Shown here: piece by piece, positions 1-64,000 of the stretch
Layout of the letters: every line of letters begins with the position of its first letter
How positions within the stretch are numbered: the stretch's first letter is position 1
Source of the DNA: an uncultured Gammaproteobacteria bacterium
Lineage (GTDB): Bacteria; Patescibacteriota; Microgenomatia; CAZETR01; Amesbacteraceae
Direction: 5' to 3'
NCBI GenBank assembly: GCA_964543035.1
Contig: CAZIVL010000001.1
Coordinates: 236,159 to 300,158, forward strand
Length of the DNA stretch: 64,000 nucleotides
Made by a program: the position numbers and the translations under genes
The notes under the pieces: generated by a model
What the model saw: only the letters and a program-made list of their open reading frames with translations
Told to the model about the DNA's origin: nothing
Database searches by the model: none

Positions 1-1
1 T

Positions 2-1762
2 GGCCGTGCCGCCTTTGGATATCTGGCCTCAGATATTGATTGTGGATTCAAATTATTTAGGAGGGATATTCTCAAACGAGTTTCTCTTCCATCTGACGGA
101 GCAATGGTAGATACCCAGCTTTTTGCCGGAGCCAGGGCCCGGGGCATGAAAGTGGCTGAACTAGAAGTGACACATCTCCCCAGGACCGCAGGCAGTTCAA
201 CTGGAGGTAATTTCAAGGTGGCGGCCAAAGCAGGACTCGAGTTGCTCGCTTTCTGGTGGCAATTAAAGCAGGAAATCATGGTGGAGCAGGGGAGAGCAGT
301 GTTCCGCTGGGAAGCGATTTGGATCTTGCTCATTATCTTAGGTGGAGGGTTCTTGCGTCTATGGCAAATTGATCAGCACATGACTTTTTTGGGTGACGAA
401 GGTCGCGATGCCATCGTCATGCGCGAAATGGTCCTGGGAAATCATTTTCCCCTCATAGGCCCCGGCACTTCCATTGGCAACATGTACCTAGGCCCCCTCT
501 ATTACTATTTGATGGCTCCTTCTCTGGCTTTGGCAAGCGAGTCCCCTGCTGGTCCCTCGATATTTGTAGCCTTGATAGGTCTTGCCACCATTGGGCTTTT
601 GTGGTGGATTGTACGTCAATGGACGGGCAGAACTGCCGCCCTAGTTGTCTCTGCACTTTATGCCATCTCACCGACTATCATCACCTATTCCCGCTCATCA
701 TGGAATCCCAACGTCATGCCATTTTTCGCCCTTCTTACTATATATAGTGTCTGGAAGGTGAGTGCTCTTGGGTACTGGCGCTGGGCAGTCATTGGTGCTG
801 TCTCTTTCGCATTTGTGCTCAACTCTCATTATCTGGGCTTGATACTCGCTCCTGTGGTGGCCATCTTTTTGTTTTTTTCCAAAAAAAGCCCATCTTCTCC
901 CAGATATTTAGCCCTCTCAGCCGCCGCCTTTATTTTATTGATGAGCCCTCTGTTCTTCTTTGACCTCAGACACAACTGGATAAACACCAAGGCAATGACG
1001 CTATTTTTTACAGATCGTCAGACAACGGTCAATCTCAAAGCCTACAAAGCGATCCCCAATCTCTGGCCCATCTGGTTGGATTTCAATGCCAGTATGTTTG
1101 CCGCCAAAGACAGGTCCCTGGGCCTAGTTTCTGCAATCGCCGTCCCCGTTTTGCTCATAATATTTGCCCTAAAAAATTCCCAAAAGCTTCGCTCCAAAGA
1201 TTTTCTTTTGACAGTTTCGTGGCTTGGCGTGGGTCTAATAGGTCTCGGCCTGTACAAGCAGCACATTTATGACCACTACATGGGCTTTATATTTCCGGCG
1301 GTTTTTATCCTCCTGGCATACAGCCTAGATTATCTTTTGCAAAAAAAAATCACAGCCAAAATCGTGGGACTGGTCTTTGTATTTTTGTTGTTTCACAATC
1401 TTTCTCGCACTCCACTTCTGTCTGCCCCCAACCATCAGTTAGACCGGACCCGCCAGGTCGCAGAGCTAATTCACGAGGAGACAGCAGGTAGACCTTTTAA
1501 CTTGGCACTTCTGGCCAAGTCCAATTACGACGCCAGTTACAGATATTTTCTCTACCAAAACAATTCACCTCTTTTTACGGTTCATCAGCAGATCACAGAC
1601 CAGCTCTATGTCATCTGCGAGATCTCCAATTGTCAGCCCATAGGGAATCCTCTCTGGGAGATCGCCGCTTTTGGCTGGGCCAGGATTGATAGGGAATGGG
1701 AGTTCCCCTGGGGGGTCAAGGTCTATCGTCTGATACCCAATCCAGAGGGAAAAAGCTTATGA
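2..1762 (+). CDS. 5'-partial fusion protein: C-terminal part of a DPM1/GtrB/ArnC-like GT2 polyprenyl-phosphate sugar synthase fused to a polytopic GT-C-type membrane domain
   Basis: The frame is open from nt 2 with no stop. The N-terminal segment reads ...CGFKLFRRDIL...THLPRTAGSSTGGNFKV..., typical of the DPM1-like GT2 C-terminus. It continues without interruption into TM helices and a DEGRDAIVMREM...GPGTS...YY loop motif shared with the CDSs at 1759, 3206 and 19365. The first ATG is at 104, but the reading frame enters from upstream of the window. Confidence 0.6.
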   Translation, partial: GRAAFGYLASDIDCGFKLFRRDILKRVSLPSDGAMVDTQLFAGARARGMKVAELEVTHLPRTAGSSTGGNFKVAAKAGLELLAFWWQLKQEIMVEQGRAVFRWEAIWILLIILGGGFLRLWQIDQHMTFLGDEGRDAIVMREMVLGNHFPLIGPGTSIGNMYLGPLYYYLMAPSLALASESPAGPSIFVALIGLATIGLLWWIVRQWTGRTAALVVSALYAISPTIITYSRSSWNPNVMPFFALLTIYSVWKVSALGYWRWAVIGAVSFAFVLNSHYLGLILAPVVAIFLFFSKKSPSSPRYLALSAAAFILLMSPLFFFDLRHNWINTKAMTLFFTDRQTTVNLKAYKAIPNLWPIWLDFNASMFAAKDRSLGLVSAIAVPVLLIIFALKNSQKLRSKDFLLTVSWLGVGLIGLGLYKQHIYDHYMGFIFPAVFILLAYSLDYLLQKKITAKIVGLVFVFLLFHNLSRTPLLSAPNHQLDRTRQVAELIHEETAGRPFNLALLAKSNYDASYRYFLYQNNSPLFTVHQQITDQLYVICEISNCQPIGNPLWEIAAFGWARIDREWEFPWGVKVYRLIPNPEGKSL

Positions 1763-3216
1763 GACTAAAACACTGGTTTCTCGTGATTTCAGTTTTGTTA
1801 ATAGGCTTGTTTGTAAGAACTTACAAAACCCCTGAATATTTGGGATTTTGGTACGACCAAGGAAGGGACGCCCTGGTTATCTGGGATCTGATTTACAATC
1901 ACAAATTTTTTCTTATTGGTCCTACCACTGGCATCGAAGGAATCTTTCGGGGACCGTGGTACTACTGGCTCATCACCCCTTTTTACTTTTTGGGTCGGGG
2001 AGACCCTGTTTGGCCAGCCGTATTTTTGGCTTTTACCACGATAGTGGCTTCTGCCTTAAGTTTTGTGCTAGCCAAAAAAATTGCAGGGTTCAAAGCCGGA
2101 TTTCTAGCACTGGTTATCTCCTCTCTGTCTTACAACCTGGTCGGTTCCGCCCGTTGGCTATCAAACCCAACTCCGATGTTTATTATCTCAGCGAGTATTC
2201 TCTATTTTGTCTTCAAAGTAATCGATGGTCGCAAATCCGCCTACCTGCCCTTATCCTTTCTCCTCGGATTGTCGATGCAATTTGGATCAGCGGCAGAAGT
2301 ATTTTATTTTCCCGCCATCGCGGCCTTCGTGTTGATCAACAAAAAATTATGGCCAGACCTAAAGACAATCATTTTTTCATCAGTGCTCCTGATGATCCCC
2401 TTTACCCCTCAGATTATTTTTGATGTTAGGCACGAAGGCATCCTGAGTAAAAATACATCCAAATTCTTTGTGGATGATTCCAGCTTCAAACTGTCATTTA
2501 TAGATACAATTTCCGTGCGTCTGCCTTTTTATTACGATATGTTCAGCAAAAAATTATTCCCCATGGTCCAGTCATACTTTATTCCATTTGGAATACTTGC
2601 AATAGCATCGCTCATTATCAGATTCAAAAAACTATCACCTCATGAAAGTTTCTTAAGTCTATTGTTTTTTGCACCACTTGTCGGAATGTTATTTTTTCAT
2701 GGTAACGAGGGCAATGTCTATGACTACTATTTCACTGGCTACTATCTTGTATTTGTCATCTTGTTTTCCGTCAGTATTTCACAATTGTATTCAAAAAAGT
2801 TAGCCCTCGCCGTATGCCTAATTTTTTTGGGATTTTTCCTCAAACAAAATACTATCGAATTGACAAATTACATTAAAGCAGGAGAGGGGGCGTACATTAC
2901 CCTTGCTTCTGGCATTAAAGCAGTCGACTGGGTATACAAAGATGCAGCAGGTACCCCCTTCAACACCGATGCCTACGTCCCGCCGATGATCCCATATGCT
3001 TATGACTATCTGTTTTTATGGCGAGGGACCAAGGTTTTCAATACTCTTCCTACCAAAGAGTTGCTCCCTCTTCTATATACCATTCAAGAGCCGGATTCTA
3101 GGCAACAGACCTTGCTAAACTCATGGCGTACTCGTCAGTCTACATTTTCATCCATAGAATATACCTATATTGCAGGCCCTCTAATAGTCGAGCGAAGGCA
3201 ACGTCATGAAAAATAA
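1759..3216 (+). CDS. polytopic membrane glycosyltransferase, GT-C superfamily (ArnT/PMT-like, DxxRDA family paralog)
   Basis: 485 aa with multiple TM helices. N-terminal loop motif DQGRDALVIWDL...GPTTGIEG...PWYYW. ATGA start/stop overlap with the upstream CDS (ATG 1759, TGA 1760-1762). Paralog of 3206..4648 and 19365..20837. Confidence 0.7.
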   Translation: MRLKHWFLVISVLLIGLFVRTYKTPEYLGFWYDQGRDALVIWDLIYNHKFFLIGPTTGIEGIFRGPWYYWLITPFYFLGRGDPVWPAVFLAFTTIVASALSFVLAKKIAGFKAGFLALVISSLSYNLVGSARWLSNPTPMFIISASILYFVFKVIDGRKSAYLPLSFLLGLSMQFGSAAEVFYFPAIAAFVLINKKLWPDLKTIIFSSVLLMIPFTPQIIFDVRHEGILSKNTSKFFVDDSSFKLSFIDTISVRLPFYYDMFSKKLFPMVQSYFIPFGILAIASLIIRFKKLSPHESFLSLLFFAPLVGMLFFHGNEGNVYDYYFTGYYLVFVILFSVSISQLYSKKLALAVCLIFLGFFLKQNTIELTNYIKAGEGAYITLASGIKAVDWVYKDAAGTPFNTDAYVPPMIPYAYDYLFLWRGTKVFNTLPTKELLPLLYTIQEPDSRQQTLLNSWRTRQSTFSSIEYTYIAGPLIVERRQRHEK

Positions 3217-4648
3217 GTCCATACTCATCTGCATAGTCTTACTCGCCTTGTTTGCCAGGTCATATCAGCTAGTGGAGAGGTTTGCCTATGATCATGATTC
3301 CGATCTCTCAGCCTGGATTTTTAAAGACATTGTCATTGATGGACACCTAAGGCTCATTGGCCAGCAGACATCATCATTGGGTCTTTTTATAGGTCCTCTC
3401 TTTTATTACTCACTCATCCCCTTTTACCTGGCCACGAATCTAGATCCCATCGGCACCTCAGTTTATCCCATAATTGTAGGTGTAGTCGGGGTCTTGAGTC
3501 TGTATTTTGTCACAGCCAAAACTACTGATAAAAAAACTGCTTTCTTTGCAGCTCTCATTTATGCCGGCTCTTTTTCTATCAGTAACACCGAACGGCAAGT
3601 CGTACCCACTGCCTGGATATTTGTTTGGTCCATCTGGTTTATCTACTCAGTACACCTTATTTATCAAGGAAAGAAGCTTGGACTCACTATCGCTGCTGTA
3701 TTACTGTCTCTGGTCTGGCATATCCAATTAGTGCTTGTGATTGCCGCAGTTCCCATGGGTATTGCCTGGATTTCGCGGTTCAAATCGTTTAAATTCAGAG
3801 ATTTTATTTTGCCGGTAGCGCTTCTAGTTATCATCTCAACCCCCCTGATTTTATTTGAGCTGCGTCACGATTTCATTCAGTTCAGGTCTTTATTCTTTTC
3901 GTCTCAGGTGGCAGAACAAGTTTCTCGAACATTAGCCCAAAAGTCGCTACATGTTTTGTCAGTTGCGGCAAAAAATGCCAATGCCATTTTTTGGGTTCGC
4001 CCAAACAATATTCCCGACTATGTTCTCCCCTTAGTAATTCTGATGGGATCAGGGATACTTTTGGTCAGAAAAAAGATATCCCGTCAATTGGTGTTAACTT
4101 TTGTTTTGTGGTTTGCAGTATTTATTGGTTTTTTTATCTTTCATCACATCAATCTTTCTGAGTACTACATCAACAGTCTGAACATTATGTGGATTATTTT
4201 GGCGGCGCTCGTGCTATCAAGACTTGGCAAATTAGGCAGTATTCTGCTAGTTGTTTTTTTGTTTTACAACCTTTACATAATAATTACTCTCCCTATAAAT
4301 CGTAGCGGTTATCTAAACAGAGTAGCAATGGTGGACTACATAGCAAAGGATGCAAAAGAACATAAGTTTCCTTGTATCGCCATCTCGTTTATGACCAATC
4401 CCGGTTATGAACTAGGGTATAGATATTTGTTCTGGCAGAAAAAAATGCATGTCAATCGCCCAAGTAGTAATAGCCCTGTCTACACAATTGTTTTTCCCCA
4501 CGGCCGGGCCAATCGTCTGGACTATACGAGTGGTGCTCTTGGACTGGTTCTGCCAGATTATTCTCGTTATAATGAATCCGGAGTAAGAGACAGTTGTTCA
4601 GGTGAGAACTCCAACGTTACTGATCCCATGTTTGGTTTTACAAAATGA
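3206..4648 (+). CDS. polytopic membrane glycosyltransferase, GT-C superfamily (DxxRDA family paralog)
   Basis: 480 aa hydrophobic protein. Motif DHDSDLSAWIFKD...GQQTSSLGLFIGPLFYY aligns with the neighbouring paralogs. 11-nt overlap with the upstream gene. Confidence 0.65.
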   Translation: MKNKSILICIVLLALFARSYQLVERFAYDHDSDLSAWIFKDIVIDGHLRLIGQQTSSLGLFIGPLFYYSLIPFYLATNLDPIGTSVYPIIVGVVGVLSLYFVTAKTTDKKTAFFAALIYAGSFSISNTERQVVPTAWIFVWSIWFIYSVHLIYQGKKLGLTIAAVLLSLVWHIQLVLVIAAVPMGIAWISRFKSFKFRDFILPVALLVIISTPLILFELRHDFIQFRSLFFSSQVAEQVSRTLAQKSLHVLSVAAKNANAIFWVRPNNIPDYVLPLVILMGSGILLVRKKISRQLVLTFVLWFAVFIGFFIFHHINLSEYYINSLNIMWIILAALVLSRLGKLGSILLVVFLFYNLYIIITLPINRSGYLNRVAMVDYIAKDAKEHKFPCIAISFMTNPGYELGYRYLFWQKKMHVNRPSSNSPVYTIVFPHGRANRLDYTSGALGLVLPDYSRYNESGVRDSCSGENSNVTDPMFGFTK

Positions 4649-5394
4649 CACCCTACTTATCCGTCATCATCCCCTCATACAACGAAGAAGACAACCTAAA
4701 TAGAGGTACACTCGATGTTGTCATTGCCTACTTGGAAAAACAGCCGTATCCCTGGGAAGTGATCCTTGTAAACGATGGCTCTACTGATTCCACAGCCCAG
4801 ATGTTGTCTGACTTCTCAAAATTTCAGAAGCATGTTCGCTTTATAGACAATCCTCATCAAGGCAAAGCCCAAACTGTTATTACTGGGGTTCTGGCGGCCG
4901 AGGGAGAAATCATTCTTTTTACAGACATGGACCAGGCTACTCCCATAACCGAGTTCGACAAATTTTTACCCAAGATAGAAGAAGGTCATGACATCATTAT
5001 TGGTTCTAGGGCCAACCGTGAAGGAGCTCCCTTGTTTAGAAAGATCCTGGCCTTTGGTATGGTGACGCTTCGAACGCTTATCCTCAATCTTCCCGTCCGG
5101 GATTCCCAGTGTGGCTTCAAAGCCTTTACTCGCGATGCAGCCGTCAAGATTTTTACAAAGATGAAAGAGCTGCGACCGTACAAGGTAATCGAGGGTCCGG
5201 CAGTAGACCCTGGTTTTGATGTGGAAATGATCTATCTCGGTCGCAAGCTGGGTTACAAGATTGTCGAAGTTCCCGTATCCTGGCGCCATCAAGAAAGTAG
5301 AAGAGTGAGCTTTATAAAAGATGCCAAAGCCGGCCTCATGGGACTTTTAGTTGTCCGCCTCCGCTCCCTCACCAACGCCTATAAGCTCAGATAA
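4645..5394 (+). CDS. GT2 glycosyltransferase, DPM1/GtrB/ArnC-like polyprenyl-phosphate sugar synthase
   Basis: N-terminus LSVIIPSYNEEDNL, then VILVNDGSTDST, then DMDQATP (DxD) and QCGFKAF. ATGA overlap at 4645-4648. Confidence 0.8.
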   Translation: MTPYLSVIIPSYNEEDNLNRGTLDVVIAYLEKQPYPWEVILVNDGSTDSTAQMLSDFSKFQKHVRFIDNPHQGKAQTVITGVLAAEGEIILFTDMDQATPITEFDKFLPKIEEGHDIIIGSRANREGAPLFRKILAFGMVTLRTLILNLPVRDSQCGFKAFTRDAAVKIFTKMKELRPYKVIEGPAVDPGFDVEMIYLGRKLGYKIVEVPVSWRHQESRRVSFIKDAKAGLMGLLVVRLRSLTNAYKLR

Positions 5395-5400
5395 GAGATT

Positions 5401-6153
5401 ATGAGTCCAAAACTGTCCATCGTTATCCCGGCTTACAATGAAGCAAAAAGCTTTCGATCTGGCATGCTGGACTCGGGCCTAGATTATCTCAAGTCGGTCA
5501 ATTATTCTTACGAAGTATTGTTTATAAACGATGGCTCGACCGACGACACGAAAGAACTTCTCGAGGGTCTCGCAAAAAAAGACAAACATTTCAAAGTCAT
5601 CACCATAAATCACGGAGGCAAAGCCAGTGCCGTCACGGCTGGAGTTCTGGCGGCCCAAGGCGAAATAGTATTATTTACCGACTTTGATCAATCCACTCCT
5701 CTGTATCAGGCAGAATCTTTTTTGAGATCTCATGATCTGGGGTCAGATGTCGTGATTGGGGTTAGGGGTGGGGGAGTAAGCACCAAGCAAGACACCTGGG
5801 TCAGAAAAGTCAGAAGTGCAATCTTTGTCACCCTTGTTCAGATTATTGCCCTGCCAGGAATCATTGACACTCAATGTGGCTTCAAGTCCTTCAAAAACGG
5901 TCTTGCCAAAAAAATATTTTCCAGTCTCAAAGTAAGCTTGCCTACTGGTGTAGTAACGGGAGGCTATATGGGGGCCTTTGATGTCGAAGTTCTCTTTTTG
6001 GCTCGCAAATACGGAGCAAATATTGCCCAGATCCCAGTCACCTGGATCAAATATCCCTCAGACAGATTAAATATCTGGAAGGAACCACTCCAAATGCTCA
6101 TCGATACAATCAAGGTCCGCCTCTGGGGTATACTAAGAAAGTACGATGCTTAA
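5401..6153 (+). CDS. GT2 glycosyltransferase, DPM1/GtrB-like (tandem paralog of 4645..5394)
   Basis: LSIVIPAYNEAKS, VLFINDGSTDDT, TDFDQSTP, QCGFKSF. Tandem duplicate of the preceding gene. Confidence 0.8.
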   Translation: MSPKLSIVIPAYNEAKSFRSGMLDSGLDYLKSVNYSYEVLFINDGSTDDTKELLEGLAKKDKHFKVITINHGGKASAVTAGVLAAQGEIVLFTDFDQSTPLYQAESFLRSHDLGSDVVIGVRGGGVSTKQDTWVRKVRSAIFVTLVQIIALPGIIDTQCGFKSFKNGLAKKIFSSLKVSLPTGVVTGGYMGAFDVEVLFLARKYGANIAQIPVTWIKYPSDRLNIWKEPLQMLIDTIKVRLWGILRKYDA

Positions 6154-7642
6154 GAAGTCTATTTTTATTTGTTTCCTGATCGCAGCAGCAGCAATCTTTT
6201 TACGTCTATACAACGTGGGTTTATGGCCTGTTTTTGCTGATGAATCCATCTATGTACGCTGGTCCCAGGTCATGCGGGCCGAAAGCACCCTCAGATTTCT
6301 TCCACTTTCCGATGGTAAACAGCCTCTGTTTATGTGGGCGACCATCCCCTTTTTCAAAATTATTTCCGATCCACTAGTGGCCGCCCGTTTTTTGTCAGCT
6401 CTTACCGGAATTTTTACAACTGCAGGCATAGCCCTTCTTTCTTGGCTAACTCTAAAAAATCTTCGCATCACATTCTGGACAGCCGCGATCTGGGCGACTG
6501 TTCCCTACTCAGTTTTTTTTAGTCGCATGGCTTTGGTAGATAGCATGCTCTGTATGTTTATCGTATGGGGATTGAGCCTAAGCGTTCTATCTATTCAAAA
6601 ACAGCGCTTAGATATGGCCATGATAGCCGGATTCTTTTTTGGGTTCGCGTGGCTCACAAAATCTCCCGCCACCATTGCCCTGATGTTATTACCTTCAGTA
6701 CTAATTTTTATCCCTCACAAAAATCTAAAAACTATTCTGTATTCACTATTCTATATTCTTACCCCAATCTTAATTGCCTTTGGCATGTACAACATCTTGC
6801 GCTTAGGCCCTGAGTTTCATCAGATTGCTTTGCGAAATGCCGATTATGTCTTTACTCTGCCTGAGATTCTAAAACACCCCCAAGATCCATTACTCCCTCA
6901 CCTTAAAGATAGTGTCACGTTTTATTTATATCTCCTCACACCTTTTGGTGTTTTATTGTCTTTGTGGGGTATATTGGCTGGGGGCAAATCGCACGTCTGG
7001 ACCAAGCTATTTTTTGGGCTTTGGTTTTTGCTACCCATCATTGCACTATCAGCCGTAGCCCGTGCTTTTACCGCCCGATATATTCTCTTTACAGCGCCTT
7101 TTGCCGTGATTCTGGCTGCTCACGCCGTGGAGCATATAGGCCAGCACACCAAAAGACACTTACTCTCAGCCCTGACTGGAGCCTTGATCATAATTCCTTC
7201 TCTTTGGATTGATCATCTGATGCTGACAAATCCTGCGAATATGCCCATGGCCAGGATTGAGCGCTCCGGGTATCTAGAAGAGTGGACTGCCGGGTTCGGG
7301 CTCAAAGAAGTATCTGCTCGCATTCAAACAGCGGCCGAAAAACGTCCAGTTATAGTGGGGTCTGAGGGTTTTTTTGGCACTCCATTTGACGGACTCCAAA
7401 TGTATCTCAACGGTGTACCAAATGTTCGAGTAATTGGAGTCGGAGTCTGGATAGACTCAGTCCACGAAAAGTTAATCAACGCCTCGGTCGAAAACCAGAT
7501 ATTTTTAGTGGTCAACTCCAGTAGGTTCCATCACGAAAAACCAGAAGATTTGGGACTCAAACTTTTGGCCAGCTACCCAAAGGCTGTTCGCCCAGATGGT
7601 ACCCAGGAATATTTGTTGTTTTTTGAATACATACCAAAATAA
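6146..7642 (+). CDS. ArnT/PMT-like GT-C membrane glycosyltransferase (GT83/GT39-like)
   Basis: 498 aa polytopic protein. N-terminal ADESIYVRWSQVMRAE...GKQPLFMW resembles the ArnT DE-motif loop. It follows two Und-P-sugar synthase-like GT2 genes, an ArnC-ArnT-like arrangement. Confidence 0.7.
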   Translation: MLKKSIFICFLIAAAAIFLRLYNVGLWPVFADESIYVRWSQVMRAESTLRFLPLSDGKQPLFMWATIPFFKIISDPLVAARFLSALTGIFTTAGIALLSWLTLKNLRITFWTAAIWATVPYSVFFSRMALVDSMLCMFIVWGLSLSVLSIQKQRLDMAMIAGFFFGFAWLTKSPATIALMLLPSVLIFIPHKNLKTILYSLFYILTPILIAFGMYNILRLGPEFHQIALRNADYVFTLPEILKHPQDPLLPHLKDSVTFYLYLLTPFGVLLSLWGILAGGKSHVWTKLFFGLWFLLPIIALSAVARAFTARYILFTAPFAVILAAHAVEHIGQHTKRHLLSALTGALIIIPSLWIDHLMLTNPANMPMARIERSGYLEEWTAGFGLKEVSARIQTAAEKRPVIVGSEGFFGTPFDGLQMYLNGVPNVRVIGVGVWIDSVHEKLINASVENQIFLVVNSSRFHHEKPEDLGLKLLASYPKAVRPDGTQEYLLFFEYIPK

Positions 7643-7647
7643 TACAA

Positions 7648-7677
7648 TGTCATCCTGAGTGTAAGCGAAGGATCCAG
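7648..7677. repeat. degenerate, internally deleted copy of the palindromic element (tgtcatcctgag...aagcgaa..ggatcca) in the 5' leader of the 7683 CDS
   Basis: Shares the left terminal repeat tgtcatcc(t/c)ga, the aagcgaa core and ggatcc with the full copies at 8167..8225 and 40495..40564. It lacks the right terminal repeat. Confidence 0.35.
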
Positions 7678-7682
7678 TCTTT

Positions 7683-9395
7683 ATGAAAAAAGACCTTTTA
7701 ATTTTATTAATTCTTATCATCCCCAGCTTTGCAATTTTGTTGCAAAAGGGTTATTTCTCCATGCACGATGATCTTCAGTCCATGCGCCAGTACCAGCAAG
7801 ACTTGTGTTTTGCAGACGGCCAGATCCCCTGTCGTTGGGTGCCGGATATGGGTTATGGTTACGGCTACCCTTTGTTCAATTTTTACCCCCCACTTCCATA
7901 TCTCTTAGGACAACCGTTACGTCTTTTAGATATCTCTTACATCGACATTGTAAAGATTGTGGGAATTATGGGTTGGGTCAGTTCAGCAGTCTTCATGTAT
8001 CTTTTGGGGCGAGAGTTTTGGGGGCGAAGAGGGGGATTAGTCTCGGCAGTCTTTTATACATATGCTCCTTATCATTCGGTTGATTTTTATGTCCGGGGAG
8101 CCATGAATGAGTTTTGGGCCCTAGTCTTCTACCCCGCCATTTTTTATAGCACTTATCGCCTCATATTGTCATCCCGACCAAGCGAAAGCGCGTGGAGGGA
8201 TCCCTCGACCCGGCTCGGGATGTCAAGCGTGAACGTGAAGTGGATTGTATTCACGTCTCTCTCCGTCACAGGTCTCATGCTTTCTCACAACCCCATGCTC
8301 ATGATCTTCGCCCCGGTTCTCATCGGCTGGTGCCTGCTCTGGCTGATAAAGTTTAAAACCATTCAACCATTTGGCCATTTATCCATTGCGGCCATATGGT
8401 CCGCAGGCCTGGCCGCCTTCTTCACTCTTCCGGTCGTTTTTGAGCAGCAGTTTGTCAGCATCTGGACACTCACCTCAGGATACTTCAATTATCTGGCTCA
8501 CTTTTTGGACATCAAGCAGATTTTTATAAATATCAATTGGGGTTATGGATCATCTGAGCTGGGACCTACTGACAGCATGTCATTTGCCATTGGTTACTTG
8601 CACTGGATAGTGCCATTGGTAATCTTGATTTTTTCCCTTACAAAAAAACTTCGGCCATATATAGCCATAATTCTTTATTCCATATTCATAATTCTTGTTT
8701 CTCTATTTATGTCACATTCAAAATCGACGTTTTTATGGCAGCATCTAAGACCCCTGGAGTTGCTACAGTTCCCCTGGCGTTTTCTGACTTTGACCATTTT
8801 TGGAGCCTCGTTTGCTGCAGGAGCCATTGCTCCAGCCGTAAACAAAAAATTATTGCTCACAGCACTTATAACCTCAGTCATAATACTAAATGGTAATTAC
8901 TTTCGTCCCAGGGATTGGTATCCAGATATGACTGACCAAGCAAAGTTTTCCGGCAAGTCGTGGCAACTTCTTGTTACCTCTGGCATCTTTGATTACTTAC
9001 CCATCTGGGCACCATTCCCCCCGGCAGACCCAGCCGGCGCTGACTTAAACATAGTTCAAGGCGAAGGGGAGTATACCCGAGTTCTAAAATCATCCAATAA
9101 GCAGGTTTATAAAGTCGATGTTATTTTGGACTCAGCCACAATTGAACTGCAGACATATTACTTTCCCGGTTGGCGGGCATATGTAGATGGAGTAGAACAG
9201 CAGATTGACCCCACTCGCGACCCTCTTTTGGGGCGCATCCAGGTCGACTTGTCTTCTGGATCCCACCAAGTTGAGATCCGGTTTACAAACACCCCGATTC
9301 GTCTCCTTGCAAACTCCCTATCTGTCATCTCCTGGGCGGCAATGGTTGGTATAATAATTGTATGGATGTGGAGGAGATCTCTTCTGAAGAGTTAA
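7683..9395 (+). CDS. YfhO-like polytopic membrane protein (GT-C-like), short-form family B
   Basis: 570 aa with many TM helices. N-terminal periplasmic motif MHDD...CRWVPDMGYGYGYPLFNFY is shared with 35412..37031. C-terminal YFPGWRAYVDG...terminal TM signature is shared with the 767-aa YfhO-like protein at 20783..23086. Confidence 0.6.
   Translation: MKKDLLILLILIIPSFAILLQKGYFSMHDDLQSMRQYQQDLCFADGQIPCRWVPDMGYGYGYPLFNFYPPLPYLLGQPLRLLDISYIDIVKIVGIMGWVSSAVFMYLLGREFWGRRGGLVSAVFYTYAPYHSVDFYVRGAMNEFWALVFYPAIFYSTYRLILSSRPSESAWRDPSTRLGMSSVNVKWIVFTSLSVTGLMLSHNPMLMIFAPVLIGWCLLWLIKFKTIQPFGHLSIAAIWSAGLAAFFTLPVVFEQQFVSIWTLTSGYFNYLAHFLDIKQIFININWGYGSSELGPTDSMSFAIGYLHWIVPLVILIFSLTKKLRPYIAIILYSIFIILVSLFMSHSKSTFLWQHLRPLELLQFPWRFLTLTIFGASFAAGAIAPAVNKKLLLTALITSVIILNGNYFRPRDWYPDMTDQAKFSGKSWQLLVTSGIFDYLPIWAPFPPADPAGADLNIVQGEGEYTRVLKSSNKQVYKVDVILDSATIELQTYYFPGWRAYVDGVEQQIDPTRDPLLGRIQVDLSSGSHQVEIRFTNTPIRLLANSLSVISWAAMVGIIIVWMWRRSLLKS
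8167..8225. repeat. GC-rich palindromic mini-element, copy 1, inserted in-frame in the 7683 CDS (encodes ...SAWRDPSTRLGMS...)
   Basis: Terminal inverted repeats tgtcatcccga at 8167-8177 and tcgggatgtca at 8215-8225. Internal 12-nt perfect palindrome gagggatccctc at 8195-8206. About 60% GC in a roughly 40% GC gene. The host protein carries a roughly 22-aa insertion relative to its paralog 35412 at this site. Confidence 0.6.
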
Positions 9396-10819
9396 GGGTC
9401 GTAAAATCACGAGCAGTCCGCGGCATGGCGACACTTACGGGTGGGGGATTGATCCTGACCTTCATCTCAGGTATCGGGGTATTGCTCCTGACTACTTATC
9501 TGGGACCAAAAGAATTTGGCCTCTACGCCTTGATAGGCAGTATTATTGTAATCTTAAGCTACTTTTCAGACATTGGTTTGGCGGCCTCTCTTATCCAAAA
9601 AAAAGAAAGTCCCACCAAGTCCGATCTCCAAACGACATTTACCATTCAGCAAACTCTAGTGTTACTAGGTATCGCCGTAGCCCTTATATTGTCTCCCGCA
9701 ATCAGAGCTTATTACTCCCTTGGTTTGCCTGAGTACTATCTCTACCTGTCTCTTCTTCTTAGCTTCTTTCTCTCTTCACTCAAATCTATTCCTTCGGTCA
9801 TGCTCGAGAGATCACTGCGTTTTGACCGTATTATGTTAGTTCGAATTGCCGAGTCTTTGACATTCAATGTCACCGCTGTGGTTCTGGCTATCCAAGGCAT
9901 GGGTCTTATGTCCTATGTCCCGGCCGTCATTGCTCAAGGAATAGTGGGACTAGTGCTCATTTGGCTATTTCATCCTTGGCCAGTAGGTCTGGCTTTCTCC
10001 AGAGCCAGTCTGCACAAACTATTGCACTTTGGAGTGCCCTATCAGACAAATTCTCTCTTGGCAGTTGCCAAAGACCAGGTGGTAAATCTCTTTTTGTGGA
10101 AGATAGTAGGGCCCGTCGGCATGGGTCTGGCAAATTGGGGTTTTTATTATAGTCAAATGCCCCAAAGACTGATCATGGACAATGCTACTCGGGTCGCCTT
10201 TCCTGCCCTTTCTCGTCTGCAGGATCATCCTCAGGAGTTCAAAGCGGCCACCGAAAAATTATTACTATTTGTGTGTTTAGTAGTATTTCCCACACTAGTG
10301 GGAATCAGTCTACTGTGGTCTCACTTGGCATACTTGGTTCCCAAATGGTACAAATGGCAACCGGCACTTATCCCACTGTATCTTTATTGCTTTAGCGCCG
10401 CCATTTCCTGTCTGTCTACTCCTCTGACAAACACTCTATATGCAGCAGGTAAAGCAAAGATTGTGACCGGACTCATGGTTATGTGGCTGGTTTTAGAGTG
10501 GCTGCTCAAGCCCACTATGGCCGCAAGTTTTGGCTATCTCGGCGTGGCTTACGCCACAGCCATTATTTCATTTTCTTCTCTAGTGCCCTTTTTTATCGCT
10601 CAAAGAATTATTCGCTTTAACATACTAAAGAGCCTATTTACTCCTGTCGTATCTACACTAATCATGATTATATTTGCAGTATGGTCGCATTCTTTGGGGG
10701 TAATACCTTCAGTCACAATTGCCACACTTGCCTATATCAGTGCCGTCGCCCTGTTTGGTGGAAAGAAATTATATGCCCAAGTTAGGCCATTCTACGAACA
10801 CTTCCGTGCAAAAATATAA
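9362..10819 (+). CDS. Wzx-like oligosaccharide/polysaccharide flippase (MOP superfamily)
   Basis: 485 aa with about 12-14 TM helices. N-terminus ...VKSRAVRG.ATL.GGG..L...I.G.GVLLLTTYLGPKEFGLYA matches the Wzx/Polysacc_synt N-terminal signature. Confidence 0.7.
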   Translation: MDVEEISSEELRVVKSRAVRGMATLTGGGLILTFISGIGVLLLTTYLGPKEFGLYALIGSIIVILSYFSDIGLAASLIQKKESPTKSDLQTTFTIQQTLVLLGIAVALILSPAIRAYYSLGLPEYYLYLSLLLSFFLSSLKSIPSVMLERSLRFDRIMLVRIAESLTFNVTAVVLAIQGMGLMSYVPAVIAQGIVGLVLIWLFHPWPVGLAFSRASLHKLLHFGVPYQTNSLLAVAKDQVVNLFLWKIVGPVGMGLANWGFYYSQMPQRLIMDNATRVAFPALSRLQDHPQEFKAATEKLLLFVCLVVFPTLVGISLLWSHLAYLVPKWYKWQPALIPLYLYCFSAAISCLSTPLTNTLYAAGKAKIVTGLMVMWLVLEWLLKPTMAASFGYLGVAYATAIISFSSLVPFFIAQRIIRFNILKSLFTPVVSTLIMIIFAVWSHSLGVIPSVTIATLAYISAVALFGGKKLYAQVRPFYEHFRAKI

Positions 10820-12416
10820 ACTTTGGTTACTTCTTTTTATTGGTACCATTTGTTGGTCGGCGACAATGGTAAAAAGCGGATTGATTTACGACTACGGTAT
10901 GGGTTTTTGGGGCGCCAATGGTCACGATGGCATTTGGCATATATCTCTTATCAAGTCGCTATCCCAGGGCTCAATGCAAATGCCTATTTTTGCAGGCGAG
11001 GGTATCAAAAATTATCATATTGGCTTTGATCTATTAGTAGCTGCTCTTCATACCGTTTCTCGCATTCCTGTTGTAACCTTGTACTTTCAGATACTGCCAC
11101 CACTGTTTGCATTCGCAATTGGACTTCTTACTTATCTTCTTACAAAAAATATTTGGTCGGTATTCTTTGTATATTTTGGCGGTTCATGGGCCTGGCTGTT
11201 CGGCCGAGGCGAGTCCACCTTTTGGTCTCAGCAAGCTATATCAACTCTTATCAATCCTCCACTGGCCCTTTCTCTTATATTGTTACTAGTAGGACTTATT
11301 TTAATTAGGTCAAACAAAGAGTTATTGGCAACCCTCTTTTTTGTAATTGCCGGTTTTGTAAAAGTATATGCCGGATTACTGGCCCTTGCAGCATTGTTAG
11401 TAGTAGGTCTTATAAAAGACCGTAAGTTTATCAAGATTTTTATCTTTACCCTTATTTTTTCGGCTGCCATGTATCTTCCCCTAAATCGCAATTCCACAAG
11501 TCTTTTGGTCTGGCAACCGGGTTGGTTCCTCGAGACCATGATGGGGCTCTCAGATCGTCTAAACTGGCCGAGATTTTATTCCGCCATGACCAATTACCGC
11601 TTGGCGGACAATTGGCCAAAAGCGGTCTTGGCATACACAGTCGCATTTTTAATCTTTTGGTTTGGCAATATGGGCACCCGAGGCATAAAAGAAATAAGTG
11701 TTTTAAAAGACTTAAAAAACATCAGAAATATTTCTTCCGAACATCTATTTATATGGACAATAATCATAGCCGGGGGAATAGTTCCCATGTTTTTTTTGCA
11801 AAAAGGCACTCCCTGGAACACTATTCAATTCTTTTACTACTCACTATTTTTTTCATCAGTTCTTGCGGGTCTTTCAGTAGAGTATCTGTTGTCAAAAATT
11901 AAAAATTCCAAATTCATAATTTTAGCCTCAGTACTCATAGTAGTTCTCACCATTCCCACGACAATCATTAGTCTCAAAGATATTTACTTGCCAGGCAGAC
12001 CTCCCGCCATGATTAGCACTCGGGAGTTAGAGGCTCTTAACTTTTTGGCTACTCTCCCCAAAGGCACAGTCCTTACACCGCCTGTTGTGGTCAATCCTTA
12101 TGCCAAAGCTCCCAGACCACTGTATCTATATGAGTCTACTGCGTACGTTTCCGCCATTTCAGGCCAACCTGTCTTTATGGAAGATGAGGTCAATCTGAAC
12201 ATTACAGATTATGCATGGGAAACCCGGAAAAGTGATGTAAAGTCATTATTTGAACAAACCGATAAAGAAAAAGCTAAAAAATTTGTGAATGATAACAACA
12301 TAAGTTATGTTTATCTTCCTCGAATCCATGAGACTAGACCATATCTCAGCGATACACAGATGGGGATGAAAAACATATTTGAAAATTCCGAAGCAGCCAT
12401 TTGGCAACGACAATGA
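10773..12416 (+). CDS. polytopic membrane protein with C-terminal soluble domain; function unknown (possible GT-C-like)
   Basis: The ORF is open from a TTG at 10719. The first ATG is at 10773, preceded by GGTGGAAAG. Motifs include IYDYGMGFWGANGHDGIWHIS. The roughly 400-aa hydrophobic region is followed by a roughly 130-aa hydrophilic tail. Confidence 0.5.
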   Translation: MPKLGHSTNTSVQKYKLWLLLFIGTICWSATMVKSGLIYDYGMGFWGANGHDGIWHISLIKSLSQGSMQMPIFAGEGIKNYHIGFDLLVAALHTVSRIPVVTLYFQILPPLFAFAIGLLTYLLTKNIWSVFFVYFGGSWAWLFGRGESTFWSQQAISTLINPPLALSLILLLVGLILIRSNKELLATLFFVIAGFVKVYAGLLALAALLVVGLIKDRKFIKIFIFTLIFSAAMYLPLNRNSTSLLVWQPGWFLETMMGLSDRLNWPRFYSAMTNYRLADNWPKAVLAYTVAFLIFWFGNMGTRGIKEISVLKDLKNIRNISSEHLFIWTIIIAGGIVPMFFLQKGTPWNTIQFFYYSLFFSSVLAGLSVEYLLSKIKNSKFIILASVLIVVLTIPTTIISLKDIYLPGRPPAMISTRELEALNFLATLPKGTVLTPPVVVNPYAKAPRPLYLYESTAYVSAISGQPVFMEDEVNLNITDYAWETRKSDVKSLFEQTDKEKAKKFVNDNNISYVYLPRIHETRPYLSDTQMGMKNIFENSEAAIWQRQ

Positions 12417-13021
12417 AAATAAAATTAATATTCCTACTTATTCTTTTTACTAGCCCTGGCTTTTGGCAAGTTTTTTTTCAGCCTCAAGCGTTTTTTTCAC
12501 AAGTTATACAATTCCCCAAGTACGTCTCCCAGACAGTCACAGCCAAGATCAAAAGCACCGAATACAGTACAAGATTACAAGAGATGCGCTGGGGCGGGCG
12601 GGCGTTGCATAGGGAAGACACAATTTCAAAAATTTTATACTTTCGTCACATTGTCATTCTCAACGAAATGTTTGAATTTATTCAAAACGCATCCCCTAAG
12701 TTTTTTTTCTTGGCTGGAGACGGCAGCAATTTCTCTCCCAGGCGGATTGAGCCCATTTCCTCTATTCTATTTCCTTTTTGGATCATAGGGATCACCACTC
12801 TTATCAGGGAAGGCAAAAAAAAGGTTGGGTGGTTATTCTTGTTATTTTGTTTCATAGGATACATATCAGGTCACAAAAATCTTGTTTTCCTTTTCCCATT
12901 ATTTTTGTTACAGATATATATCTGCTCAGTAGGAGTAAGTCTTTTTGGCAAGAAGACATTAGCCGTTACCTTCGTTTACGGTGTATATATCTCTCTTATG
13001 AATTTATGGCTAAATATTTAG
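12413..13021 (+). CDS. truncated PMT_2 paralog fragment (internal segment only), possibly a gene remnant
   Basis: 202 aa. ATGA overlap at 12413-12416. FEFIQNASPKFFFLAGDGSNFSPRRIEP...LFPFWIIGITTLIREGKKK aligns to the mid-region of the full-length PMT_2 proteins (for example ERYLNHFSPRYLFFEGDWSNLRH...HIPEIIFILVGLVYLLKK in 38571). It lacks the N-terminal DE/TGRDEWG catalytic loop and the C-terminal domain. Confidence 0.5.
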   Translation: MKIKLIFLLILFTSPGFWQVFFQPQAFFSQVIQFPKYVSQTVTAKIKSTEYSTRLQEMRWGGRALHREDTISKILYFRHIVILNEMFEFIQNASPKFFFLAGDGSNFSPRRIEPISSILFPFWIIGITTLIREGKKKVGWLFLLFCFIGYISGHKNLVFLFPLFLLQIYICSVGVSLFGKKTLAVTFVYGVYISLMNLWLNI

Positions 13022-14613
13022 TTCTCATTTTTGGGTTTGCTTTGCTTTTCCGTTTTTGGCAGATCACGACATATCCTGTCTCCCTAACCATGGACGAAGT
13101 AGCCATTGGTTACGGCAGTTACTCTCTTTTGCAAACAGGTCGTGACGAATGGGGAGCTCCCGTACCCCTCGTTTTCAAATCAGTGGGCGACTACAAGCCA
13201 CCCATCAATTTTTATCTTGTTGTCTCATCCATAAAATTATTTGGTCTTACCGAGTTTGCCGTTCGTTTTCCAGTCGCGCTTATTGGCTCATTGACATCAA
13301 TTTTGTTTGTGGTCTTTCTAAGGAGGCTTGGTCTTTCAAAATCAGCAAGTTTGTTTGGAGGACTTTGGCTTGCAATTCTTCCCTGGCACGTTCACCACTC
13401 ACGTTATGGCTTGGAAGCAATCACCGCTCTGTTCTTTTTATTAGCAGGTTGCGCTGCCTGGTGGACAGCCACAGCAAAGAAATCATATTTTTACTTAGGG
13501 TTATCAATTGTCTCTTTTGGTATCTCTGTCTGGGCATATCATTCAAATCGACTTTTTGTGCCCTTGTTAGTACTCTTTTTGGTTATTTCACAATTCAAGC
13601 ACGTTAGATACTTTTTGCTGTTCAACAGCAAAAAGTTGGTAATTTGTCTATTGTTGTTCGCTTCATTGGCTGGACCGTTTTTGCATTTGGCATTGACATC
13701 AGAAGCAATAAAACAGCGAGCTGCCATGACATCGATCTTGAGAGACAGCGGTCTTTTAAGAAGTCTGCATCAGGGAAAATATGCAAATATTTATGAACGT
13801 ATATTTGATCATGACTGGTATCTTATTTTTCATCATTGGGTGGGAAAGTACACAGATTATTTTGATTTGAGATTCTGGTTTTGGAAAGGACTCTCACTTT
13901 CTCCTCCGGGATATCCAGACTCAGGACTACTTTATGTTCTTGATCTACCCCTGTTTGCTTTTGGAGTTTGGGTTTTGGTCAAAAGCAAAAATAAATTACT
14001 TCAATCTTTGACCATTTTTTGGTTTTTTGTGGGTCCTTTGGCCTCGTCGTTTACTATGAACGACCAGCACACGCTTCGCACACTAGTCTGGTTGCCATTT
14101 TTTGGTATCGTGGTTGCTTCCGGGGCTGATTATCTAAAAAAGCGTTTTAGGCCTGTAATTCTACTGTATTTTGTAACACTCCTCATAAACGTAGCCTATA
14201 TTAAAGATCTCTATACTACGGCTCTCCCTTTCTATTTTTCAGAGTATTGGCAGTATGGATTCAAGCAAGCTGCTCTATACGGATGCGAACATCGGGATGA
14301 GTATAACCGGGTCGTCATTTCTCCCACGTTTGGCAGCTTGGGTCCTCTTACGACTGGAATTCCGGATTACTATGTCCTGTTTTACTGTCAGTACCCCCCA
14401 GAAAAGTACATGTTCACCAAAAAAATAGACAAATTTGAGATCGGTCGAGTTGATTGGCGGGATCAGCTTCAAAGAGGGGGTAGAGCTCTTCTAATATCTG
14501 CAAAATGGGACTATCCCGAAGTCACAGCCCCAGAAGAGTACGTGGTCAAACGAGTAGATTATTTCAACGAGTCTCCCGGCCTGTACTTTGTAGACACTGG
14601 TCTTGTGCGCTAA
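13006..14613 (+). CDS. PMT_2/GT39-like GT-C membrane glycosyltransferase (undecaprenyl-phosphate-sugar dependent)
   Basis: The ORF track opens at 12778, but the conserved N-terminus MAKYLVLIFGFALLFRFWQI...LTMDEVAIGYGSYSLLQTGRDEWG...SVGDYKPP begins at ATG 13006. 535 aa. The C-terminal YWQYGFKQA...YNRV region matches the paralogs. Confidence 0.75.
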   Translation: MAKYLVLIFGFALLFRFWQITTYPVSLTMDEVAIGYGSYSLLQTGRDEWGAPVPLVFKSVGDYKPPINFYLVVSSIKLFGLTEFAVRFPVALIGSLTSILFVVFLRRLGLSKSASLFGGLWLAILPWHVHHSRYGLEAITALFFLLAGCAAWWTATAKKSYFYLGLSIVSFGISVWAYHSNRLFVPLLVLFLVISQFKHVRYFLLFNSKKLVICLLLFASLAGPFLHLALTSEAIKQRAAMTSILRDSGLLRSLHQGKYANIYERIFDHDWYLIFHHWVGKYTDYFDLRFWFWKGLSLSPPGYPDSGLLYVLDLPLFAFGVWVLVKSKNKLLQSLTIFWFFVGPLASSFTMNDQHTLRTLVWLPFFGIVVASGADYLKKRFRPVILLYFVTLLINVAYIKDLYTTALPFYFSEYWQYGFKQAALYGCEHRDEYNRVVISPTFGSLGPLTTGIPDYYVLFYCQYPPEKYMFTKKIDKFEIGRVDWRDQLQRGGRALLISAKWDYPEVTAPEEYVVKRVDYFNESPGLYFVDTGLVR

Positions 14614-14626
14614 AATAGAACTACAC

Positions 14627-15538
14627 ATGCTCTCGGTTGTAATTACCACATGGAATGAGGAGAAAGCCCTGCCCAGAGCCGTGGCTTCAGTCAAAAAGTT
14701 GGCAGGTGAGATCGTCGTGGTCGACACAGAAAGCACGGACGACACAGTAAAGATCGCTCGTGAGCTGGGTTGCAAGGTCTTTACTCACAAAAATACAGGC
14801 ATAGTTGAGCCAGTCCGCAACTTCTCTATTTCCAAAGCTCGCGGGGACTGGATTTTGATACTAGACGCCGACGAAGAGATACCGAGCGTTTTACTAGAAA
14901 AGATCAAAAATATCGTTACAAGCTCTGAATCAGCCGATTTCTACCGCATCCCAAGGAAAAATATGATCTTTGGCAAATGGATTCAGAGCAGTCATTGGTG
15001 GCCGGATTATGTATACAGATTGTTCAAAAAGGGCCATGTGAGCTGGGAAGATACCATTCATAGTGTTCCGTTTACCAAAGGAAGGGGAGCTGATCTAAAT
15101 GCTGATTCCGAAACAGCCATAATTCATCACCACTATGTAACCATAGGTCAGTATGTAGATAGGCTAAATCGCTACACCGATCATCAGCTCAAACATCTTC
15201 AAAAAGAAGGATACAACTTTTCATGGACTCATTTAATTGACAAGCCGTTCTCTGAATTTATTCGTCAGTACTTTGCCAGAGGGGGATACAAAGACGGATT
15301 GCATGGTCTGTCTCTGTCTGCCCTCCAGGCATTTTCAGAATTGGTTTTATATCTCAAAGCCTGGGAGGCATCAAGTTTTCTACCCAAAACGATTACCCCG
15401 ATTCAAGTATCAGAACAAATCTTTGCAAAAAAGTCAGAGTTTCTATGGTGGAGCATGGATGCTCGTATAAAAGAGTCGAGCTGGATAGGAAAAATTTATT
15501 ACCGATTACTTCGCAGGCTGACGGTTCATGCAAATTAG
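14627..15538 (+). CDS. GT2 glycosyltransferase
   Basis: MLSVVITTWNEEKAL...EIVVVDTESTDDT...LDADEE. First ATG after the upstream stop at 14611-14613. Confidence 0.75.
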   Translation: MLSVVITTWNEEKALPRAVASVKKLAGEIVVVDTESTDDTVKIARELGCKVFTHKNTGIVEPVRNFSISKARGDWILILDADEEIPSVLLEKIKNIVTSSESADFYRIPRKNMIFGKWIQSSHWWPDYVYRLFKKGHVSWEDTIHSVPFTKGRGADLNADSETAIIHHHYVTIGQYVDRLNRYTDHQLKHLQKEGYNFSWTHLIDKPFSEFIRQYFARGGYKDGLHGLSLSALQAFSELVLYLKAWEASSFLPKTITPIQVSEQIFAKKSEFLWWSMDARIKESSWIGKIYYRLLRRLTVHAN

Positions 15539-16433
15539 CATCGTCGTTCTCAATTGGAATGGTGAGAAGTATGTTGACGACTGCTTACAATCGATCTCCA
15601 ATCTAAAAAGGGGAGAGCACGACCTAAATGTAATTGTAGTGGACAACGCTTCTACCGATTCTTCTCCTCAGCTCATTACCACCAGGTATCCAAAATTTTT
15701 ATTTCTGCCAACAGGAAAAAACTTAGGATATGCAGAGGGCAACAATGTCGGAATTCGAAAAGCTCTTGAGACGCAGGCGGATTTTGTTTGGATCGTAAAT
15801 CCGGATATCAAGCTTGAGCCCGGGGCTCTCCTGGCTTTTTTGGATGCTGCCAATGATCATCCCAGACATGGTATTTTTGGATCAAAAATTTATTTTTATC
15901 CGGGTTACGAATTTCACAAGGAGAGGTATCAAAAAAAAGATTTGGGACACGTCATTTGGTACGCAGGAGGTATCATGGACTGGAAAAACCTGATTGCCAT
16001 ACATCGCGGGGTCGATGAGGTCGACACCGGACAATATGATGAAGAAAAAGATACAGACTTTATAACCGGAGCCTCGATGTTTATCAGGCGGCAGACGCTT
16101 ATAGATGTGGGGTTGTTCGAAGCCAAATTTTTCTTATATTTTGAAGAAAACGACTTTTGCCAAAATGCGCAAAAGATAGGTTGGCACTTGCTGTTCGTTC
16201 CCGGCAGCATCGTCTGGCACAAAAATGCCCAAGCCACGGGCTCGGGGTCTCCCCTCCAGGACTATTACATAGCCCGAAATAGAATGTTATTTGGTATGCG
16301 TCATGCGCCGTTACACACCAAACTAGCTCTCATTCGTGAATCATTAACCCTTCTGTACTCCGGACGTCCCTGGCAAAAAATAGGCATCAAAGATTTTTAT
16401 CTCGGTCATTTCGGCAAGGGATCATATGCTTAG
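15528..16433 (+). CDS. GT2 glycosyltransferase (rhamnosyltransferase-like)
   Basis: ISIVVLNWNGEKYV...VIVVDNASTDSS...LGYAEGNN...FEENDFC. Confidence 0.75.
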   Translation: MQISIVVLNWNGEKYVDDCLQSISNLKRGEHDLNVIVVDNASTDSSPQLITTRYPKFLFLPTGKNLGYAEGNNVGIRKALETQADFVWIVNPDIKLEPGALLAFLDAANDHPRHGIFGSKIYFYPGYEFHKERYQKKDLGHVIWYAGGIMDWKNLIAIHRGVDEVDTGQYDEEKDTDFITGASMFIRRQTLIDVGLFEAKFFLYFEENDFCQNAQKIGWHLLFVPGSIVWHKNAQATGSGSPLQDYYIARNRMLFGMRHAPLHTKLALIRESLTLLYSGRPWQKIGIKDFYLGHFGKGSYA

Positions 16434-17166
16434 CGTCATCGTCATCACAAAAAACGAAGAAGCCATGATTGGTGATTGTCTGGAATCGGTTAAGAATCTG
16501 GCCGATGAAATCATAGTAGTTGATTCAGGCAACACTGATAAGACCAATGAAATTGCCAAAAAATACAAAGCCAAGATTGTCAAAGCGGATCCAAATTCAG
16601 GCTATGCCAATTTTAGAAATGTAGGCCTCAAGGAGGCCACAGGAGATTGGATTTTTTATCTCGATGCCGACGAACGAGCTACTCCTGAATTAGTAGAAGA
16701 GATACCGACACTTTCCCCCGGTGTATATCAAATACCCCGAAAAAATATCTATTTAGGAAAAGAAATGCGCTACGGCGGTTGGGGCAATGATCTGGTTATT
16801 CGTCTGTTCAAAAAAGATCTTCTCGAAGGATACCGTGGGGATCTGCATGAGCAACCAAAGTACCAAGGCTCACTACTCACTACCCACAACGGCATCACCC
16901 ACTACTCCCACAGAGATCTAGCCTCTATGCTCCAAAAGACCATCCTATTTACCGATTACGAGGCCAGACTCAGACTTGCAGCAGACCATCCTCCAGTAGT
17001 TTGGTGGCGGTTTTTAAGAGTCATGTTTTCCGAATTTTGGCTTAGATTTGTCCGTCTTTCAGCCTGGCGGGACGGAACAGAAGGGATAATAGACGGCATA
17101 TTTCAAGTATTTAACATGTTTATTATTTACGCTAGATTATGGGAGCTCCAGCAAGAAAAGCATTAG
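16426..17166 (+). CDS. GT2 glycosyltransferase (paralog of 14627 and 41850)
   Basis: MLSVIVITKNEEAMI...EIIVVDSGNTDKT...LDADER. Confidence 0.75.
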   Translation: MLSVIVITKNEEAMIGDCLESVKNLADEIIVVDSGNTDKTNEIAKKYKAKIVKADPNSGYANFRNVGLKEATGDWIFYLDADERATPELVEEIPTLSPGVYQIPRKNIYLGKEMRYGGWGNDLVIRLFKKDLLEGYRGDLHEQPKYQGSLLTTHNGITHYSHRDLASMLQKTILFTDYEARLRLAADHPPVVWWRFLRVMFSEFWLRFVRLSAWRDGTEGIIDGIFQVFNMFIIYARLWELQQEKH

Positions 17167-18191
17167 TGCACAATCCCTATTGGGATTCTCTGGGCGGGGG
17201 AGAGCGCTACGTAGCTTGTTTTATTAAGCTACTGTTAGATCAAGGTTGGCAGACAGACCTGGATTGGCCAGAAGATATTTCAGACCAGATTCAAGAGCGC
17301 TTCAATATCGATATTTCAAAATCTACTTACAACCCACAACCCATTACTCACAACTATGACCTAGTATTCTGGGTCTCCGACGGCAGTCTTCCCACCTCAT
17401 TTGCAAAAAAAACTATCGTTCATCTTCAAGTGCCATTTCAGTCAGTGGGCGGCAAGTCCTGGAAAAATCTTATAAAATCTAGATTTTACACATTTGTTTC
17501 CAATTCCAACTTTACCAAACAGATTGTCGATTCCGAGTTTGCCATCAATTCCCAGGTAATATATCCACCGGTAAGTGTAGAAAATTTTACACCGAGAAAA
17601 TTGAAGGCAAAAAATATTGTTTACGTAGGCCGTTTTTCAAATCTCACACAATCAAAAGGTCACGACATATTGATCTCCGAGTTCAAAAAGATTCACTCAT
17701 CTCTTCCTGGTTGGAAGCTAATTTTGCTTGGGGGTACGACCATGGGGGCGACCCCAGAATATATTCAGAGTCTAAAAAGTTTGGCACAGGGACTGCCTGT
17801 GGAATTTGTTTTTGACCCTCATTTTTCCGAGATCAAAAAAAATCTAGAAAATGCAAAAATTTTTTGGTCAGCGGCAGGTTTTTCAGAGAATAATTTATTA
17901 CCTCCCGCTCGTCAGGAGCACTTTGGAATCTCACTAGTCGAAGCAATGGCAGCCGGCTGTGTCCCCATAGTTCCAAACAGAGGCGGCCATCCAGAGATTG
18001 TGGATAATGGCATAAATGGGTTTTTGTATGACTCGTTGTCTGAATTTTCGCAGTTAACACTACAACTAACAACTAACATCCGAAGGAGCCCGCAGGCCGA
18101 ACAACTTACGACCATGTCGCAAGCTGCAGTTGAAAAGAGTAAGATGTTTTCGGAAAAGCAGTTTAATAAAAGATATTTAGAACTCATATGA
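17139..18191 (+). CDS. GT4 (GT-B fold) glycosyltransferase
   Basis: C-terminal EHFGISLVEAMAAGCVPIV...GGHPEIV, the canonical GT4 EX7E region. Confidence 0.75.
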   Translation: MGAPARKALVHNPYWDSLGGGERYVACFIKLLLDQGWQTDLDWPEDISDQIQERFNIDISKSTYNPQPITHNYDLVFWVSDGSLPTSFAKKTIVHLQVPFQSVGGKSWKNLIKSRFYTFVSNSNFTKQIVDSEFAINSQVIYPPVSVENFTPRKLKAKNIVYVGRFSNLTQSKGHDILISEFKKIHSSLPGWKLILLGGTTMGATPEYIQSLKSLAQGLPVEFVFDPHFSEIKKNLENAKIFWSAAGFSENNLLPPARQEHFGISLVEAMAAGCVPIVPNRGGHPEIVDNGINGFLYDSLSEFSQLTLQLTTNIRRSPQAEQLTTMSQAAVEKSKMFSEKQFNKRYLELI

Positions 18192-19372
18192 AAAAAATTG
18201 GCTTTTGGTTGATAGTAGCTCTGGTTCTTCGTCTCGTATTGTCAGGGGCAGCCCTCCATCCCGACGTCAGAGGTCACAACTTAGCTGGATATCTGATAGC
18301 TCAAAAAGGACAGTTGTTTTCTTTTTACGATTACTTAAGTCGCCAACCCAGAGCTGATCCTTGGGTAATGCTATATAGAGACGATTTGTTTATATATCCA
18401 CCCTTGGCTTATATAGTTCACGGGATATCAAACTTCCTTCTTTATCCTTTATACCCCCAAGAGCTTTTTTTGACTCTGATTACAGATATTGGCCAGACCA
18501 TGGGCAGTCCCGATCTACCTAGACTACTGATTTTTCTCAAGTTGCCATATCTGATTGCCGATATTCTCTGCCTTATTGTCCTAAGACAGATAGTCGCCCA
18601 AAAGCACAAGTTTTTGGCCACCCTACTCTGGCTATTCAACCCTATCACGATCTACGCCTCCTATATGATTGGTCAATTTGACATCTTTATTGCTCTATTT
18701 ATATTATTGGCCCTCCTCTTTTCCCAATCAAAAAATCAGTGGATAAGCGCTGTGTTTTTGGGGTTTGCAGCCAGTTTCAAGCCTTTTCCATTATTTTTAA
18801 TGCCATTTCTTCCTGGGTCAAAACCAAAAAACATTATCATAGGAGTTGTAACCTATATTCTTCTTATGTCGCCTTATTTAGGGTCAGTGGGCTACAGACA
18901 ATACGCACTCCTGGCTCCTCAGACAGACAAATTAATCTACGCCAAGGTTATGGTTTCAGGTAGTCAGTATCTCCCTCTATTTTTCCTCGGACTATTTATT
19001 CTCTTCTGGTTCAACTATTTTCGCCCCCAGATTATGAATACCCATGTTTGGTTTGCCAGTGTCGGACTGCTCTTTTATTCTCTCACTCATTATCATCCCC
19101 AGTGGTTTGTCTGGATAGCTCCGGCCTTAGTTCTCATGTTTGCCGAAAATTCCAGAACTAGGCTACCCCAACTAGGAATGCTCGCCACATACATATTGAT
19201 TGTATTGCTATTTGAACCCAGTCTAAATTTTGGATTATTCAATATCGATTTTTCACTTTTTGCTTTTATAAGTCGCTTCTATCCGGCAGATCAACTGGCA
19301 TCACTAGCCAGAGCCTTCTTCGCCGCCAGTGCCTTCTTTGCCGTAGGGGAGAGCCGCAGCCAGCATGCATAA
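18188..19372 (+). CDS. DUF2029/GT87-like polytopic membrane glycosyltransferase
   Basis: 394 aa. ATGA overlap at the start. Motifs YPPLAYIVHG, FNPITIYASYMIGQFD and HYHPQWFVW are shared with the paralog at 32101..33294. Confidence 0.55.
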   Translation: MKKIGFWLIVALVLRLVLSGAALHPDVRGHNLAGYLIAQKGQLFSFYDYLSRQPRADPWVMLYRDDLFIYPPLAYIVHGISNFLLYPLYPQELFLTLITDIGQTMGSPDLPRLLIFLKLPYLIADILCLIVLRQIVAQKHKFLATLLWLFNPITIYASYMIGQFDIFIALFILLALLFSQSKNQWISAVFLGFAASFKPFPLFLMPFLPGSKPKNIIIGVVTYILLMSPYLGSVGYRQYALLAPQTDKLIYAKVMVSGSQYLPLFFLGLFILFWFNYFRPQIMNTHVWFASVGLLFYSLTHYHPQWFVWIAPALVLMFAENSRTRLPQLGMLATYILIVLLFEPSLNFGLFNIDFSLFAFISRFYPADQLASLARAFFAASAFFAVGESRSQHA

Positions 19373-20837
19373 GTTAATCATTATCTTTTTAGTAGCTTGG
19401 CTAGTTAGATTTTCTTATATCCAGGCTAGAGCTATTACCTTCAGTTTTGACCAGGCCAGGGATGCCTATACGGCGGGAGAAATACTTAAGGGTGATCTCA
19501 AGATCCAAGGTCCACCCACGTCCACTCGAGATTTTTTCCACGGAGTTTTATTTTATTATTTGTTGGCAATCGGTTACGGCATTGGGTCTGGCAGTCCATT
19601 GGTAGCGGCCAGTTGGATGGCCGCCATTAGTAGTTTGGGGGTTATTCCCATCTATTTTCTTACCAAAAAAATCACCGGGCGTGAGCTTGATTCAATTTTG
19701 GCTGCTTTTCTTTTTGCCGTGTCGTATGAGCAGACCCAATACGCGACCTATCTTAGCAACACGCTTATTGCCTCCGCCACAGTGCCCGTCCTATACCTCG
19801 GTCTTTATCTCTGGCATCAGAACAAAAAAGTGGGCCCTATTCTTGCTGGTCTCGGATGGGGACTGTCTATCCAATCTAATTTTTTTCTTCTTTATCATCT
19901 TCCGGTCATATTACTACTTTCAATATTTAAGATTTTACCTCTATCCAAAAAAAATCTTCTAACCTTCTCAATACCTGTACTCTTGTGCATTTCCACATTT
20001 ATTATTTCTGAAGCCAAGTTTGGTTTTCCAAGTAGGATAGGAGTTCAAAATCTTTTGACACGCAGGGAGTACACCACCCAAAAAGTGGGTCTTCCACGCT
20101 TAATAAACACCTATAAAGATCAGTTTATTCTCCTGATTGCCAACAATCTCAATCCCGGTCAATCAAAAATAGCGATAGGTGTATTTGTGGTGGCCCTTCT
20201 GGGTCTATTGATTCAAATTAAAAGAGATCGAGGTCTTTTGATTTTGCTTTTAGGTTTGTTTTCGTCTATTCCAGCCCTATTTTTCGGCGGTGTCAGTACC
20301 CCTTACATCAATGTGGGTTTGGGGTCATTGATAATTATAGTCTTGGCCGTCTCATATCAAAGATTTTTTATGCCACTTGTCTTTTTGCTTGCCTGTTTCC
20401 AACTATCGTATCTCTCTACAAATTTACATCGTGGTCAATCGATTTTTTCTATTCAAAAAGACATGCTCTTAAGTCGTGAGCTTGAAGCCATAGACTATAT
20501 GTACCATGAAAGCCGGGGTCGACCGTTTTCGATCAACTCAATCACTGCCCCTTTGTACATCAATACCACTTGGTCCTATTTGTTCAATTGGTATGGCAAG
20601 TCAAAATACGGTTTTGTACCGTACTGGCATGGCCACTCCCAAGCTGGATCTCTAGGTGACAATCTAAAAACTCCACCCAAAGACATAGAACGCACTTTTA
20701 TGATTATCGAACCTTCTCAAGGTTTGCCTCAAGATATTATTAATCAGATCCTAGAAGAGGAAAAAGGTTATTCTACTTTTAATCACGAGCGAAAGTTTGG
20801 CGAGATTACCATCCAAAACCGCTCAGGTAAGATGTAA
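19365..20837 (+). CDS. polytopic membrane glycosyltransferase, GT-C superfamily (DxxRDA family paralog)
   Basis: 490 aa. FDQARDAYTAGEIL...QGPPTSTRDFFHGVLFYY aligns with 1759, 3206 and the C-terminal domain of the first CDS. Confidence 0.65.
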   Translation: MHKLIIIFLVAWLVRFSYIQARAITFSFDQARDAYTAGEILKGDLKIQGPPTSTRDFFHGVLFYYLLAIGYGIGSGSPLVAASWMAAISSLGVIPIYFLTKKITGRELDSILAAFLFAVSYEQTQYATYLSNTLIASATVPVLYLGLYLWHQNKKVGPILAGLGWGLSIQSNFFLLYHLPVILLLSIFKILPLSKKNLLTFSIPVLLCISTFIISEAKFGFPSRIGVQNLLTRREYTTQKVGLPRLINTYKDQFILLIANNLNPGQSKIAIGVFVVALLGLLIQIKRDRGLLILLLGLFSSIPALFFGGVSTPYINVGLGSLIIIVLAVSYQRFFMPLVFLLACFQLSYLSTNLHRGQSIFSIQKDMLLSRELEAIDYMYHESRGRPFSINSITAPLYINTTWSYLFNWYGKSKYGFVPYWHGHSQAGSLGDNLKTPPKDIERTFMIIEPSQGLPQDIINQILEEEKGYSTFNHERKFGEITIQNRSGKM

Positions 20838-23086
20838 GCAGTGGTCACGCTCAGACCCAAGAGTGTAACAACAAGACCCACAGCAAAGCTTATTGGCACA
20901 AAATAAAATACCACTGCAGATTTCCCTTCATCAATTTTTACCCCCAAGAACCCATATTCATCTTCTATGATGTCGCTTTTTTTGCCATTTACTTTTGCAC
21001 TCCATCCCGGATAGTTGGGAACCATTGAGCGCAAGGCTGTCTTTTCCATAGTCTCTGCTACTAGCTCTATCTTATTTGGTAAATAATTAACTATTGCGAT
21101 TGATCCGCTATCAGTGGCAACTCGTCCTTCACTTAAAAATCCGTGATCAGAAACACTGTCAAACCCTTTTGTGGCCAGACTAAATCTAGACTTAGGATTT
21201 TTATTTTTAAATATCTTAACCTCACCCTCAGTCAGTACCTTTTCATAGTTGGGATCACGGGTTATGACATCTATTTCATCCCGAGTTGCCAAATAATCTA
21301 CTGCAAATTCATCCAAGACCAATGTTCTAGGATCCGAAAGAGATACCATCTTAGTAAATACTGGTTTTTGACCTGAGCCTTTTTCGATAGCGTAAATCAA
21401 GCCAGATATATATTTGTCGAAGGAGACCGCTTGATACCCAGCAATAGTTTCCCACCCATACACACCTCCTATATTTGCCGGAAGTAGTTGGTCCGTCATG
21501 CTGACGACTCTCGCAGGATACTTATGATTTGTTAGTAATTCAGTTACTTTTGTCTTTGGAAAAAATGAGCTCAAAGTAAAGCTGCCATTTTGTATTCCAA
21601 ACTGTCTGGACAAATCAAATCCGTTCAAAAGTACTAGAAGCGACAATGATAAATAGACTAATTTGGAGTGTTTTAGCTTTAATGCAGATATCCCCAGGAC
21701 CAAGCCAAAAATCAAAAGTCCAGTCGGCACAATCATAGATCTCAGTCCCGTCACGACGTTTGCAGGGGTCGTATCAAAAAGATATTTTGTAAACAACGAT
21801 CCGGGAAAATGTAAGTTAAAAAAAGCGACCCCGATTGCCACCAGGCTAAAAAGACCAAACATTCCGACTCCACCTATGACACGTTGTTTCTTTATGATTG
21901 CGTCTATACCTATCGCAGAAAGCACCGCCAGACCTAAGTCAACCAACGCATAAGCTCTCGTCGGAGTAATTGTAGACACAAAAGGTATTTGATTTTCAAA
22001 AATAAGATCAGTCAGCCAGTTATTTGTAGCCATAATCAAGCCTATGCCCACTACCCCCATCCAAAAAAATTTGTCTTTTTGCTTCGACCACATTCCCACT
22101 ATTGCCAACATTAGACCGACAACTCCTATATAAAATGAATACTCGTGATAATAAGAGGGTCCGCCAAAATAATTCCAATTTCCCGGATTTCCATAATAGT
22201 TGGGAAACCAAAAATACAGCAAGTGGTGAAGTGGAGAAGTGATATTTTCAACCACTCCATCAAAATTAGAAGCCCGGTGACTGTTCATAATAAATTCTAT
22301 CGAAGGAATAAGTTGAACCCCAGTAATCATAATTCCAAGTCCAATCCCCAAAACACATCTTCTTAAGGAAACCTTTTTATATGCTGCATATAACCCAATT
22401 ACTGCCACCATGTATATCCATAGCTGCAAATGAGCAGCGGTTCCTGCAATCCCAATTCCAAGTGCAGTCAATGCAACTGATTTTCTGGAAGTTTTATTCA
22501 TGTAATTTATTCCGGTCATAGCCAGTGTGCTCCAAGCAAGTGTATGAAGAGCTGAATTAATATAAAAAAACCCTGCTGCAAAACCTCCGATTCCCCAAGT
22601 TATTGATCCCATAAATGATGCGAGAGTTGACAGTTTGCAACTTCTCAAAAATATATACACAAAAAAAACCATACTAAATATCTGTAGCATCCCCAACATT
22701 GCCCAGGCTTTCGCAAATTCCCATATCCAAAACAAAATATTCCCCACAAAAAAAGCTCCCGTCAAAAAATCTGCGGCCAGTGGAGTTCCTGAGAACTGAG
22801 TAGTATTCCAGAGGGGGACAACCCCCTTTTTCCATTGTTCTATAGCCAAATATTTGAAAGGAATGACTTGTCTTACAGAGTCAAACTGGTGTAAATTTTT
22901 TACATGAAAGGGAAACAATTCCCCCTCAAAAGCAATGTCCACCCATGGCATGTAATATCCAGTCAGCATGTCAGCATTTGTCGGCCACTTGTTATGGAGT
23001 AAGCCACGACCAAATACCGATAAGCACACGATAAGTCCCAAAATTACCCCAATGCCTAAATCCTTTTTCAAGAGCATACCAGCCAT
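20783..23086 (-). CDS. YfhO family polytopic membrane protein (GT-C-like)
   Basis: 767 aa with more than 12 TM helices. N-terminal loop ...WNTTQFSGTPLAADF resembles the YfhO WNPxxFSGxP motif. C-terminal YPGWSAKVNGK...terminal TM. Its 3' end overlaps the convergent 19365 CDS by 55 nt. Confidence 0.7.
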   Translation of the reverse strand: MAGMLLKKDLGIGVILGLIVCLSVFGRGLLHNKWPTNADMLTGYYMPWVDIAFEGELFPFHVKNLHQFDSVRQVIPFKYLAIEQWKKGVVPLWNTTQFSGTPLAADFLTGAFFVGNILFWIWEFAKAWAMLGMLQIFSMVFFVYIFLRSCKLSTLASFMGSITWGIGGFAAGFFYINSALHTLAWSTLAMTGINYMNKTSRKSVALTALGIGIAGTAAHLQLWIYMVAVIGLYAAYKKVSLRRCVLGIGLGIMITGVQLIPSIEFIMNSHRASNFDGVVENITSPLHHLLYFWFPNYYGNPGNWNYFGGPSYYHEYSFYIGVVGLMLAIVGMWSKQKDKFFWMGVVGIGLIMATNNWLTDLIFENQIPFVSTITPTRAYALVDLGLAVLSAIGIDAIIKKQRVIGGVGMFGLFSLVAIGVAFFNLHFPGSLFTKYLFDTTPANVVTGLRSMIVPTGLLIFGLVLGISALKLKHSKLVYLSLSLLVLLNGFDLSRQFGIQNGSFTLSSFFPKTKVTELLTNHKYPARVVSMTDQLLPANIGGVYGWETIAGYQAVSFDKYISGLIYAIEKGSGQKPVFTKMVSLSDPRTLVLDEFAVDYLATRDEIDVITRDPNYEKVLTEGEVKIFKNKNPKSRFSLATKGFDSVSDHGFLSEGRVATDSGSIAIVNYLPNKIELVAETMEKTALRSMVPNYPGWSAKVNGKKSDIIEDEYGFLGVKIDEGKSAVVFYFVPISFAVGLVVTLLGLSVTTAYILPERFWMVISPNFRS

Positions 23087-23102
23087 GTTAAACTATTTTT
23101 AA

Positions 23103-23912
23103 ATGCAACTCTACAAATTTAGCACTTCTGTCGTCATACCAGCCTACAACGGCCTGGAACATCTAAAAAGAAATCTACCTCATGTGCTCAAGTTGGGAGC
23201 AGATCAGGTCATAGTGGTCGATGATGCAAGTACAGATGGTACATCTTCATATTTACAGTCAAATTTTCCCCAAGTTACATTAGTAATTCATCCAAAAAAC
23301 ATCAGGTTTACCAAGTCGGTCAACGATGGGTTCTCACATGCGACTGGAGATATCGTGATACTTCTAAATCAGGATGTCACGCCACAGATAGACCTTATCA
23401 AAAAAACCTTGCCTCATTTTGAAGACCCTCTATTGTTTGCCGTCACATTTGCAGAAGTGGACCGTTCCTGGGCGGACGGGTTGTGGGAACGCGGATTTCT
23501 GGAATTTAAAAATGGGATTCGTGATGGACAAGTCCATGACTCGCTCTGGGCATCGGGTGGCAGTGCGGCCTTTCGAAAAACTTATTGGGACCAGCTGAAA
23601 GGATTTGACCCCATCTTTACCCCCGGATATTTTGAAGATGTGGATCTAGGGCTCAGAGCTCACAAGGCTGGATACAAAATTATTTGGGACCCAAAGTGTA
23701 AGGTCGATCATTTGACCGAAACTGCTTTCAAAAAAGCCTTTGAACCTACCTATTTGGCCCGAGTCAAAGACAGGAACTATCTACTGGCCATGTGGAAAAA
23801 TTTACCCGCAGGACAGTTGGGATCACATCTGTCCACTCTGATAAAACGAATTATTTCTCATCCCGGGTTTATTATTCCCACACTCTGGGCTATATGGAAA
23901 AGATTAGTGTAA
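23103..23912 (+). CDS. GT2 glycosyltransferase
   Basis: TSVVIPAYNGLEHL...VIVVDDASTDGT...LNQDV. Only 16 nt separate it from the divergent 20783..23086 start. Confidence 0.75.
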   Translation: MQLYKFSTSVVIPAYNGLEHLKRNLPHVLKLGADQVIVVDDASTDGTSSYLQSNFPQVTLVIHPKNIRFTKSVNDGFSHATGDIVILLNQDVTPQIDLIKKTLPHFEDPLLFAVTFAEVDRSWADGLWERGFLEFKNGIRDGQVHDSLWASGGSAAFRKTYWDQLKGFDPIFTPGYFEDVDLGLRAHKAGYKIIWDPKCKVDHLTETAFKKAFEPTYLARVKDRNYLLAMWKNLPAGQLGSHLSTLIKRIISHPGFIIPTLWAIWKRLV

Positions 23913-24649
23913 TTATTGTCAGCTGGAATGTATTGGACTCACTTAAGCGCTGTCTGGCATCCCTAAAAGCCACCGGTTATCCACATCTTGAGATCATAGT
24001 TATAGACAACGCCTCGACAGACGGATCGGACAAACTAGCAACGATAAAAAATTCTGAAAACATCGGTTTCCCCAAAGCTGTAAATATGGGACTCAAAAAA
24101 GCCACAGGGGAATATTTAGTACTTCTGAATCCAGACACCATTCTTCCCAAAGATTTTTTTACAAAATCACTTGAGTTTCTAAAAAGTCACCCAGATGCAG
24201 GTCTTGTGGGGCCACAATTTGAAAACCAGGCCTCTATCTATAATGAGCCTAGTGTATTAAATGCAATCCGCGAATATTGGTTAGGTCAAAAAGACACTTA
24301 CGAAAAATATTTGCTACCCGCTGTCACAACTGTCGACTGTGTGACATTCGCTTGTGTGATTTTCCCCAGATCGACATTAGAAAGAATTGGTTTTTTGACC
24401 GAAAAAGTATTCATGTATTACGAGGATTTAGATTACTGTCGAAGAGTTAGGGCTGCGGGTCTTAAAGTCTATTATGATCCTGAAATTGTAATTTCCCACG
24501 AACACGGGTCGAGTGCCAAGAGTAATCCCAAAGTAAACAATTACTTAATTGCATCCAGCAAGTGGTACAACGGGTTAATAAAATACTATTTATTAACCTT
24601 TATTCTCTGGTCTGGTCAAAAGATAAAATATTTATTACAACTGAGGTAA
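23894..24649 (+). CDS. GT2 glycosyltransferase
   Basis: The conserved N-terminus MEKISVIIVSWNVLDSL starts at ATG 23894 (the ORF track opens at 23792). IIVIDNASTDGS, LLNPDT, YYEDLDYC. Confidence 0.7.
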   Translation: MEKISVIIVSWNVLDSLKRCLASLKATGYPHLEIIVIDNASTDGSDKLATIKNSENIGFPKAVNMGLKKATGEYLVLLNPDTILPKDFFTKSLEFLKSHPDAGLVGPQFENQASIYNEPSVLNAIREYWLGQKDTYEKYLLPAVTTVDCVTFACVIFPRSTLERIGFLTEKVFMYYEDLDYCRRVRAAGLKVYYDPEIVISHEHGSSAKSNPKVNNYLIASSKWYNGLIKYYLLTFILWSGQKIKYLLQLR

Positions 24650-24661
24650 TATTGAAAAAAA

Positions 24662-25189
24662 ATGGATAGTCAACCAGAATTGTCACCTGCAGAATTAAAG
24701 GCCAAAGATGAGGCATGGAACGCTATCGTCAGAGAGAAGTGGGCACGGAGGATTTTGAAAGGCGCCGCCCAACCCTGGTTTTCAGACGCACAGATGTCGA
24801 TACGTGATGATGGATCTTTGAAAGTTGACAGTATCTCACACACAACAATTGTCGAGCCAGATCAAACTGACAAAGATGCAGCTGAATATTTAAGGAGAGG
24901 CGAAGGTCTTGGCTGGCATGCAGCACTTTATTCGTTAAACTCAATACAGTTCGGAATTTTGATGGAACAATTTTTCGGATCAAATGCAGAACTTTCGCCC
25001 CAAAAGAAGAAAGACCTTGCAGAAGTAGTAGAAATGGAAAGGATTATTAATGCTCGGCATTCATCCGCTCATGACAAAGCGGTAACCAATTTATATAGTC
25101 CAGCCATGGCAAAACGAAACTTGTTTAGACAAGTCATAAGTAAAGCAGCTGACTATTATGCAAAACAAGTTACAGACTTAGGATCCTAG
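24662..25189 (+). CDS. hypothetical soluble protein
   Basis: 175 aa hydrophilic ORF with no recognisable motif. It shares a palindromic CTAG stop with the convergent cupin gene. Confidence 0.45.
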   Translation: MDSQPELSPAELKAKDEAWNAIVREKWARRILKGAAQPWFSDAQMSIRDDGSLKVDSISHTTIVEPDQTDKDAAEYLRRGEGLGWHAALYSLNSIQFGILMEQFFGSNAELSPQKKKDLAEVVEMERIINARHSSAHDKAVTNLYSPAMAKRNLFRQVISKAADYYAKQVTDLGS

Positions 25190-25545
25190 ATACTCTCTTC
25201 AGTAGCAGTAAGTGTTTTGTCCTCTGAATTTCCTGTATTTACGGTGCCTTTTGGTTCTATCAATACTATGTGCACTTCGTCAGGAGCTTCCGGCTTGTGT
25301 TCAATTCCGTGGGGGATTATCAGCATGTCTCCTTCATTTAGTTCTTCAGTCTTATCTCTAAAATGAATTAGTAGCTTTCCTTTAAGCACATAAAATAGTT
25401 CGTCTTCAACTTCATGTTTATGCCATACAAATTCTCCTTTGAGTTTAACGACTTGAACCTTGTCGTCATTCAATTCTCCTACAATCTTCGGACTCCAATA
25501 CTCTTCAAATTGAGCCAATTTCTGTCTGAAGTTTACTACAGGCAT
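25186..25545 (-). CDS. cupin domain protein
   Basis: 119 aa. WHKHEVEDELFYVLKG...GDMLIIPHGIEHKPE, a cupin_2 His/Glu metal-site pattern. Confidence 0.65.
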   Translation of the reverse strand: MPVVNFRQKLAQFEEYWSPKIVGELNDDKVQVVKLKGEFVWHKHEVEDELFYVLKGKLLIHFRDKTEELNEGDMLIIPHGIEHKPEAPDEVHIVLIEPKGTVNTGNSEDKTLTATEESI

Positions 25546-25557
25546 GTCAAAATCTTA

Positions 25558-26418
25558 TCACAACCCGTTCCTCACAAGTTTTTGCAAAGCTTTTCGGTGG
25601 GCGCCGGACCACGGTCTAACTAGACATCCACCTATTAATACTATCCGAAGAATGTCTTTAGGAATCCAGCGTTTCCAGGATACAAACTCGCCCCAGATGG
25701 CCCCAAAGTTATCCGACTGACTGGCTCTTCCAATATGAGTTGCCTGGGCGGTTGGGGTATACCAAACTTCATATCCCATTTTTTTAATTCTATTTAGCCA
25801 TTCCACCTCTTCTCCATACATAAAAAATCCCTCATCAAAACCACGAGTTTTTTCAAATACCTCTTTTTTTAGAAGAATAAATGCCCCCATAACCCAATCA
25901 ACAAGTCTCGTATTTTCATATCTGGCTACATCTCGAATATGAATCGAATCAACAAATTTTCGAACAACCGGGAGGTTGTCAATAAAAAGCATCAGCTGAA
26001 GAACGCGTCTTAAGCTGGGAAAAAATCCCCAAGATGACTGGATAGATCCATCGGGGTTCAACAGTTTGCAGCCCAGGACATCTTTTTGTAAATCCAAACA
26101 CCTTTTGATAGTGTATGGATCCACAAAGCAGTCGCTGTTCAAAAGTAAGATATATTTTCCCAAAGCCCGACTCATCCCCAGATTGTTCCCTCTCGCAAAA
26201 CCCAAGTTCTCTTTTGACTCAATCAGTTTTACTTGAGGAAAGTGTTTCTTGATGATCTCCACCGATTCGTCTTTTGAGTCGTTATCTACCACAATCGTCT
26301 CAAAAAACACGTCTTTTGAGGTGTACAAATGCTCCAAACATTTTTGAGTGACTTTAGCCGTGTTATATGACAAAATGACCACAGATACGTCTATGTCAGC
26401 TCTCGATTTGTCCGTCAT
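25558..26418 (-). CDS. GT2 glycosyltransferase
   Basis: DVSVVILSYNTAKV...TIVVDNDSKDES...LNSDC...EEVEW. Confidence 0.75.
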   Translation of the reverse strand: MTDKSRADIDVSVVILSYNTAKVTQKCLEHLYTSKDVFFETIVVDNDSKDESVEIIKKHFPQVKLIESKENLGFARGNNLGMSRALGKYILLLNSDCFVDPYTIKRCLDLQKDVLGCKLLNPDGSIQSSWGFFPSLRRVLQLMLFIDNLPVVRKFVDSIHIRDVARYENTRLVDWVMGAFILLKKEVFEKTRGFDEGFFMYGEEVEWLNRIKKMGYEVWYTPTAQATHIGRASQSDNFGAIWGEFVSWKRWIPKDILRIVLIGGCLVRPWSGAHRKALQKLVRNGL

Positions 26419-27349
26419 CGTCCCAGTTTACAACGAAGCCGGTAGTGCAGTCGAGCTGGATAGCCAGCTCCAGACGGTTCTTTCAGAGTTAGATCTCAAA
26501 TCTGAGATCATTTATGTCAACGACGGCAGCACGGATTCCACCGCCCAGATTCTCCGCTCTCATGTAACAGATCTCAAGGATCACACTCCAGTGCATTTGA
26601 TTTCACTTACCCGAAACCAAGGTCAGACTGCGGCCATTAGCGCCGGCCTTGATGCCGCCAGTGGCAAGCTCATAGCCTTTTTAGATGGCGATCTCCAAAA
26701 TCACCCTAGCGATATTCCAAAGCTCATTGCCAGCCTAGATAAGGACACAGACGCTGTTTTTGGCTGGCGAAAGAACAGATCGGATAGACTCGACCGAGTA
26801 ATTGCCTCCCGGATTGCAAACTTTTTGACCGATATCCTGTTTTCCATAAATATCCGTGATCTGGGTTGCTCACTGCGCATTGTCCGTCGCGAGAGCCTCG
26901 AGGGTCTAAGGTTGTACGGTGAAAATCACCGCCTTCTCTCACTCCTTCTGGCTCTCCGGGGAGTTCGTTACAAGCAAATCGAAGTAGGCCATAGTCCAAG
27001 GATTCACGACCATTCAAAATATGGCTATTCTCGGGTCATCAAGCTGATAGTAGATCTTATTACCACCAAGTTCTTGCATTCCTACGCCACCAAACCAGCC
27101 TACATTTTTGGCACTTGGGGCCTTATCTGTTTGGGACTAGCCATCCCAGCTCTACTCCAAGTTATCTACAAGAAGCTGTTTTTAGGAGTCTATGTCCATC
27201 TCAATCCCATGTTCATTATCTTTATTTTCTTGAGTCTTGTAGGTGTTCAGCTAGTTTTGATGGGGCTTCTGGCTGAGCTTCTAGTTCGAGTTTACTTCGA
27301 GTCACGTCAAAAACCGATCTATGAAATTAACAAATCCGAAAAGCTCTAA
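26393..27349 (+). CDS. GT2 polyprenyl-phosphate sugar synthase (DPM1/GtrB-like) with C-terminal TM helices
   Basis: MSALDLSVIVPVYNEAGS...IIYVNDGSTDST...LDGDLQN, followed by two C-terminal TM helices. Start alternatives are 26375 (ATG) and 26408 (TTG). Every alternative overlaps the divergent 25558..26418 start codon. Confidence 0.7.
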   Translation: MSALDLSVIVPVYNEAGSAVELDSQLQTVLSELDLKSEIIYVNDGSTDSTAQILRSHVTDLKDHTPVHLISLTRNQGQTAAISAGLDAASGKLIAFLDGDLQNHPSDIPKLIASLDKDTDAVFGWRKNRSDRLDRVIASRIANFLTDILFSINIRDLGCSLRIVRRESLEGLRLYGENHRLLSLLLALRGVRYKQIEVGHSPRIHDHSKYGYSRVIKLIVDLITTKFLHSYATKPAYIFGTWGLICLGLAIPALLQVIYKKLFLGVYVHLNPMFIIFIFLSLVGVQLVLMGLLAELLVRVYFESRQKPIYEINKSEKL

Positions 27350-29188
27350 ATGTGTGGCATTACAGGAATAGTAGATTTTAAAAAGACTCAGATCCCCAAA
27401 AAAATCTTGTCTGGTATGAATGCCCAGATTGCTCACCGAGGTCCGGACTCTGACGGTTTTTATTATGATGATCACGTGGGGTTGGCCGCCAGAAGGCTCA
27501 GCATCATCGATCTCGTAACTGGAGACCAGCCCATCTTCAATGAGGATAAGTCGGTTGCAATCGTCTTCAATGGAGAAATTTACAATTATCAGTCACTTCA
27601 CGCTGGTCTCGCAAAATTAGGCCACAAATTCAAGACCAAGTCGGATACCGAGACTCTGGTTCACGCCTACGAAGAATATGGGTATGAAATGCTCTCAAAA
27701 TTAAACGGCATGTTTGCCTTTGCTATCTGGGATAAGAAAAAAGCCAAAGTATTTATAGGTCGCGATCACGCTGGCATCAAGCCTCTCTATTATTTTGTAA
27801 ATGGTCCCCAACTTATTTTTGGTTCCGAATTAAAAACTATTCTTGCCTTCCCAGGAGTCCCAAGACGTTTGAATTCCGAGAGCTTTGATCTTTACTCTTT
27901 CTTTGGATATATCCCGGGAAGCAAATCAATCTTTTCAGATATCCACAAGCTCCCAGCAGGTCACTATCTGACCTTTGATTCCACGGGTCTTCAGATCAAA
28001 AAATATTATGATCTCGAAAATCTAATTGCACCTGATACCCACGATCTTGACGTGCTTTTTGACAATTCCCTCAGGCTGCAGTCAATTGCCGATGTTCCTC
28101 TGGGAGTTCTTTTGAGTGGGGGAATAGATTCATCTCTGATTGCCTACTATCTGACTCGTCAAAAACACAATGTCAAAAGTTTCTCTATCTCATTTTCCGA
28201 AAGCTCATTTGATGAAAGTTCCTATGCGAGACTAATATCGAAACAGCTGGGAACAACTCATTTCGAAGAAGAATTTACATCCTCAAAAATGCTGGATATT
28301 TTTACAGACATTACCGAAAAAATGGATGAACCATTGGCAGATCCTTCCTTATTCCCCACTTACGCCGTGAGCAAATTAGCCAAAAAACATGTGAAAGTTG
28401 CACTATCAGGCGATGGTGGTGACGAATTGTTTGCAGGCTATCCTACATACCAAGGTCATTTTCTAGCAAGCCTCATTCCAAAGCTTCCAAGTTCAGTCAT
28501 TAGATCATTGGTTACGTCTCTCAAGCAGTTCAACTCTTCTACCCAAAATTATCCGACTCTCGAAGTGCTGTTAAACGGTATATCGGGATTAGACAAGAGC
28601 CCTATCGAGCGCCATCTAAACTGGATGAGCAATCAGTCATTAGGACTTACCAAAATAGGCAATTTACCTGCACTAATGCAAATACCTTTCGATCCAAAAC
28701 AGATGCTCAGATCTATCCTCAAGCTTGATTTTCAGACCTATCTAGAAGGGGATTTACTCGTCAAATCAGATCGGGCCTCCATGTTCAATTCACTAGAGCT
28801 CAGAGTGCCATTTTTGGATCAGGATATTATCAAATATGCTTACACGACCGACTCTTCTCACGCCGACTTTTTTACGACCAAAAAGCAGTTGCGATCACTT
28901 CTCTCCCAGAAACTCCCTTCTCAAATACTAGATAGGGGCAGTACTTTCATGGGTCTAAAACTTTTTCGCAAAAAAGGCTTTGGAATACCACTTTATAAGT
29001 GGATGACCACAGATCTCAGACCTCTAGTCGACCAGCATCTAGAGAATCCAGACCTAGATGATTTGTTTGATATGCCCACCGTAAACAGATTATGGCAGCG
29101 GACCTTGTCCAGGCTTGGAAACCACAGTAAACTGGTCTGGATGGTTGTAATGTTTTCTGCTTGGCACAAAAACTGGCTACGCTCATGA
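27350..29188 (+). CDS. asparagine synthase (glutamine-hydrolysing) family amidotransferase, AsnB-like
   Basis: MCGITGIV N-terminal nucleophile Cys2. GATase_7 region RGPDS...RRLSIIDL. Synthetase region SGGIDSS (PP-loop). 612 aa. The ATG immediately follows the upstream TAA. Confidence 0.85.
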   Translation: MCGITGIVDFKKTQIPKKILSGMNAQIAHRGPDSDGFYYDDHVGLAARRLSIIDLVTGDQPIFNEDKSVAIVFNGEIYNYQSLHAGLAKLGHKFKTKSDTETLVHAYEEYGYEMLSKLNGMFAFAIWDKKKAKVFIGRDHAGIKPLYYFVNGPQLIFGSELKTILAFPGVPRRLNSESFDLYSFFGYIPGSKSIFSDIHKLPAGHYLTFDSTGLQIKKYYDLENLIAPDTHDLDVLFDNSLRLQSIADVPLGVLLSGGIDSSLIAYYLTRQKHNVKSFSISFSESSFDESSYARLISKQLGTTHFEEEFTSSKMLDIFTDITEKMDEPLADPSLFPTYAVSKLAKKHVKVALSGDGGDELFAGYPTYQGHFLASLIPKLPSSVIRSLVTSLKQFNSSTQNYPTLEVLLNGISGLDKSPIERHLNWMSNQSLGLTKIGNLPALMQIPFDPKQMLRSILKLDFQTYLEGDLLVKSDRASMFNSLELRVPFLDQDIIKYAYTTDSSHADFFTTKKQLRSLLSQKLPSQILDRGSTFMGLKLFRKKGFGIPLYKWMTTDLRPLVDQHLENPDLDDLFDMPTVNRLWQRTLSRLGNHSKLVWMVVMFSAWHKNWLRS

Positions 29189-30825
29189 AAAAACACACAC
29201 TACTACTGCTCTCGGTCCTGCTTCTGGTTGGATTTTTTCTAAGACTTTTCAGATTGTCTGCGGCCCCAGTTGAAATGTTTGGTGACGAGATTGATGTTGG
29301 TATCCAAAGCTATTCACTCCTCATTACTGGAAAGGATTATTTGGGACATCCTCTTCCCTTGTCCATCGCCTCCTTTTCTGAGTCCAGACTACCATTTTTG
29401 ATGTATTTCACGGTTCCTTTTGTAAAAATATTTGGCCTTACCGAACTAGGATTGCGACTGCCCATGATCGTGATCGGATTGCTTCTGATTATCGAGCTTT
29501 ACGTGTTGGCAAGCAGATTGTTTGGGGAAAAGATAGGCATTCTCGCGGCCTTTTTGTATACCATCTCCCCGTGGGCCATTCACTTTTCTAGATGGACCAA
29601 TGACAACGTGGGCATACTCTTGTTCGTGCTCCCCGCCATCTATCTCTTTCTCAAAAGAAACTATCTTTGGGCCATCCCTCTTCTTGCCCTTGCCTTCTAT
29701 ACCTATTCAGTGGCCACAGTGTTTATCCCACTCATGGGTCTGATCTTACTACTTGTGACGGTGCCTCTAAAAGAGATCTTGAACAAAAATATTATTTTAG
29801 GCGGCATTTTCGCCCTGATTATCTTGATTCCTTATGGGGTCACGGTAGTGTCTGCTGTGGGTTCAAATAGGTTTTCTCAGATTTCCATATTTGGGGACTC
29901 CACTCTTCTTCACGACCTTTTGACAAGACGGTCTCAGTCAGGCTCAGAGCTAACTCGTTACTTTAGAAACAGACCGTTATTTTACTTTCACGAATTCACA
30001 AACAGTTATCTGCGATCTTTTTCTACCGAATTTCTTTTTTTCAACGGAGATCCCATTCTTCGCCATTCCCCAGGTGGTATGGGGATGCTTTATCTGTTTG
30101 AGATCATAACAATCCCCGTGGGCCTCTCCTGGATGGTCCTAAATTGGCGCTCAAAGGCAGTCAGGCTTCTTCTGTTGTGGTTGCTTATAAGTCCGGTGTC
30201 ATCAGCTCTCACCAAAGATGGGGGAAATCATGCCGGTAGGCTGATTGTCATGTTGCCACCACTGCTTTTAGTTTCGGCTCTGGGTTTGCGGGTTATTTTG
30301 AAAAAAAGATTACTTTCTATTCTAGTTATAAGTGGGGCTGTATATTGCTTCTCATTTTTCATGTATCGCTACCACGTCGAATGGCCTCAAGATAGTTGGC
30401 GATTTTGGCAATTTGGCTTCAAAGAGGCATACACTTATGTCAAGTCTATCGATCCCAAGCCTACCCGTATCTTTTTCAACTCGACCTATGAGACTGCTTT
30501 GCCTAGGTTTATGTTTTGGTTTGCTTATGATCCTGCCAGATTCCAATCCCAAGTGACTAGACTTTCTTATCAAGATGACATCGTAGCGGGCTTTGATGGC
30601 TTCGCGCTAGAAAACAAATATTACTTTGGTACCATAAATATGGGTATTAGAGAAAGTGGGTTTTTAGCACTCATGCGACCTGGGGACATATATGTAGCCA
30701 GCTTCAGAGATGAGATTGGCACAGACGATTGGACCACGGGACCAATTGATGGGCTAAATGTAGACAAAATAATTTATAGTCCGACCGGAGAGAGACTGTT
30801 TGCCATTCTTTCCACTGCCAAATGA
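29185..30825 (+). CDS. PMT_2/GT39-like GT-C membrane glycosyltransferase
   Basis: ATGA overlap at 29185-29188. MKKHTLLLLSVLLLVGFFLRL...FGDEIDVGIQSYSLLITGKDYLGHPLPL. Confidence 0.7.
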   Translation: MKKHTLLLLSVLLLVGFFLRLFRLSAAPVEMFGDEIDVGIQSYSLLITGKDYLGHPLPLSIASFSESRLPFLMYFTVPFVKIFGLTELGLRLPMIVIGLLLIIELYVLASRLFGEKIGILAAFLYTISPWAIHFSRWTNDNVGILLFVLPAIYLFLKRNYLWAIPLLALAFYTYSVATVFIPLMGLILLLVTVPLKEILNKNIILGGIFALIILIPYGVTVVSAVGSNRFSQISIFGDSTLLHDLLTRRSQSGSELTRYFRNRPLFYFHEFTNSYLRSFSTEFLFFNGDPILRHSPGGMGMLYLFEIITIPVGLSWMVLNWRSKAVRLLLLWLLISPVSSALTKDGGNHAGRLIVMLPPLLLVSALGLRVILKKRLLSILVISGAVYCFSFFMYRYHVEWPQDSWRFWQFGFKEAYTYVKSIDPKPTRIFFNSTYETALPRFMFWFAYDPARFQSQVTRLSYQDDIVAGFDGFALENKYYFGTINMGIRESGFLALMRPGDIYVASFRDEIGTDDWTTGPIDGLNVDKIIYSPTGERLFAILSTAK

Positions 30826-32117
30826 AAAAACTTTTTTTACCAATCCTACTTTTAGCCGGACTGATTTTCCGTTTGATCATCAGTGTTCAAATTTACAGTG
30901 GGGATATAAATAATCACATTTCCTGGGGCAAAGACATTTTGGAGTTTGGCCCGAGCGGTGTATACACTCGCGATTTTGCGTCACCATACAATACGTTGAC
31001 TCCCACTTATCCTCCTATCCCCCTTTTATTTTTTACCATTTCTAAAGCAGCGTTTGATTGGGCAGATAAAACAGTTTGGGATCTAAATTTTAGTGTTCCC
31101 ATATTTCCCTCAAATCTAGTCTTCTTCTTTGAAGATCAAGATACCATGCCAGCGTTCTATAAAGTCTGGGCAATAGCGTCAGACATAGTTATTGCCTACC
31201 TAGTTTTCCAGATAGCAAAAAAACATTTTTCAGACAAATCTAGATGGCCTTACGTTTTTTCAATACTCGTTTTATTTAATCCAGCCTTCTTTTATAACAG
31301 TGCATATTGGGGCCAGATAGAGGCTTTACCCATAATGTTTTTGATACTGGGGTTATATATTTTTTATCAAAAAAGACCAGTCTTGAGCAGTCTGTGTTTT
31401 ATGTTGGCTTTCCTGTCCAAACAGTCATCAATTATTTTTATCCCCATCCTTGCTCTTATGTTTCTTGTCTCGACAGACAAAATCAATATTTTGAAAGGTG
31501 TGATCCTCAGCCTGGTCGTTTTTTGGATTTCCTTTTTGCCTTTTATGAAACCAGCCGATACTCTAGCATTTCCAATTACTACTTATCTCGAAAAGATAAA
31601 ATCAGGCTCAGGCTCAGACTATGTCACAGATCACGCCTTCAACTTCTGGGCAATTCTGACTGGTTTAGGAAAGATCCCCGATGGTCGGATTTTTGAAGGA
31701 GGAATACCTTACCGAGGATGGGGATTAGTGTTTTTTGGTATCGCCTTAATCTTTGTTTTTGCCCCATTACTTAGAAAGAAGATTACTCCTCCCCAGATCT
31801 TTGGTAGTCTTAGCCTGATTAGCATTTCCGCATTTATGTTTCTGACTCGCATGCACGGTCGTTACCTTCAGCCGGCCTTGGCATTTCTTTTACTTTATTG
31901 CATTCATAGGAAAAAAATTCTTCCTGTTTTTATCTATTTATCAATTTTTTACTTTTTAAATCTTTATCACAATTGGTGGGCTCCTCGCATTCCATCCCTA
32001 GTAGATTTTATCTCAAAACAATTAACCATAGATCTATTTATAATAGGGGCAATGATCGGCTTCTCCATAATCTTAGTGGATTATTTCAGATTGTCATACC
32101 ATGAAAAGAACGGTTAA
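30822..32117 (+). CDS. polytopic membrane glycosyltransferase-like protein (GT-C; DUF2029/mannosyltransferase-like)
   Basis: 431 aa. ATGA overlap. DINNHISWGKDILEFG...YPPIPLLFF plus about 10 TM helices. Confidence 0.5.
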   Translation: MKKLFLPILLLAGLIFRLIISVQIYSGDINNHISWGKDILEFGPSGVYTRDFASPYNTLTPTYPPIPLLFFTISKAAFDWADKTVWDLNFSVPIFPSNLVFFFEDQDTMPAFYKVWAIASDIVIAYLVFQIAKKHFSDKSRWPYVFSILVLFNPAFFYNSAYWGQIEALPIMFLILGLYIFYQKRPVLSSLCFMLAFLSKQSSIIFIPILALMFLVSTDKINILKGVILSLVVFWISFLPFMKPADTLAFPITTYLEKIKSGSGSDYVTDHAFNFWAILTGLGKIPDGRIFEGGIPYRGWGLVFFGIALIFVFAPLLRKKITPPQIFGSLSLISISAFMFLTRMHGRYLQPALAFLLLYCIHRKKILPVFIYLSIFYFLNLYHNWWAPRIPSLVDFISKQLTIDLFIIGAMIGFSIILVDYFRLSYHEKNG

Positions 32118-33294
32118 TATTACCTTATTTGCTCTTTTTTTCTATCTTTTTATATCCCCATTCTTTTTTCATCCTGATCTCAAGATCATTTATCACCACT
32201 CCCAATTTCTAACATCCGGAGTAATCAACATTTATAGTTTTTTAAACACACATCCAGAGCACGCTACTCTAGGTCAATTTGTTTATCCCCCCCTGACATA
32301 TCTCGTGTTTGGTACTATTTTTCCAATTGTTCGACTCCTGGCCGGTACTGACTTTGTTAGCTGGCTTGCCCAGGGCAACACCGCCGTTACCACCATTTAT
32401 ATTTTTAGATATCAATTTTTGCTCAAGCTTCCATTAATACTTCTTCATGTTGCCACGGGCTGGTTAATTTCTAAGTTATTTTCGGATTCCAAAGATAAGA
32501 GGATTGCTTTGGCTATCTGGTTTTTTAACCCAATTAGTATTTATGTTGTAGGCATTATTGGCCAATTTGACATTATCCCGGTGTTTTTTTCAGTTCTCTC
32601 ATTAGTTCTTTTTCCCAAAAGGCCATATCTGGCAGCAATTTGCTTGGGCCTGGGAGGAAGCTTAAAAACCTATCCCTTACTTTTGTTACCATTCTTGGGG
32701 ATTGCGGCTTTTTCGTCTTGGCCCAAAAGACTAAGTGTCATGGCGACAGGACTTCTTCCCTACATTCTTCTCATTGCCCCATTTTTGAAGGATCCTAGTT
32801 TTGTTGATAGTGTCTTAGTTTCAGGTTTGTCTCAAAGGCTCTTCCACATGAGCCTCACCACAGGTTTTGACAAATCTATTCTGATTATTCCCGGGGTAAT
32901 AAGTATAATTTTGTTTTATTTTATAAGCCAGGCTGACAAAAAGCCCCTCCTATCAGGATCCTATGCGGCAGTACTCTTGATAGCTTTGGCCGGTTCTCAT
33001 TTTCATCCTCAGTGGACACTTTGGGTGATGCCTTTTGTGACTATCTACCTAGTAAAAAAGCGCGAGTTATGGCCACTGGTTGTATTTTCTGTGGCCTGGA
33101 TTGCAGTTCTTTTGCTTTTTCCAGACAACTTTTTGACTTGGGGAGTAGTCAGTCCGCTTGATCCCCAAGCCTTCAATCTGCCGGCCATTAGCTCAATCTT
33201 GTCTCCCACCCTTCCTTGGGCAAATCTGGCCCAGACCTTCTTTGCTGCTATTTCGCTCTGGATTGCTTACAAATCTATCTCAAAGCATGAATAA
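32101..33294 (+). CDS. DUF2029/GT87-like polytopic membrane glycosyltransferase (paralog of 18188..19372)
   Basis: YPPLTYLVFG, FNPISIYVVGIIGQFD and HFHPQWTLW match 18188..19372. Confidence 0.55.
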   Translation: MKRTVNITLFALFFYLFISPFFFHPDLKIIYHHSQFLTSGVINIYSFLNTHPEHATLGQFVYPPLTYLVFGTIFPIVRLLAGTDFVSWLAQGNTAVTTIYIFRYQFLLKLPLILLHVATGWLISKLFSDSKDKRIALAIWFFNPISIYVVGIIGQFDIIPVFFSVLSLVLFPKRPYLAAICLGLGGSLKTYPLLLLPFLGIAAFSSWPKRLSVMATGLLPYILLIAPFLKDPSFVDSVLVSGLSQRLFHMSLTTGFDKSILIIPGVISIILFYFISQADKKPLLSGSYAAVLLIALAGSHFHPQWTLWVMPFVTIYLVKKRELWPLVVFSVAWIAVLLLFPDNFLTWGVVSPLDPQAFNLPAISSILSPTLPWANLAQTFFAAISLWIAYKSISKHE

Positions 33295-33838
33295 GCTATT
33301 ATATTTATTACCGCTTATTTTTGTCATTGGAGCTCAAAGCTTGGTCTCACTATTCATAAAAAATAAAATTGATTATTCTATAGACGGATCCCTAGCATAC
33401 CCCCTCGAAAAGCCTATGCAAACCAGCTATGCTCCTACACACGCGGGTCTAAACATAATTGTCTTGCGTCTAAAAAACCCCGCTCTTGCCGATGAAAACA
33501 AGTACACATTGAAGCTTTTAAGTGGGAGCGATACTGTGATCAAATCGATCGATTTTGACGCCAGAAATGTGGGAGATCCCGCCGACCTTAAACTTCAGTT
33601 TGATCCATTGGTAAATTCCCAAGAGATTCGGTCCATAAGGCTCGAGCCTGTGGGAACATCTGGAAAATTACACGTATACATTGACGAGAAGGACCGAATC
33701 TCTTTCACTTCTTATTACCGTCGCTCTGGGTTCTCGTTATCATGGCCAGTCTTAAAAGATATTCCCTTCTTTGTCGCCTGGGCGATAGTACTTACGACCA
33801 TTTTTTATTTTAGTACCAAATGGCAAAAACAATCTTAG
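33287..33838 (+). CDS. small bitopic membrane protein, unknown function
   Basis: 183 aa. N-terminal TM or signal sequence (MNKLLYLLPLIFVIGA), a roughly 130-aa hydrophilic domain, then a C-terminal TM. The ORF track lists a longer out-of-context start at 33158. ATG 33287 overlaps the upstream stop (atgaataa). Confidence 0.5.
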   Translation: MNKLLYLLPLIFVIGAQSLVSLFIKNKIDYSIDGSLAYPLEKPMQTSYAPTHAGLNIIVLRLKNPALADENKYTLKLLSGSDTVIKSIDFDARNVGDPADLKLQFDPLVNSQEIRSIRLEPVGTSGKLHVYIDEKDRISFTSYYRRSGFSLSWPVLKDIPFFVAWAIVLTTIFYFSTKWQKQS

Positions 33839-35415
33839 TTCTCATCTTGATTTTAGCAGCTGGGTTACGCACCGTCGGGCTTTCCTCGCATCCGCCTGGG
33901 TTTACACCAGACGAAGCTGGCCTAGGCTACAATGCCTATTCGCTACTTCTTACGGGTCGAGATGAATGGGGAACGGTCTGGTGGCAGCTCCCAGTTACAA
34001 ATCTTCAATCATTTGGAGATTATAAGTTGCCACTATATTCATTCTTGGCAGTTCCCACCATCAAGATATTTGGCCTCAATGAATTTGCCGTCCGGCTCCC
34101 AAATGCCATTTTGGGAACCTTATCGATTCTAGCCGTGTTCCTGTTGGGTTCTCGCATCGGAGGTTCTCGCATCGGACTTTTGTCTGCCACTCTTATGGCT
34201 ATTTCACCATGGTCAATCCAAATGTCCAGAGGAGCGTTCGAGGCGAATCTCGTCTCTCTTTTTGTTCCTCTAGCAATTTATGCATATTTGTCTTCTCGTT
34301 TTATTCAGTCAGCTATTTTTTTTGTTTTAGGAGTTTATACTTACCATTCCGCCAAGATCCTTACCCCTTTGATATTGGTTGCGCTGTTTGTTTACAAACC
34401 AACCAAAAAAATTGCCTTTTTTATGATACTGGGTGTGTTATTGATACCTGCTTTGATTTCTCAAATTGGCCTTGGGGGGAGCAGGTCGTCTGACCTTCTT
34501 ATTTTTAAACCCACCGACAATTGGGAGTATGTGTCTGCCCGCAGGTTTGCAGCCCGTAGTTTCGGAGTTCCGGATACAATCGCCAGGGTATTTTCAAACA
34601 AACTTACCTATGTCGCCACCACTTGGTTTGAGAACTATGCGTCATACCTATCTCCCCAATTTTTATTTACAAATGGTCCATCCGAGGGCACCTACGGCAT
34701 GCTGAGAGGAAGGGGAGTCCTCTATAGATTAGACCTGATCGCAATTTGTATATTCGTAGCTATTTTGATAAAAAATCCCACTCGAAAAAATATTTTATTG
34801 ACGACCCTCATTTTTTTAAGTTTCTTGCCTGCTTCTTTGACCAAAGGAGCGGGATTGGCCGCAAATCGGACAGTCATCGCTTTACCTTTCATTGCGATCG
34901 CGTTGGCGATTGGAGTAGGCAAGTTATCTATGGCACTAAAACCAGCCATTTATATCGTCATGGCTCTATACTGCTTGAGCTTGGTATATTTTGCTTACGA
35001 TTACGTCTATTTTGCAAAGACTAACATGGGCCAAGACATGCACATAGGCAAAAAAGAGTTGTTTGAAAGAACTATGCCCATAGCAGCCGGTTTCAACCAA
35101 ATAAAATTTAGTCGTACTCTTTCCAATCCCCATATTTTCTTTGCCTTTTTCACAGCGACTCCACCCACAGAATACCAAAAAGCAATCGCTCCCTATAAGA
35201 ATCTGAAAAATCATGGAGTAAATTTTGTAGATCAACTGTCCGACTACTCAATTGGCAAATATCATTTTGGTGACTCCCTTGTGGAAAAACCAGTTTCCCA
35301 GCCGACCTTGTTTGTAGGCAAGCCAGATCAATTTGATTCTATATCAGGAGAGTATTTTCATATTGATTATCCCAATGGCACCGAAGCTTACCGAGTTGTA
35401 GAAAAAAAGCCATGA
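33820..35415 (+). CDS. PMT_2/GT39-like GT-C membrane glycosyltransferase
   Basis: TPDEAGLGYNAYSLLLTGRDEWG...SFGDYKLPLY. Contains the 15-nt tandem duplication (GSRIGGSRIG). Confidence 0.8.
   Translation: MAKTILVLILILAAGLRTVGLSSHPPGFTPDEAGLGYNAYSLLLTGRDEWGTVWWQLPVTNLQSFGDYKLPLYSFLAVPTIKIFGLNEFAVRLPNAILGTLSILAVFLLGSRIGGSRIGLLSATLMAISPWSIQMSRGAFEANLVSLFVPLAIYAYLSSRFIQSAIFFVLGVYTYHSAKILTPLILVALFVYKPTKKIAFFMILGVLLIPALISQIGLGGSRSSDLLIFKPTDNWEYVSARRFAARSFGVPDTIARVFSNKLTYVATTWFENYASYLSPQFLFTNGPSEGTYGMLRGRGVLYRLDLIAICIFVAILIKNPTRKNILLTTLIFLSFLPASLTKGAGLAANRTVIALPFIAIALAIGVGKLSMALKPAIYIVMALYCLSLVYFAYDYVYFAKTNMGQDMHIGKKELFERTMPIAAGFNQIKFSRTLSNPHIFFAFFTATPPTEYQKAIAPYKNLKNHGVNFVDQLSDYSIGKYHFGDSLVEKPVSQPTLFVGKPDQFDSISGEYFHIDYPNGTEAYRVVEKKP
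34147..34176 (+). repeat. perfect 15-nt tandem duplication (ggttctcgcatcgga x2) inside the 33820 CDS
   Basis: Direct read of the sequence. In-frame, producing GSRIG-GSRIG in the first periplasmic loop or TM boundary. Confidence 0.8.
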
Positions 35416-37031
35416 AAAAATTTATAGTCCTTGTTTTACTTCTGTCCTTGCCCACGTTCGGCCTCATGCTCAGGCCTGGCATCTTCACAATGCATGATTT
35501 TCATCCATTCAGACTTTTTGAGTTTAATAAATGTATACAAGATGGGATTTTTCCTTGTAGGTGGGCACCCGATGCCGAAAATGGCTATGGAGAGCCCTTG
35601 TTCAATTTTTATGGTCAATTTCCGTACTGGGTAGGGGAGTTATTTGTGCTTTCGGGCTTTGGAATTCTCACTTCCATCAAGATTACATTTATTCTTACTC
35701 TTGTCTTATCCGGATTGGCCATGTATTGGGTGGCATCCAGATATTCAAATTACAAACTCGGCCTACTCGCCTCGCTTTTGTATGTATACGCGCCCTACCG
35801 AGCAGTAGACGTCTGGGTTCGAGGGGCTTTGGGAGAGGCTTTCGCATTTATTCTTTATCCTCTGATTTTTTATTTCTTGGACCAAGCCATCACTGTCCGG
35901 AAATCCAAATACTTTATTCTATTGGCTGTCTTCGTGGCCCTACTCATTATCACGCACAACCTTTCATTCGTGATGTTTGGTCTGGCATTGGGAGCCTGGA
36001 CAATATTCCGCATGATTTCTACTAGGAGTTGGATTGCTATCCCCAATCTATTCTTGTCCGGGATCCTGGCATTACTTTTATCCTCCTTCTATTTATTGCC
36101 AGTTGCCGTGGAGACGTCGCTTATCTCTTTGCAAAGCGCCACCACCGAAGGCTATTACAATTACCAGTTACATTACACGAGTCTTAAGCAGCTTTTTTGG
36201 TCCAGATTTTGGGGCTATGGGGCGTCAGTTTGGAGTGATGGCGACGGCATGAGTTTTTCTGCCGGCCAAATTCAGGCCACAGTATTAGGGGCAGCCCTAA
36301 TCGCCTCCATCATAAGAAGAAATCAGAAAGGTGTGATTCTTTCTCTTTTGGGTGTGCTTTGTTTGTTTATGACCCACGGCAAATCAGAGATTATCTGGAA
36401 ACTCTTGCCCCCTCTGACTTATATTCAGTTTCCCTGGCGTTTTCTGGCTCCCGCCGCCTTCTTCTCTACTCTGGCAGCAGCTACTTCTTTTCATGGTCTT
36501 CGCATCCCCAAAACAATCTTGGCTACAGTCATTATTCTTGTAATTATGACCAATGTAGATTTTTTCCGCCCCGATATCTGGCATGTAACAGACGATGTCA
36601 CATTTTTTTCCGGAAAAAATATGGAATATCAGATGCAAGCCCACAAAGACTTCTGGCCAAAGACGGCAGGTCCTCCTCCTCAATCTCTAGCTCCTACTGA
36701 GGCAGAATTTACTCAAGGATCAGGTATCGTGAAGCAGATCTCAAAAAGATCAGCTTCCATGGTATACGATATCAATATATTTAATGGGCCTTCTACGGTC
36801 GTTTTTCCCGTCGTGTTTTTTCCGGGATGGACTAGTCTTGTAGACGGTGTACAGCAACCAGTATATCCAGATCCCAGTACCGGACATATGGCGATTGATC
36901 TACCAGCAGGGGAGTGGACCGTCGAGCTAAAATTTATAGATACCTGGCCTAGGACGCTTGGCAATGTCATAAGTGCCGGAGCCTTGCTAGGCGTGATCAG
37001 CTTTGTAATTCTAAAGTATGAAAAAAAATAA
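35412..37031 (+). CDS. YfhO-like polytopic membrane protein (GT-C-like), short-form family B (paralog of 7683..9395)
   Basis: MHDFHP...CRWAPDAENGYGEPLFNFY. C-terminal FFPGWTSLVDG. ATGA overlap at the start. Confidence 0.6.
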   Translation: MKKFIVLVLLLSLPTFGLMLRPGIFTMHDFHPFRLFEFNKCIQDGIFPCRWAPDAENGYGEPLFNFYGQFPYWVGELFVLSGFGILTSIKITFILTLVLSGLAMYWVASRYSNYKLGLLASLLYVYAPYRAVDVWVRGALGEAFAFILYPLIFYFLDQAITVRKSKYFILLAVFVALLIITHNLSFVMFGLALGAWTIFRMISTRSWIAIPNLFLSGILALLLSSFYLLPVAVETSLISLQSATTEGYYNYQLHYTSLKQLFWSRFWGYGASVWSDGDGMSFSAGQIQATVLGAALIASIIRRNQKGVILSLLGVLCLFMTHGKSEIIWKLLPPLTYIQFPWRFLAPAAFFSTLAAATSFHGLRIPKTILATVIILVIMTNVDFFRPDIWHVTDDVTFFSGKNMEYQMQAHKDFWPKTAGPPPQSLAPTEAEFTQGSGIVKQISKRSASMVYDINIFNGPSTVVFPVVFFPGWTSLVDGVQQPVYPDPSTGHMAIDLPAGEWTVELKFIDTWPRTLGNVISAGALLGVISFVILKYEKK

Positions 37032-38574
37032 TCTCTTACTACTGACCATTTTGATAATCACGGGTGCCGTATTGCGCTTTGCTTGGCTGGATCAGTTTCC
37101 TCCTAGTCCAAACTGGGATGAAGTATCTTTAGGGTACAACGCATATTCACTCCTTCTCACTGGTCGTGATGAGTGGGGGATGACCCTGCCCACGATTTTT
37201 AGAGCATATGGAGACTTCAAGCTTCCGGGCTACGTGTATTTTCTGACTCCAGTCATCAAAGTACTTGGTCTTTCGACGCCTGGCATCAGATTCCTCTCCG
37301 CATTAGTCGGAGTATTAAGTATTTTTCTAGTCTATTTTCTGGGAATCAGGCTCACAAAAAATAAAATCGTCGCTGGTGTGGCCGCATTCTTTATGTGTAT
37401 TTCACCCTGGAGCTTCTTTGTCTCCCGGGTCGCTCTTGAGGCCAATTTGGGGCTTTTTTTCTTCCTGTTAGGAGTAAGCTTAATTGCTTCCCAGAGATTA
37501 TTTTTGTCAATTTTGCTTTTAGGTCTCTCTGCTTGGACATACAATTCTTTTCGCATATTTACCCCTCTATTCCTAGTTTCATACGTTTTTTTGATGCGAA
37601 AGCACCTAAAAATATCTCTAATTCACTATTTATTATTCATAATTCTCTTTGTCCCCATTTTCATCCAGCTTCTCTCACCCTCGGGCCAAGCCAGATTTTA
37701 TTGGACTACCATACTTGATTCGGGTGCAATTTCTCACATCAACGAGCTTCAGAGTCGCCCAGGGGGCCGGCTTGTTTACAACAAGTTGACCTACTTCGCC
37801 TTTGTATTCACTCAAAATTATTTCCGTCACTTCTCCCCCCAAGAGCTTTTTTTGACAGGACCTACAAATTATCAATTTAGCGTTCCTGAACACGGGCTAT
37901 TTTATTTAGTGACTCTCCCATTTTTTTATCTCGGCCTCACGCAGCTACCCAGGCGAAGAGTTTTTCTGTTATGGCTGATCTTGGGTCCTTTTGCCAGCAG
38001 TGCGACACGTGACTCGCCCCACGTTTTGAGGTCCATCCCACTTTTGCCAGTATATATCTATTCTATTTCTATAGGAATGTTTTTCTTGCATCAAAAATTA
38101 AAGAAGCTTAGGATTCTTCATATTGTCACGGCAGTAAGTCTAGCGCTTGCAGTTCTTTATCTTCGCATTTACACCACGACCTATCCGAGAGACTATTCTT
38201 GGGCCTGGCAATATGGGCATGTGCAATTGGCAGAGTACCTTCAAAAAAATTATGCTAACTACGATCAAATAATTATGACAAAAAGATATGGAGAGCCTCA
38301 CGAGTTTATTAACTTTTTTCTCAAAGTGCCTCCAACAGACTTTCAAAATTCGTCATCAAAAAAATGGGACTATCACGCCAGTTGGTATTGGGTAGATGAA
38401 TTTGCAAAATTTAGGTTTGTAAACGATTGGGAATTACTAGATCAATTAAAATCCCTTGATCCATCCAAAAGATATTTAGTCATTACAAGCCCTGACAATC
38501 CGGCAAGCGGGGATCCTCTACAAGAGATATTATTTTTAGACGGCAAACCGGCATTTTTCATAAATCGACTATGA
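37018..38574 (+). CDS. PMT_2/GT39-like GT-C membrane glycosyltransferase
   Basis: NWDEVSLGYNAYSLLLTGRDEWG...AYGDFKLPGY. Confidence 0.8.
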   Translation: MKKNNLLLLTILIITGAVLRFAWLDQFPPSPNWDEVSLGYNAYSLLLTGRDEWGMTLPTIFRAYGDFKLPGYVYFLTPVIKVLGLSTPGIRFLSALVGVLSIFLVYFLGIRLTKNKIVAGVAAFFMCISPWSFFVSRVALEANLGLFFFLLGVSLIASQRLFLSILLLGLSAWTYNSFRIFTPLFLVSYVFLMRKHLKISLIHYLLFIILFVPIFIQLLSPSGQARFYWTTILDSGAISHINELQSRPGGRLVYNKLTYFAFVFTQNYFRHFSPQELFLTGPTNYQFSVPEHGLFYLVTLPFFYLGLTQLPRRRVFLLWLILGPFASSATRDSPHVLRSIPLLPVYIYSISIGMFFLHQKLKKLRILHIVTAVSLALAVLYLRIYTTTYPRDYSWAWQYGHVQLAEYLQKNYANYDQIIMTKRYGEPHEFINFFLKVPPTDFQNSSSKKWDYHASWYWVDEFAKFRFVNDWELLDQLKSLDPSKRYLVITSPDNPASGDPLQEILFLDGKPAFFINRL

Positions 38575-40175
38575 CAAAAAAGTTGATCATTATTTTTCTG
38601 ATTTTCAGTTTGGGTCTTGGCTTACGCTTGTTCAAGCTCGATATTCGCCCAATAGGATTTACCTGGGATGAGGCAGCTTTAGGCTACAACGCCTATTCGT
38701 TATTTTTGACTGGCCGCGATGAGTATCGAGTGATTTTCCCCGTAGTCCTCAAATCGTTCGGAGATTACAAACCAGGACTCTATGCTTATCTGACTGCTCC
38801 ATCTGTGGCTTTTATTGGTTTGAATGAGCTTGCCACTCGCTTGCCTTCAGCCGTATTAGGATCACTTTTAGTACTCACAGTTTTTCTACTTGCTGGTCTA
38901 TTATTTTCGTATCGAGTTGGCATGTTTGCGGCCATTCTACTGGCCATCAATCCCTGGGCCATTCACTTTTCCCGGGGTGCCTGGGAAGCAAATCTGAGTC
39001 TGTTTCTCACCACCCTCGCCGTCACCCTATATCTAAAATCATACAAAATTCAAAATACGAGATACATGATGCTGTCCTCACTACTCTTCGGCCTGACTTT
39101 TTGGAGTTACCAAGGGGCAAAGCTTATGACTCCTCTCGTCATACTCAGTCTTTTGGTCTTATTTAGACCAAAAAAGATAGTTGTTGTCCCCTGGATTATT
39201 TTTCTAGCAGTCATTTCTCCTGTCATTATTGGTCTCAAAGATCAATCGGGTAGATTACAGGTTTTGAGTTTGTTTAATTACACCAGGTCGCATGAATCGA
39301 TATCTAGGATACAGGATCAAGAGGGTAGTACTAGCCCAGCCTGGGTATTTTCTTTGTTTCACTCCGAGTTGCTCGATCAGACGAGAGGAATTGTGGAGAG
39401 GTATCTAAATCATTTCTCTCCCAGATATCTGTTTTTTGAAGGGGACTGGTCAAACTTAAGGCACACAACCCCTTACTATGGATATTTTCATATCCCAGAG
39501 ATTATCTTTATTTTGGTGGGACTAGTTTATTTGCTAAAAAAGCCCTCTCCTCAGTCGCTCTTAATATTCTTTTGGTTGGTGTTCTCGCCACTGGCTGCCA
39601 GTATCTCCCGGGACATTGTATCGGGTGTTCGCAGTCTGCCTATGGTCATCCCGCTTACTATTGTAGGGGCAATTGGTTTGGCAAAAATTTCTTCAAAAAA
39701 AATTATTTTCTTAAGTCTTTCTCTATCGATGCTATTTTTTGTAGTGTATTACTTAGATTTATATTATGTCCACGCCCCCCATTATTCCGCTTCTGCCTGG
39801 CTGTATCCGTACAAAAGAGCCATCCAGCTGCTAAACAACAATATCAATAGCTATGACCGCGTAATTTTTACCAACACCTTGGGTCAACCTTATATTTACA
39901 TACTTTTTTACAACCAGGTCCACCCTAAGCTTTATCAGCCCTGGGCGAAGCTTCAAGAGAGTAAATCTCAAGACGTGGGCGAAGTAGTGGCCTGGGACAA
40001 ATATTTGTTTCGAAAAGTCGACTGGCCAGCCGAAAGGGGCAGTCACTCAACCATCTTCGTGGGCAATCAGTATGAACTACCAGAACAAGATATGAATCCA
40101 GCGCATCTGGTGCGCTTAGGGGAGATAGAATATCCAAACGGTTTACATGCATTACGGATTGTTGGACTAAAATGA
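38571..40175 (+). CDS. PMT_2/GT39-like GT-C membrane glycosyltransferase
   Basis: TWDEAALGYNAYSLFLTGRDEY...SFGDYKPGLY. ATGA overlap. Confidence 0.8.
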   Translation: MTKKLIIIFLIFSLGLGLRLFKLDIRPIGFTWDEAALGYNAYSLFLTGRDEYRVIFPVVLKSFGDYKPGLYAYLTAPSVAFIGLNELATRLPSAVLGSLLVLTVFLLAGLLFSYRVGMFAAILLAINPWAIHFSRGAWEANLSLFLTTLAVTLYLKSYKIQNTRYMMLSSLLFGLTFWSYQGAKLMTPLVILSLLVLFRPKKIVVVPWIIFLAVISPVIIGLKDQSGRLQVLSLFNYTRSHESISRIQDQEGSTSPAWVFSLFHSELLDQTRGIVERYLNHFSPRYLFFEGDWSNLRHTTPYYGYFHIPEIIFILVGLVYLLKKPSPQSLLIFFWLVFSPLAASISRDIVSGVRSLPMVIPLTIVGAIGLAKISSKKIIFLSLSLSMLFFVVYYLDLYYVHAPHYSASAWLYPYKRAIQLLNNNINSYDRVIFTNTLGQPYIYILFYNQVHPKLYQPWAKLQESKSQDVGEVVAWDKYLFRKVDWPAERGSHSTIFVGNQYELPEQDMNPAHLVRLGEIEYPNGLHALRIVGLK

Positions 40176-41848
40176 AAAAAATACTGCTTATCTTTATTCT
40201 GATCTTGGCTTCAGTTTTGCGTTTGTATGATCTGACTTCTTATCCATCAGGGCTAAATGCCGACGAAGCAGCCTTGGGTTACAACGCTTACTCCATCATG
40301 CTGACCGGGCGCGATGAACATGGGCATTTTCTGCCTATCAACCTTGAATCATTTGGCGATTTCAAGCCCGCCCTTTACTCGTATCTTCTTATCCCGTTTA
40401 TCAAAGTAATGGGTCTGACTGAGCTTGCAGTCCGTCTCCCCTCAGCCATTTTTGGGATACTGGCCGTTTTGTTTATATATTTACTTACCAATCTTGTCAT
40501 CCCGACCGATCCTGAGCCTGCCGAAGGAGAGCGGAGGGATCCCTCGACTCCGCTCGGGATGACAGCTGGGCATGTAGCTGCATTACTTTTGGCAATTTCT
40601 CCTTGGCATCTCCACTTTAGCAGGGGAGCATGGGAGGTCAATGTCGCCACAACCCTTTTATTAATCGGCGTGTGGTTGTTTCTCCGTTGGGCCAGACTCA
40701 AAAATAATTGGTCCATATTTTTTTCGATCTTTTGTTTTTCATTGTCTATGTACACCTATCAATCAACCCGAATTATAGCCCCGCTTATTGGTCTAGGACT
40801 GGCAGCGATTTATTTTAAGGATCTGGCCAGCCGCCCAAAACTAATAATACTTAATTTATTATTTACTTTGATTCTATTATCCCCTCTGGCCTACAACGTA
40901 CTCACCACCGATTCAGCATCTAGATTTTCAGGTGTAGGTTTTACAGCAGACGAGGGTCCCCTCAACCGTATCAAAGAATTTCGTGGCCAACACTCAAATC
41001 CTGCAAGCATAATGGCCCGAATCCTTCACAATCGTGTAGTTATATATTCAATCCAGTTTGCAAAAAATTACCTCGACCATTTCGGAGGAAACTTCTTGTT
41101 TGTAAACGGGGACATCATCCAGAGAAATCGTATTCCAGAGACCGGCCTTCTCTATCTCACCGACTTTATATTTGTAGTTCTCGGACTAATATACTTGATA
41201 CAAAACCTGTCTGCCGGCAGGCAGGGTACTAAATACAAAATACAAGTTATTTTATTGTGGCTTCTCATAGCTCCCATTGCTGCTGCTCTCACCTTTCAGA
41301 CACCCCATGCACTGAGATCCCAAAACATGATAATTCCCATCACGATCCTTACAGCCGCGGGGATCTATTGGATTATAAAAAGATGGCAGACAATCGGGGG
41401 AGTAATTTTAGTTATTTTTTACTTATTCCAGGTGACTAGATATATTCATCAGTACTATGTCCATTATCCAAAAGAGTATCCAGCAGCCTGGGAATTTGGA
41501 TTCAAAGAGGTGGTAGCATATGCCGAGTCTAAAAAAGAAGAGTATGACCGCGTGCTTGTTACCGACAAATATGACCAGCCGTACATTTTGTTTCTGTTTT
41601 ATTCAAAATATCCACCCCACTTGTTTCAAGGACAGCACCAGCTGACAGTCAGAGACAAGTTTAACTTTTCGACTGTCAGAGACTACGACAAATACCATTT
41701 TGAGTCGACTCCCTGGGACAAAGTGCGAGATAATCACTCCAGTCTGATTATAGCCGCTCCAGAGGATATACCAGCAGAAGGGGTAAATGTCGTAAATACG
41801 ATATATTTCCCAAATGGGGAGGAAGCGTTTAAGATAGTCTCAAACTAG
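40172..41848 (+). CDS. PMT_2/GT39-like GT-C membrane glycosyltransferase carrying an in-frame palindromic element insertion
   Basis: NADEAALGYNAYSIMLTGRDEHG...SFGDFKPALY. ATGA overlap. A roughly 20-aa insertion (IPTDPEPAEGERRDPSTPLGMTAGH) relative to its five paralogs coincides with repeat copy 2. Confidence 0.8.
   Translation: MKKILLIFILILASVLRLYDLTSYPSGLNADEAALGYNAYSIMLTGRDEHGHFLPINLESFGDFKPALYSYLLIPFIKVMGLTELAVRLPSAIFGILAVLFIYLLTNLVIPTDPEPAEGERRDPSTPLGMTAGHVAALLLAISPWHLHFSRGAWEVNVATTLLLIGVWLFLRWARLKNNWSIFFSIFCFSLSMYTYQSTRIIAPLIGLGLAAIYFKDLASRPKLIILNLLFTLILLSPLAYNVLTTDSASRFSGVGFTADEGPLNRIKEFRGQHSNPASIMARILHNRVVIYSIQFAKNYLDHFGGNFLFVNGDIIQRNRIPETGLLYLTDFIFVVLGLIYLIQNLSAGRQGTKYKIQVILLWLLIAPIAAALTFQTPHALRSQNMIIPITILTAAGIYWIIKRWQTIGGVILVIFYLFQVTRYIHQYYVHYPKEYPAAWEFGFKEVVAYAESKKEEYDRVLVTDKYDQPYILFLFYSKYPPHLFQGQHQLTVRDKFNFSTVRDYDKYHFESTPWDKVRDNHSSLIIAAPEDIPAEGVNVVNTIYFPNGEEAFKIVSN
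40495..40564. repeat. GC-rich palindromic mini-element, copy 2, in-frame inside the 40172 CDS
   Basis: Perfect 11-bp terminal inverted repeats tgtcatcccga (40495-40505) and tcgggatgaca (40554-40564). Internal gagcggag..ctccgctc stem and gagggatccctc palindrome. It shares about 30 nt (ggagggatccctcgac.c.gctcgggatg) with copy 1. Confidence 0.6.
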
Positions 41849-41849
41849 A

Positions 41850-42626
41850 ATGACCAAAAAAATTCACTTGTCTATCGTACTCGCCACTCGCAATGAAGCC
41901 TCGGTTTTGGACAGATGCCTGGCCAGTGTAAAAGACATAGCAGACGAGATTGTAATAGCAGACGAACATTCTTCCGACGACACAGTAAAGATCGCCAAGT
42001 TTTACAAAGCTCGGGTGATATCAGTAGATCACAACGACAATTTTCACATTACCAAAAATATTGCCATTGATGCCGCAATTGGAAATTGGATACTCCAGCT
42101 TGACGCCGATGAGGTCGTATCTCCCGAACTGGCCAGTGAAATTTCGAAAATTACCGACAACCTACAACCAACAACATATAACGGCTTTTGGATAAACCGT
42201 CGCAACTGGTTTCTCAACCGTTTTTTGACCAAAGGTGGTCAATACCCAGACCCAACTATTAGATTATATAGACGGGACACGGGTCGGCTTCCTGCCCGTG
42301 ACGTCCACGAGCAGGCAAAAGTAGAGGGTAGTATAGGACGCCTCACACACGATCTGTTGCACTACCGAGACGTATCCTTTGAAAAATATATGGATGGTTT
42401 CAATAGGTACAGCACGTTCTTATCACAGCAGATGGCAGACAAAAAAATACCAATAAATGTGCTACAAGCAATTAACTATTTAGCCATCAAACCAGTTAGT
42501 ATCTTTTTCATGATTTATTTTCGTCACTTGGGGTTAGTGGACGGTTTTGCTGGATTTGTCTTCGCTCTATTCTCCGGCCTAATTCACGGAGTCGCTTATA
42601 TAAAACATTGGCAGAGGTCCATATGA
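41850..42626 (+). CDS. GT2 glycosyltransferase with C-terminal TM segment
   Basis: LSIVLATRNEASVL...EIVIADEHSSDDT...LDADE. Hydrophobic C-terminus. Confidence 0.7.
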   Translation: MTKKIHLSIVLATRNEASVLDRCLASVKDIADEIVIADEHSSDDTVKIAKFYKARVISVDHNDNFHITKNIAIDAAIGNWILQLDADEVVSPELASEISKITDNLQPTTYNGFWINRRNWFLNRFLTKGGQYPDPTIRLYRRDTGRLPARDVHEQAKVEGSIGRLTHDLLHYRDVSFEKYMDGFNRYSTFLSQQMADKKIPINVLQAINYLAIKPVSIFFMIYFRHLGLVDGFAGFVFALFSGLIHGVAYIKHWQRSI

Positions 42627-43603
42627 AAAAAATTGGCCTTGTCACCACACCTCTCACTTCAGGACATGCAATCCGAGGTGTAGGTTTTTATACCAAACGC
42701 CTCCTCCCACGCCTCAAAGAGCAGGCTGCTTCGCACGGCCTAGAAATAGTAGACCCGACAACTTCCAGTTTTGACTTAATTCACTATCCATATTTTGATC
42801 TATTTTCTCATACATTACCCATTCTGAAATCCAAAAAAACTGTAGTTACCATCCACGACGTTATCCCTCTGGAGTTTCCAGATCATTACCCGCCTGGATT
42901 CAAGGGTAGCCTCAACCTGTTTTTGCAAAAGCTGTCTCTTTACAATGTCGATAGAGTCATTACCGACTCTTATGCGTCTATAAAGACTATTCGGAAGTAC
43001 CTGGGAGTACCTCATGAAAAGCTAAAGCTAGTGTATCTGGCAGCAGACCCGATATTTAAAAAAGTAAAAAACCCCAAAAACAAATTTCATCTTCCCAAGA
43101 AATTTATTCTCTACGTGGGTGATATAAATTTCAACAAAAATATTCCAAATTTACTTGTAGCAGCAAAGATCACAGGTCTACCGCTTGTTATCGTGGGTAA
43201 GCAAGCGAGTGAGATGCCCAATATGGACTTAAGACACCCAGAGCTTCGCCACCTCTTGGATACAAAGTGGAGTCATGTCATACGTCTTGGCTTCGTATCC
43301 GACGAGGACTTGGTGGACATTTACAATCTGGCTACAGTGTATTGCCAGCCATCATTGTCTGAAGGATTTGGTCTGCCGGTTTTGGAAGCCCTGTCTTGTG
43401 GCACGGCAGTGGCTTGTAGCAACAGATCCTCCTTGCCAGAAATAGCAGGCGATGCCGCTACATATTTTGATCCCGAAGATCCAAACCTGATTGCAGATGC
43501 TATCCAAATGGCCAGTCCAAAAGGATCACAAGATCAGGTCAATAAATTCTCATGGGAAAAAGCAGCCGAAGAGACTCTCCTTACGTACTTAGAAGCGTTA
43601 TGA
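42623..43603 (+). CDS. GT4 (GT-B fold) glycosyltransferase
   Basis: ATGA overlap at 42623-42626. C-terminal EGFGLPVLEALSCGTAVACS. Confidence 0.7.
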   Translation: MKKIGLVTTPLTSGHAIRGVGFYTKRLLPRLKEQAASHGLEIVDPTTSSFDLIHYPYFDLFSHTLPILKSKKTVVTIHDVIPLEFPDHYPPGFKGSLNLFLQKLSLYNVDRVITDSYASIKTIRKYLGVPHEKLKLVYLAADPIFKKVKNPKNKFHLPKKFILYVGDINFNKNIPNLLVAAKITGLPLVIVGKQASEMPNMDLRHPELRHLLDTKWSHVIRLGFVSDEDLVDIYNLATVYCQPSLSEGFGLPVLEALSCGTAVACSNRSSLPEIAGDAATYFDPEDPNLIADAIQMASPKGSQDQVNKFSWEKAAEETLLTYLEAL

Positions 43604-44706
43604 ACACAAAAAGCATTTTCAAGTATTTTCTTCTGTCACAGATACTAATTATTACTATTACTCTTTTTTCTCCTCGGTTCCTAATACTTAGAGAAACATA
43701 TCTAGGTGGTGCCACCCAGACATATCAATCGAACCCTCTTATCTACTCCCGGGGTAATTTTGATGGTATTCATTACATTGCCATTGCCAAAAATAGCTAT
43801 GGCCACCTTCAGCAAGCATTTTTTCCTCTGTATCCCATGACAATTCGATACGCTAATACTTTGTTTGCAAATCCATATTTGTCGGGCATTTTCATATCAA
43901 GTATTTCATTCGTTCTTTCACTAGTAGTCTTTAAGAAATTAATTGCGCTAGATTATTCAGATCAGATCGTGCGACACACTCTTTTATCACTAATTTTTTT
44001 TCCGACCAGCTTTTTCTTTTCATTTGTCTATACCGAAGGGCTATTTTTTCTTCTGATACTTATCTCTTTATATCTTGCCAGGACAAACCGCTGGTGGCTG
44101 GCAGGAGCAGTAGGTGCATTGGCTTCTTATACTAGATTTATAGGCATTTTTCTCATCCCAGCCTTACTGGTCGAGGCCTATTTGCAAAAACGCCTTAATT
44201 TAAAAAACATTTTAGCAATAGGTTTGGTTATTGTAGGCTTAGGATTATTTATGAATTATTTGGGAGGAAGTGTAGGGGACCCTCTCGCATTTATTCATGT
44301 CCAAAAGTATTTTGGCCAGGGTCGTTCTGATTCAATTATACTTTGGCCTCAAGTGGTCTGGAGGTATCTGAAGATGGTAGCTACTGTAAATCAGTCAGAC
44401 CCTTTGTATCTGACCATTATTTTTGAGTTTGGAGTCAGCTTGTTGTTTTCAGTTCTTACATTTTTTTCAGTGCTTAGGGTCAGAGCCAGTTATGCCTTAT
44501 TTGGTTTATTGGCATATATTACTCCTACTTTGACCGGTAGTTTTACATCCATGCCGCGATATGTCTTGGTGTGTTTTTCAAGCTTCGTCTTGTTAGGACA
44601 GATATTGTCAAAACATAGATGGGCAAGACTTATTTATATTCTGTCTTCAGTTATTCTAATGGCAATTTTTCTCACCCTCTTTGTCAGAGGTTACTGGGTT
44701 GCATAA
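43600..44706 (+). CDS. polytopic membrane protein, PIG-V/GT-C mannosyltransferase-like
   Basis: ATGA overlap at 43600-43603. NFDGIHYIAIAKNSYGHLQQAFFPLYP resembles the PIG-V family fDGxHYxxIAxxGY motif. About 9 TM helices. Confidence 0.45.
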   Translation: MNTKSIFKYFLLSQILIITITLFSPRFLILRETYLGGATQTYQSNPLIYSRGNFDGIHYIAIAKNSYGHLQQAFFPLYPMTIRYANTLFANPYLSGIFISSISFVLSLVVFKKLIALDYSDQIVRHTLLSLIFFPTSFFFSFVYTEGLFFLLILISLYLARTNRWWLAGAVGALASYTRFIGIFLIPALLVEAYLQKRLNLKNILAIGLVIVGLGLFMNYLGGSVGDPLAFIHVQKYFGQGRSDSIILWPQVVWRYLKMVATVNQSDPLYLTIIFEFGVSLLFSVLTFFSVLRVRASYALFGLLAYITPTLTGSFTSMPRYVLVCFSSFVLLGQILSKHRWARLIYILSSVILMAIFLTLFVRGYWVA

Positions 44707-44735
44707 ACGCACACGCAATTATATAGTTCAGCCTA

Positions 44736-45515
44736 ATGAAGCCCTATCTATCTGTGGTTTTACCAGCATACAAACAAGAAAAACATATTGTAAAAAATGT
44801 GAGAAGGCTCAAAGAAGTCTTAGAAAAGTTAAATGTAACCTATGAAATAATTAGTGTTTCAGATGGACGTTTAGACAAAACTCAGTCTAATCTAAAAAAA
44901 GCAAAGATGCGAAATGTTATTTCAACAGGTTATGAGCAAAACAGAGGAAAAGGACAAGCAGTGAGGTTTGGTATGGCAATGGCTAGAGGAAAAATAGTTG
45001 GCTTTGTCGATTCAGGTGATCTTGATTACTCAGTTATTCCATTATTATTTGAGCATATGAAATGGTACGAAGCAGACGTGATTCTTGCTTCAAAGAGACA
45101 TCCTGCATCCAAAGTCAGTTATCCTTGGCAAAGAAGAATAATTTCATGGGTATATCAGATTATGGTAAAAATTATGTTCGGGCTAAATCTTAAAGACACA
45201 CAAGTCGGAATGAAGTTTTTTAAGAAAGAAGTTATTGAAAAAGTGCTCCCCAGAATTTTAGTAAAGGAATTTGCTTTCGACATAGAGATGTTAGCCGTCG
45301 CGAATTATCTAGGTTTCAAGAGAATTTACGAGGCTCCAGTAAAATTGTCTCTTGATTTTAACAAAGCCTCATCTGTCATCTCAAAAGGATTCGTACGTAC
45401 AGTTTTTCGCATGATTTGGGATACAATATCTGTATTCTACAGATTAAGGATTCGAAGATACTATGACGATGCAAACAAAAAAAATTGGCAACCCAATATG
45501 TATCTAGAATGGTAA
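44736..45515 (+). CDS. GT2 glycosyltransferase
   Basis: LSVVLPAYKQEKHI...EIISVSDGRLDKT...FVDSGD. Confidence 0.7.
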   Translation: MKPYLSVVLPAYKQEKHIVKNVRRLKEVLEKLNVTYEIISVSDGRLDKTQSNLKKAKMRNVISTGYEQNRGKGQAVRFGMAMARGKIVGFVDSGDLDYSVIPLLFEHMKWYEADVILASKRHPASKVSYPWQRRIISWVYQIMVKIMFGLNLKDTQVGMKFFKKEVIEKVLPRILVKEFAFDIEMLAVANYLGFKRIYEAPVKLSLDFNKASSVISKGFVRTVFRMIWDTISVFYRLRIRRYYDDANKKNWQPNMYLEW

Positions 45516-47311
45516 GACACCTAGCTATATTTGTTTTTCTTTTCATTTATTCATGTGGTTTGGCGGTGGCCAACGATCAATTTATAACGGTAGTTAATCC
45601 TGTCCGCATCTCCCATTACAACCCAGATTCGTCAGAGGGTGTTTCGGCACAATATGGGATTATTAATGAGTTTGGTCTTCCAGCCACCTGGCTTATGACT
45701 TATGACGCGCTTAGCGATCCAAAGCTTGTAAAAGTTATCAAAGGTTTTTCAAACAACCAAGAACTGGGTATATTTATGGAAATCACACCTTCTTTTGCCA
45801 AGGCCTCAGGCGTCACTTATTTCCAGTCGGGGAGCTGGCACTTTGGTTCATCAGTATTTCTGACTGGATACACAAGAGAGGACAGATTAAAGCTAATTGA
45901 CAGAATCTTTTCAAAATTCAAGGAGACATTTGACTCGTATCCGACTTCAGTTGGGGCTTGGTGGATAGACAGCGCTTCAATTAAGTATATGAAAGACAAA
46001 TATGAGATTACTGCAGTACTTGGGTGCGCAGATCAGTATGCCACCGACAATTACCAGTTATGGGGTCAGTATTGGTCTACTCCATTTTATCCCAGCCTGC
46101 ATCACGCCGGTACTCCCGCCCAAGACGTCAGTAACAAGATTGACGTTGTCAAACTTCAATGGGCGGCCCGCCATCCCCGAGACGGCTATCTAAGTAGCCT
46201 ATATAGCACCCAGGATTATTTCACTCTCCCCAAAAAAGAATCGACAGAGTACTTTTCCAGACTCTTAGATATTTATCAGAAATCCCAAAACAGATTTTCA
46301 CAAATTACAGTAGGCTTAGAGGGCGATTTTTCGCCGAACGTATATCAAGGGGAGTTTAAAAATCAAATAGCAATAGTTGCAAAAAATTCAGCAAAGAAGA
46401 CAACAATGGCAGGTTTTGCTGATTGGTATCAAATGAGTTTCCCAGAAGTCTCTCCTGAACAGACAATTGAAATTGATAACTTTATTTGGTATCAGTCGCC
46501 CTTTTATCGAGTCGGTCTAGACAAAAAGACAAACACAATAGTAGACATGCGTGTCTATTCAAAAAACATCATTGAGCCTTATGATAAATGGCCTCAAAGA
46601 GAAAAAGACTTGCGTATATACATACCATCAGTAATTGACACGCACCAATCACCAAACGAAAAATGGGAGCTTGGAAAAGCGGAAATTAAATTTTCGCCAG
46701 AATACTTAACAATTTCAAATCTTACTTTAGCTCCCCCTAAATGGGTCACAGATTCTTTGTATTTAGAAGTAAAACAGTCAAAGTCAGATACTTGGAAATT
46801 TATTCCAAAAAAAGAGTATCCATGGAGTCCAGAAGGGGCTACTATCCGGGATTGGTCACTCGAGGCAAAGCATATTCTAAAATCTCCTCGCACACTTCTA
46901 AAAACAATATTTTCAAAAGATATCCAGAAGTTGAGCCGCGAGACCTACTCCATTAGTTCTGGTGAGCTAGAAGCACTAGAAAAGCTTCGCCTAATGGAAT
47001 CAGGAAAAGTATTGGTATACGATCACGAATGTCTTCAATGTAGCTGGTTTGGATTGTATCGTCCAGCAGTCTTTGCAAACACCAGAAGATATGTAAAAGA
47101 CTATTCCCAAAAGCCAATTGTATATAACAAATCAATTGTGGAGGCCCAAGATAGGGTGGCCTCAAAAAAAGAGCTTCAAGCTCTTAAAGTAAAATATATA
47201 TATTTAGTAAAATATGCCGATTATCAAGAAATTTTGCCTTTCTCTCCAGGCGATCTGGGCGTGGAAGTTATTTTTGAAAATGCCTATGTCAAAATCTGGC
47301 AAGTAATATGA
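45509..47311 (+). CDS. secreted/extracytoplasmic protein of unknown function (possibly a carbohydrate-processing hydrolase or deacetylase-like fold)
   Basis: About 600 aa. N-terminal signal-like segment (MVRHLAIFVFLFIYSCGLAVA), then a hydrophilic Trp/Tyr-rich domain. No firm motif match. Start coordinates are +/-1 uncertain because the printed line at 45481 disagrees by one base with the ORF track. Confidence 0.4.
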   Translation: MVRHLAIFVFLFIYSCGLAVANDQFITVVNPVRISHYNPDSSEGVSAQYGIINEFGLPATWLMTYDALSDPKLVKVIKGFSNNQELGIFMEITPSFAKASGVTYFQSGSWHFGSSVFLTGYTREDRLKLIDRIFSKFKETFDSYPTSVGAWWIDSASIKYMKDKYEITAVLGCADQYATDNYQLWGQYWSTPFYPSLHHAGTPAQDVSNKIDVVKLQWAARHPRDGYLSSLYSTQDYFTLPKKESTEYFSRLLDIYQKSQNRFSQITVGLEGDFSPNVYQGEFKNQIAIVAKNSAKKTTMAGFADWYQMSFPEVSPEQTIEIDNFIWYQSPFYRVGLDKKTNTIVDMRVYSKNIIEPYDKWPQREKDLRIYIPSVIDTHQSPNEKWELGKAEIKFSPEYLTISNLTLAPPKWVTDSLYLEVKQSKSDTWKFIPKKEYPWSPEGATIRDWSLEAKHILKSPRTLLKTIFSKDIQKLSRETYSISSGELEALEKLRLMESGKVLVYDHECLQCSWFGLYRPAVFANTRRYVKDYSQKPIVYNKSIVEAQDRVASKKELQALKVKYIYLVKYADYQEILPFSPGDLGVEVIFENAYVKIWQVI

Positions 47312-48417
47312 ATATTTTGATCTTAAGCTGGAGAGGACCTGGGCATCCTTTATCAGGTGGTGCGGAGCAGGTGATATGGAAGTATGCCAATCACTGGAAA
47401 AAAAATGGGCACGACATCACCCTCGTGACCTCAAGTTATACAGGAGCAATTCCAAATGAAGTTTTGTCCGGAATCTCGATAATTCGAAAAGCCGATCAAT
47501 ATTTTGGGGTAAAAATATGGACATTCTTTTGGTATTTATTTTTTCCTCACCCCAAGTTTGATCTAGTTATAGATGAATTTCATGGAATCCCGTTTTTTAC
47601 ACCTCTTTATGTTCGTACAAAGAAGCTTGGGCTGATTCACGAATTAGCCAGAGATGTTTGGGCATTAAATCCCTTGCCAAAACCTTTCAATCTTATTCCA
47701 GCAATAATTGGAAAATACACAGAGCCATGGATATTTAAGCTTTTGTACATAAAAACACCGTTTTTGACAGTTTCAGTATCTACTCAGTCTGACTTGAAGA
47801 GTCTGGGTGTTCAAGACGTGACCGTAATAAACAACGGAGTAACTGTACCAAGTACAATAAAACACTATCCAAAAGAAAAAGAATTCACATTAATATTTTT
47901 ATCGGCGTTGGCAGAAGACAAAGGAGTGGAGGATGCGATTCGAGCCTTTATGATTGTAAAAAATAACATTCCAAACACAAAGTTATGGATAGTGGGCAAT
48001 GGCTCTAAATCTTATATAGAAAAACTAAAATCAATTTCAACAAATCCTATATACTTCGGATATGTAACGGATGAGAAAAAATTTGAGTTGTTGTCACGCT
48101 CGCATGTGCTCATTTTTCCCTCAGTACACGAGGGTTGGGGACTCGTGACCGTGGAGGCGGGGCATGTTGGAGTGCCGACTGTGGCATATAATGTGGCAGG
48201 TGTTCGTGACTCAGTCAGACATGGGAATACAGGGCTGTTAGTAAAAAGATACGATATCCAGGGGCTTGCCACCGCATGTCAAAAACTGGCAAAAGACAAA
48301 AAGTTATACTCAAAACTATCCCAGGGCTCAAAAAAATGGTCAAACAACTTTTCATGGACCAAATCAACTTCTCAAAGTCTAAAGTTTATTACCAAGTTAG
48401 TGTATGAGACAAACTAA
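47308..48417 (+). CDS. GT4 (GT-B fold) glycosyltransferase
   Basis: ATGA overlap. N-terminal ILSWRGPGHPLSGGAEQ. C-terminal EGWGLVTVEAGHVGVPTVA. Confidence 0.75.
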   Translation: MNILILSWRGPGHPLSGGAEQVIWKYANHWKKNGHDITLVTSSYTGAIPNEVLSGISIIRKADQYFGVKIWTFFWYLFFPHPKFDLVIDEFHGIPFFTPLYVRTKKLGLIHELARDVWALNPLPKPFNLIPAIIGKYTEPWIFKLLYIKTPFLTVSVSTQSDLKSLGVQDVTVINNGVTVPSTIKHYPKEKEFTLIFLSALAEDKGVEDAIRAFMIVKNNIPNTKLWIVGNGSKSYIEKLKSISTNPIYFGYVTDEKKFELLSRSHVLIFPSVHEGWGLVTVEAGHVGVPTVAYNVAGVRDSVRHGNTGLLVKRYDIQGLATACQKLAKDKKLYSKLSQGSKKWSNNFSWTKSTSQSLKFITKLVYETN

Positions 48418-49174
48418 AGCAGATAAAGTAATCATTGTGACAGGGGCTGGATCAGGACTTGGGCAGTCTGTAGCAAATAAGTTAATCAGCATGGGCTATT
48501 TAGTCTATGGGACTTACCATACACGAAAACCAGTTGAGCCCAAATTTATTCCAATAAAATTAGATATTACAAACTTTTCACATTGCGAAAAAGTAATTAA
48601 TCTAATTATCAAAAAACATCATCATGTGGATGTCCTGATCAATTGCGCAGCTCTTACTCTAACAGGTCCGACTCTGTCATTTTCATACATTGATTTTGAA
48701 AACTCTTTGCGCACAAATATTCTCGGTCCGTTTAGTTTAATAAAGATTAGCAGACCCAGACTGGTGATCAATGTCACATCCCTAAACGGGTTTTTGTCGC
48801 TGCCAAACTTCGGGGTATACAGTGCTTCAAAGCATGGCCTACAAGCACTTGGCATGGCTCTGCGTTACGAGCTTTATGGATCGACTCAGATGGTAAACGT
48901 AGCCCCTGGGGCATTTGCAGGCATGAGTCCGTTAAGTACAAAACGTCCTCTATCTCATACACCAGCAAGAAAAAAATTTCCTATTCTCAACTTTCTCCTC
49001 CCCATCACGTCCCATGAAGCTGTCGTAAACAAGATTTGCTCTCTGGTAGGTACAAAACACGTTCCCTCCCAGGTCTTGATAGGTCCAGATGCCCATATTA
49101 CATACTGGGTTCAAAAGCTTCTTCCTCAGTCTATCTTCGATAAATTAATGCTATTAATATGGAGCAAAAAATGA
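48404..49174 (+). CDS. short-chain dehydrogenase/reductase (SDR)
   Basis: VIIVTGAGSGLGQSVA (TGxxxGxG Rossmann motif) and YSASKHGLQAL (YxxxK catalytic motif). Confidence 0.8.
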   Translation: MRQTKADKVIIVTGAGSGLGQSVANKLISMGYLVYGTYHTRKPVEPKFIPIKLDITNFSHCEKVINLIIKKHHHVDVLINCAALTLTGPTLSFSYIDFENSLRTNILGPFSLIKISRPRLVINVTSLNGFLSLPNFGVYSASKHGLQALGMALRYELYGSTQMVNVAPGAFAGMSPLSTKRPLSHTPARKKFPILNFLLPITSHEAVVNKICSLVGTKHVPSQVLIGPDAHITYWVQKLLPQSIFDKLMLLIWSKK

Positions 49175-50187
49175 AATACCTTCCTTCTATATCAATAGTG
49201 ATTGCAACCTACGATGGGTGCGCAAAGACCTTAGAAAAGTGCCTAAAAATAATCAGATCACAGAATTATCCCCAAAAAAGTATTGAGATTATCTTGGGAG
49301 ACGGGGGACCCAGGTATCAGTCAGCAAAAATTGGTCAAAATTACAAAGTAAAATCTATTAAAATTCCCCATAAAATCCAAAATGCAGAATTTAACCGCGG
49401 CTCAGCCCTAGCTGCAGCCAAAAATGAATTAGTCTTGATCCTCGACCACGACAATTTCTTTCCTAATAAAAATTGGATACAAGACGCTGTCGCTCCATTT
49501 GAAACGTATCCTAGGCTAGTTGCTGCTCAGTCGTATAAATATTACTACGATCGAAGCCTCTCGCTACTAGACAGGTATTTTGCCTTATTTGGTGCCAGCG
49601 AACCACTACCGGTTTATCTAAAAAAATCAGACAAGCTTCAGCAGCATATCACCAGCTGGAATTTGGGGGGCAGCATAGTGTTTGAGAACGACAGATACTA
49701 CATTATAAGTTTTCCAAATAATCCGAGGAAGTTTTTAACAATTGGTTCAAATGGTTGTCTAATTCGTAAGAATTTGTTACTAAAGTATGCGGATATTAGG
49801 CCAGATCATCACTACCCGATAGATGTGATAGTTGACATTGTATCTCACGGATACGACCAGTTTGCCTTTATAAAAAATGCAATTATTCATCAGACAGGGT
49901 ACTCAGGTTTTTGGTCATTTTTAAAACGCAGATACAAGTTTGTTGTCGATTATCACTTCAAACAACATTCCAATCGCAGATATAGTGTTGTAATGCCAGG
50001 AGACGAAATAAACGTCATCAGATTTGCAATATACAGTATGACTTTAATAGGCCCTGTATTTCATTCTCTGGTTGGATTTTGGCATATTCATGATGTAGCC
50101 TGGTTTTTACATGTACCAATGTGTATTTTTACGACAATTATTTATGCGATACCTACAGTAAAAAGTTGGCTCAAACTGAAGTCTTAA
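49171..50187 (+). CDS. GT2-like glycosyltransferase
   Basis: ATGA overlap. GGAG sits 6 nt upstream of the ATG. SISIVIATYDGCAKTLEKCL...IEIILGDGG...ILDHDN. Confidence 0.6.
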   Translation: MKYLPSISIVIATYDGCAKTLEKCLKIIRSQNYPQKSIEIILGDGGPRYQSAKIGQNYKVKSIKIPHKIQNAEFNRGSALAAAKNELVLILDHDNFFPNKNWIQDAVAPFETYPRLVAAQSYKYYYDRSLSLLDRYFALFGASEPLPVYLKKSDKLQQHITSWNLGGSIVFENDRYYIISFPNNPRKFLTIGSNGCLIRKNLLLKYADIRPDHHYPIDVIVDIVSHGYDQFAFIKNAIIHQTGYSGFWSFLKRRYKFVVDYHFKQHSNRRYSVVMPGDEINVIRFAIYSMTLIGPVFHSLVGFWHIHDVAWFLHVPMCIFTTIIYAIPTVKSWLKLKS

Positions 50188-51272
50188 TTACTTGTATATC
50201 CTTTGCCCCTAACATAGGTGGACTAGAAACCCATCTACTGGACCTAACGTCGGGACTAGTAGAAAAGAACTACAAGTGTCATGTATTGACATACATGCCA
50301 ATCACAACCAAAGTCAAAGCAGCTATTTTTGAAAAGCATCCAGGGCTGACCATCTACAGGATACCTTGGATCGGCGGGTTGTTTTACAAACTTACTCATC
50401 TGGCATTTCTTGAATTTATCTACCTTTCTCCAGGGCTCTTTTTTGCTTTGCCGATTCTTCTGATGGGGCCAGCCAGAAATATAAATACAATTCACTCACA
50501 TGGGTTAATAGCAGGCTTTGTATCTGTTTTTTGGGGAAAAGTATTTAGAAAAAGAGTGTTAACGACCACGCATAGTATGTACAATTTTCCCCAAAAAGGT
50601 CTTTATAGACAGTTTGCTTCTTTAATATTCAGGATAAGTGATCACACACTGTGTCTCTCAAAAAAATCATACCAGGAGATTACTTCCTTGGGAGTTACAA
50701 AAAATAGAGCGTCGGTATTCACTTACTGGATAGACCTTAACAAGTTCTCACCCGTTTCTAATGCCAAAGGAAAATTAAAAATAAAGTTTAACTTCGCAGT
50801 TCTTTTTGTAGGCAGACTGGTAGAGGAAAAAGGGATAAAAGAGTTACTAGAGGCCTCAAAATTATGGTCAGCAAAAATTAAGTTGTTAATTGCAGGCACT
50901 GGACCCATGGAAGCCAGTATTCCTAAGTCCAGTTATCTTGGCCCAATAAGAAACGATTTACTTCCTGCATATTTCAGCGCAGCAGACATAACTATTGTGC
51001 CTTCTACTCACGATGAAGGATTCGGAAGGGTAATTTTAGAGTCGCTAGCCTGCGGTACCCCTGTAATCGCAGCCAACAGGGGTGCGATCCCAGAAGCGTT
51101 AAACGAGTCTGTTGGAAAATTGATCAATATTTCACCAAAAAATATTGCAAGTACGATAAACTACTTCTTTACACACCGTTCGGAACTTGCTAAATTAGCG
51201 CGAAAGTGTCGCCCATTTGCAATTTCGCGATATAGCTCAACAAATTTATTTTCTATCACAAAGTTTTATTAA
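50166..51272 (+). CDS. GT4 (GT-B fold) glycosyltransferase (start uncertain)
   Basis: EGFGRVILESLACGTPVIAANRGAIPE. The ORF is open from 50121 and would overlap the upstream CDS by 66 nt. An in-frame TTG at 50166 is an alternative start. Confidence 0.65.
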   Translation: MAQTEVLITCISFAPNIGGLETHLLDLTSGLVEKNYKCHVLTYMPITTKVKAAIFEKHPGLTIYRIPWIGGLFYKLTHLAFLEFIYLSPGLFFALPILLMGPARNINTIHSHGLIAGFVSVFWGKVFRKRVLTTTHSMYNFPQKGLYRQFASLIFRISDHTLCLSKKSYQEITSLGVTKNRASVFTYWIDLNKFSPVSNAKGKLKIKFNFAVLFVGRLVEEKGIKELLEASKLWSAKIKLLIAGTGPMEASIPKSSYLGPIRNDLLPAYFSAADITIVPSTHDEGFGRVILESLACGTPVIAANRGAIPEALNESVGKLINISPKNIASTINYFFTHRSELAKLARKCRPFAISRYSSTNLFSITKFY

Positions 51273-52112
51273 ATGACAGATCGTCAAAATCAAAAATTAG
51301 AGCAACTTCTTGCCAACACCGGGGACATCGCTCTAAAAAGAAGAGCTCGAAGGATAATTCAAGAAATTGACCCAAAGCCAGGAGACAAGATTCTTGATGT
51401 TGGATGTGGCGATGGATATTATTTGTATTTGTTGTCAAATTTGGGTGTGCGTCTTTCCTTGGTAGGTACGGATTTGGATTCGGCAGGGATGGCCAGTGGT
51501 AAGAAAAATCTTAAAGGAAAACGTATTCGCTTTATTGAAGCAGATCTTATGAAGCCACTTCCATTCAAAAAGAATTACTTTGACAAAGTTGTCATGTCTG
51601 AAGTAGCAGAACACTTGCCCAACGACCTTACCGGTCTGAAAAATGTTCAAAAGAGTCTAAAACCTGGTGGAGTTCTCTGTCTTTCCGTGCCAAACAAAAA
51701 TTATCCCTTGCTCTGGGACCCGGTCAATTGGTTTCTAGAAAGAATTACCGGAAGACACATTGTTTCTGGTTTTTGGGCTGGTCTTTGGAATCAGCATTTA
51801 CGGTTATACACACCCATTCAAATAAGTGATGTTGTCAGGCGAGCAGGTTTTAAAATTTCTTGTCTTGAAAGTCTTACTTTTTGGTCTTTGCCCTTCAATC
51901 ACAATCTCATAAACTTTGGGGCCAGAAGGTTACATGGAGGAGCTCTGTCAAAAGCAGATTCAGACGCCATAAATAAGTTTAAACCCGCAAAAAGCAGGCC
52001 GTGGTACATAGAATTATTTTTTAGGGTATCTCAAGCAATAGACAGCCTGAATGATATTTGGACACCTAGCCCAGATTGGGGTGTGGGTGTATTTATCAAG
52101 GCAATAAAATGA
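51273..52112 (+). CDS. class I SAM-dependent methyltransferase
   Basis: ILDVGCGDGYY (motif I) ... VVMSEVAEHL. The ATG directly follows the upstream TAA. Confidence 0.75.
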   Translation: MTDRQNQKLEQLLANTGDIALKRRARRIIQEIDPKPGDKILDVGCGDGYYLYLLSNLGVRLSLVGTDLDSAGMASGKKNLKGKRIRFIEADLMKPLPFKKNYFDKVVMSEVAEHLPNDLTGLKNVQKSLKPGGVLCLSVPNKNYPLLWDPVNWFLERITGRHIVSGFWAGLWNQHLRLYTPIQISDVVRRAGFKISCLESLTFWSLPFNHNLINFGARRLHGGALSKADSDAINKFKPAKSRPWYIELFFRVSQAIDSLNDIWTPSPDWGVGVFIKAIK

Positions 52113-52833
52113 TAAGAACATCATTATCAGTAATTCTTCCCGCCTACAATGAAGAGGAAAACATCTCGTTCATAATTAAAAACGTCGAGGAATATCTAAA
52201 AAAAAAATTAAGGATTTTGAAATAATTGTTGTTGATGACGGCAGCACGGACAATACATCTGTCAAAGTAAAAAAACTTATATCTAGTAGATCGTATCTTC
52301 GTCTGATTAGCTATACTCCAAATAAGGGCTATGGTCATGCACTGCGAACAGGTTTTTTAAGTGCAAGAAAATCATTAGTGTTCTACACAGATTCTGATAG
52401 TCAATTTGATATTTCTGATTTAGACATTGTCCTGCCGATGGCCAATTATTACGATATTGTGGCCGGATACAGGCTAAATCGACAAGATCCATTGATGCGG
52501 ATATTTATAGCATTCGTCTACAATCGTTTAATAAAATTAACATTAGGCTTGTCTATCAGAGACGTCGATTGTTCTTTTAAAATATATAATCGAAAAGTAT
52601 TTGAGTCAATTACAATGACCTCTGATACTGGTCTAATAGATGCGGAGGTTTTAATCAAAGCGAAAAAAAAAGGGTTTTCTATAACGCAAGTAGGAGTGCG
52701 TCATTTTCCGAGAGTAAGGGGAAAAACAATGTACGAAGTAGGACAAAGAAATCACTTTTTTGCATTTGTCCGTCCTCAAGTTATTATTGATTTACTTTAC
52801 GAAATATTTAAGCTAAAAAAGGAAGTTTTATGA
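52109..52833 (+). pseudogene. GT2 polyprenyl-phosphate sugar synthase (DPM1/GtrB-like) disrupted by a frameshift in an A10 homopolymer (52198-52207)
   Basis: Frame 0 from ATG 52109 reads MIRTSLSVILPAYNEEENISFIIKNVEEYLKKK and then stops at 52223. Frame +2 is open from 52180 and reads ...KKKIKDFEIIVVDDGSTDNT...YTDSDSQFD...CSFKIY to 52833. One extra A (A11) would restore YLKKKIKDFEIIVVDDGS. The ORF track lists only the 3' fragment (52378..52833). Confidence 0.7.
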
Positions 52834-53804
52834 AAAAGTTTTCCTTAGTTTCAATTATTGTTCCTCTTTACGTAATAGAGAAAAGATTTTTTATTGATTT
52901 GCATCGATTTGCCAGTCTTGATTATCCAAATTTTGAAATACTAATAGTTACTGACAAAAAAGTAGTGTTTCCAAAAATTAAAAAACTTAATATACGTCTA
53001 ATTATCACTGGACACACAAAAACAGGTCCTGCAGAAAAAAGAGATATAGCAATTGCAAAGGCCAGAGGAGAAATCTGTGCATTTATTGATGACGATGCTT
53101 ACCCAAGACCCGATTGGCTGTCGAGAGCAATGCTTATTATGAACAAATATAAAGTGTCTGCAGTCTGTGGGCCTGGTGTTACTCCTCCAGAAGATGATTA
53201 TTGGAGGCAAATGACAGGAATCGTATATAGTTCATTTTTCTGTGGGGGCCATGCTCAATACAGATTTGTACAACAATCCGCTCGGTATGTGTATGATTAT
53301 CCTGCCTATAATTTGTTGGTTAGAACGAAAGCGCTAAAATCAGTAGGAGGATATGGAAATCATTTTTACGGGGGTGAAGACACATTTTTGTGTCTTAAGC
53401 TAATTCGTCTTGGTCACCAGATTCGTTACGATCCATCAATTGTAGTATTTCATCACAGAAGACCTTTATACATAAGTTATCTAAAGCAAATTGCAAATAT
53501 TGGTTTACATAGAGGATACTTTGCCAGAGTCTTTAAGAAGACTTCGGCCTATCCTGGGTATTTTCTTCCATCCGTTCTTTTTTTAGGTCTTAGCGCTCTA
53601 ATAATTACCTCTTTTTTTATTGAAATGTCACGAATCACACTTGCAATTTTATTTCCTACAATGTTGCTACTTGCCATGATAAGCGTGATAAAAAAGACCT
53701 CTATTTTAAACTCGTTTATTGTGGCCTGGGGAATTATATTTACTCACGTTGCCTATGGGGCAAGTTTTATTAGAGGCTACCTTACTTCAAAACTAATCCA
53801 CTAG
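52830..53804 (+). CDS. GT2 glycosyltransferase with C-terminal TM helices
   Basis: ATGA overlap. VSIIVPLY...ILIVTDKK...FIDDDAYP. Two or three C-terminal TM helices. Confidence 0.7.
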   Translation: MKKFSLVSIIVPLYVIEKRFFIDLHRFASLDYPNFEILIVTDKKVVFPKIKKLNIRLIITGHTKTGPAEKRDIAIAKARGEICAFIDDDAYPRPDWLSRAMLIMNKYKVSAVCGPGVTPPEDDYWRQMTGIVYSSFFCGGHAQYRFVQQSARYVYDYPAYNLLVRTKALKSVGGYGNHFYGGEDTFLCLKLIRLGHQIRYDPSIVVFHHRRPLYISYLKQIANIGLHRGYFARVFKKTSAYPGYFLPSVLFLGLSALIITSFFIEMSRITLAILFPTMLLLAMISVIKKTSILNSFIVAWGIIFTHVAYGASFIRGYLTSKLIH

Positions 53805-54832
53805 ATACTCAGCATTTTCCTAATCATTCTTATGCCTGTTGGATTTGTCATAGACTTGATTACCAGCAAATCAGTAAGCACAAGAGCAGTTATTGGTTCC
53901 CACAAATAAGCACTATCGCGATGTCTTACAGACAGATAAATTGATTTAATCAATTCTGGAACAAATAAATTGGCGTATATTATCCAATACACAATTTTTA
54001 ACAAATCCTGACTATTGTCAGTCCTAAACCACACAAACCGTTTGCGTTCCAAAGTAGAAAAGAAATTTCCTTCAAGGTTTCTAAGTCTCTTTTTTATAAA
54101 ATGAACAAAGTTAGACGCGTGATAATGCCTAATTTTGGCATCAGGCACAAATGCGTAAAATTGGTGTCCTTCTTCAACCATTATTTGCAATGAGTCAAGG
54201 TCATAAAAAGCAACGTCGTTCTTAATACTAGTGCTTAAAAGAAGTTTTCTTCTGTACATAATACGTCCTGAAGGAGGGACCTTGTGAGGTTCAAAACGAC
54301 ATAAAAAATAAGTCTCTTTGTCATCTACAATAGTTTCTTCAATGTCAGTCGAAAAAAATTTTAATACAGGGTCTCGTTGGGTATTGTCATATGATAGATA
54401 TCTCAAAAATGAGCTACTTTCCTTGGGCAGTCCATCTATTGCATACTCTCTTGTCAGAGAGCCAGTTATTGTGGGGTTCTGAACCAGGGGAGCAACAAGT
54501 TTCTTTAAAAAATCTTTATCGCATATTTCCATATCGGCGTCCATCCAATACACAAGGTCACCTTTGGCCATATGTAACCCAAGCCCTTTGTTGTATTCGG
54601 TTCGATAATACACTGGATGAGTTATTTTGCTTCTATCGATTGTTATCACCTTAGCGCCAAACTCTCGCAATAGTTGAGGAGAGTTATCAGTAGATTCGTC
54701 ATCTACAGCAATGTATTCAATCTTTTTTTTTGGATACGATTGTGCGGTAAGCGATGGCAATAATCTTGATAAATTAGTCGACTCGTTAAAAACAAAAAAG
54801 AGTATGGAAATGGTGGGGTATTGGACGGTCAC
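53801..54832 (-). CDS. GT2 glycosyltransferase
   Basis: ISILFFVFNESTNLSRLLPSL...EYIAVDDESTDNS...WMDADME. Confidence 0.7.
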   Translation of the reverse strand: MTVQYPTISILFFVFNESTNLSRLLPSLTAQSYPKKKIEYIAVDDESTDNSPQLLREFGAKVITIDRSKITHPVYYRTEYNKGLGLHMAKGDLVYWMDADMEICDKDFLKKLVAPLVQNPTITGSLTREYAIDGLPKESSSFLRYLSYDNTQRDPVLKFFSTDIEETIVDDKETYFLCRFEPHKVPPSGRIMYRRKLLLSTSIKNDVAFYDLDSLQIMVEEGHQFYAFVPDAKIRHYHASNFVHFIKKRLRNLEGNFFSTLERKRFVWFRTDNSQDLLKIVYWIIYANLFVPELIKSIYLSVRHRDSAYLWEPITALVLTDLLVIKSMTNPTGIRMIRKMLSI

Positions 54833-55695
54833 AGAAACTTTCTTATCAAAGTGCGAATTTTTTGAGATACCTTTGAAGTAATTAAAGGATACAATATTTT
54901 ATTTCTCAGTTCTCCTGGTCTAGCTTTAAACAAAGTGTTGTGAAACTCTTCGTCTTCTCCGGGAGCTGGTGCGTTGCTGTAATAATAAGCCGCCAACGAT
55001 TTACGAGTTACCCCATCGGGAAGGTCCATTTTTGCATAGCCATGATGACTATATTTGTCTGTCGCAAAGATCAGACATCTATTAAAAATCGGTGCAACAC
55101 TTTTTTCACACTTTGTCATGTCTTTGTCCCACATTTCCAAATTTCCTCCATATTTACTTTTCCAATTTTTGTTTAGATAGATCAAAATATTTAATCGGCG
55201 ATACTTTCCTGTCACTGGGTGTTTGTTAAAATCCGCGTGTATATCCAAAAAACTTCCTGACGAACCTTGGTGAAGGCCGCCACCCGCCAGATCCTGATCA
55301 GGTAGGACAGGATCAATGCCAGAAATACTAGCCACAATTTTTCGAAATTCTGGACTCATAAGCTCACGAAATACTTGCCTAAATATTGGAGACATTTTTG
55401 TAGTGTCTGAAAGTTGATTTTTTTTCTCTGCCACCCCGCTAAAAGCACTGCTCATCTGCATTTGGGCCACCGTAGGAAACTCCAAATACATTTTTTCTGA
55501 GGCTCTTTTTTTAAAAAAATTCTCAATTACTAAATGAGGGTAGGGTTTAGCATTTTTAAATGACTTTGAATATTTACTTAAGTTAGCTTTGATATTTTTT
55601 AGATTTATTGCACTTTCCATTTGAAAAATTATACTACGATTCGTTTTTTTGGGCCATAACATGAATTTGAATCCAACCTTTGCCCCTGTGCTCAC
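54829..55695 (-). CDS. 2OG-Fe(II) oxygenase, prolyl-4-hydroxylase-like (start uncertain; ATGs at 55695, 55662, 55620)
   Basis: HQGSSGSFLDIHAD (HxD), a second His in SHHGY, and RKS (RxS 2-oxoglutarate-binding motif). N-terminal PYPHLVIENFF typical of P4H-like 2OG oxygenases. Confidence 0.65.
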   Translation of the reverse strand: MSTGAKVGFKFMLWPKKTNRSIIFQMESAINLKNIKANLSKYSKSFKNAKPYPHLVIENFFKKRASEKMYLEFPTVAQMQMSSAFSGVAEKKNQLSDTTKMSPIFRQVFRELMSPEFRKIVASISGIDPVLPDQDLAGGGLHQGSSGSFLDIHADFNKHPVTGKYRRLNILIYLNKNWKSKYGGNLEMWDKDMTKCEKSVAPIFNRCLIFATDKYSHHGYAKMDLPDGVTRKSLAAYYYSNAPAPGEDEEFHNTLFKARPGELRNKILYPLITSKVSQKIRTLIRKFL

Positions 55696-56320
55696 TTTCT
55701 ACTTTGTCTTTTAAAAATAAAATTTCGCCTCTTTGGCCCAAAAAATGTTTTCGTATCAAGCTCAATATGTCTGCTACAAATGTCCAGATACCTCCAGAAT
55801 ATACTATGTCTTTTATTTCAAAACCTGATTTGACAAGAAAGTCTCTAATTTTTGCTTCAGAGTAATGTCTGTGACCTAAAAACCACCACGCTGGGTCTCC
55901 CAAGACACACAACAAGTTGTCGGTAACTGTAGATAAGCAAAAAATTCCCTTAGGAGATAGTACTCTCCATACCTCTTTCAGCGCCAAAAGCTCACTATTT
56001 TTTGGCAAGTGCTCAATCACATCCCACATAGTTACTACTTGAAATTTATGGTTATCAAACGGCAAACTTAAAGCAGATCCTACGACGAAATTTCCAATTT
56101 TTCGTGTCTTGGCATACTTTACAGCCTGTTCATTTGGATCAATTCCCCATACCTGTTTTGCGCCCTTGCTTATACAAGATAGCCACTGGCCTGTCCAACA
56201 CCCAATGTCTAGTACAGTTTTTCCTTTGACAATTTTTTGTGTAATTCTCGCTTCAAAACGGTGATGCAAGGACGGTAAGACATCATACAAAAAATTTACC
56301 CGCCTATCTTCCCTAATCAT
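55634..56320 (-). CDS. class I SAM-dependent methyltransferase
   Basis: VLDIGCWTGQW (motif I) ... VVTMWDVIEHL. Confidence 0.7.
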   Translation of the reverse strand: MIREDRRVNFLYDVLPSLHHRFEARITQKIVKGKTVLDIGCWTGQWLSCISKGAKQVWGIDPNEQAVKYAKTRKIGNFVVGSALSLPFDNHKFQVVTMWDVIEHLPKNSELLALKEVWRVLSPKGIFCLSTVTDNLLCVLGDPAWWFLGHRHYSEAKIRDFLVKSGFEIKDIVYSGGIWTFVADILSLIRKHFLGQRGEILFLKDKVESEHRGKGWIQIHVMAQKNES

Positions 56321-56330
56321 AGCTCGCGCT

Positions 56331-56359
56331 AGTATATAATTAAATATTGCCAGTCACAA
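56331..56359 (-). promoter_or_regulatory. candidate sigma70-like promoter for the minus-strand operon (TTGTGA-17-TATACT on the minus strand) in a 38-nt divergent intergenic region
   Basis: Minus-strand -35 is the revcomp of 56354-56359. Minus-strand -10 is the revcomp of 56331-56336, 10 nt upstream of the 56320 start codon. The same region carries TATATAAT on the plus strand upstream of the 56359 start. Confidence 0.35.
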
Positions 56360-58308
56360 TGCAAAATAAAAAAAATCCCCTACTGCTTATTCTGCTTGTA
56401 ATAGTTCTTACTGTAGTTGGAAATTGGTATAGTCCCATGGCGCAGTTGGCAGGAGGGGAGGAGGGATTCACAGTATTCAATCACCAATCGATCATAAGTC
56501 AGATTTATCCCTGGCAGAAAGTGGGCACTGGAGCCCCTCTTCCTTTTTACATTACAAAAGCAGTTCCAGTACTCCTAAACAAGCTCCTTCTGGGAGCAGG
56601 TCTTGAGCTATATAAGTCTCAAATGATTTTTATGTTTTTGATGTTGTCCTCTGGAGTCTTGGGAATGTTTTTTCTTGCAAGACACCTATTTTCAAGTCAC
56701 TCAGATCAAGATGGGATTTCGTTTCTTTCCGCTCTTTTTTACTTGTTCAATCTATTTACACTTTCCCAGGTTTTTAACAGATTAATTTTAGCAGGAATAT
56801 TTTTGTGGGCATATTTACCTATTTGGTTGTATCTATGGGACAAACTACTTATTGATCCAAAGGTAAAAAAATGGCTGATTTTTTTGGGAAGTAGCTTGCT
56901 GTATTCTATGGTTTTCCACCATTTGGCCAACATATTGACACTGTGGACGGTTGCAGGGGTTTGGGCAGTCGCGAGAATCATTCAGAACAGGAGTCGCTTT
57001 CGTTTGATTGCCATCACTTCGCTTTTTGCTCTACTTATGTGGTTATTGGTAAATCTCTGGTTTGTAGTGCCTTATGTCAGCCTGGTGTCCCAAGCAACCC
57101 AGGCCGTGCAGGGTCAGGCTTACAATCTCGATCAGCTTAGTGGGCTAAGTACATTTTATAAAAACGATCAGGTTCTAACTCTCAGACAAAAACACGTTTT
57201 TGGGCCAAATTCTCATTTATTTTCTTTTTATTCACATTCAGCAATAAAAATTATCAGTCTGGTCATACTTGCTGTAATGCTATTCGGTTTTTGGAAGACA
57301 AAACTGTCAGCCTACAAATTCCCTCTGACACTACTTGCGGTATTGGGTTGGTATATCAGTAAAGGGACAAATTTTCCTGGAGGATACACCTTTTTTAAAG
57401 TGTTGTTATACGTATTTCCTCCAGCTCAAGTATGGAGGAATTCTTATGAAAAATTTGGTCTGGTGTGGGTTCTGACCTATTCAATATTTTTTGCATCCGG
57501 AGTTTTTTTGATCGCAAAAAGATTAAAACCATCTTTAGCAAAATTGTGGATAATTGGGATATCTGTAGTTTCTTTTGGTCTTCTTTCATGGCCCCTCTGG
57601 ACAGGAAGGTTATTTTCTGACTCTCAGTTTGTGCATATTCCTGAGTATTTCTTTTCTGCAAACAACTATCTTTCTTCTCTACCAGAGAAAGGAAGAATTC
57701 TAATGCTTCCTCTTCATCAAAACGATAGCGTCCGCTTCAAGTGGGGGTACATTGGCACAGAGCCTAGTGAATTTCTATTTGATCTTCCCACCGTTTCACG
57801 TCCAAGCGGCAACCCGACTTTCGATAAAAAATACAAAACTCTTTACGAAGCATTTGTGTCTGGAGGGGATTATTCAAGTATTTTGGATGAGATGGGAATT
57901 AAGTTTATTGTCATTAGAAACGATATAGATTTGACTTGGGAAAAAGCAAGTTCTTCTGCTCAGGTAAAACAGATCTTAGAAGCCAATTCACGCGTAGTTC
58001 CACTGAAAGCTTTTGGCGAGCTAGAAATATATAAATACGAAAGCCCAGAAGACCCCCAAATAAGATTAATAGGGGGAGGATCAGTTCGTGCAAGTGTCGA
58101 GAACTCTGGATATTTAAAATATATAGTTCATATATCTGAGGCATCAGAACCCTTCACACTAGTTTTGAAAAATACCCACAACCCACATTGGCAGGCCATC
58201 ATTGATGGAAAAAATATTTCAAAAAACTCTCTTTCATTGGGATACGCAAACGGTTGGGACGTCACAAAACTTGGAAATTATGAAATAAATATTGTTTTCA
58301 AAATATGA
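56359..58308 (+). CDS. large polytopic membrane protein, YfhO-like or GT-C-like (family uncertain)
   Basis: The ORF is open from a TTG at 56347 and the first ATG is at 56359 (MQNKKNPLLLIL). About 650 aa with more than 12 TM helices. C-terminal NPHWQAIIDGKNI...NGW resembles the PGW...DG motif of the YfhO-like proteins in this window. Confidence 0.5.
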   Translation: MQNKKNPLLLILLVIVLTVVGNWYSPMAQLAGGEEGFTVFNHQSIISQIYPWQKVGTGAPLPFYITKAVPVLLNKLLLGAGLELYKSQMIFMFLMLSSGVLGMFFLARHLFSSHSDQDGISFLSALFYLFNLFTLSQVFNRLILAGIFLWAYLPIWLYLWDKLLIDPKVKKWLIFLGSSLLYSMVFHHLANILTLWTVAGVWAVARIIQNRSRFRLIAITSLFALLMWLLVNLWFVVPYVSLVSQATQAVQGQAYNLDQLSGLSTFYKNDQVLTLRQKHVFGPNSHLFSFYSHSAIKIISLVILAVMLFGFWKTKLSAYKFPLTLLAVLGWYISKGTNFPGGYTFFKVLLYVFPPAQVWRNSYEKFGLVWVLTYSIFFASGVFLIAKRLKPSLAKLWIIGISVVSFGLLSWPLWTGRLFSDSQFVHIPEYFFSANNYLSSLPEKGRILMLPLHQNDSVRFKWGYIGTEPSEFLFDLPTVSRPSGNPTFDKKYKTLYEAFVSGGDYSSILDEMGIKFIVIRNDIDLTWEKASSSAQVKQILEANSRVVPLKAFGELEIYKYESPEDPQIRLIGGGSVRASVENSGYLKYIVHISEASEPFTLVLKNTHNPHWQAIIDGKNISKNSLSLGYANGWDVTKLGNYEINIVFKI

Positions 58309-59666
58309 TCAAAAAAAAGTCTCTGACATTCATATTTTTAATGATTTGTTTTTTGACTGTGATTCTACGCTGGCAAAGTTGGTGGACTCCGATAAATAGA
58401 GACGAGGGCGGTTATGCATACGTTGCTTCCGAGCTAAATACTTCAGAATTTGTCCCTTACAGAGATGCTTTTGAACATAAACCGCCAATGATCAACTGGA
58501 TATATAGATTGGGTTTCAATATTATGGGCGAAAACCAGTTTGCAGTTAGATCTTTGGGTTTCTTTGCATCCATTGCAACTTCGTTTATTTTCTTTTTGAT
58601 TGTCAGACGAGTTGGTCCAACGCTTATTTTGGTGTTCTTTTCAAACACATTGTTTCTTTCTGGTAGTGGTAGTAATGTTGAAATATTTTTGTCTCCCCTC
58701 CTATTGCTCGCTTACTTATTTATTACCAAAAATCGAGCTTTTTTTGCAGGCTTGATACTTGGTATTGCGTTTGTACTTAAGCCCGTTGCCGGGACTAATA
58801 TTCTGTTTGCTTATTTACTTGTCAAAAAAAGAGTAATGTTTACTGCAGGATGGCTCGCAGCCCCAGTCGCACTGATGCTATACCAGTTAAACACGCCTGG
58901 ATTTATAGATTTTATTAACGCAGTCGTAGGATATAACACACTCTATGTTCAATCTGGATTTTCTACTCTAAATAACAATGATAACTTTTTTAGATTTTTA
59001 GTATTTCCAGATCCTGTATTGGTAGTAATCTGTGTAGGATTAGTCATTTTGATTTTAAAAAATACTTCTCTTATTCGCCTTTCTCCCAGGCAGTTAATTT
59101 GGTTGTTGGCTACTTTTTTAGGAGCAAAAGTACTATCTCGGGAGGCTGAGCACTATTATTACCCGCTATTGGCCTCACTGGGTCTCGTGTTTGTAGAATT
59201 TCCATTCTCCAAGCTAAAGAAATTGATGATCATCTCTCTCGCATTATATTTCTTTATTCATGTTAGATTTGTTTTTACCTCTCCCAAAACTGCACTCTTA
59301 TCTGTCATGGGTCACACCACCATTCAGAGTTATCATGCTCGCGAGATTGGCATCAAGGCCAAGTCAGTGGCACTTGATGGAGATGTAGCTCATGTATCTT
59401 TGGTAGGGGAGCCTCAGATACTTTTCTACTCCGGTTTACCGTCAGCAAACAGGTGTTTTAACACGTTTTGTTTAGGTTTTTATGTTGATGCTCCCAAATA
59501 TATTCTTTCTTCATTAGACAAAAAACCTGTTGTAGTTGTGGCATACCCAGGTCTAATTCCAGGATTTGAAGACAAATTGAAGACAATGGGGTATTATTCT
59601 GATCTGACTACTTATTTTGCACCCGTGTATTGGCGTCCAGATGCAGCAAAAAAACTAGGTTTATGA
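58305..59666 (+). CDS. ArnT-like GT-C membrane glycosyltransferase (GT83-like)
   Basis: ATGA overlap. INRDEGGYAYVASEL...VPYRDAFEHKPPMINW closely resembles the ArnT DE-motif loop (DEARYAEIAREM...YFEKPP). Confidence 0.7.
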   Translation: MIKKKSLTFIFLMICFLTVILRWQSWWTPINRDEGGYAYVASELNTSEFVPYRDAFEHKPPMINWIYRLGFNIMGENQFAVRSLGFFASIATSFIFFLIVRRVGPTLILVFFSNTLFLSGSGSNVEIFLSPLLLLAYLFITKNRAFFAGLILGIAFVLKPVAGTNILFAYLLVKKRVMFTAGWLAAPVALMLYQLNTPGFIDFINAVVGYNTLYVQSGFSTLNNNDNFFRFLVFPDPVLVVICVGLVILILKNTSLIRLSPRQLIWLLATFLGAKVLSREAEHYYYPLLASLGLVFVEFPFSKLKKLMIISLALYFFIHVRFVFTSPKTALLSVMGHTTIQSYHAREIGIKAKSVALDGDVAHVSLVGEPQILFYSGLPSANRCFNTFCLGFYVDAPKYILSSLDKKPVVVVAYPGLIPGFEDKLKTMGYYSDLTTYFAPVYWRPDAAKKLGL

Positions 59667-60592
59667 ACACATTATCAAAATGCCGTGTATGTGACTCAAA
59701 AGAAGTCGCGCTTGTATGCAAATTTAAGGAATTAGATTATTTTAGGTGCAGAAATTGTGACCTCGTGTTTCTGAATAATCCGCCTTCCTCAAAATTCTAC
59801 AAAGAGCTCTATTCCTACTCAGCATCAAAAATGACTGACCCTGAGAGACATAACCCCTTGCTAAATATTGTTATGAGTCTCCCTTTTTCATCAATCTTTT
59901 TAAATTACATGGGAAAAGGAATTGACCAGCTTAGAGCGAGCGCTGTGTGTGATCTCTCGATCAAGAAGTCTGTTCTCGATATAGGCTGTGGAGGTGGCAA
60001 CTTTATTGCTGGCCTTGAATCTCTTGGTTGGAAAGTGGCGGGCACCGAAATGGGTAGGCATCTAGTAGAAGCATCCTCTACAAAATTAAAATCAGGTAAA
60101 GTATACATGGGAAAAGTAGATCAGATAAATTTCAAAGCCAATAAGTTTGGAGTAGTCACACTTTGGCATGTATTTGAGCATATTTTTGAAATTGGACCCA
60201 CATTAAAATCAATATCAAAAATTATTGATAAGTCGGGTACCTTAGTGATAGAGGTGCCTCATTCAAACTCACTCAACTTTAGGGTCTTTAACAAACACTG
60301 GTCACTTCTTATGCCCCCTCAGCATCTTCATTTCTGGTCCAAAAAGTCTTTTGCCACATATCTAAAAAAATTTGGATTTAGAGTATCAAATGTAGAATAC
60401 CCTCTTCATTTTCCGTTTGTCTTCTCATCTAGTCTAATAAAAGTATCACCACTTCTTATTATTTTTTTGCCTTTATGGATTCCATTATCAATTACGATGA
60501 CGCTTATTATGTCATTTCTTCGCCAGGGAGACGTAATTCGTATTTATGCAGTTTTAGATTTTGACAAGAGAAAACTTCCGATGGCCATGTAG
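59663..60592 (+). CDS. class I SAM-dependent methyltransferase with N-terminal C4 zinc-ribbon
   Basis: ATGA overlap at 59663-59666. CRVCDSKEV...CRNCDLVF (CxxC...CxxC), then VLDIGCGGGNF (motif I). Hydrophobic C-terminal tail. Confidence 0.7.
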   Translation: MNTLSKCRVCDSKEVALVCKFKELDYFRCRNCDLVFLNNPPSSKFYKELYSYSASKMTDPERHNPLLNIVMSLPFSSIFLNYMGKGIDQLRASAVCDLSIKKSVLDIGCGGGNFIAGLESLGWKVAGTEMGRHLVEASSTKLKSGKVYMGKVDQINFKANKFGVVTLWHVFEHIFEIGPTLKSISKIIDKSGTLVIEVPHSNSLNFRVFNKHWSLLMPPQHLHFWSKKSFATYLKKFGFRVSNVEYPLHFPFVFSSSLIKVSPLLIIFLPLWIPLSITMTLIMSFLRQGDVIRIYAVLDFDKRKLPMAM

Positions 60593-62301
60593 TCCAGTCC
60601 TGTGTCATAAAAACATTTTATTGCTTCTTCTGGATTTCCCACAATTGGTTGACCTCTGATATTAAAAGAAGTGTTTAGTATTACTGGAACTTTGGTCAAT
60701 TTCCCAAACTCTTCTACTAGTTTGTAATACATGGGATTGTGTTTAAGTGAAATCCTTTGAGGTCTAGCAGTTCCATCTACATGAACGACAGCAGGAATTT
60801 CTTTGGCCCTTTTTTCAGGAACATCAAATGAAATAATCATAAAATCAGGTTTAGGGGTAGGAGACTCAAGATACATCTCCACTCCTTTATCTGTCATCGA
60901 GGGACAAAACGGTCTAAATGGCTCTCGATATTTTACCCTTGAGTTAATTATATCCTTGTTCTCGGCCTTTCGAGGGTCCATAAGGATTGATCTGTTGCCT
61001 AGCGCTCTCGGACCTGATTCCATCTTTCCTTGAAACCAGCCTACAATTTTTCCTTTTGCAAGAAGCGATGCCGTGTCTTTAATTAACTTAGAAGTACTTG
61101 TGTACTTTGTGTATTTTATTTGTCTTGTCTTGAGGGCGGATTCAATCTCAGCATCAGAAAATTCCGTGCCCCAATATGCGTGCTCAATCTTACGGCCAGG
61201 TACTTTTCGAGGAGCAGGATAATTATGATACGCCCACAATGCCGCTCCTACCCCAAGTCCTCCATCCCCAGCATCGGGAAAAACATACATATCCTCCAAA
61301 AGACCTGCTTCCCAAATTCTCTGATTCATCTTTACATTCAAAAAGACTCCTCCGCCCGCGGCCAGCTTTTTTACACCAAGCTTTTTAATCCATGGCAACA
61401 AGAAGTTTAACATCTGCTCTTCCAGGACCCTCTGCGCTTCAGCCGCAATATCTTCTCTGCCATATCTATCAACTAGTTTTTTTACTTGCTCACTCTGGGG
61501 GTAATGCCAATGATCAACTCCATTAGCGTGCCAGCTCGAATACGCACCGAAGTTATATGGTTTAACTAGCTTGCCATCTTTATATTTCGGAACAATGTCG
61601 TCTAGTAGTCCACGAGTTTTTGTGGTCTTTCCATAAGGGGCCAGGCCCATCACTTTTCCTTCACCTTCGTTTATTTGCCAGCCTAGAGCCTCTGTCACAA
61701 TACTGTAAAAAAATCCCAACGATCCAGATCTCCCTATTTTTAACACTGGAGTCAATTCGCCATTCTCGCCAATCCACAAAGTTTGTGATAAAGCATATCC
61801 ACTTCCATCCGATGTCACAACTAAACATCTGTCTTTAAAACCCGATCCATAATACGCAGCGGCAGCGTGTGAAAGATGATGACTTACTTGAATGACCTTG
61901 GCGTCTTTTGATAATAAGTATTTCTTCTGATAAATAGGAAATTCCTGTTTTGAAAAAATTTTAGCCTTGTTAACTAAATTGTGTAAATTGCGTACCACAA
62001 AATCTACATAGTAGTCGACCTGATTTGGGAAGTCTTTTTCAATTTCCAACACTTCTGTCTCGGGGTTACCAAACAACATTCTTATTTCTGGAATCTCAGT
62101 TAGCTCTGGTACCACAACCAAATCCAAGTCTTTAGAAGAAATACCAGTAGTCTTCAAACACGTCTCAAGAGATTTCACTGGCAAGGATACACAATGTTTA
62201 ATGTTTACCAGTCTTTCTTCTTGGATATTAAAAGAAACTTTTCCGTCCTGAACAAGAGCCACACTAGAATCGTGTCCTCGGTGAATTCCTAATATATTCA
62301 T
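60544..62301 (-). CDS. carbamoyltransferase, NodU/CmcH/TobZ family
   Basis: 585 aa. N-terminal MNILGIHRGHDSSVALV (Kae1/HypF-like carbamoyltransferase N domain) and a C-terminal YrdC-like region. Its 3' end overlaps the convergent methyltransferase gene by 49 nt. Confidence 0.8.
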   Translation of the reverse strand: MNILGIHRGHDSSVALVQDGKVSFNIQEERLVNIKHCVSLPVKSLETCLKTTGISSKDLDLVVVPELTEIPEIRMLFGNPETEVLEIEKDFPNQVDYYVDFVVRNLHNLVNKAKIFSKQEFPIYQKKYLLSKDAKVIQVSHHLSHAAAAYYGSGFKDRCLVVTSDGSGYALSQTLWIGENGELTPVLKIGRSGSLGFFYSIVTEALGWQINEGEGKVMGLAPYGKTTKTRGLLDDIVPKYKDGKLVKPYNFGAYSSWHANGVDHWHYPQSEQVKKLVDRYGREDIAAEAQRVLEEQMLNFLLPWIKKLGVKKLAAGGGVFLNVKMNQRIWEAGLLEDMYVFPDAGDGGLGVGAALWAYHNYPAPRKVPGRKIEHAYWGTEFSDAEIESALKTRQIKYTKYTSTSKLIKDTASLLAKGKIVGWFQGKMESGPRALGNRSILMDPRKAENKDIINSRVKYREPFRPFCPSMTDKGVEMYLESPTPKPDFMIISFDVPEKRAKEIPAVVHVDGTARPQRISLKHNPMYYKLVEEFGKLTKVPVILNTSFNIRGQPIVGNPEEAIKCFYDTGLDYMAIGSFLLSKSKTA

Positions 62302-62338
62302 ATTTCTTAAAAGTTGGGTGATTTATATCACACGCTTG

Positions 62339-62368
62339 TTGCCTATTACAAGAAGATGTATGTATACT
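62339..62368 (+). promoter_or_regulatory. candidate sigma70-like promoter TTGCCT-18-TATACT, 7 nt upstream of the 62376 ATG (leaderless configuration)
   Basis: -35 at 62339-62344 and -10 at 62363-62368, in the 74-nt divergent intergenic region between the carbamoyltransferase start (62301) and the plus-strand membrane-protein ORF. Confidence 0.4.
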
Positions 62369-62375
62369 GCGCAAA

Positions 62376-64000
62376 ATGATTCAATATTTTATTTTGACTA
62401 TTTTGGTTTTTTTTGCGAACTGGAAAAGTCTTGGTCTGACACTTTATGCCGATGATTGGATAGTAATAGTCAAGTTTTTTTATACATTTGGTCCCGGAAA
62501 ATACTTTCCTTACTGGCGCATTGACACATGGTTTGCAGATTACGGCTTCCAAAACTTAATGGCTATCGCTTGGCTGATTTTTAAAGAAAATTCTATTTAT
62601 TATTACATTTTAAACCTGCTTACAAAATCTTTGGCAGCAACCAGTTTGTATTTTTTAATAAAGAGGGCATTTAACCAAAAAATTGCATGGGCAGCAGCTT
62701 TCTTTTTTTGCGTATTTAATATTGGCACAGAGACCACTGACTGGGTCTATAATTTTAATACATACATAGGAATTGCCATTGCATTGAGAGGTATCGATTT
62801 TTACTTATTCTCAAGTGGTATTAGTAGGATTGTGTTTGGTTGGGGTTTGATGTTATTAGGATATGGGGTTGTACCGATCAGATTGTATGTTATTCCAGTT
62901 TTGCTTCCGATTGCTGAGTTGATTAGATCTGTACATATGAAACTTCCAGTCAAGCAAATTATTGCACTATCTTTGGCTGCAACACTTTCTATAGTTGCTA
63001 TGAAGCACACATTTCCTTTTTTAGGTGCAATTAATAAACCAGCAATAATTGGAGGATGGAAGTCAGCCCAGGTCTTTATGGAAACTGGGCGTTGGGATTT
63101 TTGGTTGTATCCTTTTACAAACCTAGGAAAAATGGTGCTGCCCGTTGGACCAACTGAATTAGGTGATCTCGGATGGGCGGTGAGACCTATATCAAAATAC
63201 ATTTTGTACGGGGGTGGCATGGTACTTGTAGGTGCATATGTATTATTTAGATCAAAAATTAATTTATTTTTGTCACTATCTTTAGCGATTGGGATATCAA
63301 TAGCATTAAAGATTTTTATTAAGTACCAAGGAGACTGGGGTCTAAACAATTTTTCTTATTTTTTCTGGACATACTTAGGAATAATCATTACTGTTGTTTT
63401 ACTTCATCAATTGTGGAAGCATTACAAGTCCAATAACACCAATTTGTTGCTTCTGTTCATATTTACATCAGCTTCAATTTTTACATTTATTCTTCCTCAG
63501 CAAAATAATCCATCGTTTATTTTTGAATCGTTTCACAGATATTTAGCCTTTCCAGCTATTGGTATTTCTATACTTTTGTCAGTTGTTATTTTCAGGTCAA
63601 AAACTTTATTGAGCACAGCAGTGCTTACATTAGTTGTTGGATCACACTTTATAGCATCAAATTCATACTTTGATCGCTTACTAGTGGCTCGTAGCCCCGA
63701 AAAAAACACATTACTATTTGCTGAAATAAGAAGACTAGTTCCAGAGTTACCAAATGACTTACCCACAGTCTTTTATTTTGAGTATCCTGAGCCACAGGTT
63801 TATTACAATTTATTATATTCAAGTTTTGGTTATCACATGCAACTACTCTATGGTCAAAAACTTGATGAGTCATTAGTCGCATCTAGCGTCAGGACAATAC
63901 CCGATCTTGTATCAACAGTTGAAACTCGCAAAATACCTATCGATCATGTCTATGCTTTGAGCTGGAAAAACAATCAGTTTGTAGACATATCAAGCCAGAT
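62376..64000 (+). CDS. 3'-partial polytopic membrane protein (at least 541 aa, runs off window), putative GT-C-like; absent from the ORF track
   Basis: I translated the plus strand by hand from ATG 62376. No stop occurs through nt 63998. The sequence is highly hydrophobic and Trp/Tyr/Phe-rich (MIQYFILTILVFFANWKSLGLTLYADDWIVIVKFFYTFGPGKYFPYWRIDTW...). The minus-strand ORFs listed here (62346, 62801, 63533, 63649) are short antisense artefacts. Confidence 0.65.
   Translation, partial: MIQYFILTILVFFANWKSLGLTLYADDWIVIVKFFYTFGPGKYFPYWRIDTWFADYGFQNLMAIAWLIFKENSIYYYILNLLTKSLAATSLYFLIKRAFNQKIAWAAAFFFCVFNIGTETTDWVYNFNTYIGIAIALRGIDFYLFSSGISRIVFGWGLMLLGYGVVPIRLYVIPVLLPIAELIRSVHMKLPVKQIIALSLAATLSIVAMKHTFPFLGAINKPAIIGGWKSAQVFMETGRWDFWLYPFTNLGKMVLPVGPTELGDLGWAVRPISKYILYGGGMVLVGAYVLFRSKINLFLSLSLAIGISIALKIFIKYQGDWGLNNFSYFFWTYLGIIITVVLLHQLWKHYKSNNTNLLLLFIFTSASIFTFILPQQNNPSFIFESFHRYLAFPAIGISILLSVVIFRSKTLLSTAVLTLVVGSHFIASNSYFDRLLVARSPEKNTLLFAEIRRLVPELPNDLPTVFYFEYPEPQVYYNLLYSSFGYHMQLLYGQKLDESLVASSVRTIPDLVSTVETRKIPIDHVYALSWKNNQFVDISSQ

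Follow-up and report, generated by a model that had tools for sequence, protein, structure and literature searches.

A putative polyprenyl-phosphate glycosyltransferase joined to a predicted GT-C membrane domain in an uncultivated Microgenomates bacterium

The systems GtrA/GtrB/Gtr(type) and CsbB/GtcA/YfhO are built from a synthase, a flippase and then a GT-C transferase (PMC11127046). In the window, which is the whole stretch of 64,000 nucleotides analysed here and comes from an uncultivated Microgenomates (CPR) bacterium, the original prediction had recognized a GT2 of the DPM1/ArnC/GtrB class running in one reading frame into a GT-C membrane domain. The locus raises the question of whether two enzymes that are elsewhere separate are truly joined, what each of them is, and how a lipid-linked sugar made inside the cell would come to be used outside it.

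Positions 2-1762 of the forward strand translate as one open frame of 586 codons, free of stops until the TGA at 1760-1762, and the first ATG of this frame gives an ORF at 104..1762. The first 149 codons of the gene, which encodes 735 aa in total, lie upstream of the window and were obtained from two sources. One is P0001, a 735-aa entry of a public protein collection, which is 100% identical to the window frame and carries Pfam GT2 and PMT_2 matches. The other is the Logan contig L001, which was assembled separately, shows 0 mismatches to the window along 3970 nt and contributes the missing N-terminus. The upstream part turned out to be a GT2 domain, as had been expected, and the two domains share a continuous ORF with no stop or frameshift in the sequence and with a full-length counterpart in P0001. 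All the motifs quoted in the original prediction were located in the frame, CGFKLFRRD and HLPRTAGSSTGGNFKV close to its start, and GPGTS and YYY (quoted as YY) downstream of DEGRDA. Elsewhere in the window, at 52198-52208, there is a homopolymer frameshift. The parts of the gene are listed below, and the invariance counts given throughout come from 37 fused homologs (alignment A1).

2..1762, + strand: fusion gene, C-terminal part; 586 codons and stop, equal to P0001 aa 150-735 (translation, P0001 match, L001)
2..211, + strand: C-terminal half of the GT2 catalytic domain, aa 150-219 (invariant columns of A1; PfDPMS and ArnC alignments)
212..286, + strand: long amphipathic helix, aa 220-244 (AF2 helix 220-244; aligns to the PfDPMS region before TM1)
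278..280, + strand: in-frame ATG (M242) at the domain junction, with AGGA ahead of it at 270-273 and no stop codon before it
305..1405, + strand: GT-C membrane domain, aa 251-617, with ~11 predicted transmembrane helices and the N-terminus predicted inside
395..409, + strand: candidate catalytic acidic motif D281-E282-G-R-D285 (DEGRDA, nt 395-412), in the first predicted extracytoplasmic loop, after TM1
1418..1759, + strand: C-terminal alpha/beta domain, aa 622-735, predicted extracytoplasmic (AF2 strands and helices 628-728; topology count)

The ATG at 278 was considered as an internal start that would give a separate GT-C protein, and this was rejected because its column holds Met in just 13/37 fused homologs and is not conserved.

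The polytopic part of the protein comprises 490 aa (P0001 aa 246-735) and is assigned as a GT-C enzyme on the basis of Pfam and the predicted model. PMT_2 matches aa 165-316 of the window fragment with 43.3 bits, above its gathering cut-off of 26.1, which agrees with the class first proposed for this part, and a Pfam scan of the whole GT-C part returned PMT_2 and a weak EpsG match only, the MIR domain of GT39 PMTs proper being absent. The predicted model has the GT-C fold, and its nearest folds are all transferases, with ArnT among the best. Homology to ArnT (GT83) is not recognizable, as there is no NCBIfam ArnT match and the family profile reaches E 0.41 against the ArnT sequence, so that the likeness is one of fold only; against PDB sequences, the same profile gave no significant match to any solved GT-C. 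The candidate catalytic residues D281, E282 and D285 are invariant (37/37) and lie within an acidic 62-residue loop that follows TM1. The C-terminal domain holds a Cys pair, C688 (nt 1616-1618) and C693 (nt 1631-1633), which is likewise invariant in 37/37. This outside domain stands at the C-terminus, whereas GT39 PMTs have their MIR domain within a large luminal loop. By a crude hydropathy count, the alternation of short K/R-rich loops is that expected for a GT-C protein with a cytoplasmic N-terminus.

The only NCBIfam match of the GT-C part is TIGR03663, the "flippase activity-associated protein Agl23" (E 6.4e-13, aa 256-425), which gives some weight to an unlikely alternative, namely that the GT-C-like domain is mainly an anchor and a translocator (flippase) for the lipid-sugar of the fused GT2 and not, or not only, a transferase. 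The GT2 part in turn matches the halobacterial dolichyl-phosphate hexose transferase model of 213 positions (E 5.3e-16; a split GT2 gives E 6.3e-18), so the arrangement would parallel haloarchaeal Agl22, a Dol-P-hexose synthase, and Agl23. Agl23 rescued rft1-delta yeast and, once purified, translocated a lipid-linked oligosaccharide in liposomes (PMC11182771); for PfDPMS, it has been suggested that the transmembrane domain flips what the enzyme makes (PMC12992685). The comparison with Agl22/Agl23, which is based on the NCBIfam models and PMC11182771, with NF041391 probably corresponding to Agl22, brings out a common pattern of a short GT2 Dol-P-hexose synthase and a polytopic PMT-like protein handling the same lipid-sugar, and the matches to both models are weak but significant. 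The haloarchaeal proteins differ in being archaeal and separate, and the fusion falls short of both cut-offs, with 58.3 bits against 375 for the hexose transferase model and 48.5 against 126.25 for TIGR03663, of which it covers profile positions 3-163 of 435, a generic N-terminal GT-C module that PMT_2 matches too. A transferase with an external acceptor would call for features such as those seen in the fusion, an invariant DE motif, conservation of the outside loops and a conserved outside domain with a Cys pair, and the closest folds are transferases throughout.

Sequence and fold assign aa 1-245 to the DPMS/ArnC/GtrB class of polyprenyl-phosphate glycosyltransferases, as a cytoplasmic GT-A domain. 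This GT2 has no transmembrane helix. Searched against PDB sequences, it matches PfDPMS with 1.2e-16 (aa 9-269), ArnC with 5.5e-16 and GtrB with 6e-9, and in both sequence and fold searches these three are its nearest solved relatives, ranking above all other GT2s, while the best NCBIfam model is that of ArnC; the class named in the original prediction is thereby borne out. The dolichyl-P hexose transferase, PpgS and AglJ models match as well, and the domain stays below every NCBIfam equivalog cut-off considered (ArnC, AglJ, PpgS, PgfS and Dol-P hexose transferase), with 68.5 bits against 529 in the case of ArnC. Members of this class keep a common order of parts, on one chain or several: a soluble glycosyltransferase, then a pair of amphipathic helices, and after these the transmembrane segments (PMC4728340). 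The fusion has the same layout, as AF2 places helices at 137-157 and 220-244 and then TM1 at 251-269, a transmembrane helix that belongs to the GT-C domain. The helix at aa 220-244 is the counterpart of the interface or juxtamembrane helix 2 of DPMS/GtrB, and orthologous stand-alone GT2s stop directly after it.

In this class, a DXDxQ motif binds the metal and the donor diphosphate. In PfDPMS, Asp91 and Gln93 are metal ligands, Asp89 contacts the sugar, Arg117, Arg131, Ser135 and Lys178 hold the acceptor phosphate, and Arg202 belongs to the acceptor loop (PMC5526996). The counterparts of Asp91, Gln93, Arg117, Arg131 and Arg202, which are D102, Q104, R129, R139 and R210, are invariant in 37/37 fused homologs, and aa 150-219 hold the invariant D160-x-D162-x-G-F-K and the acceptor-loop motif R210-x-x-G213-x-S-T216, with R-x-x-G-x-S-T in place of R-x-x-G-x-S-K. 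Judged from the alignments, the active site is not canonical, since the first Asp of the DXD, the counterpart of Asp89, has been lost and Ser135 and Lys178 are replaced by R143 and A183. The DADxQH of PfDPMS becomes P/H-A/S-D-N-Q, the first position being P in 27, H in 9, S in 1 and D in 0 of the 37 clade members, whereas D-x-D-G-Q is retained in split relatives and in Daviesbacteria-type fusions. Because the sugar-contacting Asp is replaced throughout the clade, these sequences suggest that its donor sugar differs from that of the split relatives. The possibility that the GT2 is a decaying, inactive relic was rejected, given that its mean identity is 65% against 58% for the GT-C part and that the other key residues are all invariant.

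The same substitutions, together with scores far under all equivalog cut-offs and the presence of soluble GT2s such as glucosyl-3-phosphoglycerate synthase among the fold matches, speak for a GT2 that is not a polyprenyl-phosphate glycosyltransferase at all and adds its sugar to another inner-leaflet acceptor (a lipid-linked oligosaccharide or a glycolipid), the GT-C serving a different step. This reading is improbable, as DPMS, ArnC and GtrB are consistently the top sequence and fold matches, the counterparts of both phosphate-binding Arg and of the acceptor-loop Arg are invariant, and the PfDPMS alignment continues past the interface helix into TM1.

The same fusion was looked for in related genomes, as the original prediction had advised, and it recurs in diverged species: a single ORF with both motifs is found in ~34 of ~74 classified species-level Microgenomates loci, with named members in Amesbacteria, Woesebacteria, Daviesbacteria and Beckwithbacteria. 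In the remaining loci, the same two genes are adjacent or overlapping in identical synteny. In the split form, the GT2 has 233-236 aa and no transmembrane helix, ends in "...LWKKLR*" or "...LWYQLR*", and shares 19 or 4 nt with the GT-C gene. The fused state occupies at least four separate places in a NJ tree of the GT-C domain, and fused representatives are as distant as 30% identity. Homologs at 89%, 77% and ~60% identity all measure 710-745 aa, and in the genome collection the closest locus is 77% identical. The linker is conserved, W234, W235 and E244 at the junction are invariant, and the mean identities of the GT2 and GT-C parts indicate that both domains are equally constrained. From these comparisons, the fusion appears to interconvert freely with a split, translationally coupled gene pair. 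That two genes have been merged, by an error of assembly or sequencing or by a recent pseudogene-like read-through, might be suspected in view of the many relatives with two separate, overlapping genes, the junction ATG with AGGA upstream and the homopolymer frameshift in the window. It is extremely unlikely, considering that a separate assembly is identical, that ~34 species with diverged DNA keep the single ORF, that the homologs at 89%, 77% and ~60% identity are of similar length, and that the junction and linker are conserved. It is close to certain that the fusion is real and that its two domains are a GT2 and a GT-C. In the full-text literature searched, no description of a natural GT2-GT-C fusion was found, which is weak evidence because the coverage of that literature was partial. 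The sole literature match to "domain fusion" was a tagged construct. The join is conserved and unusual, and it is not mysterious.

Among the genes that follow the fusion gene are others of the same two kinds, with a flippase candidate further downstream:

1759..3216, + strand: GT-C paralog 2, 485 aa (phmmer E 7.7e-29 to the GT-C domain; PMT_2; gene call in L001)
3206..4648, + strand: GT-C paralog 3, 480 aa (phmmer E 5.5e-20; weak PMT_2)
4645-5394 and 5401-6153, + strand: two stand-alone GT2 genes of ~250 aa each (Pfam GT2; phmmer E 5.1e-24 and 8.6e-17)
9362..10819, + strand: Wzx/MOP-type flippase candidate, Polysacc_synt_3 (Pfam E 5.5e-45)

The phmmer values of the two paralogs uphold the homology originally seen between the polytopic part and the downstream GT-C genes. 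The ATG of GT-C paralog 2 overlaps the stop of the fusion gene (ATGA), the stand-alone GT2s at 4645..6153 are paralogs of the fusion GT2 domain, and the second of them (5401-6153) shares 8 nt with the GT-C gene that comes after it (6146-7642). Two genes upstream of the fusion gene, a canonical DPMS-like GT2-GtrA enzyme is encoded, and such a syntenic GT2-GtrA_DPMS_TM gene is present in 72/85 loci. Small as the genome of this CPR bacterium is, it holds a dozen or more GT-C genes, and the window contains an island of 64 kb or more that apparently serves surface glycosylation.

The mechanism that we favor, with moderate confidence for the whole of it, is that the protein unites components one and three of an extracytoplasmic glycosylation system of the three-component Gtr/Arn/CsbB-YfhO type. 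At the inner leaflet, the GT2 domain would charge polyprenyl phosphate with a sugar taken from a nucleotide sugar, with the GT-C part standing in for the membrane anchor that is provided by two transmembrane helices in ArnC/GtrB, by four in PfDPMS or by partners in the case of human DPM1. The lipid-linked sugar would then be flipped, for which the GtrA-like domain encoded by the syntenic GT2-GtrA gene, the product of the Wzx-like gene and the GT-C bundle itself are candidates, and the flipped donor would be used by the fused GT-C, and probably by the two tandem paralogs too, to glycosylate a cell-surface acceptor. The fusion would impose 1:1 stoichiometry and proximity, with the flip still required, and the fused GT-C may draw instead on the product of the GT2-GtrA enzyme. 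Since the GT-C N-terminus is predicted by hydropathy to be cytoplasmic, there is no topological paradox in its being joined to a cytoplasmic GT2. The original prediction, which had combined channelling with an intervening flip, holds for the flip and not for channelling across the membrane. Because the GT2 itself lacks a transmembrane helix, the most fitting view of the fusion is that it anchors this domain and co-localizes it with the GT-C.

A bolder version, which we regard as rather unlikely, is a self-contained machine that makes, flips and transfers, in which a distantly Agl23-like GT-C bundle flips the polyprenyl-P-sugar of its own GT2 and then uses the product. The agent of membrane translocation of Dol-P-Man and Und-P-sugars is still unresolved (PMC12992685), and if this version were true, a single polypeptide would be at hand for reconstituting the translocation of a polyprenyl-phosphate monosaccharide.

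The favored reading, an anchored and co-localized synthase and user, can be set beside the known systems. In the ArnC/ArnT system of lipid A aminoarabinose (with ArnE/F), a GT2 at the cytoplasmic face likewise charges undecaprenyl phosphate and a GT-C uses the flipped lipid-sugar outside, and ArnC and ArnT are among the best matches of the N-terminal domain (sequence and fold) and the C-terminal domain, respectively. They differ in being separate proteins, ArnC with two transmembrane helices of its own, whereas the fusion GT2 has none and is joined covalently to the GT-C; the low ArnC score and the GT-C profile result against ArnT also mean that the fusion is an ortholog of neither. The three-component Gtr and CsbB/GtcA/YfhO systems share the logic, and a GtrA-type domain is encoded in the conserved synteny of the fusion. 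In contrast to them, components one and three share a polypeptide, a second and canonical DPMS-like GT2 forms one protein with the GtrA-like domain, and three GT-C paralogs stand in tandem after a single GT2. Compared with PfDPMS, a type-III dolichyl-phosphate mannose synthase as defined in PMC12992685, the membrane domain is a 490-aa GT-C and not a 4-helix GtrA-like bundle, besides the differences in the active site. Human DPM1-DPM2-DPM3 and mycobacterial Ppm1 resemble the fusion in that a synthase without transmembrane helices relies on a separate or fused partner that is polytopic or membrane-bound, and in that related organisms show both the fused and the split state, Ppm1 being a fused D1-D2 protein in M. 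tuberculosis and split into Ppm1/Ppm2 in M. smegmatis. The partner in these cases, a small subunit in the membrane or a domain resembling Lnt, is not a GT-C able to consume the product.

GT2 polyprenyl-phosphate sugar synthases and GT-C transferases are large families whose members are hard to pair, and where a genome encodes a dozen or more GT-C proteins it is seldom clear from which synthase a given transferase is supplied. By alternating with a pair of overlapping genes, the fusion provides Rosetta-stone evidence for one specific pairing of synthase and user. It also suggests that GT2s of the polyprenyl-phosphate class without transmembrane helices need a polytopic partner, for which a fused GT-C would be a fourth anchoring solution beside own transmembrane helices, DPM2/3 subunits and a GtrA-like domain. 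The protein offers a compact, single-polypeptide object for asking whether the proximity of synthase and user is important and whether a GT-C bundle aids the flip of its own donor, and the apparent glycosylation island around it shows what these small-genome CPR bacteria invest in.

The reading frame already open at nt 2 of the window extends over 586 codons and ends with a TGA at 1760–1762, in agreement with the single uninterrupted frame of the original prediction. The motifs quoted there are also in place: CGFKLFRRD and HLPRTAGSSTGGNFKV lie within the first 75 codons, DEGRDA is found at nt 395–412, and GPGTS and YYY follow. In a public protein collection, the fragment is 100% identical over its entire length to a 735-aa protein (P0001, whose residue numbers are used here), for which the precomputed Pfam domains are GT2 (PF00535) and PMT_2 (PF13231). 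The gene of P0001 is present on an 8.2-kb Logan contig, L001, which overlaps the window over 3970 nt with 0 mismatches. As L001 provides 149 N-terminal codons that are absent from the window, the window starts within the fusion gene, at residue 150.

The N-terminal part is, as proposed, a GT2 domain of the DPM1/GtrB/ArnC type, on which PDB, NCBIfam and Foldseek matches agree. Its best PDB sequence match is the dolichyl-phosphate mannose synthase of Pyrococcus furiosus, PfDPMS (1.2e-16, aa 9–269), and it also matches Salmonella ArnC (5.5e-16) and GtrB (6e-9). An AlphaFold2 model built from 37 homologs (pLDDT 85, pTM 0.73) retrieves ArnC, DPMS and GtrB at Foldseek ranks 1–24. In the NCBIfam scan, the ArnC model ranks first (4.9e-19), and the halobacterial dolichyl-phosphate hexose transferase, PgfS, AglJ and PpgS also match, all with scores far beneath the equivalog cut-offs, none of which is reached.

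Residue roles were assigned by reading HMMER alignments to PfDPMS and ArnC against the published roles in PfDPMS (PMC5526996; motif list in PMC12992685), where Asp91 and Gln93 are metal ligands, Arg117 and Arg131 bind phosphate and Arg202 belongs to the acceptor loop (PMC5526996). The metal ligands align with D102 and Q104, the phosphate-binding arginines with R129 and R139, and the acceptor-loop arginine with R210; these five residues are invariant in 37/37 homologs. In contrast, Asp89 of PfDPMS, the first Asp of the DXD motif, which contacts O2 of the mannosyl group but does not ligate the metal (PMC5526996), is replaced by Pro in P0001 and by P, H or S across all 37 homologs. Two further positions differ, Ser135 corresponding to R143 and Lys178 to A183.

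No transmembrane helix is found in the GT2 domain, which terminates with a 25-residue amphipathic helix (aa 220–244). A linker of 6 residues connects it to the first helix of the membrane domain, which the PfDPMS alignment places opposite DPMS TM1. Members of the class share a conserved layout in which a soluble GT-A domain precedes two amphipathic helices and these precede the transmembrane segments, whether in one chain or in several (PMC4728340). The membrane anchor consists of two transmembrane helices in ArnC and GtrB and four in PfDPMS, and is supplied by DPM2/DPM3 for human DPM1 (PMC12992685).

The assignment of the C-terminal part to GT-C is borne out by a Pfam PMT_2 match of 43.3 bits, for which the gathering score is 26.1. 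By hydropathy and a positive-inside count, the N-terminus is predicted to lie inside and about 11 helices to span the membrane. In the hydropathy topology, an acidic 62-residue outside loop follows TM1 and bears D281-E282-G-R-D285, short K/R-rich inside loops come after it, and the last 114 residues are predicted to form an outside alpha/beta domain. D281, E282 and D285, as well as the cysteine pair C688/C693 of the outside domain, are invariant in the alignment of 37 homologs. An Asp-Glu in loop 1 is a hallmark of PMT-type GT-C enzymes. The domain is not a PMT proper, because it has no MIR domain, and identity as an ArnT ortholog was likewise rejected. Its sole NCBIfam match is the Agl23 family (48.5 bits, cut-off 126), and a GT-C family profile gave no significant match to PDB sequences, placing it remote by sequence from every solved GT-C. 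The genes downstream are indeed GT-C paralogs (1759–3216, E 7.7e-29; 3206–4648, E 5.5e-20). The protein belongs to the broad GT2 polyprenyl-phosphate class and to the GT-C superfamily, and lies outside every characterised equivalog.

The collection search returned about 90 clusters of 710–745 aa with both domains (52–89% identity) and GT-C-only relatives of about 480 aa (53–62%), and among 50%-identity representatives roughly ten are fused, with identity down to 30%, those with an organism name coming from Daviesbacteria, Beckwithbacteria and Microgenomates. A scan of one genome per species yielded 80 loci, of which 72 were classified together with two related loci, L002 and L005, counting as fused those with the GT2 and GT-C motifs in one stop-to-stop frame. 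By this measure, about 34 of the 74 loci are fused (with L013, truncated at the end of its contig, included) and about 40 are split, with the two genes as neighbours on the same strand. In the examples read, the split GT2 has 233–236 aa and no transmembrane helix, ends in LWKKLR or LWYQLR at the very point where fused proteins run on, and shares 19 or 4 nt with the beginning of the GT-C gene. The synteny is shared by fused and split loci: trmD and a GT2-GtrA gene are followed by a divergent gene of about 360 codons for a membrane protein, then by GT2 plus GT-C and at least two GT-C genes. Two of these genes, both outside the window, have the following positions on L001:

L001 1512–2651, plus strand: GT2-GtrA gene (GT2 and GtrA_DPMS_TM domains), in 72/85 loci
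L001 2656–3738, minus strand: polytopic membrane protein of about 360 aa, directly upstream of the fusion gene

In a GT-C-domain tree computed by neighbour joining, without support values, the fused state occurs at four or more separate places. The fused/split pattern across loci and this tree exclude an assembly artefact as the source of the single ORF: the fusion exists in nature, as one of two states that interchange. The pattern is classical Rosetta-stone evidence that the GT2 and GT-C proteins work together. Although the locus is specific to Microgenomates, the titles of many of its records (L006, L007, L009 and others) read "uncultured Gammaproteobacteria bacterium" or "Pseudomonadales", and in one case "Clostridia bacterium"; dozens of such MAG titles look like placeholder or wrong taxonomy labels, and the "Gammaproteobacteria" ones were treated as placeholders because the content and neighbours of the records are Microgenomates.

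The GT2 domains of the Amesbacteria-type fusions, the clade to which the window belongs, form their own long branch, only 35–42% identical to all other GT2 partners (loci L001–L085), and carry x-A/S-D-N-Q, whereas the other partners, both fused (Daviesbacteria type) and split, including those of split Amesbacteria, have the ordinary D-x-D-G-Q. The GT-C domains of fused and split Amesbacteria, in contrast, share 55–60% identity and mingle on the tree, so that the histories of the two domains differ. For the GT2 of this clade, the sequences point to fast change after fusion or to domain replacement. Decay is not the reason, as conservation within the clade is no lower in the GT2 part than in the GT-C part (mean identity 65% and 58%). 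Since the altered residue is a sugar contact in PfDPMS, the simplest inference is that the donor sugar may have changed.

All 64 kb of the window form one glycosylation island. It contains at least 13 GT-C-type genes (PMT_2, PMT, YfhO, PTPS_related, GT87, GT-C_AftD), at least 15 GT2 genes and five GT4 genes, and also encodes a 2OG-Fe(II) oxygenase, two methyltransferases and the following:

9362–10819: Wzx-like flippase gene (Pfam scan of the window)
27350–29188: AsnB-like amidotransferase (asparagine-synthase-like)
60544–62301, minus strand: carbamoyltransferase

Several large ORFs have no family match (e.g., 7683–9395, 10719–12416 and 45485–47311). Successive cluster genes overlap by 4–11 nt (1759–1762, 3206–3216, 4645–4648, 6146–6153; ATGA at the first and third), which suggests translational coupling along the GT-C/GT2 array. 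A DPM1-like GT2 paralog at 52110–52833 (plus strand) has a frameshift in an A-run at about 52198–52208: one frame covers the ~35 codons that begin at ATG 52110 (MIRTSLSVILPAYNEE...), whereas the remainder, ORF 52378–52833, which matches the GT2 domain of the fusion with a phmmer E of 2.7e-19, is in another. This could reflect a sequencing error in the homopolymer, a pseudogene or switching by slippage. The ~360-aa membrane protein, with a YENFDGPYY motif after TM1, gives the strongest matches of the locus (jackhmmer E ~1e-140), and its gene adjoins the GT2/GT-C gene in 73/85 related loci; it matches no Pfam family and, weakly, one NCBIfam family of "cell surface glycopolymer formation" (45 bits, cut-off 150).

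The sequence work establishes the architecture, its conservation, the coupling of the two genes and, at hydropathy level, the topology. In the proposed mechanism, the GT2 domain, anchored by the GT-C part, would form a polyprenyl-phosphate monosaccharide at the inner leaflet, and the lipid-sugar would be translocated and then used outside by the GT-C domain and, plausibly, by the two tandem GT-C paralogs. The original prediction posed the intervening flip as a question. The fusion does not solve the flip; it is no obstacle to it either, because hydropathy predicts a cytoplasmic N-terminus for the GT-C part. One candidate is the GtrA-like domain of the syntenic GT2-GtrA protein; for the GtrA-like domain of type-III DPMS, a role in flipping the enzyme's product has been put forward (PMC12992685). 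Another is the Wzx-like gene. The third candidate, and the most novel, is the GT-C bundle itself; it seems improbable, the match to the Agl23 family being well below the cut-off, although purified Agl23 has been reported to translocate lipid-linked oligosaccharide (PMC11182771). GT2-GtrA is a second fusion type in the conserved neighbourhood and bears several type-III DPMS hallmarks (DTDFQHPP, SRY, RDAGESK). Type-III DPMS was lately described as an archaeal, hyperthermophile trait (PMC12992685), and its CPR bacterial look-alikes may be worth comparing with that definition.

In the literature searched (full text, partial coverage), no description of a natural GT2-GT-C fusion was found, and database names of such proteins are generic ("glycosyltransferase", "glycosyl transferase family 39"). 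Closest in logic are ArnC/ArnT and the three-component Gtr and CsbB-YfhO systems, whereas PfDPMS is closest in its catalytic domain and in having a membrane domain fused to it; haloarchaeal Agl22/Agl23 is also among the closest known systems. So are DPM1-DPM2/3 and mycobacterial Ppm1, as synthases without a transmembrane helix that require a fused or separate membrane partner. The fusion is real, conserved and useful, with familiar parts joined in a topologically unsurprising manner.

Follow-up and report, generated by a model that had tools for sequence, protein, structure and literature searches.

Three sites in the window (the whole 64-kb stretch of DNA that we analyzed) carry copies of one repeat family: 7649-7683, 8167-8225, and 40495-40564. 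These are the only sites of the family in the window, and a covariance model of the repeat unit, which we call the H unit, matched at these sites only. The first two sites lie just upstream of and within a gene (7683..9395, + strand) whose 570-aa product is a PTPS_related/YfhO-like GT-C membrane glycosyltransferase. The third lies within a gene for a PMT_2-like GT-C glycosyltransferase of 558 aa (40172..41848, + strand). The other inverted repeats of the window that we examined showed no sign of membership in repeat families.

The leader insertion (7649..7683, + strand) is 35 nt long and consists of a canonical hairpin unit, GTCATCCTGAGTGTAAGCGAAGGATC (7649-7674), and a 9-nt tail, CAGTCTTTA, whose last A belongs to the ATG at which the gene downstream starts. 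The covariance model matches it at 7647-7676 (39.3 bits, E = 2e-7). A preliminary description of this DNA took the leader copy to be degenerate and internally deleted, but it is one canonical 26-nt unit, which is the basic unit of the family.

Copy 1 (8167..8225) is a 59-nt palindromic doublet that is in frame in the same gene and encodes about ...LSSRPSESAWRDPSTRLGMS.... It is 64% GC, versus 41% for the window. Its arms and its palindrome were correctly described at the outset. The 11-nt terminal inverted repeats (TGTCATCCCGA / TCGGGATGTCA) contain one mismatch, and the 12-nt palindrome, GAGGGATCCCTC, lies at 8195-8206. The z-scores of its predicted fold are −2.3 as DNA and −2.6 as RNA. The left half-unit (8168..8202, + strand) has a loop widened to 17 nt (GTCATCCCGA-CCAAGCGAAAGCGCGTG-GAGGGATC) and matches the model at 8166-8204 (26.4 bits, E = 2.7e-4). 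The right half-unit (8199..8224, − strand) is near canonical (GACATCCCGAGCCGGGTCGAGGGATC), overlaps the left unit in the GGGATCCC centre, and matches at 8197-8226(−) (29.2 bits, E = 5.7e-5). Copy 1 adds about 19 aa (57 nt) to the protein instead of the ~22 aa first estimated.

Copy 2 (40495..40564), another palindromic doublet, is 70 nt long; it lies in frame within gene 40172-41848 and encodes VIPTDPEPAEGERRDPSTPLGMT. It has perfect 11-nt arms and the same palindrome as copy 1, at 40534-40545. Its right half-unit (40538..40563, − strand) is canonical (GTCATCCCGAGCGGAGTCGAGGGATC) and gives the best score in the window (46.2 bits, E = 4.5e-9, at 40536-40565(−)). As read from the sequence, a degenerate third unit, GATCCTGAGCCTGCCGAAGGAG (40508..40529, + strand), is nested in the loop of the left half, and it corresponds to a 20-nt indel relative to the compact element. 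Both copies lie in long ORFs, which bears out the original observation of a GC-rich palindrome with terminal inverted repeats in frame in two genes. The two copies have in common a 43-nt block with 84% identity, and its exact core is 16 nt. This 16-mer core has 4 matches in the window (both strands of the two copies), versus 0.12 expected by chance. For the leader and copy 1, an assembly artefact, a concern that had been raised early on, can be dismissed because an independent Logan assembly (L052) has exactly the same sequence over a 1773-nt stretch that covers both.

Architecture of the repeat

The basic module is a 26-nt hairpin, GTCAT-NNN-GAGCGNAGNCGA-N'N'N'-ATC, and both in-gene copies are inverted doublets of this module with a common GGGATCCC centre. 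The stem covaries. The three stem pairs that the pattern leaves free are Watson-Crick in 56 of 60 copies, with 9 types of triplet, and Y8-R21 is paired in 212 of 214 copies. In alignment A3, 91.8% of cells are paired, a value that was reached by none of 500 shuffles. The commonest arrangement is a convergent pair of units at 30-60 nt spacing, and the length of the element elsewhere is 48-109 nt (59 and 70 nt in the window). In the subfamily that is found in groundwater bacteria, a variable segment always lies in the loop of the left unit and is often a hairpin itself.

In full, the building block is (T)GTCAT-stem-GA-GCGNAGNC-GA-stem'-ATC, a 26-nt module whose covarying stem has 5 bp. We infer that the module may also accommodate a tandem G.A pair and a small loop of the GNA/GNNA type. 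Two inverted modules, here overlapping in the GGGATCCC centre, give a palindrome of 48-70 nt with TGTCAT...ATGACA ends.

Evidence for insertion

All three window sites are insertions, not ancestral sequence. At the leader, the syntenic relative L002 has an empty site (...AATAATACAAT|TGAAAAA) and a TTG start codon. The leader copy turned a 6-nt spacer into about 40-41 nt and the start codon from TTG to ATG. At the in-gene sites, most orthologs of both hosts have a short linker at the loop and lack the segment (the closest insert-free ortholog of gene 2 is L196). The sister lineage L001 carries the same element in the same loop in the opposite orientation. Also, elements are 94-98% identical to each other, versus 72-79% for the flanking gene DNA; for example, copy 2 matches the 50-nt element of L001 with 98% identity over aligned positions, apart from the 20-nt internal insertion. 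The preliminary description had favored insertion over an ancestral loop, and had named a lack of further copies, together with the peptide in every ortholog, as the mark of ancestral sequence. We found related copies elsewhere and orthologs that lack the segment.

It is scarcely credible, then, that the sites are ancestral, fast-evolving loop sequence that is palindromic by accident, or assembly chimeras. Such an origin would fit the small number of sites in the window (3), and nothing else speaks for it. We consider it already refuted by the exact 16-mer core in two non-equivalent loops, by the high identity of elements across genes and genomes relative to their flanks, by the hundreds of copies in other genomes, by the existence of empty alleles, and by the identical independent assembly.

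Filled and empty alleles coexist in one population of the sister lineage, at the same loop and with about 99.8% DNA identity. Between the filled allele (L247) and the empty one (L246), there are 3 differences in 3367 nt upstream and 6 in 1300 nt downstream. The difference is not a clean insertion, as it sits in a ~105-nt patch of clustered substitutions; so, this pair shows gain or loss by recombination, not transposition. It also lends some support to the earlier suggestion that the element could be a recombination hotspot. A metagenome scan found no empty allele of the window's own copy-1 site, and this absence carries no weight. Across 88 doublets, we found no target-site duplication (the distribution equals that of a control with re-paired flanks) and no conserved target sequence beyond T/A ends.

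Distribution across bacteria

An exact search with the 26-nt pattern (38 bits) matched at least 120 species-representative genome contigs, versus ~4 expected by chance in 596 Gb (our own estimate), and 49 viral contigs. The module is present in more than 20 bacterial phyla, including the cultured genera Pedobacter, Dysgonomonas, and Vineibacter, and is thus not CPR-specific; it is mainly intergenic there, as REPs are. Searches of PLSDB plasmids, E. coli complete genomes, and INPHARED phages gave no match.

At low-GC loci, 33 of 37 copies are outside of long ORFs. Copies favor neither strand with respect to transcription (between tandem genes, 22 run against the direction of transcription and 12 run with it, and there are copies in divergent regions too). 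The broad family is thus mainly intergenic, but two of the three window sites and at least seven verified gene sites of the groundwater subfamily are intragenic. The subfamily is found in frame in UvrA, CysRS, GATase, ComEC, PseudoU_synth_2, and Ribosomal_L1 (all verified with Pfam), and an alphaproteobacterial APH-family kinase also has a copy.

Host proteins and the loops with inserts

The insert in the first host protein spans residues of about 163-181, in the loop between helices 141-163 and 174-201. In the AlphaFold model of this protein, the mean pLDDT is 85.9 overall but 76 and 58 in the two 10-residue blocks that cover the insert; this lower confidence between two helices suggests a tolerant loop. 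In the second host protein, the insert spans residues of about 109-131. Both host proteins score below Pfam thresholds. A paralog of gene 1 in the window matches PF10131 and PF09586, and orthologs of gene 2 carry PF13231. The hosts had been called unrelated and non-homologous. They are in fact distant GT-C homologues (hhalign E = 1.6e-4), and their insertion loops are non-equivalent.

Among orthologs of both hosts, inserts of at least 7 aa gather in one loop per protein family. Two further palindrome families (P-type and K-type) occupy the same loops. Overall, about half of the orthologs have no insert at all, and palindromes of the three families are found in 25-55%.

One explanation for hairpins recurring in the same loops is benefit rather than mere tolerance: the hairpin might be selected for a function in the mRNA, where it could, for example, make ribosomes pause between transmembrane helices, protect the RNA from degradation, or, in the leader, regulate the downstream start codon. 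This would account for three unrelated palindrome families in the same loop of both hosts and for the compensatory changes that maintain the stem. In the leader, the tail of the insert is predicted to pair with codons 2-4, with the AUG in the hairpin loop, which would suit a regulator. Nevertheless, selection for an mRNA function seems quite improbable because so many orthologs lack an insert, because empty and filled alleles are found in one population, and because both orientations are found at the same site. The absence of a strand bias, the copies between divergent genes, and the copies in soluble proteins also argue against it. Finally, conservation of the stem is equally expected of a DNA hairpin that is needed for mobility.

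A second explanation is that the clustering reflects targeting rather than selection. New palindromes might prefer existing hairpins or cruciform tips, so that an occupied loop attracts and exchanges others. The degenerate unit nested in the left half of copy 2 fits this idea, as do the variable segment of the subfamily (always in the left unit's loop and often a hairpin), the P-type inserts with nested extra segments (e.g., P0163 and P0184), and the different element at the copy-1 site in the closest relative. On the other hand, neither the empty leader site of L002 nor the insert-free loops contain a hairpin, and target sites have nothing conserved beyond the T/A ends. We consider targeting rather unlikely, if less so than an mRNA function. 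As it addresses how the element inserts and not what the element is, it is compatible with our preferred reading of the three sites as copies of a selfish repeat.

Search for a mobilising enzyme

We saw neither a Y1/HUH homologue nor a recurring transposase or integrase in the ~1.9 Mb that surround ~300 copies. When we clustered the ORFs near copies without bias, only phage terminase, portal proteins, and ABC transporters were recurrent, and there was no transposase among them. RAYT/IS200 probes gave one marginal match only, but this search is insensitive, as it missed the true Y1_Tnp gene of L207. The ORFs between distant inverted pairs of units (L058 and L124) are ordinary genes and not an autonomous element.

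Related Amesbacteria genomes do encode Y1_Tnp (RAYT-like) genes (in L247, L249, L251, and L252), and these are flanked by an AAAGG-N5-CCTTT hairpin. No H unit lies within 62 kb of these four genes. Because the flanking hairpin is different and is not dispersed, a role of this Y1_Tnp as the cognate transposase of the H element is unproven.

Comparison to known repeats

The element is RPE-like in behaviour and REPIN-like in build, and it is a member of neither group. The Rickettsia palindromic elements (RPE-1 to RPE-10; Ogata et al. 2000) are Rickettsia-specific families of ~100-150 bp, each of which encodes a conserved peptide of 30-50 aa (PMC10969869). Like the RPEs, the H element is a palindromic repeat that is in frame at tolerated positions in protein-coding genes that are unrelated to each other, some of them essential; the peptide that it contributes lies in a surface loop or linker and does not destroy the protein; and the element has non-coding copies and no transposase of its own. 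Unlike the RPEs, it has a length of 26 nt (single unit) or 48-70 nt (doublet), differs in sequence, extends to more than 20 phyla, and, except in the CPR/groundwater subfamily, lies mostly between genes. So, of the Rickettsia reading in the preliminary description, the RPE-like in-frame insertion stands but membership in an RPE family does not. Neither the two host proteins nor the two insert regions had an RPE-domain match in the NCBIfam library, which presumably holds models of RPE domains, and the insert regions matched no other family of that library either.

REPs and REPINs (Bertels and Rainey 2011, PMC3116915; PMC3337134) are similar in that the unit is an imperfect palindrome of ~25 nt and the functional form is two inverted units that make a long hairpin. 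They occur as singlets as well and lack a target-site duplication, and the related Amesbacteria genomes have a RAYT-like Y1 gene. REPs are mainly extragenic, which the broad H family resembles but two of the three window sites and the gene sites of the subfamily do not. In the RAREFAN account, REP families are lineage-specific, mostly vertical, and flank their cognate RAYT; they have tens to hundreds of copies. In contrast, the H sequence is conserved across phyla rather than lineage-specific, its copies are often translated, and there is no Y1 gene beside any copy that we examined (the Amesbacteria Y1 has another flanking hairpin).

MITEs within genes (ERIC, BOX, Correia, and QMITE; PMC10969869, PMC2229807) are likewise small and non-autonomous, with terminal inverted repeats, and can form in-frame fusions. 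However, the H element is much shorter, lacks a target-site duplication, varies by compensatory changes in its stem-loop, and has no known parent IS with matching ends. A classical DDE-type MITE can be rejected, as the terminal inverted repeats are present but a target-site duplication of fixed length is absent. Conservation of sequence across more than 20 phyla is atypical of REP or MITE families and weighs against our reading of the sites as copies of a selfish repeat, as does the lack of a mobilising enzyme in the DNA around the copies that we searched.

An intrinsic terminator can also be rejected because the consensus has no T-run, there is no strand bias, and copies lie in divergent intergenic regions and in genes. 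Rfam 15 gave 0 matches in the window at gathering thresholds, and when the elements and six copy-rich loci were scanned against Rfam by E-value, the matches were at chance level only. In the open-access literature, we found neither this motif nor any palindromic or MITE insertion in CPR described, in agreement with the earlier impression that this is undescribed in CPR-like genomes.

Proposed origin and implications

The three sites are very probably copies of a non-autonomous, selfish, hairpin-forming DNA repeat whose in-frame insertion is tolerated. New copies arrive without a target-site duplication, perhaps via a single-stranded hairpin intermediate that is handled by a trans-acting enzyme, with a putative HUH/Y1-type enzyme as the candidate. 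Between strains, copies may be gained and lost by short-patch homologous recombination, as seen once. To survive within a gene, a copy would need, first, a net length that is a multiple of 3, with the palindrome read in a stop-free frame (two of the three frames on each strand of this GC-rich palindrome are stop-free). Second, the added 16-23 hydrophilic residues would need to fall in a tolerant loop or linker. These two conditions would explain why the copies are in helix-connecting loops of two GT-C glycosyltransferases here and in inter-domain linkers of UvrA and CysRS elsewhere. Most likely, the inserted peptide has no function.

More tentatively, and with somewhat more doubt than belief, we suggest that the 26-nt GTCAT...ATC hairpin is the signature of one undescribed, cross-phylum family of mobile repeats that is recognised by a conserved enzyme or host machinery, and that it remodels essential proteins in groundwater CPR in an RPE-like way. 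If so, then the loop and flanks are constant while the stem covaries freely because one conserved and widely available machinery recognises the hairpin. Also, in groundwater CPR with their small genomes, in-frame insertion of this hairpin, and of two or more further palindrome families, at hotspot loops would be a routine source of change in essential proteins. An RPE-like process would then be at work far away from Rickettsia, and its gains and losses could be seen inside single populations. In-frame selfish DNA has been regarded as a peculiarity of Rickettsia, and REP-type repeats as bound to their lineages; a single small structured repeat combines the two roles here, in more than 20 phyla. 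This raises the question of which conserved machinery recognises the repeat and how phyla are crossed. The question is testable because there are filled and empty alleles in one natural population and candidate Y1 enzymes in the same clade.

There are consequences for annotation as well. The repeats split Pfam domains, and recognising them would improve the annotation and alignment of CPR proteins. They may also give rise to small ORFs and peptide motifs that are spurious (e.g., VIPSEVEGSL, SSRAESRDPS, and DPST.LGMT) and may inflate the apparent protein novelty in metagenome-assembled genomes.

A structured hairpin repeat at three sites in the window

The two in-gene copies lie where the preliminary description had placed them: copy 1 (8167–8225, 59 nt) is in frame within the ORF at 7683–9395 (host 1, a PTPS_related/YfhO-like GT-C gene), and copy 2 (40495–40564, 70 nt) is in frame within the ORF at 40172–41848 (host 2, a PMT_2-like GT-C gene). 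The GC contrast noticed for copy 1 also holds (64% GC versus 41% for the window), and both copies have the expected terminal inverted repeats (11 nt, TGTCATCCCGA / TCGGGATG[A/T]CA) and 12-nt palindrome (GAGGGATCCCTC). They share the 16-mer GGAGGGATCCCTCGAC (4 matches, counting both strands of each copy, versus 0.12 expected by chance) and a block of 43 nt at 84% identity.

The building block of the element is a 26-nt module, GTCAT-CCY-GAG-N6-CGA-RGG-ATC (the H unit). The site in the leader of host 1 had been taken for a degenerate, internally deleted copy; it is a single module (7649–7674). Each in-gene copy is a doublet of two inverted modules that overlap in a GGGATCCC centre. One module of each doublet is canonical (8199–8224 and 40538–40563, both on the minus strand) and the other has an expanded loop, within which, in copy 2, a degenerate third module is nested. 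A covariance model trained on 91 distinct modules taken from other genomes matched the window at these sites only (E from 4.5e-9 to 2.7e-4), for a total of three sites and five modules. All three sites belong to one repeat family.

The module is a covarying hairpin. Positions Y8 and R21, which were left free in the search pattern, are paired in 212 of 214 copies. With three stem pairs fully free, perfect complementarity was seen in 56 of 60 non-redundant matches, with nine triplet types (chance 1/64 each). In alignment A3, 91.8% of cells are paired, which none of 500 shuffles reached (slid registers gave 13–55%). Fold prediction, which the preliminary description had suggested, turned single-stranded doublets into long hairpins (z = −2.3 to −3.1 for the window copies, and z = −6.3 for a compact 50-nt doublet in L001, a locus from another lineage). 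The consensus would also be compatible with tandem sheared G.A pairs in the internal 5'-YGAR-3' / 5'-YGAR-3' and with a mini-loop made by CGNAG or C-GNNA-G; motifs of both kinds are stable in single-stranded DNA.

The sites are insertions

The peptide segments might have been ancestral sequence, but the orthologs show that all three sites are insertions. At the leader site, a syntenic contig (L002, host protein 80% identical) is empty and reads ...AATAATACAAT|TGAAAAA, while the window reads ...AATAATACAAT[35 nt]TGAAAAA. This insertion (7649–7683) changes the start codon from TTG to ATG. (Its 3' tail, GTCTTT, can pair with codons 2–4, AAAGAC, at 7674–7700, so that the predicted RNA fold shows a small hairpin with the AUG in its loop.) Among 50 aligned orthologs, the copy-1 loop is a linker of about 5 residues in most, and in the lineage of ortholog P0016 (locus L001) that loop contains the same element, inverted. 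The copy-2 loop is a short linker in about half of the orthologs, with L196, the closest, among them. The L001 element is 94% identical to copy 1 and 98% identical to copy 2 over aligned positions, above the 72–79% identity of the flanking gene DNA.

The element is also polymorphic. P0244 (542 aa), which belongs to the 90%-identity cluster of P0016, is encoded by an empty allele on contig L246. Between this contig and the filled one (L247), there are 3 differences in 3367 nt upstream and 6 in 1300 nt downstream. Within one population, then, the element is polymorphic and can be dispensed with. The filled allele reads LI-LSSRAESRDPSTLVGMTPW-KWITWL and the empty allele reads LI-KDQSV-KWIPWV. As all but one of the within-gene differences fall in a patch of ~105 nt around the element, this particular event has the look of a short recombination tract, not of a clean transposition. 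There is no target-site duplication: across 88 doublets, duplications were no commoner than with re-paired flanks, and sequence conservation ends at T|GTCAT...ATGAC|A. Finally, over a 1773-nt stretch that spans the leader and copy 1, the window is identical to an assembly made independently from a different data source (L052); this rules out the chimeric assembly that had been a concern.

Distribution and translated copies

The search for further copies that had been proposed was productive: the exact 26-nt pattern (38 bits) occurs on at least 120 contigs of species-representative genomes and on 49 viral contigs, whereas we estimate about 4 chance matches in 596 Gb. More than 20 phyla are represented among the matches listed, which include Acidobacteriota, Verrucomicrobiota, Planctomycetota, Chloroflexota, Gemmatimonadota, Bacillota, Bacteroidota, Alpha-, Beta-, and Gammaproteobacteria, Desulfobacterota, Bdellovibrionota, Cyanobacteriota, Nitrospirota, Omnitrophota, Fibrobacterota, Synergistota, Armatimonadota, Dormibacterota, and several Patescibacteria lineages. 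Cultured Pedobacter, Dysgonomonas, and Vineibacter are among the carriers. We found no copies in E. coli genomes, PLSDB plasmids, or cultured phages, which may be why the element has gone unnoticed; it has no match in Rfam, and nothing in the searchable literature was found to describe it. The preliminary description was essentially right, and the repeat is wider in scope than it supposed: the window sites are local instances of a widespread, structured, and apparently undescribed hairpin repeat.

ORF calls are reliable in low-GC loci, and there 33 of 37 copies fell outside long ORFs. The orientation of copies relative to transcription showed no significant bias (22 opposite, 12 same). Copies also sit between divergent genes. 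A scan for the window-type subfamily (GGAGGGATCCCTCGACNNNGCTCGGGATG) gave 47 metagenome contigs, mostly from groundwater and sediment, with the layout TGTCATCCCGACC-[4–30 variable nt, often a small hairpin]-RGTGGAGGGATCCCTCGAC-NNN-GCTCGGGATGACA. Many of these copies are in frame within real genes, as verified with Pfam: UvrA (L215), CysRS (L227), a class-I glutamine amidotransferase (L234 and L235), ComEC (L216), an RluD-like pseudouridine synthase (L212), ribosomal protein L1 (L233), and a GT-C gene (L207). Translation of the repeat is common in CPR-type genomes. An alphaproteobacterial APH-family kinase has a 75-nt doublet in frame, so in-frame copies extend beyond CPR.

Further arrangements were noted on several contigs. 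On L221, two divergently oriented paralogous surface-protein-like genes each have a 48-nt element (2170–2260 and 3380–3470) at the homologous position, between ...C[G/D] and [S/N]CGTLFLQ, in opposite orientations relative to their gene. On L017 (8560–8980), at the end of an IMG/VR contig, there are five tandem H-type doublets (~76 nt each) with T-rich spacers and an 87-nt period. On L218 (~1270–1310, minus strand), a hairpin variant, GTCATTCCCGCGAAGGCGGGAATC, with GTCAT...ATC flanks and a perfect 6-bp stem, adjoins an H doublet; a variant of this type is probably also translated (...SFPRKRES...) at residues ~36–45 of the L234 amidotransferase, which carries an H unit as well. In Hainich groundwater contigs (L202, L204, L209, L220, L226, L228, and L236), H doublets lie inside a larger inverted repeat (TGTTGAATAACTCCACC ... 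GATGTTATTCAACA), which points to a composite palindromic element shared by several contigs.

Relation to known elements and possible mobilization

Rickettsia palindromic elements (RPEs), to which the in-gene copies had been likened, are in-frame palindromes in unrelated, even essential, genes (PMC10969869). The H element behaves in the same way, but it does not belong to the RPEs, as no similarity to them in sequence or peptide was seen (an NCBIfam scan of both host proteins and both insert regions gave no RPE-domain match) and it is the wrong size. In architecture, it resembles REPINs, which are inverted doublets of a ~25-nt palindromic unit that are mainly extragenic and lack target-site duplications (PMC3116915, PMC3337134). 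The H element shares the inverted doublets and the lack of duplications; as to location, the broad family is mainly extragenic, but two of the three window sites and at least seven verified sites of the window-type subfamily are within genes. In contrast to REPINs, no RAYT flanked by it was found near ~300 copies and it is not lineage-specific, so we do not class it as a REPIN. Nor is it a classical MITE, given the absence of target-site duplications.

No transposase was found near ~300 H copies, either with RAYT/IS200 probes (an insensitive search) or by unbiased clustering of neighbouring ORFs. On the filled and empty allele contigs, a Y1_Tnp (PF01797) gene of 230 aa, with the motifs NHFHLLV and YIHRNP, lies ~2 kb upstream of the host gene (L247 1095–1787(−), L246 1560–2252(−)); other instances are at L249 10001–10702, L252 10001–10687, and L251 10001–10690. 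Amesbacteria and other Patescibacteria have many members of this family (>7,600 proteins, E ≤ 1e-10). In two lineages, the gene occupies the same spot between IleRS and FtsZ, which is RAYT-like. However, on either side it is always bordered by a hairpin of its own, AAAGG-N5-CCTTT, whose loop is lineage-specific. This hairpin is not dispersed, no H unit occurs in the 62 kb around these genes, and the syntenic position in the window (5401–7642) lacks the gene. A link between Y1_Tnp and the H family is therefore hypothetical. More generally, the element may move as a single-stranded hairpin intermediate acted on by a trans-acting enzyme (HUH-type or other), and the added peptide is probably neutral.

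Host loops and other palindromes

Host 1 and host 2 had been described as unrelated; they are distant GT-C homologues, with structurally non-equivalent insertion loops. In the AlphaFold model of host 1 (mean pLDDT 85.9, pTM 0.89), the insert lies in a dip in confidence (10-residue block means of 76 and 58) between helices 141–163 and 174–201. Inserts of at least 7 aa cluster in a single loop in each family (14 of 50 host-1 and 28 of 51 host-2 sequences). Few of them belong to the H family (2 of ~119 host-1 and 1 of 89 host-2 orthologs); orthologs carry two further palindrome families in these loops. We infer that the clustering is mainly a selection filter, with hotspots arising at tolerant loops. 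Preferential insertion into hairpins already present may also contribute, as copy 2 and some inserts of the GC-rich family show nesting.

The GC-rich palindrome (CCCCTCTCC...GGAGAGGGG) gives peptides like PSPxLGEGxxRGEV. At L002 10425–10480 and L197 5255–5340, it reads CCCCTCTCCT...AGGAGAGGGG then GGGGTGAGG; in frame this family gives PSPxLGEGxxRGEV or PPPxLGGGWGVV, with nested extra segments in some cases. It is present in at least 11 of ~119 host-1 orthologs and 17 of 89 host-2 orthologs. The AT-rich palindrome (e.g., L198 10320–10390) gives the peptides FENYLRFGIQNLRIE, IKNSIQISNFKFQIE, or FENCLKIGNCKLKIE, and is in the same loop of 9 of 89 host-2 orthologs.

Elsewhere in the window, a perfect 14-nt inverted repeat (AAGAGATTCGGTCC / GGACCGAATCTCTT, 56 nt between arms) lies in a coding region at 33621–33704, and no further copy of it was found within the window. 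Most of the window (104–62301) resembles one long, mostly co-directional glycosylation gene cluster. The scanned ORFs include several GT-C paralogues (PMT_2 or YfhO/PTPS_related), and of the eight scanned, just the two insert-bearing paralogues score below Pfam thresholds.

Follow-up and report, generated by a model that had tools for sequence, protein, structure and literature searches.

Two paralogous genes of a compact YfhO-like GT-C family in a 64-kb glycan island of a Microgenomates-group bacterium

GT-C glycosyltransferases are by definition proteins with 7–13 transmembrane (TM) helices (PMC11127046, PMC5836110). Among them, YfhO of B. subtilis and S. aureus and Lmo1079 of L. monocytogenes are extracellular enzymes that use C55-P-GlcNAc as the donor to decorate lipoteichoic or wall teichoic acid with GlcNAc (PMC5836110, PMC8035078). 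The characterised YfhO proteins work outside the cell, together with a GT2 glycosyltransferase and a flippase (PMC5836110, PMC8035078), and Rismondo et al. have suggested that YfhO possibly flips its own donor (PMC5836110). Three-component glycosylation systems in general have been described (PMC11127046). Another family of the GT-C clan CL0111, PF10131, is listed without a function (PMC7801869). A solved structure of YfhO was not found in the searches conducted in the present study.

The gene pair and its annotation

The window, meaning the whole stretch of 64,000 nucleotides analysed, contains two related genes on the plus strand. The first, at 7683..9395, encodes a protein of 570 aa (type 1 paralog) with both termini predicted to be cytoplasmic; the second, at 35412..37031, encodes a protein of 539 aa (type 2) with the same architecture but without a 19-residue insert. 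The two proteins align end to end with 33% identity (BLASTP, E 1e-97), and the original prediction of clear paralogs of about 540–570 aa was right, coordinates included. The homolog search yielded 3805 homologs of the 570-aa protein and 911 of the 539-aa protein, and the family comprises more than 7,000 clusters (50% identity, E <= 1e-30), its hosts being Microgenomates-group candidate-phyla bacteria. The database labels of the homologs are frequently 'hypothetical' or else the misnomer 'pterin synthase-related', and some of the NCBI and JGI names come from PF10131.

The curated models treat the two proteins differently. The best model for the 539-aa protein is PF10131, 'PTPS_related' (50.8 bits, cut-off 26.4), and PF09586 (YfhO) is also above its threshold (37.1 bits versus 28.5). 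No Pfam model matched the 570-aa protein, even at E 10, and NCBIfam gave nothing usable for it (archaeo_STT3 at 23 bits, far under the cut-off of 450 bits). The assignment to YfhO by Pfam was thus obtained for one paralog only, and there as the second model. Among 59 sampled family members, PF10131 matches 33 and misses 26, as it misses the 570-aa protein, and PF09586 matches 16. The PF10131 match of the 539-aa protein covers only profile positions 1–315 of 621 and begins at residue 64, which leaves the PF10131 domain without the HD...CRW loop; the C-terminal half of the family also differs from PF10131. With PF10131, a model of the GT-C clan, as its top match, the family has already been catalogued in part, under a misleading name.

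The suggestion that the family is possibly uncharacterised agrees with the outcome of the literature and structure searches, which found no paper on the compact family and no solved structure. Queries on PF10131, 'PTPS-related', Patescibacteria with GT-C, and CPR with YfhO found no functional study, and the PDB sequence search with the family profile returned nothing meaningful (best E about 1, an unrelated protein).

Fold and relationship to YfhO and other GT-C families

The AF2 model of the 570-aa protein (pLDDT 93, pTM 0.93) has a GT-C fold similar to solved GT-C enzymes, as revealed by structural comparison, and the model and hydropathy together give about 12 TM helices. Short loops rich in lysine and arginine (MKK, GREFWGRRGG, KFK, TKKLRP, NKK, RRSLLKS) alternate with the motif-bearing loops. 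This positive-inside pattern, from which the external side was assigned, is consistent with the conserved motifs facing outside. More than 50 positions are conserved at 90% or above, and they are concentrated in the loops predicted to be external. The GT-C fold does not always belong to a transferase; PIG-U, for example, occupies ranks 15–17 by structural similarity.

The comparator was a full-length YfhO-family protein of 767 aa encoded in the same window (20783..23086, minus strand; PF09586 at 43 bits versus a cut-off of 28.5), all 22 homologs of which match PF09586. The N-terminal TM module of the family, about 380 residues long, is homologous to that of YfhO: hhalign aligned residues 7–383 over 337 columns with a probability of 99.6% (E 6e-25). 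In addition, an HMM made from YfhO homologs matches both paralogs (4.4e-26 and 2.3e-11). YfhO is nearer to the family than the PMT_2 paralogs of the window, for which the E value is 6.8e-10.

The C-terminal module of the 570-aa protein (9045..9389, plus strand) consists, according to the secondary structure of the model, of a beta-sandwich (residues 455–534, FPGW..DG..G.H), predicted to be extracytoplasmic, followed by a terminal TM helix (residues 538–569). The FPGW segment is strongly conserved (F494 97%, P495 97%, W497 96%). A homologous beta-sandwich with the motif [YF]PGW.A.VDG...G.H.V and a terminal helix is present in YfhO, and the order of sandwich and helix is the same in the models of the 570-aa protein and the 767-aa protein. 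Pairwise BLASTP of the C-termini (E 0.01–0.06) is too weak alone, and the question was settled by profile–profile comparison, in which the module matched the 767-aa YfhO profile with a probability of 98.5% (E 2.6e-15) over 101 columns including the terminal helix. In the family member P0281, the C-terminus matches positions 756–822 of the Pfam YfhO profile directly. Taken together, the N-terminal and C-terminal matches, the fold and the greater distance to PMT_2 bear out the original prediction of a compact YfhO-type GT-C subfamily that shares its C-terminal segment and last TM helix with the 767-aa protein. The weaker occurrence of this segment that had been proposed for a fourth protein, at 56359, was not supported: hhalign gave a probability of 25%, BLASTP E 0.03 and hmmsearch within the window E 0.004, and the protein, the true ORF of which is 56347..58308, is an AftD-like GT-C protein lacking the terminal TM helix. 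The full family profile matches the protein as a whole weakly (2.9e-8), which points at most to a remote kinship with this other member of the GT-C clan.

The family proteins are about 200–300 residues shorter than YfhO; approximately two TM helices are missing from them, as is the alpha/beta portion of the external domain. In the AF2 model of the 767-aa protein (pLDDT 78), extra helices (residues 403–498) and an alpha/beta subdomain (about 504–640) precede the beta-sandwich and terminal helix. In both YfhO and the compact family the largest external segment lies between the last two helices, with about 130 residues (407–537) in the family versus 389 in YfhO of B. subtilis (PMC5836110). The definition of YfhO used for comparison comprises 13 TM helices and an extracellular domain of about 390 aa between the last two, and the family, with about 12 helices, departs from it. 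A Cys pair and the FNFY motif are specific to the family, and, unlike the characterised YfhO proteins, the family resides in Microgenomates-group hosts and the 570-aa protein falls under the PF09586 threshold. The genes of both lie near a GT2 partner, which is soluble or fused in the family and CsbB-like, with C-terminal TM helices, in the case of YfhO.

Other GT-C enzymes are more distant. Besides their lower similarity, the PMT_2/GT39-like and Gtr-type enzymes that serve three-component glycosylation in the periplasm (ArnT, GtrII-type, GtlB, GacL) possess neither the C-terminal beta-sandwich with its terminal helix nor the CRW and FNFY motifs. The family does not belong to STT3/PglB/AglB or to mycobacterial AftD at the sequence level, and its external domain is much smaller than theirs. 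The 570-aa protein contains no DxD motif, and the 539-aa protein has one D.D, at residue 276, which is not conserved.

The first extracytoplasmic loop

The first loop predicted to be extracytoplasmic comprises residues 23–73 of the 570-aa protein (7749..7901, plus strand) and carries the motif G..MHD...R......C......PCRW..D..GYG.P.FNFY...PY. Its conservation was mapped on 351 full-length homologs aligned with MAFFT, using the residue numbers of the 570-aa protein. Conservation is high at G23 (92%), H28 (89%), D29 (97%), R35 (98%) and C42 (87%), in the PCRW turn (P49 99%, C50 88%, R51 99%, W52 94%), at D55 (88%), G61 (98%) and P63 (99%), and in FNFY (92–98%; F65 96%, N66 92%, Y68 98%). The motif is real and no coincidence of two sequences. 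The HD, CRW, PD and FNFY residues had been described as invariant; D29, R51, W52 and FNFY are indeed highly conserved, but the proline of PD (P54) is variable, being present in only 58% of the homologs. Both C42 and C50 are present in 307 of the 351 homologs, neither in 42 and one alone in just two. Such joint occurrence fits a putative extracytoplasmic disulfide.

The corresponding loop of YfhO reads D...G..P(L/CR)W(N)P..G.PL versus HD...G..PCRW.PD..GYG.PLF in the family. The family motif is a lineage-specific, putatively Cys-bridged version of the first-loop motif of YfhO and not a wholly new signature. In hhalign comparisons, D29 is aligned with the invariant D68 of YfhO and with the invariant Asp of the 'DE' motif in ten PMT_2 paralogs. 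Because of these two alignments, the term 'candidate catalytic residue', which the original prediction had applied to acidic residues of the loop, is reasonable for D29, a putative catalytic Asp at the canonical catalytic position of GT-C enzymes.

Gene neighbourhood and predicted function

The 570-aa protein is encoded in a cluster on the plus strand in which two genes for soluble GT2 proteins come first. The GT2 of 249 aa (4645..5394; Pfam Glycos_transf_2), a candidate polyprenyl-phosphate sugar synthase, has a conserved upstream position, and the GT2 of 250 aa (5401..6153) was recognised by Pfam and NCBIfam; neither possesses a TM segment. They are followed by a PMT_2-type GT-C protein of 498 aa (6146..7642, Pfam), a conserved neighbour directly upstream of the 7683 gene, and the 3′ end of the latter is overlapped by a flippase gene of the Wzx/MOP family (9362..10819; Polysacc_synt_3 E 5.5e-45, NCBIfam MOP flippase). 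The block of two GT2 genes, PMT_2, the family gene and Wzx is conserved, as found at 84 loci where the flanks include PMT_2 in 76, the small GT2 in 71, Wzx in 65 and the gene next to Wzx in 61. Wzx-type flippases usually carry Und-PP-oligosaccharides. No flippase of the GtrA/GtcA type was found among the window ORFs scanned.

In at least four genomes and at least three cluster representatives (P0244, P0245 and P0264) a GT2 is fused to the family protein: these representatives have an N-terminal GT2 domain, detected by Pfam, followed by a full-length family match, and PF10131 also scores on the family part of P0244 and P0264. The fused ORFs in four of the loci (L019–L022) match the GT2 encoded at 5401..6153 with E values from 5e-72 to 3.5e-64, and, judging by this similarity, the GT2 fused to the N-terminus of the family protein is the orthologue of that window gene. 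In NCBIfam, the GT2 proteins of the window come closest to PgfS, ArnC and Dol-P hexose transferase, with each score under its cut-off. The adjacent or fused GT2, resembling polyprenyl-phosphate sugar synthases, hints at a donor linked to a lipid phosphate. However, the ArnC and PgfS matches (62–79 bits) are far below the equivalog cut-offs of 500–529, so the GT2 proteins could be ordinary glycan-extending enzymes.

It is probable, though by a distance not certain, that both genes encode compact GT-C glycosyltransferases of the YfhO/PF10131 lineage, which take a polyprenyl-phosphate-linked sugar and, on the outer side of the membrane, attach it to a surface glycan; the outward topology, the polyprenyl-phosphate-monosaccharide donor and the glycan acceptor are all inferred. 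The soluble GT2 encoded two genes upstream, or fused in some genomes, would work at the inner membrane face, charging polyprenyl phosphate with a sugar taken from a nucleotide sugar, and the lipid-linked sugar would then be flipped across. The family protein would move the sugar onto a surface glycopolymer or glycoprotein assembled by the 64-kb glycan island. Its outward active site would be formed by the first external loop, in which Asp29 directly follows TM1 and has as its neighbours His28, Arg35 and the PCRW turn with its putative Cys42–Cys50 bridge, and by conserved basic, acidic and His residues located where later helices end on the outer side (K91, R138, E143, H202/N203, E254, H273 and QFPWR362–366). 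The small C-terminal beta-sandwich is tethered to the membrane by the last helix and probably assists in placing the acceptor.

Other readings of the family have to be weighed against this one. The protein might act like PglB/AglB/STT3, as an oligosaccharyltransferase or ligase that accepts a Wzx-flipped undecaprenyl-diphosphate-linked oligosaccharide and hands it on en bloc, either to a protein such as an S-layer protein or pilin or to a cell-wall acceptor. This seems rather unlikely. Membership in the STT3/oligosaccharyltransferase group was rejected on the archaeo_STT3 score, the lack of a Pfam STT3 match and the lack of WWDYG, and the WWD motif is absent from both paralogs. A pterin-related function, following the name '6-pyruvoyl-tetrahydropterin synthase-related protein', is scarcely credible, having in its favour only the name borne by PF10131 and one homolog. 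The PTPS enzyme domain was detected by Pfam in none of the 59 members, the protein spans the membrane many times and adopts a GT-C fold, PF10131 itself belongs to the GT-C clan (PMC7801869), and the neighbouring genes all serve glycan synthesis; the pterin-synthase identity was dismissed as a naming artefact.

The family protein could also be a non-catalytic GT-C-fold protein that serves the soluble GT2 synthase as a membrane anchor or scaffold, flips the donor, or does both, leaving the transfer to the neighbouring PMT_2 protein. A synthase anchored by a membrane partner is known in mycobacterial Ppm1. The GT2 proteins without TM helices that are fused to the family protein in some genomes, the nearly constant adjacency of a PMT_2 GT-C, the GtrA-type flippase not found in the window and the existence of non-enzymatic GT-C folds such as PIG-U speak for this, as does the idea of Rismondo et al. 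of donor flipping by YfhO (PMC5836110). Nevertheless, the many highly conserved positions, lying mostly in loops predicted to be external and including the canonical catalytic Asp, are unexpected for a mere anchor, and the conserved external beta-sandwich argues for extracytoplasmic activity, which makes a non-catalytic role improbable. An equally long shot is that the family protein and its fused or adjacent GT2 constitute a self-contained minimal glycosylation machine, in which the GT-C protein anchors the synthase, conducts the lipid-linked sugar across and transfers it outside; conduction by the GT-C domain itself is suggested because no GtrA-type flippase is encoded nearby. If so, such a machine would amount to a slimmed-down form of the three-component system, in keeping with the reduced genomes of candidate phyla, and would offer a tractable model for the idea of YfhO-type enzymes flipping their own donor.

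With the preferred assignment as a compact YfhO-like GT-C glycosyltransferase, a very abundant and poorly annotated family gains a defensible identity, together with a defined motif for its putative catalytic loop, a GT2 partner that is fused to it in some genomes and a likely disulfide. The annotation is corrected, and D29, R35, R51, K91, R138, E143, H202, E254, H273 and R366 are offered for mutagenesis. The family is an addition to a known enzyme class and leaves the accepted view of GT-C enzyme action unchanged, and a small, confidently modelled relative could aid structural work on YfhO.

The window encodes about 16 proteins of the GT-C type, an example of the large genomic islands with arrays of membrane glycosyltransferases in Microgenomates-group bacteria. 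The gene following Wzx (10719..12416, plus strand) encodes a conserved polytopic membrane protein without a Pfam or NCBIfam match, for which, among three GT-C profiles, only PMT_2 gave a hit, a weak one with a probability of 45%.

Relationship to YfhO and extent of the family

The open reading frames at 7683..9395(+) and 35412..37031(+), encoding proteins of 570 aa (type 1) and 539 aa (type 2), align end to end with 33% identity (E 1e-97) and are therefore paralogs, as originally predicted and with exact coordinates. The AlphaFold2 model of the 7683 protein, whose numbering is used here, was based on an alignment of 59 sequences and is confident (mean pLDDT 93, pTM 0.93). It comprises TM1 (2-20), a loop of ~65 residues with two short helices, a helix bundle to 406, a 48-residue linker, a beta-sandwich (455-534) weakly resembling glycosidase accessory domains (Foldseek matches 1nof and 7o0e) and a final long helix (538-569). 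Because the K/R-rich short connections (MKK, GREFWGRRGG, KFK, TKKLRP, NKK and the C-terminal RRSLLKS) alternate with loops bearing conserved motifs, the protein probably possesses ~12 TM helices, with both termini inside and the conserved motifs all outside.

A YfhO profile was built from the 767-aa protein encoded at 20783..23086(-) and its homologs, all carrying PF09586. In the profile-profile comparison, family residues 7-383 matched YfhO 15-393 (probability 99.6%, E 6e-25), D29 being aligned with the invariant Asp of YfhO, 'G.IPCRW.PD' with 'G..PLWNP' and 'GYPLF' with 'G.PL'. The C-terminal 170 residues, run separately, matched over 101 columns spanning the [YF]PGW...DG....G.H strands and the terminal helix (98.5%, E 2.6e-15), which bears out the suggestion that the FPGW..VDG segment and terminal TM are shared with this YfhO homolog. 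The C-terminal similarity also proposed, as a weaker one, for the AftD-like protein (56347..58308, PF11847; start earlier placed at 56359) was not established. An HMM of YfhO homologs matches both paralogs directly (4.4e-26 and 2.3e-11). The ten PMT_2 paralogs of the window are more distant than YfhO (E 6.8e-10), and their invariant 'DE' Asp aligns with D29.

In the model of the 767-aa YfhO (pLDDT 78), helices at ~403-498 and an alpha/beta subdomain at ~504-640 precede the beta-sandwich and last helix; the family lacks both. For YfhO of B. subtilis, 13 TM helices have been described, the last two separated by an external loop of 389 residues (PMC5836110), whereas this loop has ~130 residues in the family. 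With two-module homology, missing helices and subdomain and a shorter loop, the description 'short-form YfhO-like' is thus accurate.

The HMMER search against Pfam upheld the YfhO assignment in part: the 35412 protein matches YfhO PF09586 (37.1 bits) above threshold, but PF10131 'PTPS_related', also above threshold, scores higher (50.8 bits), and the 7683 protein matched no Pfam model even at E 10. Among 59 sampled family members, 33 matched PF10131, 16 YfhO and 12 PMT_2.

Among the candidates scored, 3805 relatives of the 7683 protein and 911 of the 35412 protein were found. When 1.84 billion cluster representatives (50% identity) were searched exhaustively with a profile, 20,529 passed E <= 1e-3 and 7,021 passed E <= 1e-30. 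The named hosts are Candidatus Amesbacteria, Daviesbacteria, Blackburnbacteria, Shapirobacteria, Woesebacteria, Collierbacteria and the 'Patescibacteria/Microgenomates group'. At least 591 stretches of the species-representative genome set encode a relative; the blanket label 'uncultured Gammaproteobacteria' on many MAGs of this set is taken to be a placeholder. Homologs of both types recur on same-size contigs (307,829, 320,099, 168,596, 89,865 and 79,135 bp), which indicates that the duplication is old and that both copies have been retained.

Conserved N-terminal loop

Conservation mapping of the HD / CRW.PD motif over 351 full-length homologs showed that HD, CRW, the Asp of PD and FNFY, predicted to be invariant, are family-wide; the Pro of 'PD' is the sole variable residue (58%). 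The conserved positions are G23 (92%), H28 (89%), D29 (97%), R35 (98%) and C42 (87%), followed by P49 (99%), C50 (88%), R51 (99%) and W52 (94%) in the PCRW turn, then D55 (88%), G61 (98%), P63 (99%), F65 (96%), N66 (92%), Y68 (98%) and Y73 (95%); M27, G57, G59, F/Y at 67 and P72 also belong to the motif. C42 and C50 are both present in 307 sequences, both missing in 42 and found alone in 2, the pattern that a putative disulfide would produce. The PF10131 match of the 35412 protein is confined to profile positions 1-315 of 621; since its first aligned residue is 64, the Pfam domain does not include the HD...CRW loop.

Beyond the loop, positions with conservation of at least 90% include K91, Y125, P129-Y130, V137-R138-G139-A140..E143, P151, H202-N203, P250..E254, H273, W286-G-Y-G289.S291, W352, Q362-F-P-W-R366, F407, D437, P440, P447, F494-P495.W497, T537 and R540.

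Gene neighbourhood and GT2 fusions

Glycan biosynthesis takes up nearly all of the window, as a single island with most genes on the + strand; it includes ~16 GT-C-type membrane proteins (~11-12 PMT_2-like, one GT87-like, one YfhO, one AftD-like and the two family members), ~14 GT2 and ~5 GT4. It also encodes a Wzx flippase, methyltransferases, an SDR, a 2OG oxygenase, an AsnB-like protein resembling asparagine synthase (27350..29188) and a carbamoyltransferase (60544..62301(-)). The large ORFs 30822..32117, 32101..33294, 43552..44706 and 45485..47311 had no Pfam match, nor had 3206..4648, which matches the window PMT_2 profile (4.7e-22). G+C is ~0.42-0.45 over the first 44 kb and ~0.36-0.40 over the last 20 kb (44001..64000), where minus-strand genes are more numerous; this part may be separately acquired or more variable.

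Type 1 genes recur in the order GT2-GT2-PMT_2-family-Wzx-membrane protein, and type 2 genes are embedded in PMT/PMT_2 runs. The flanks of 84 loci contain a PMT_2 homolog in 76, a small GT2 in 71, Wzx in 65 and, directly after Wzx, the membrane protein in 61. The latter (10719..12416(+) in the window; 565 aa, polytopic, with a C-terminal soluble part) has no match in Pfam or NCBIfam and weak similarity to the PMT_2 profile (probability 45%); it may represent an enzyme of the polymerase/ligase type or else a highly diverged GT-C. In a Daviesbacteria locus (L005, 1849..7965), the family gene directly follows an NDP-glycero-manno-heptose-like pathway set (GHMP kinase, two SIS-domain proteins, nucleotidyltransferase, HAD phosphatase and epimerase), which hints at heptose as one sugar handled in that lineage.

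The two GT2s upstream of the 7683 gene (4645..5394(+) and 5401..6153(+); 249 and 250 aa) lack TM segments, and their best NCBIfam matches, far below the equivalog cut-offs, are the polyprenyl-phosphate sugar synthases PgfS, ArnC, Dol-P hexose transferase and PpgS. In four genomes (loci L019-L022, ORFs at about 5212..7659) the family gene is a single continuous ORF of 802-816 aa, and in three cluster representatives (P0244, P0245 and P0264) one of 821-832 aa; in all seven a GT2 domain occupies the N-terminal ~240 residues, and in L019-L022 this domain is orthologous to 5401..6153 (E 5e-72 to 3.5e-64). These fusions are the strongest evidence of functional coupling between GT2 and the family, and the N-in topology is compatible with a GT2 domain at the N-terminus on the cytoplasmic side. 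GT2-GT-C fusions are recurrent in these bacteria, a PMT_2-type enzyme (736 aa; locus L002, 1289..3499) being another partner. Four further representatives (P0241, P0265, P0281 and P0373) join the family module to PMT/PMT_2, TMEM260-like plus TPR, or a second family copy, as fusions or merged gene calls.

Proposed function and an inserted repeat

That the family protein is some type of GT-C glycosyltransferase is very probable. The three-component systems CsbB/GtcA/YfhO and Gtr suggest, by analogy, a mechanism of three steps: a soluble GT2 would load a sugar onto polyprenyl phosphate on the inner side of the membrane, the lipid-linked sugar would be flipped, and the family enzyme would transfer the sugar, outside the membrane, to a surface glycan or glycoprotein under construction. 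D29 may serve as catalytic base or activate the acceptor, the phosphate might be held by conserved R, K and H residues, and the beta-sandwich might aid acceptor handling. We consider this three-step mechanism rather likely overall.

Structural matches to STT3-like proteins would suit an en bloc oligosaccharyltransferase or ligase supplied by the adjacent Wzx, but WWD is absent from both paralogs, the one D.D, in the 35412 protein, is not conserved, and no STT3 HMM match qualified; such an enzyme seems unlikely. That the protein is a non-catalytic GT2 anchor or flippase is quite improbable, given the dense conservation in loops predicted to be external. PF10131 is a GT-C clan member listed as of unknown function (PMC7801869). 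Its pterin-synthase name is a misnomer, and the chance of a pterin-related function is negligible.

The fold, catalytic-loop position and genomic logic are canonical GT-C features, and the family is already partly captured by Pfam, as PF10131; the literature searched yielded no paper on the family. New here are the homology to YfhO made explicit for two modules, a defined short architecture, a putatively disulfide-bridged Cys loop motif that is specific to the family and falls beyond the boundaries of the present Pfam domain, the fusion with GT2, and the family's size and concentration in particular taxa.

A palindromic repeat of ~60-70 nt, TTGTCATCCCGACC...GGAGGGATCCCTCGAC.C.GCTCGGGATG.CA, occurs in frame inside two different GT-C genes (8166..8226 and 40494..40565), with a half-copy at 7649..7674. 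In the 7683 gene it encodes a SSRPSESAWRDPSTRLGMS insert absent from the 35412 paralog; this insert, in a loop predicted to be cytoplasmic, is the principal region of low confidence in the model (block mean pLDDT ~63; a second dip to ~66 lies near 291-300). The repeat RNA has a predicted folding energy of -28.8 kcal/mol (z -2.3), and the repeat looks like a MITE/REP-like element tolerated in coding sequence.
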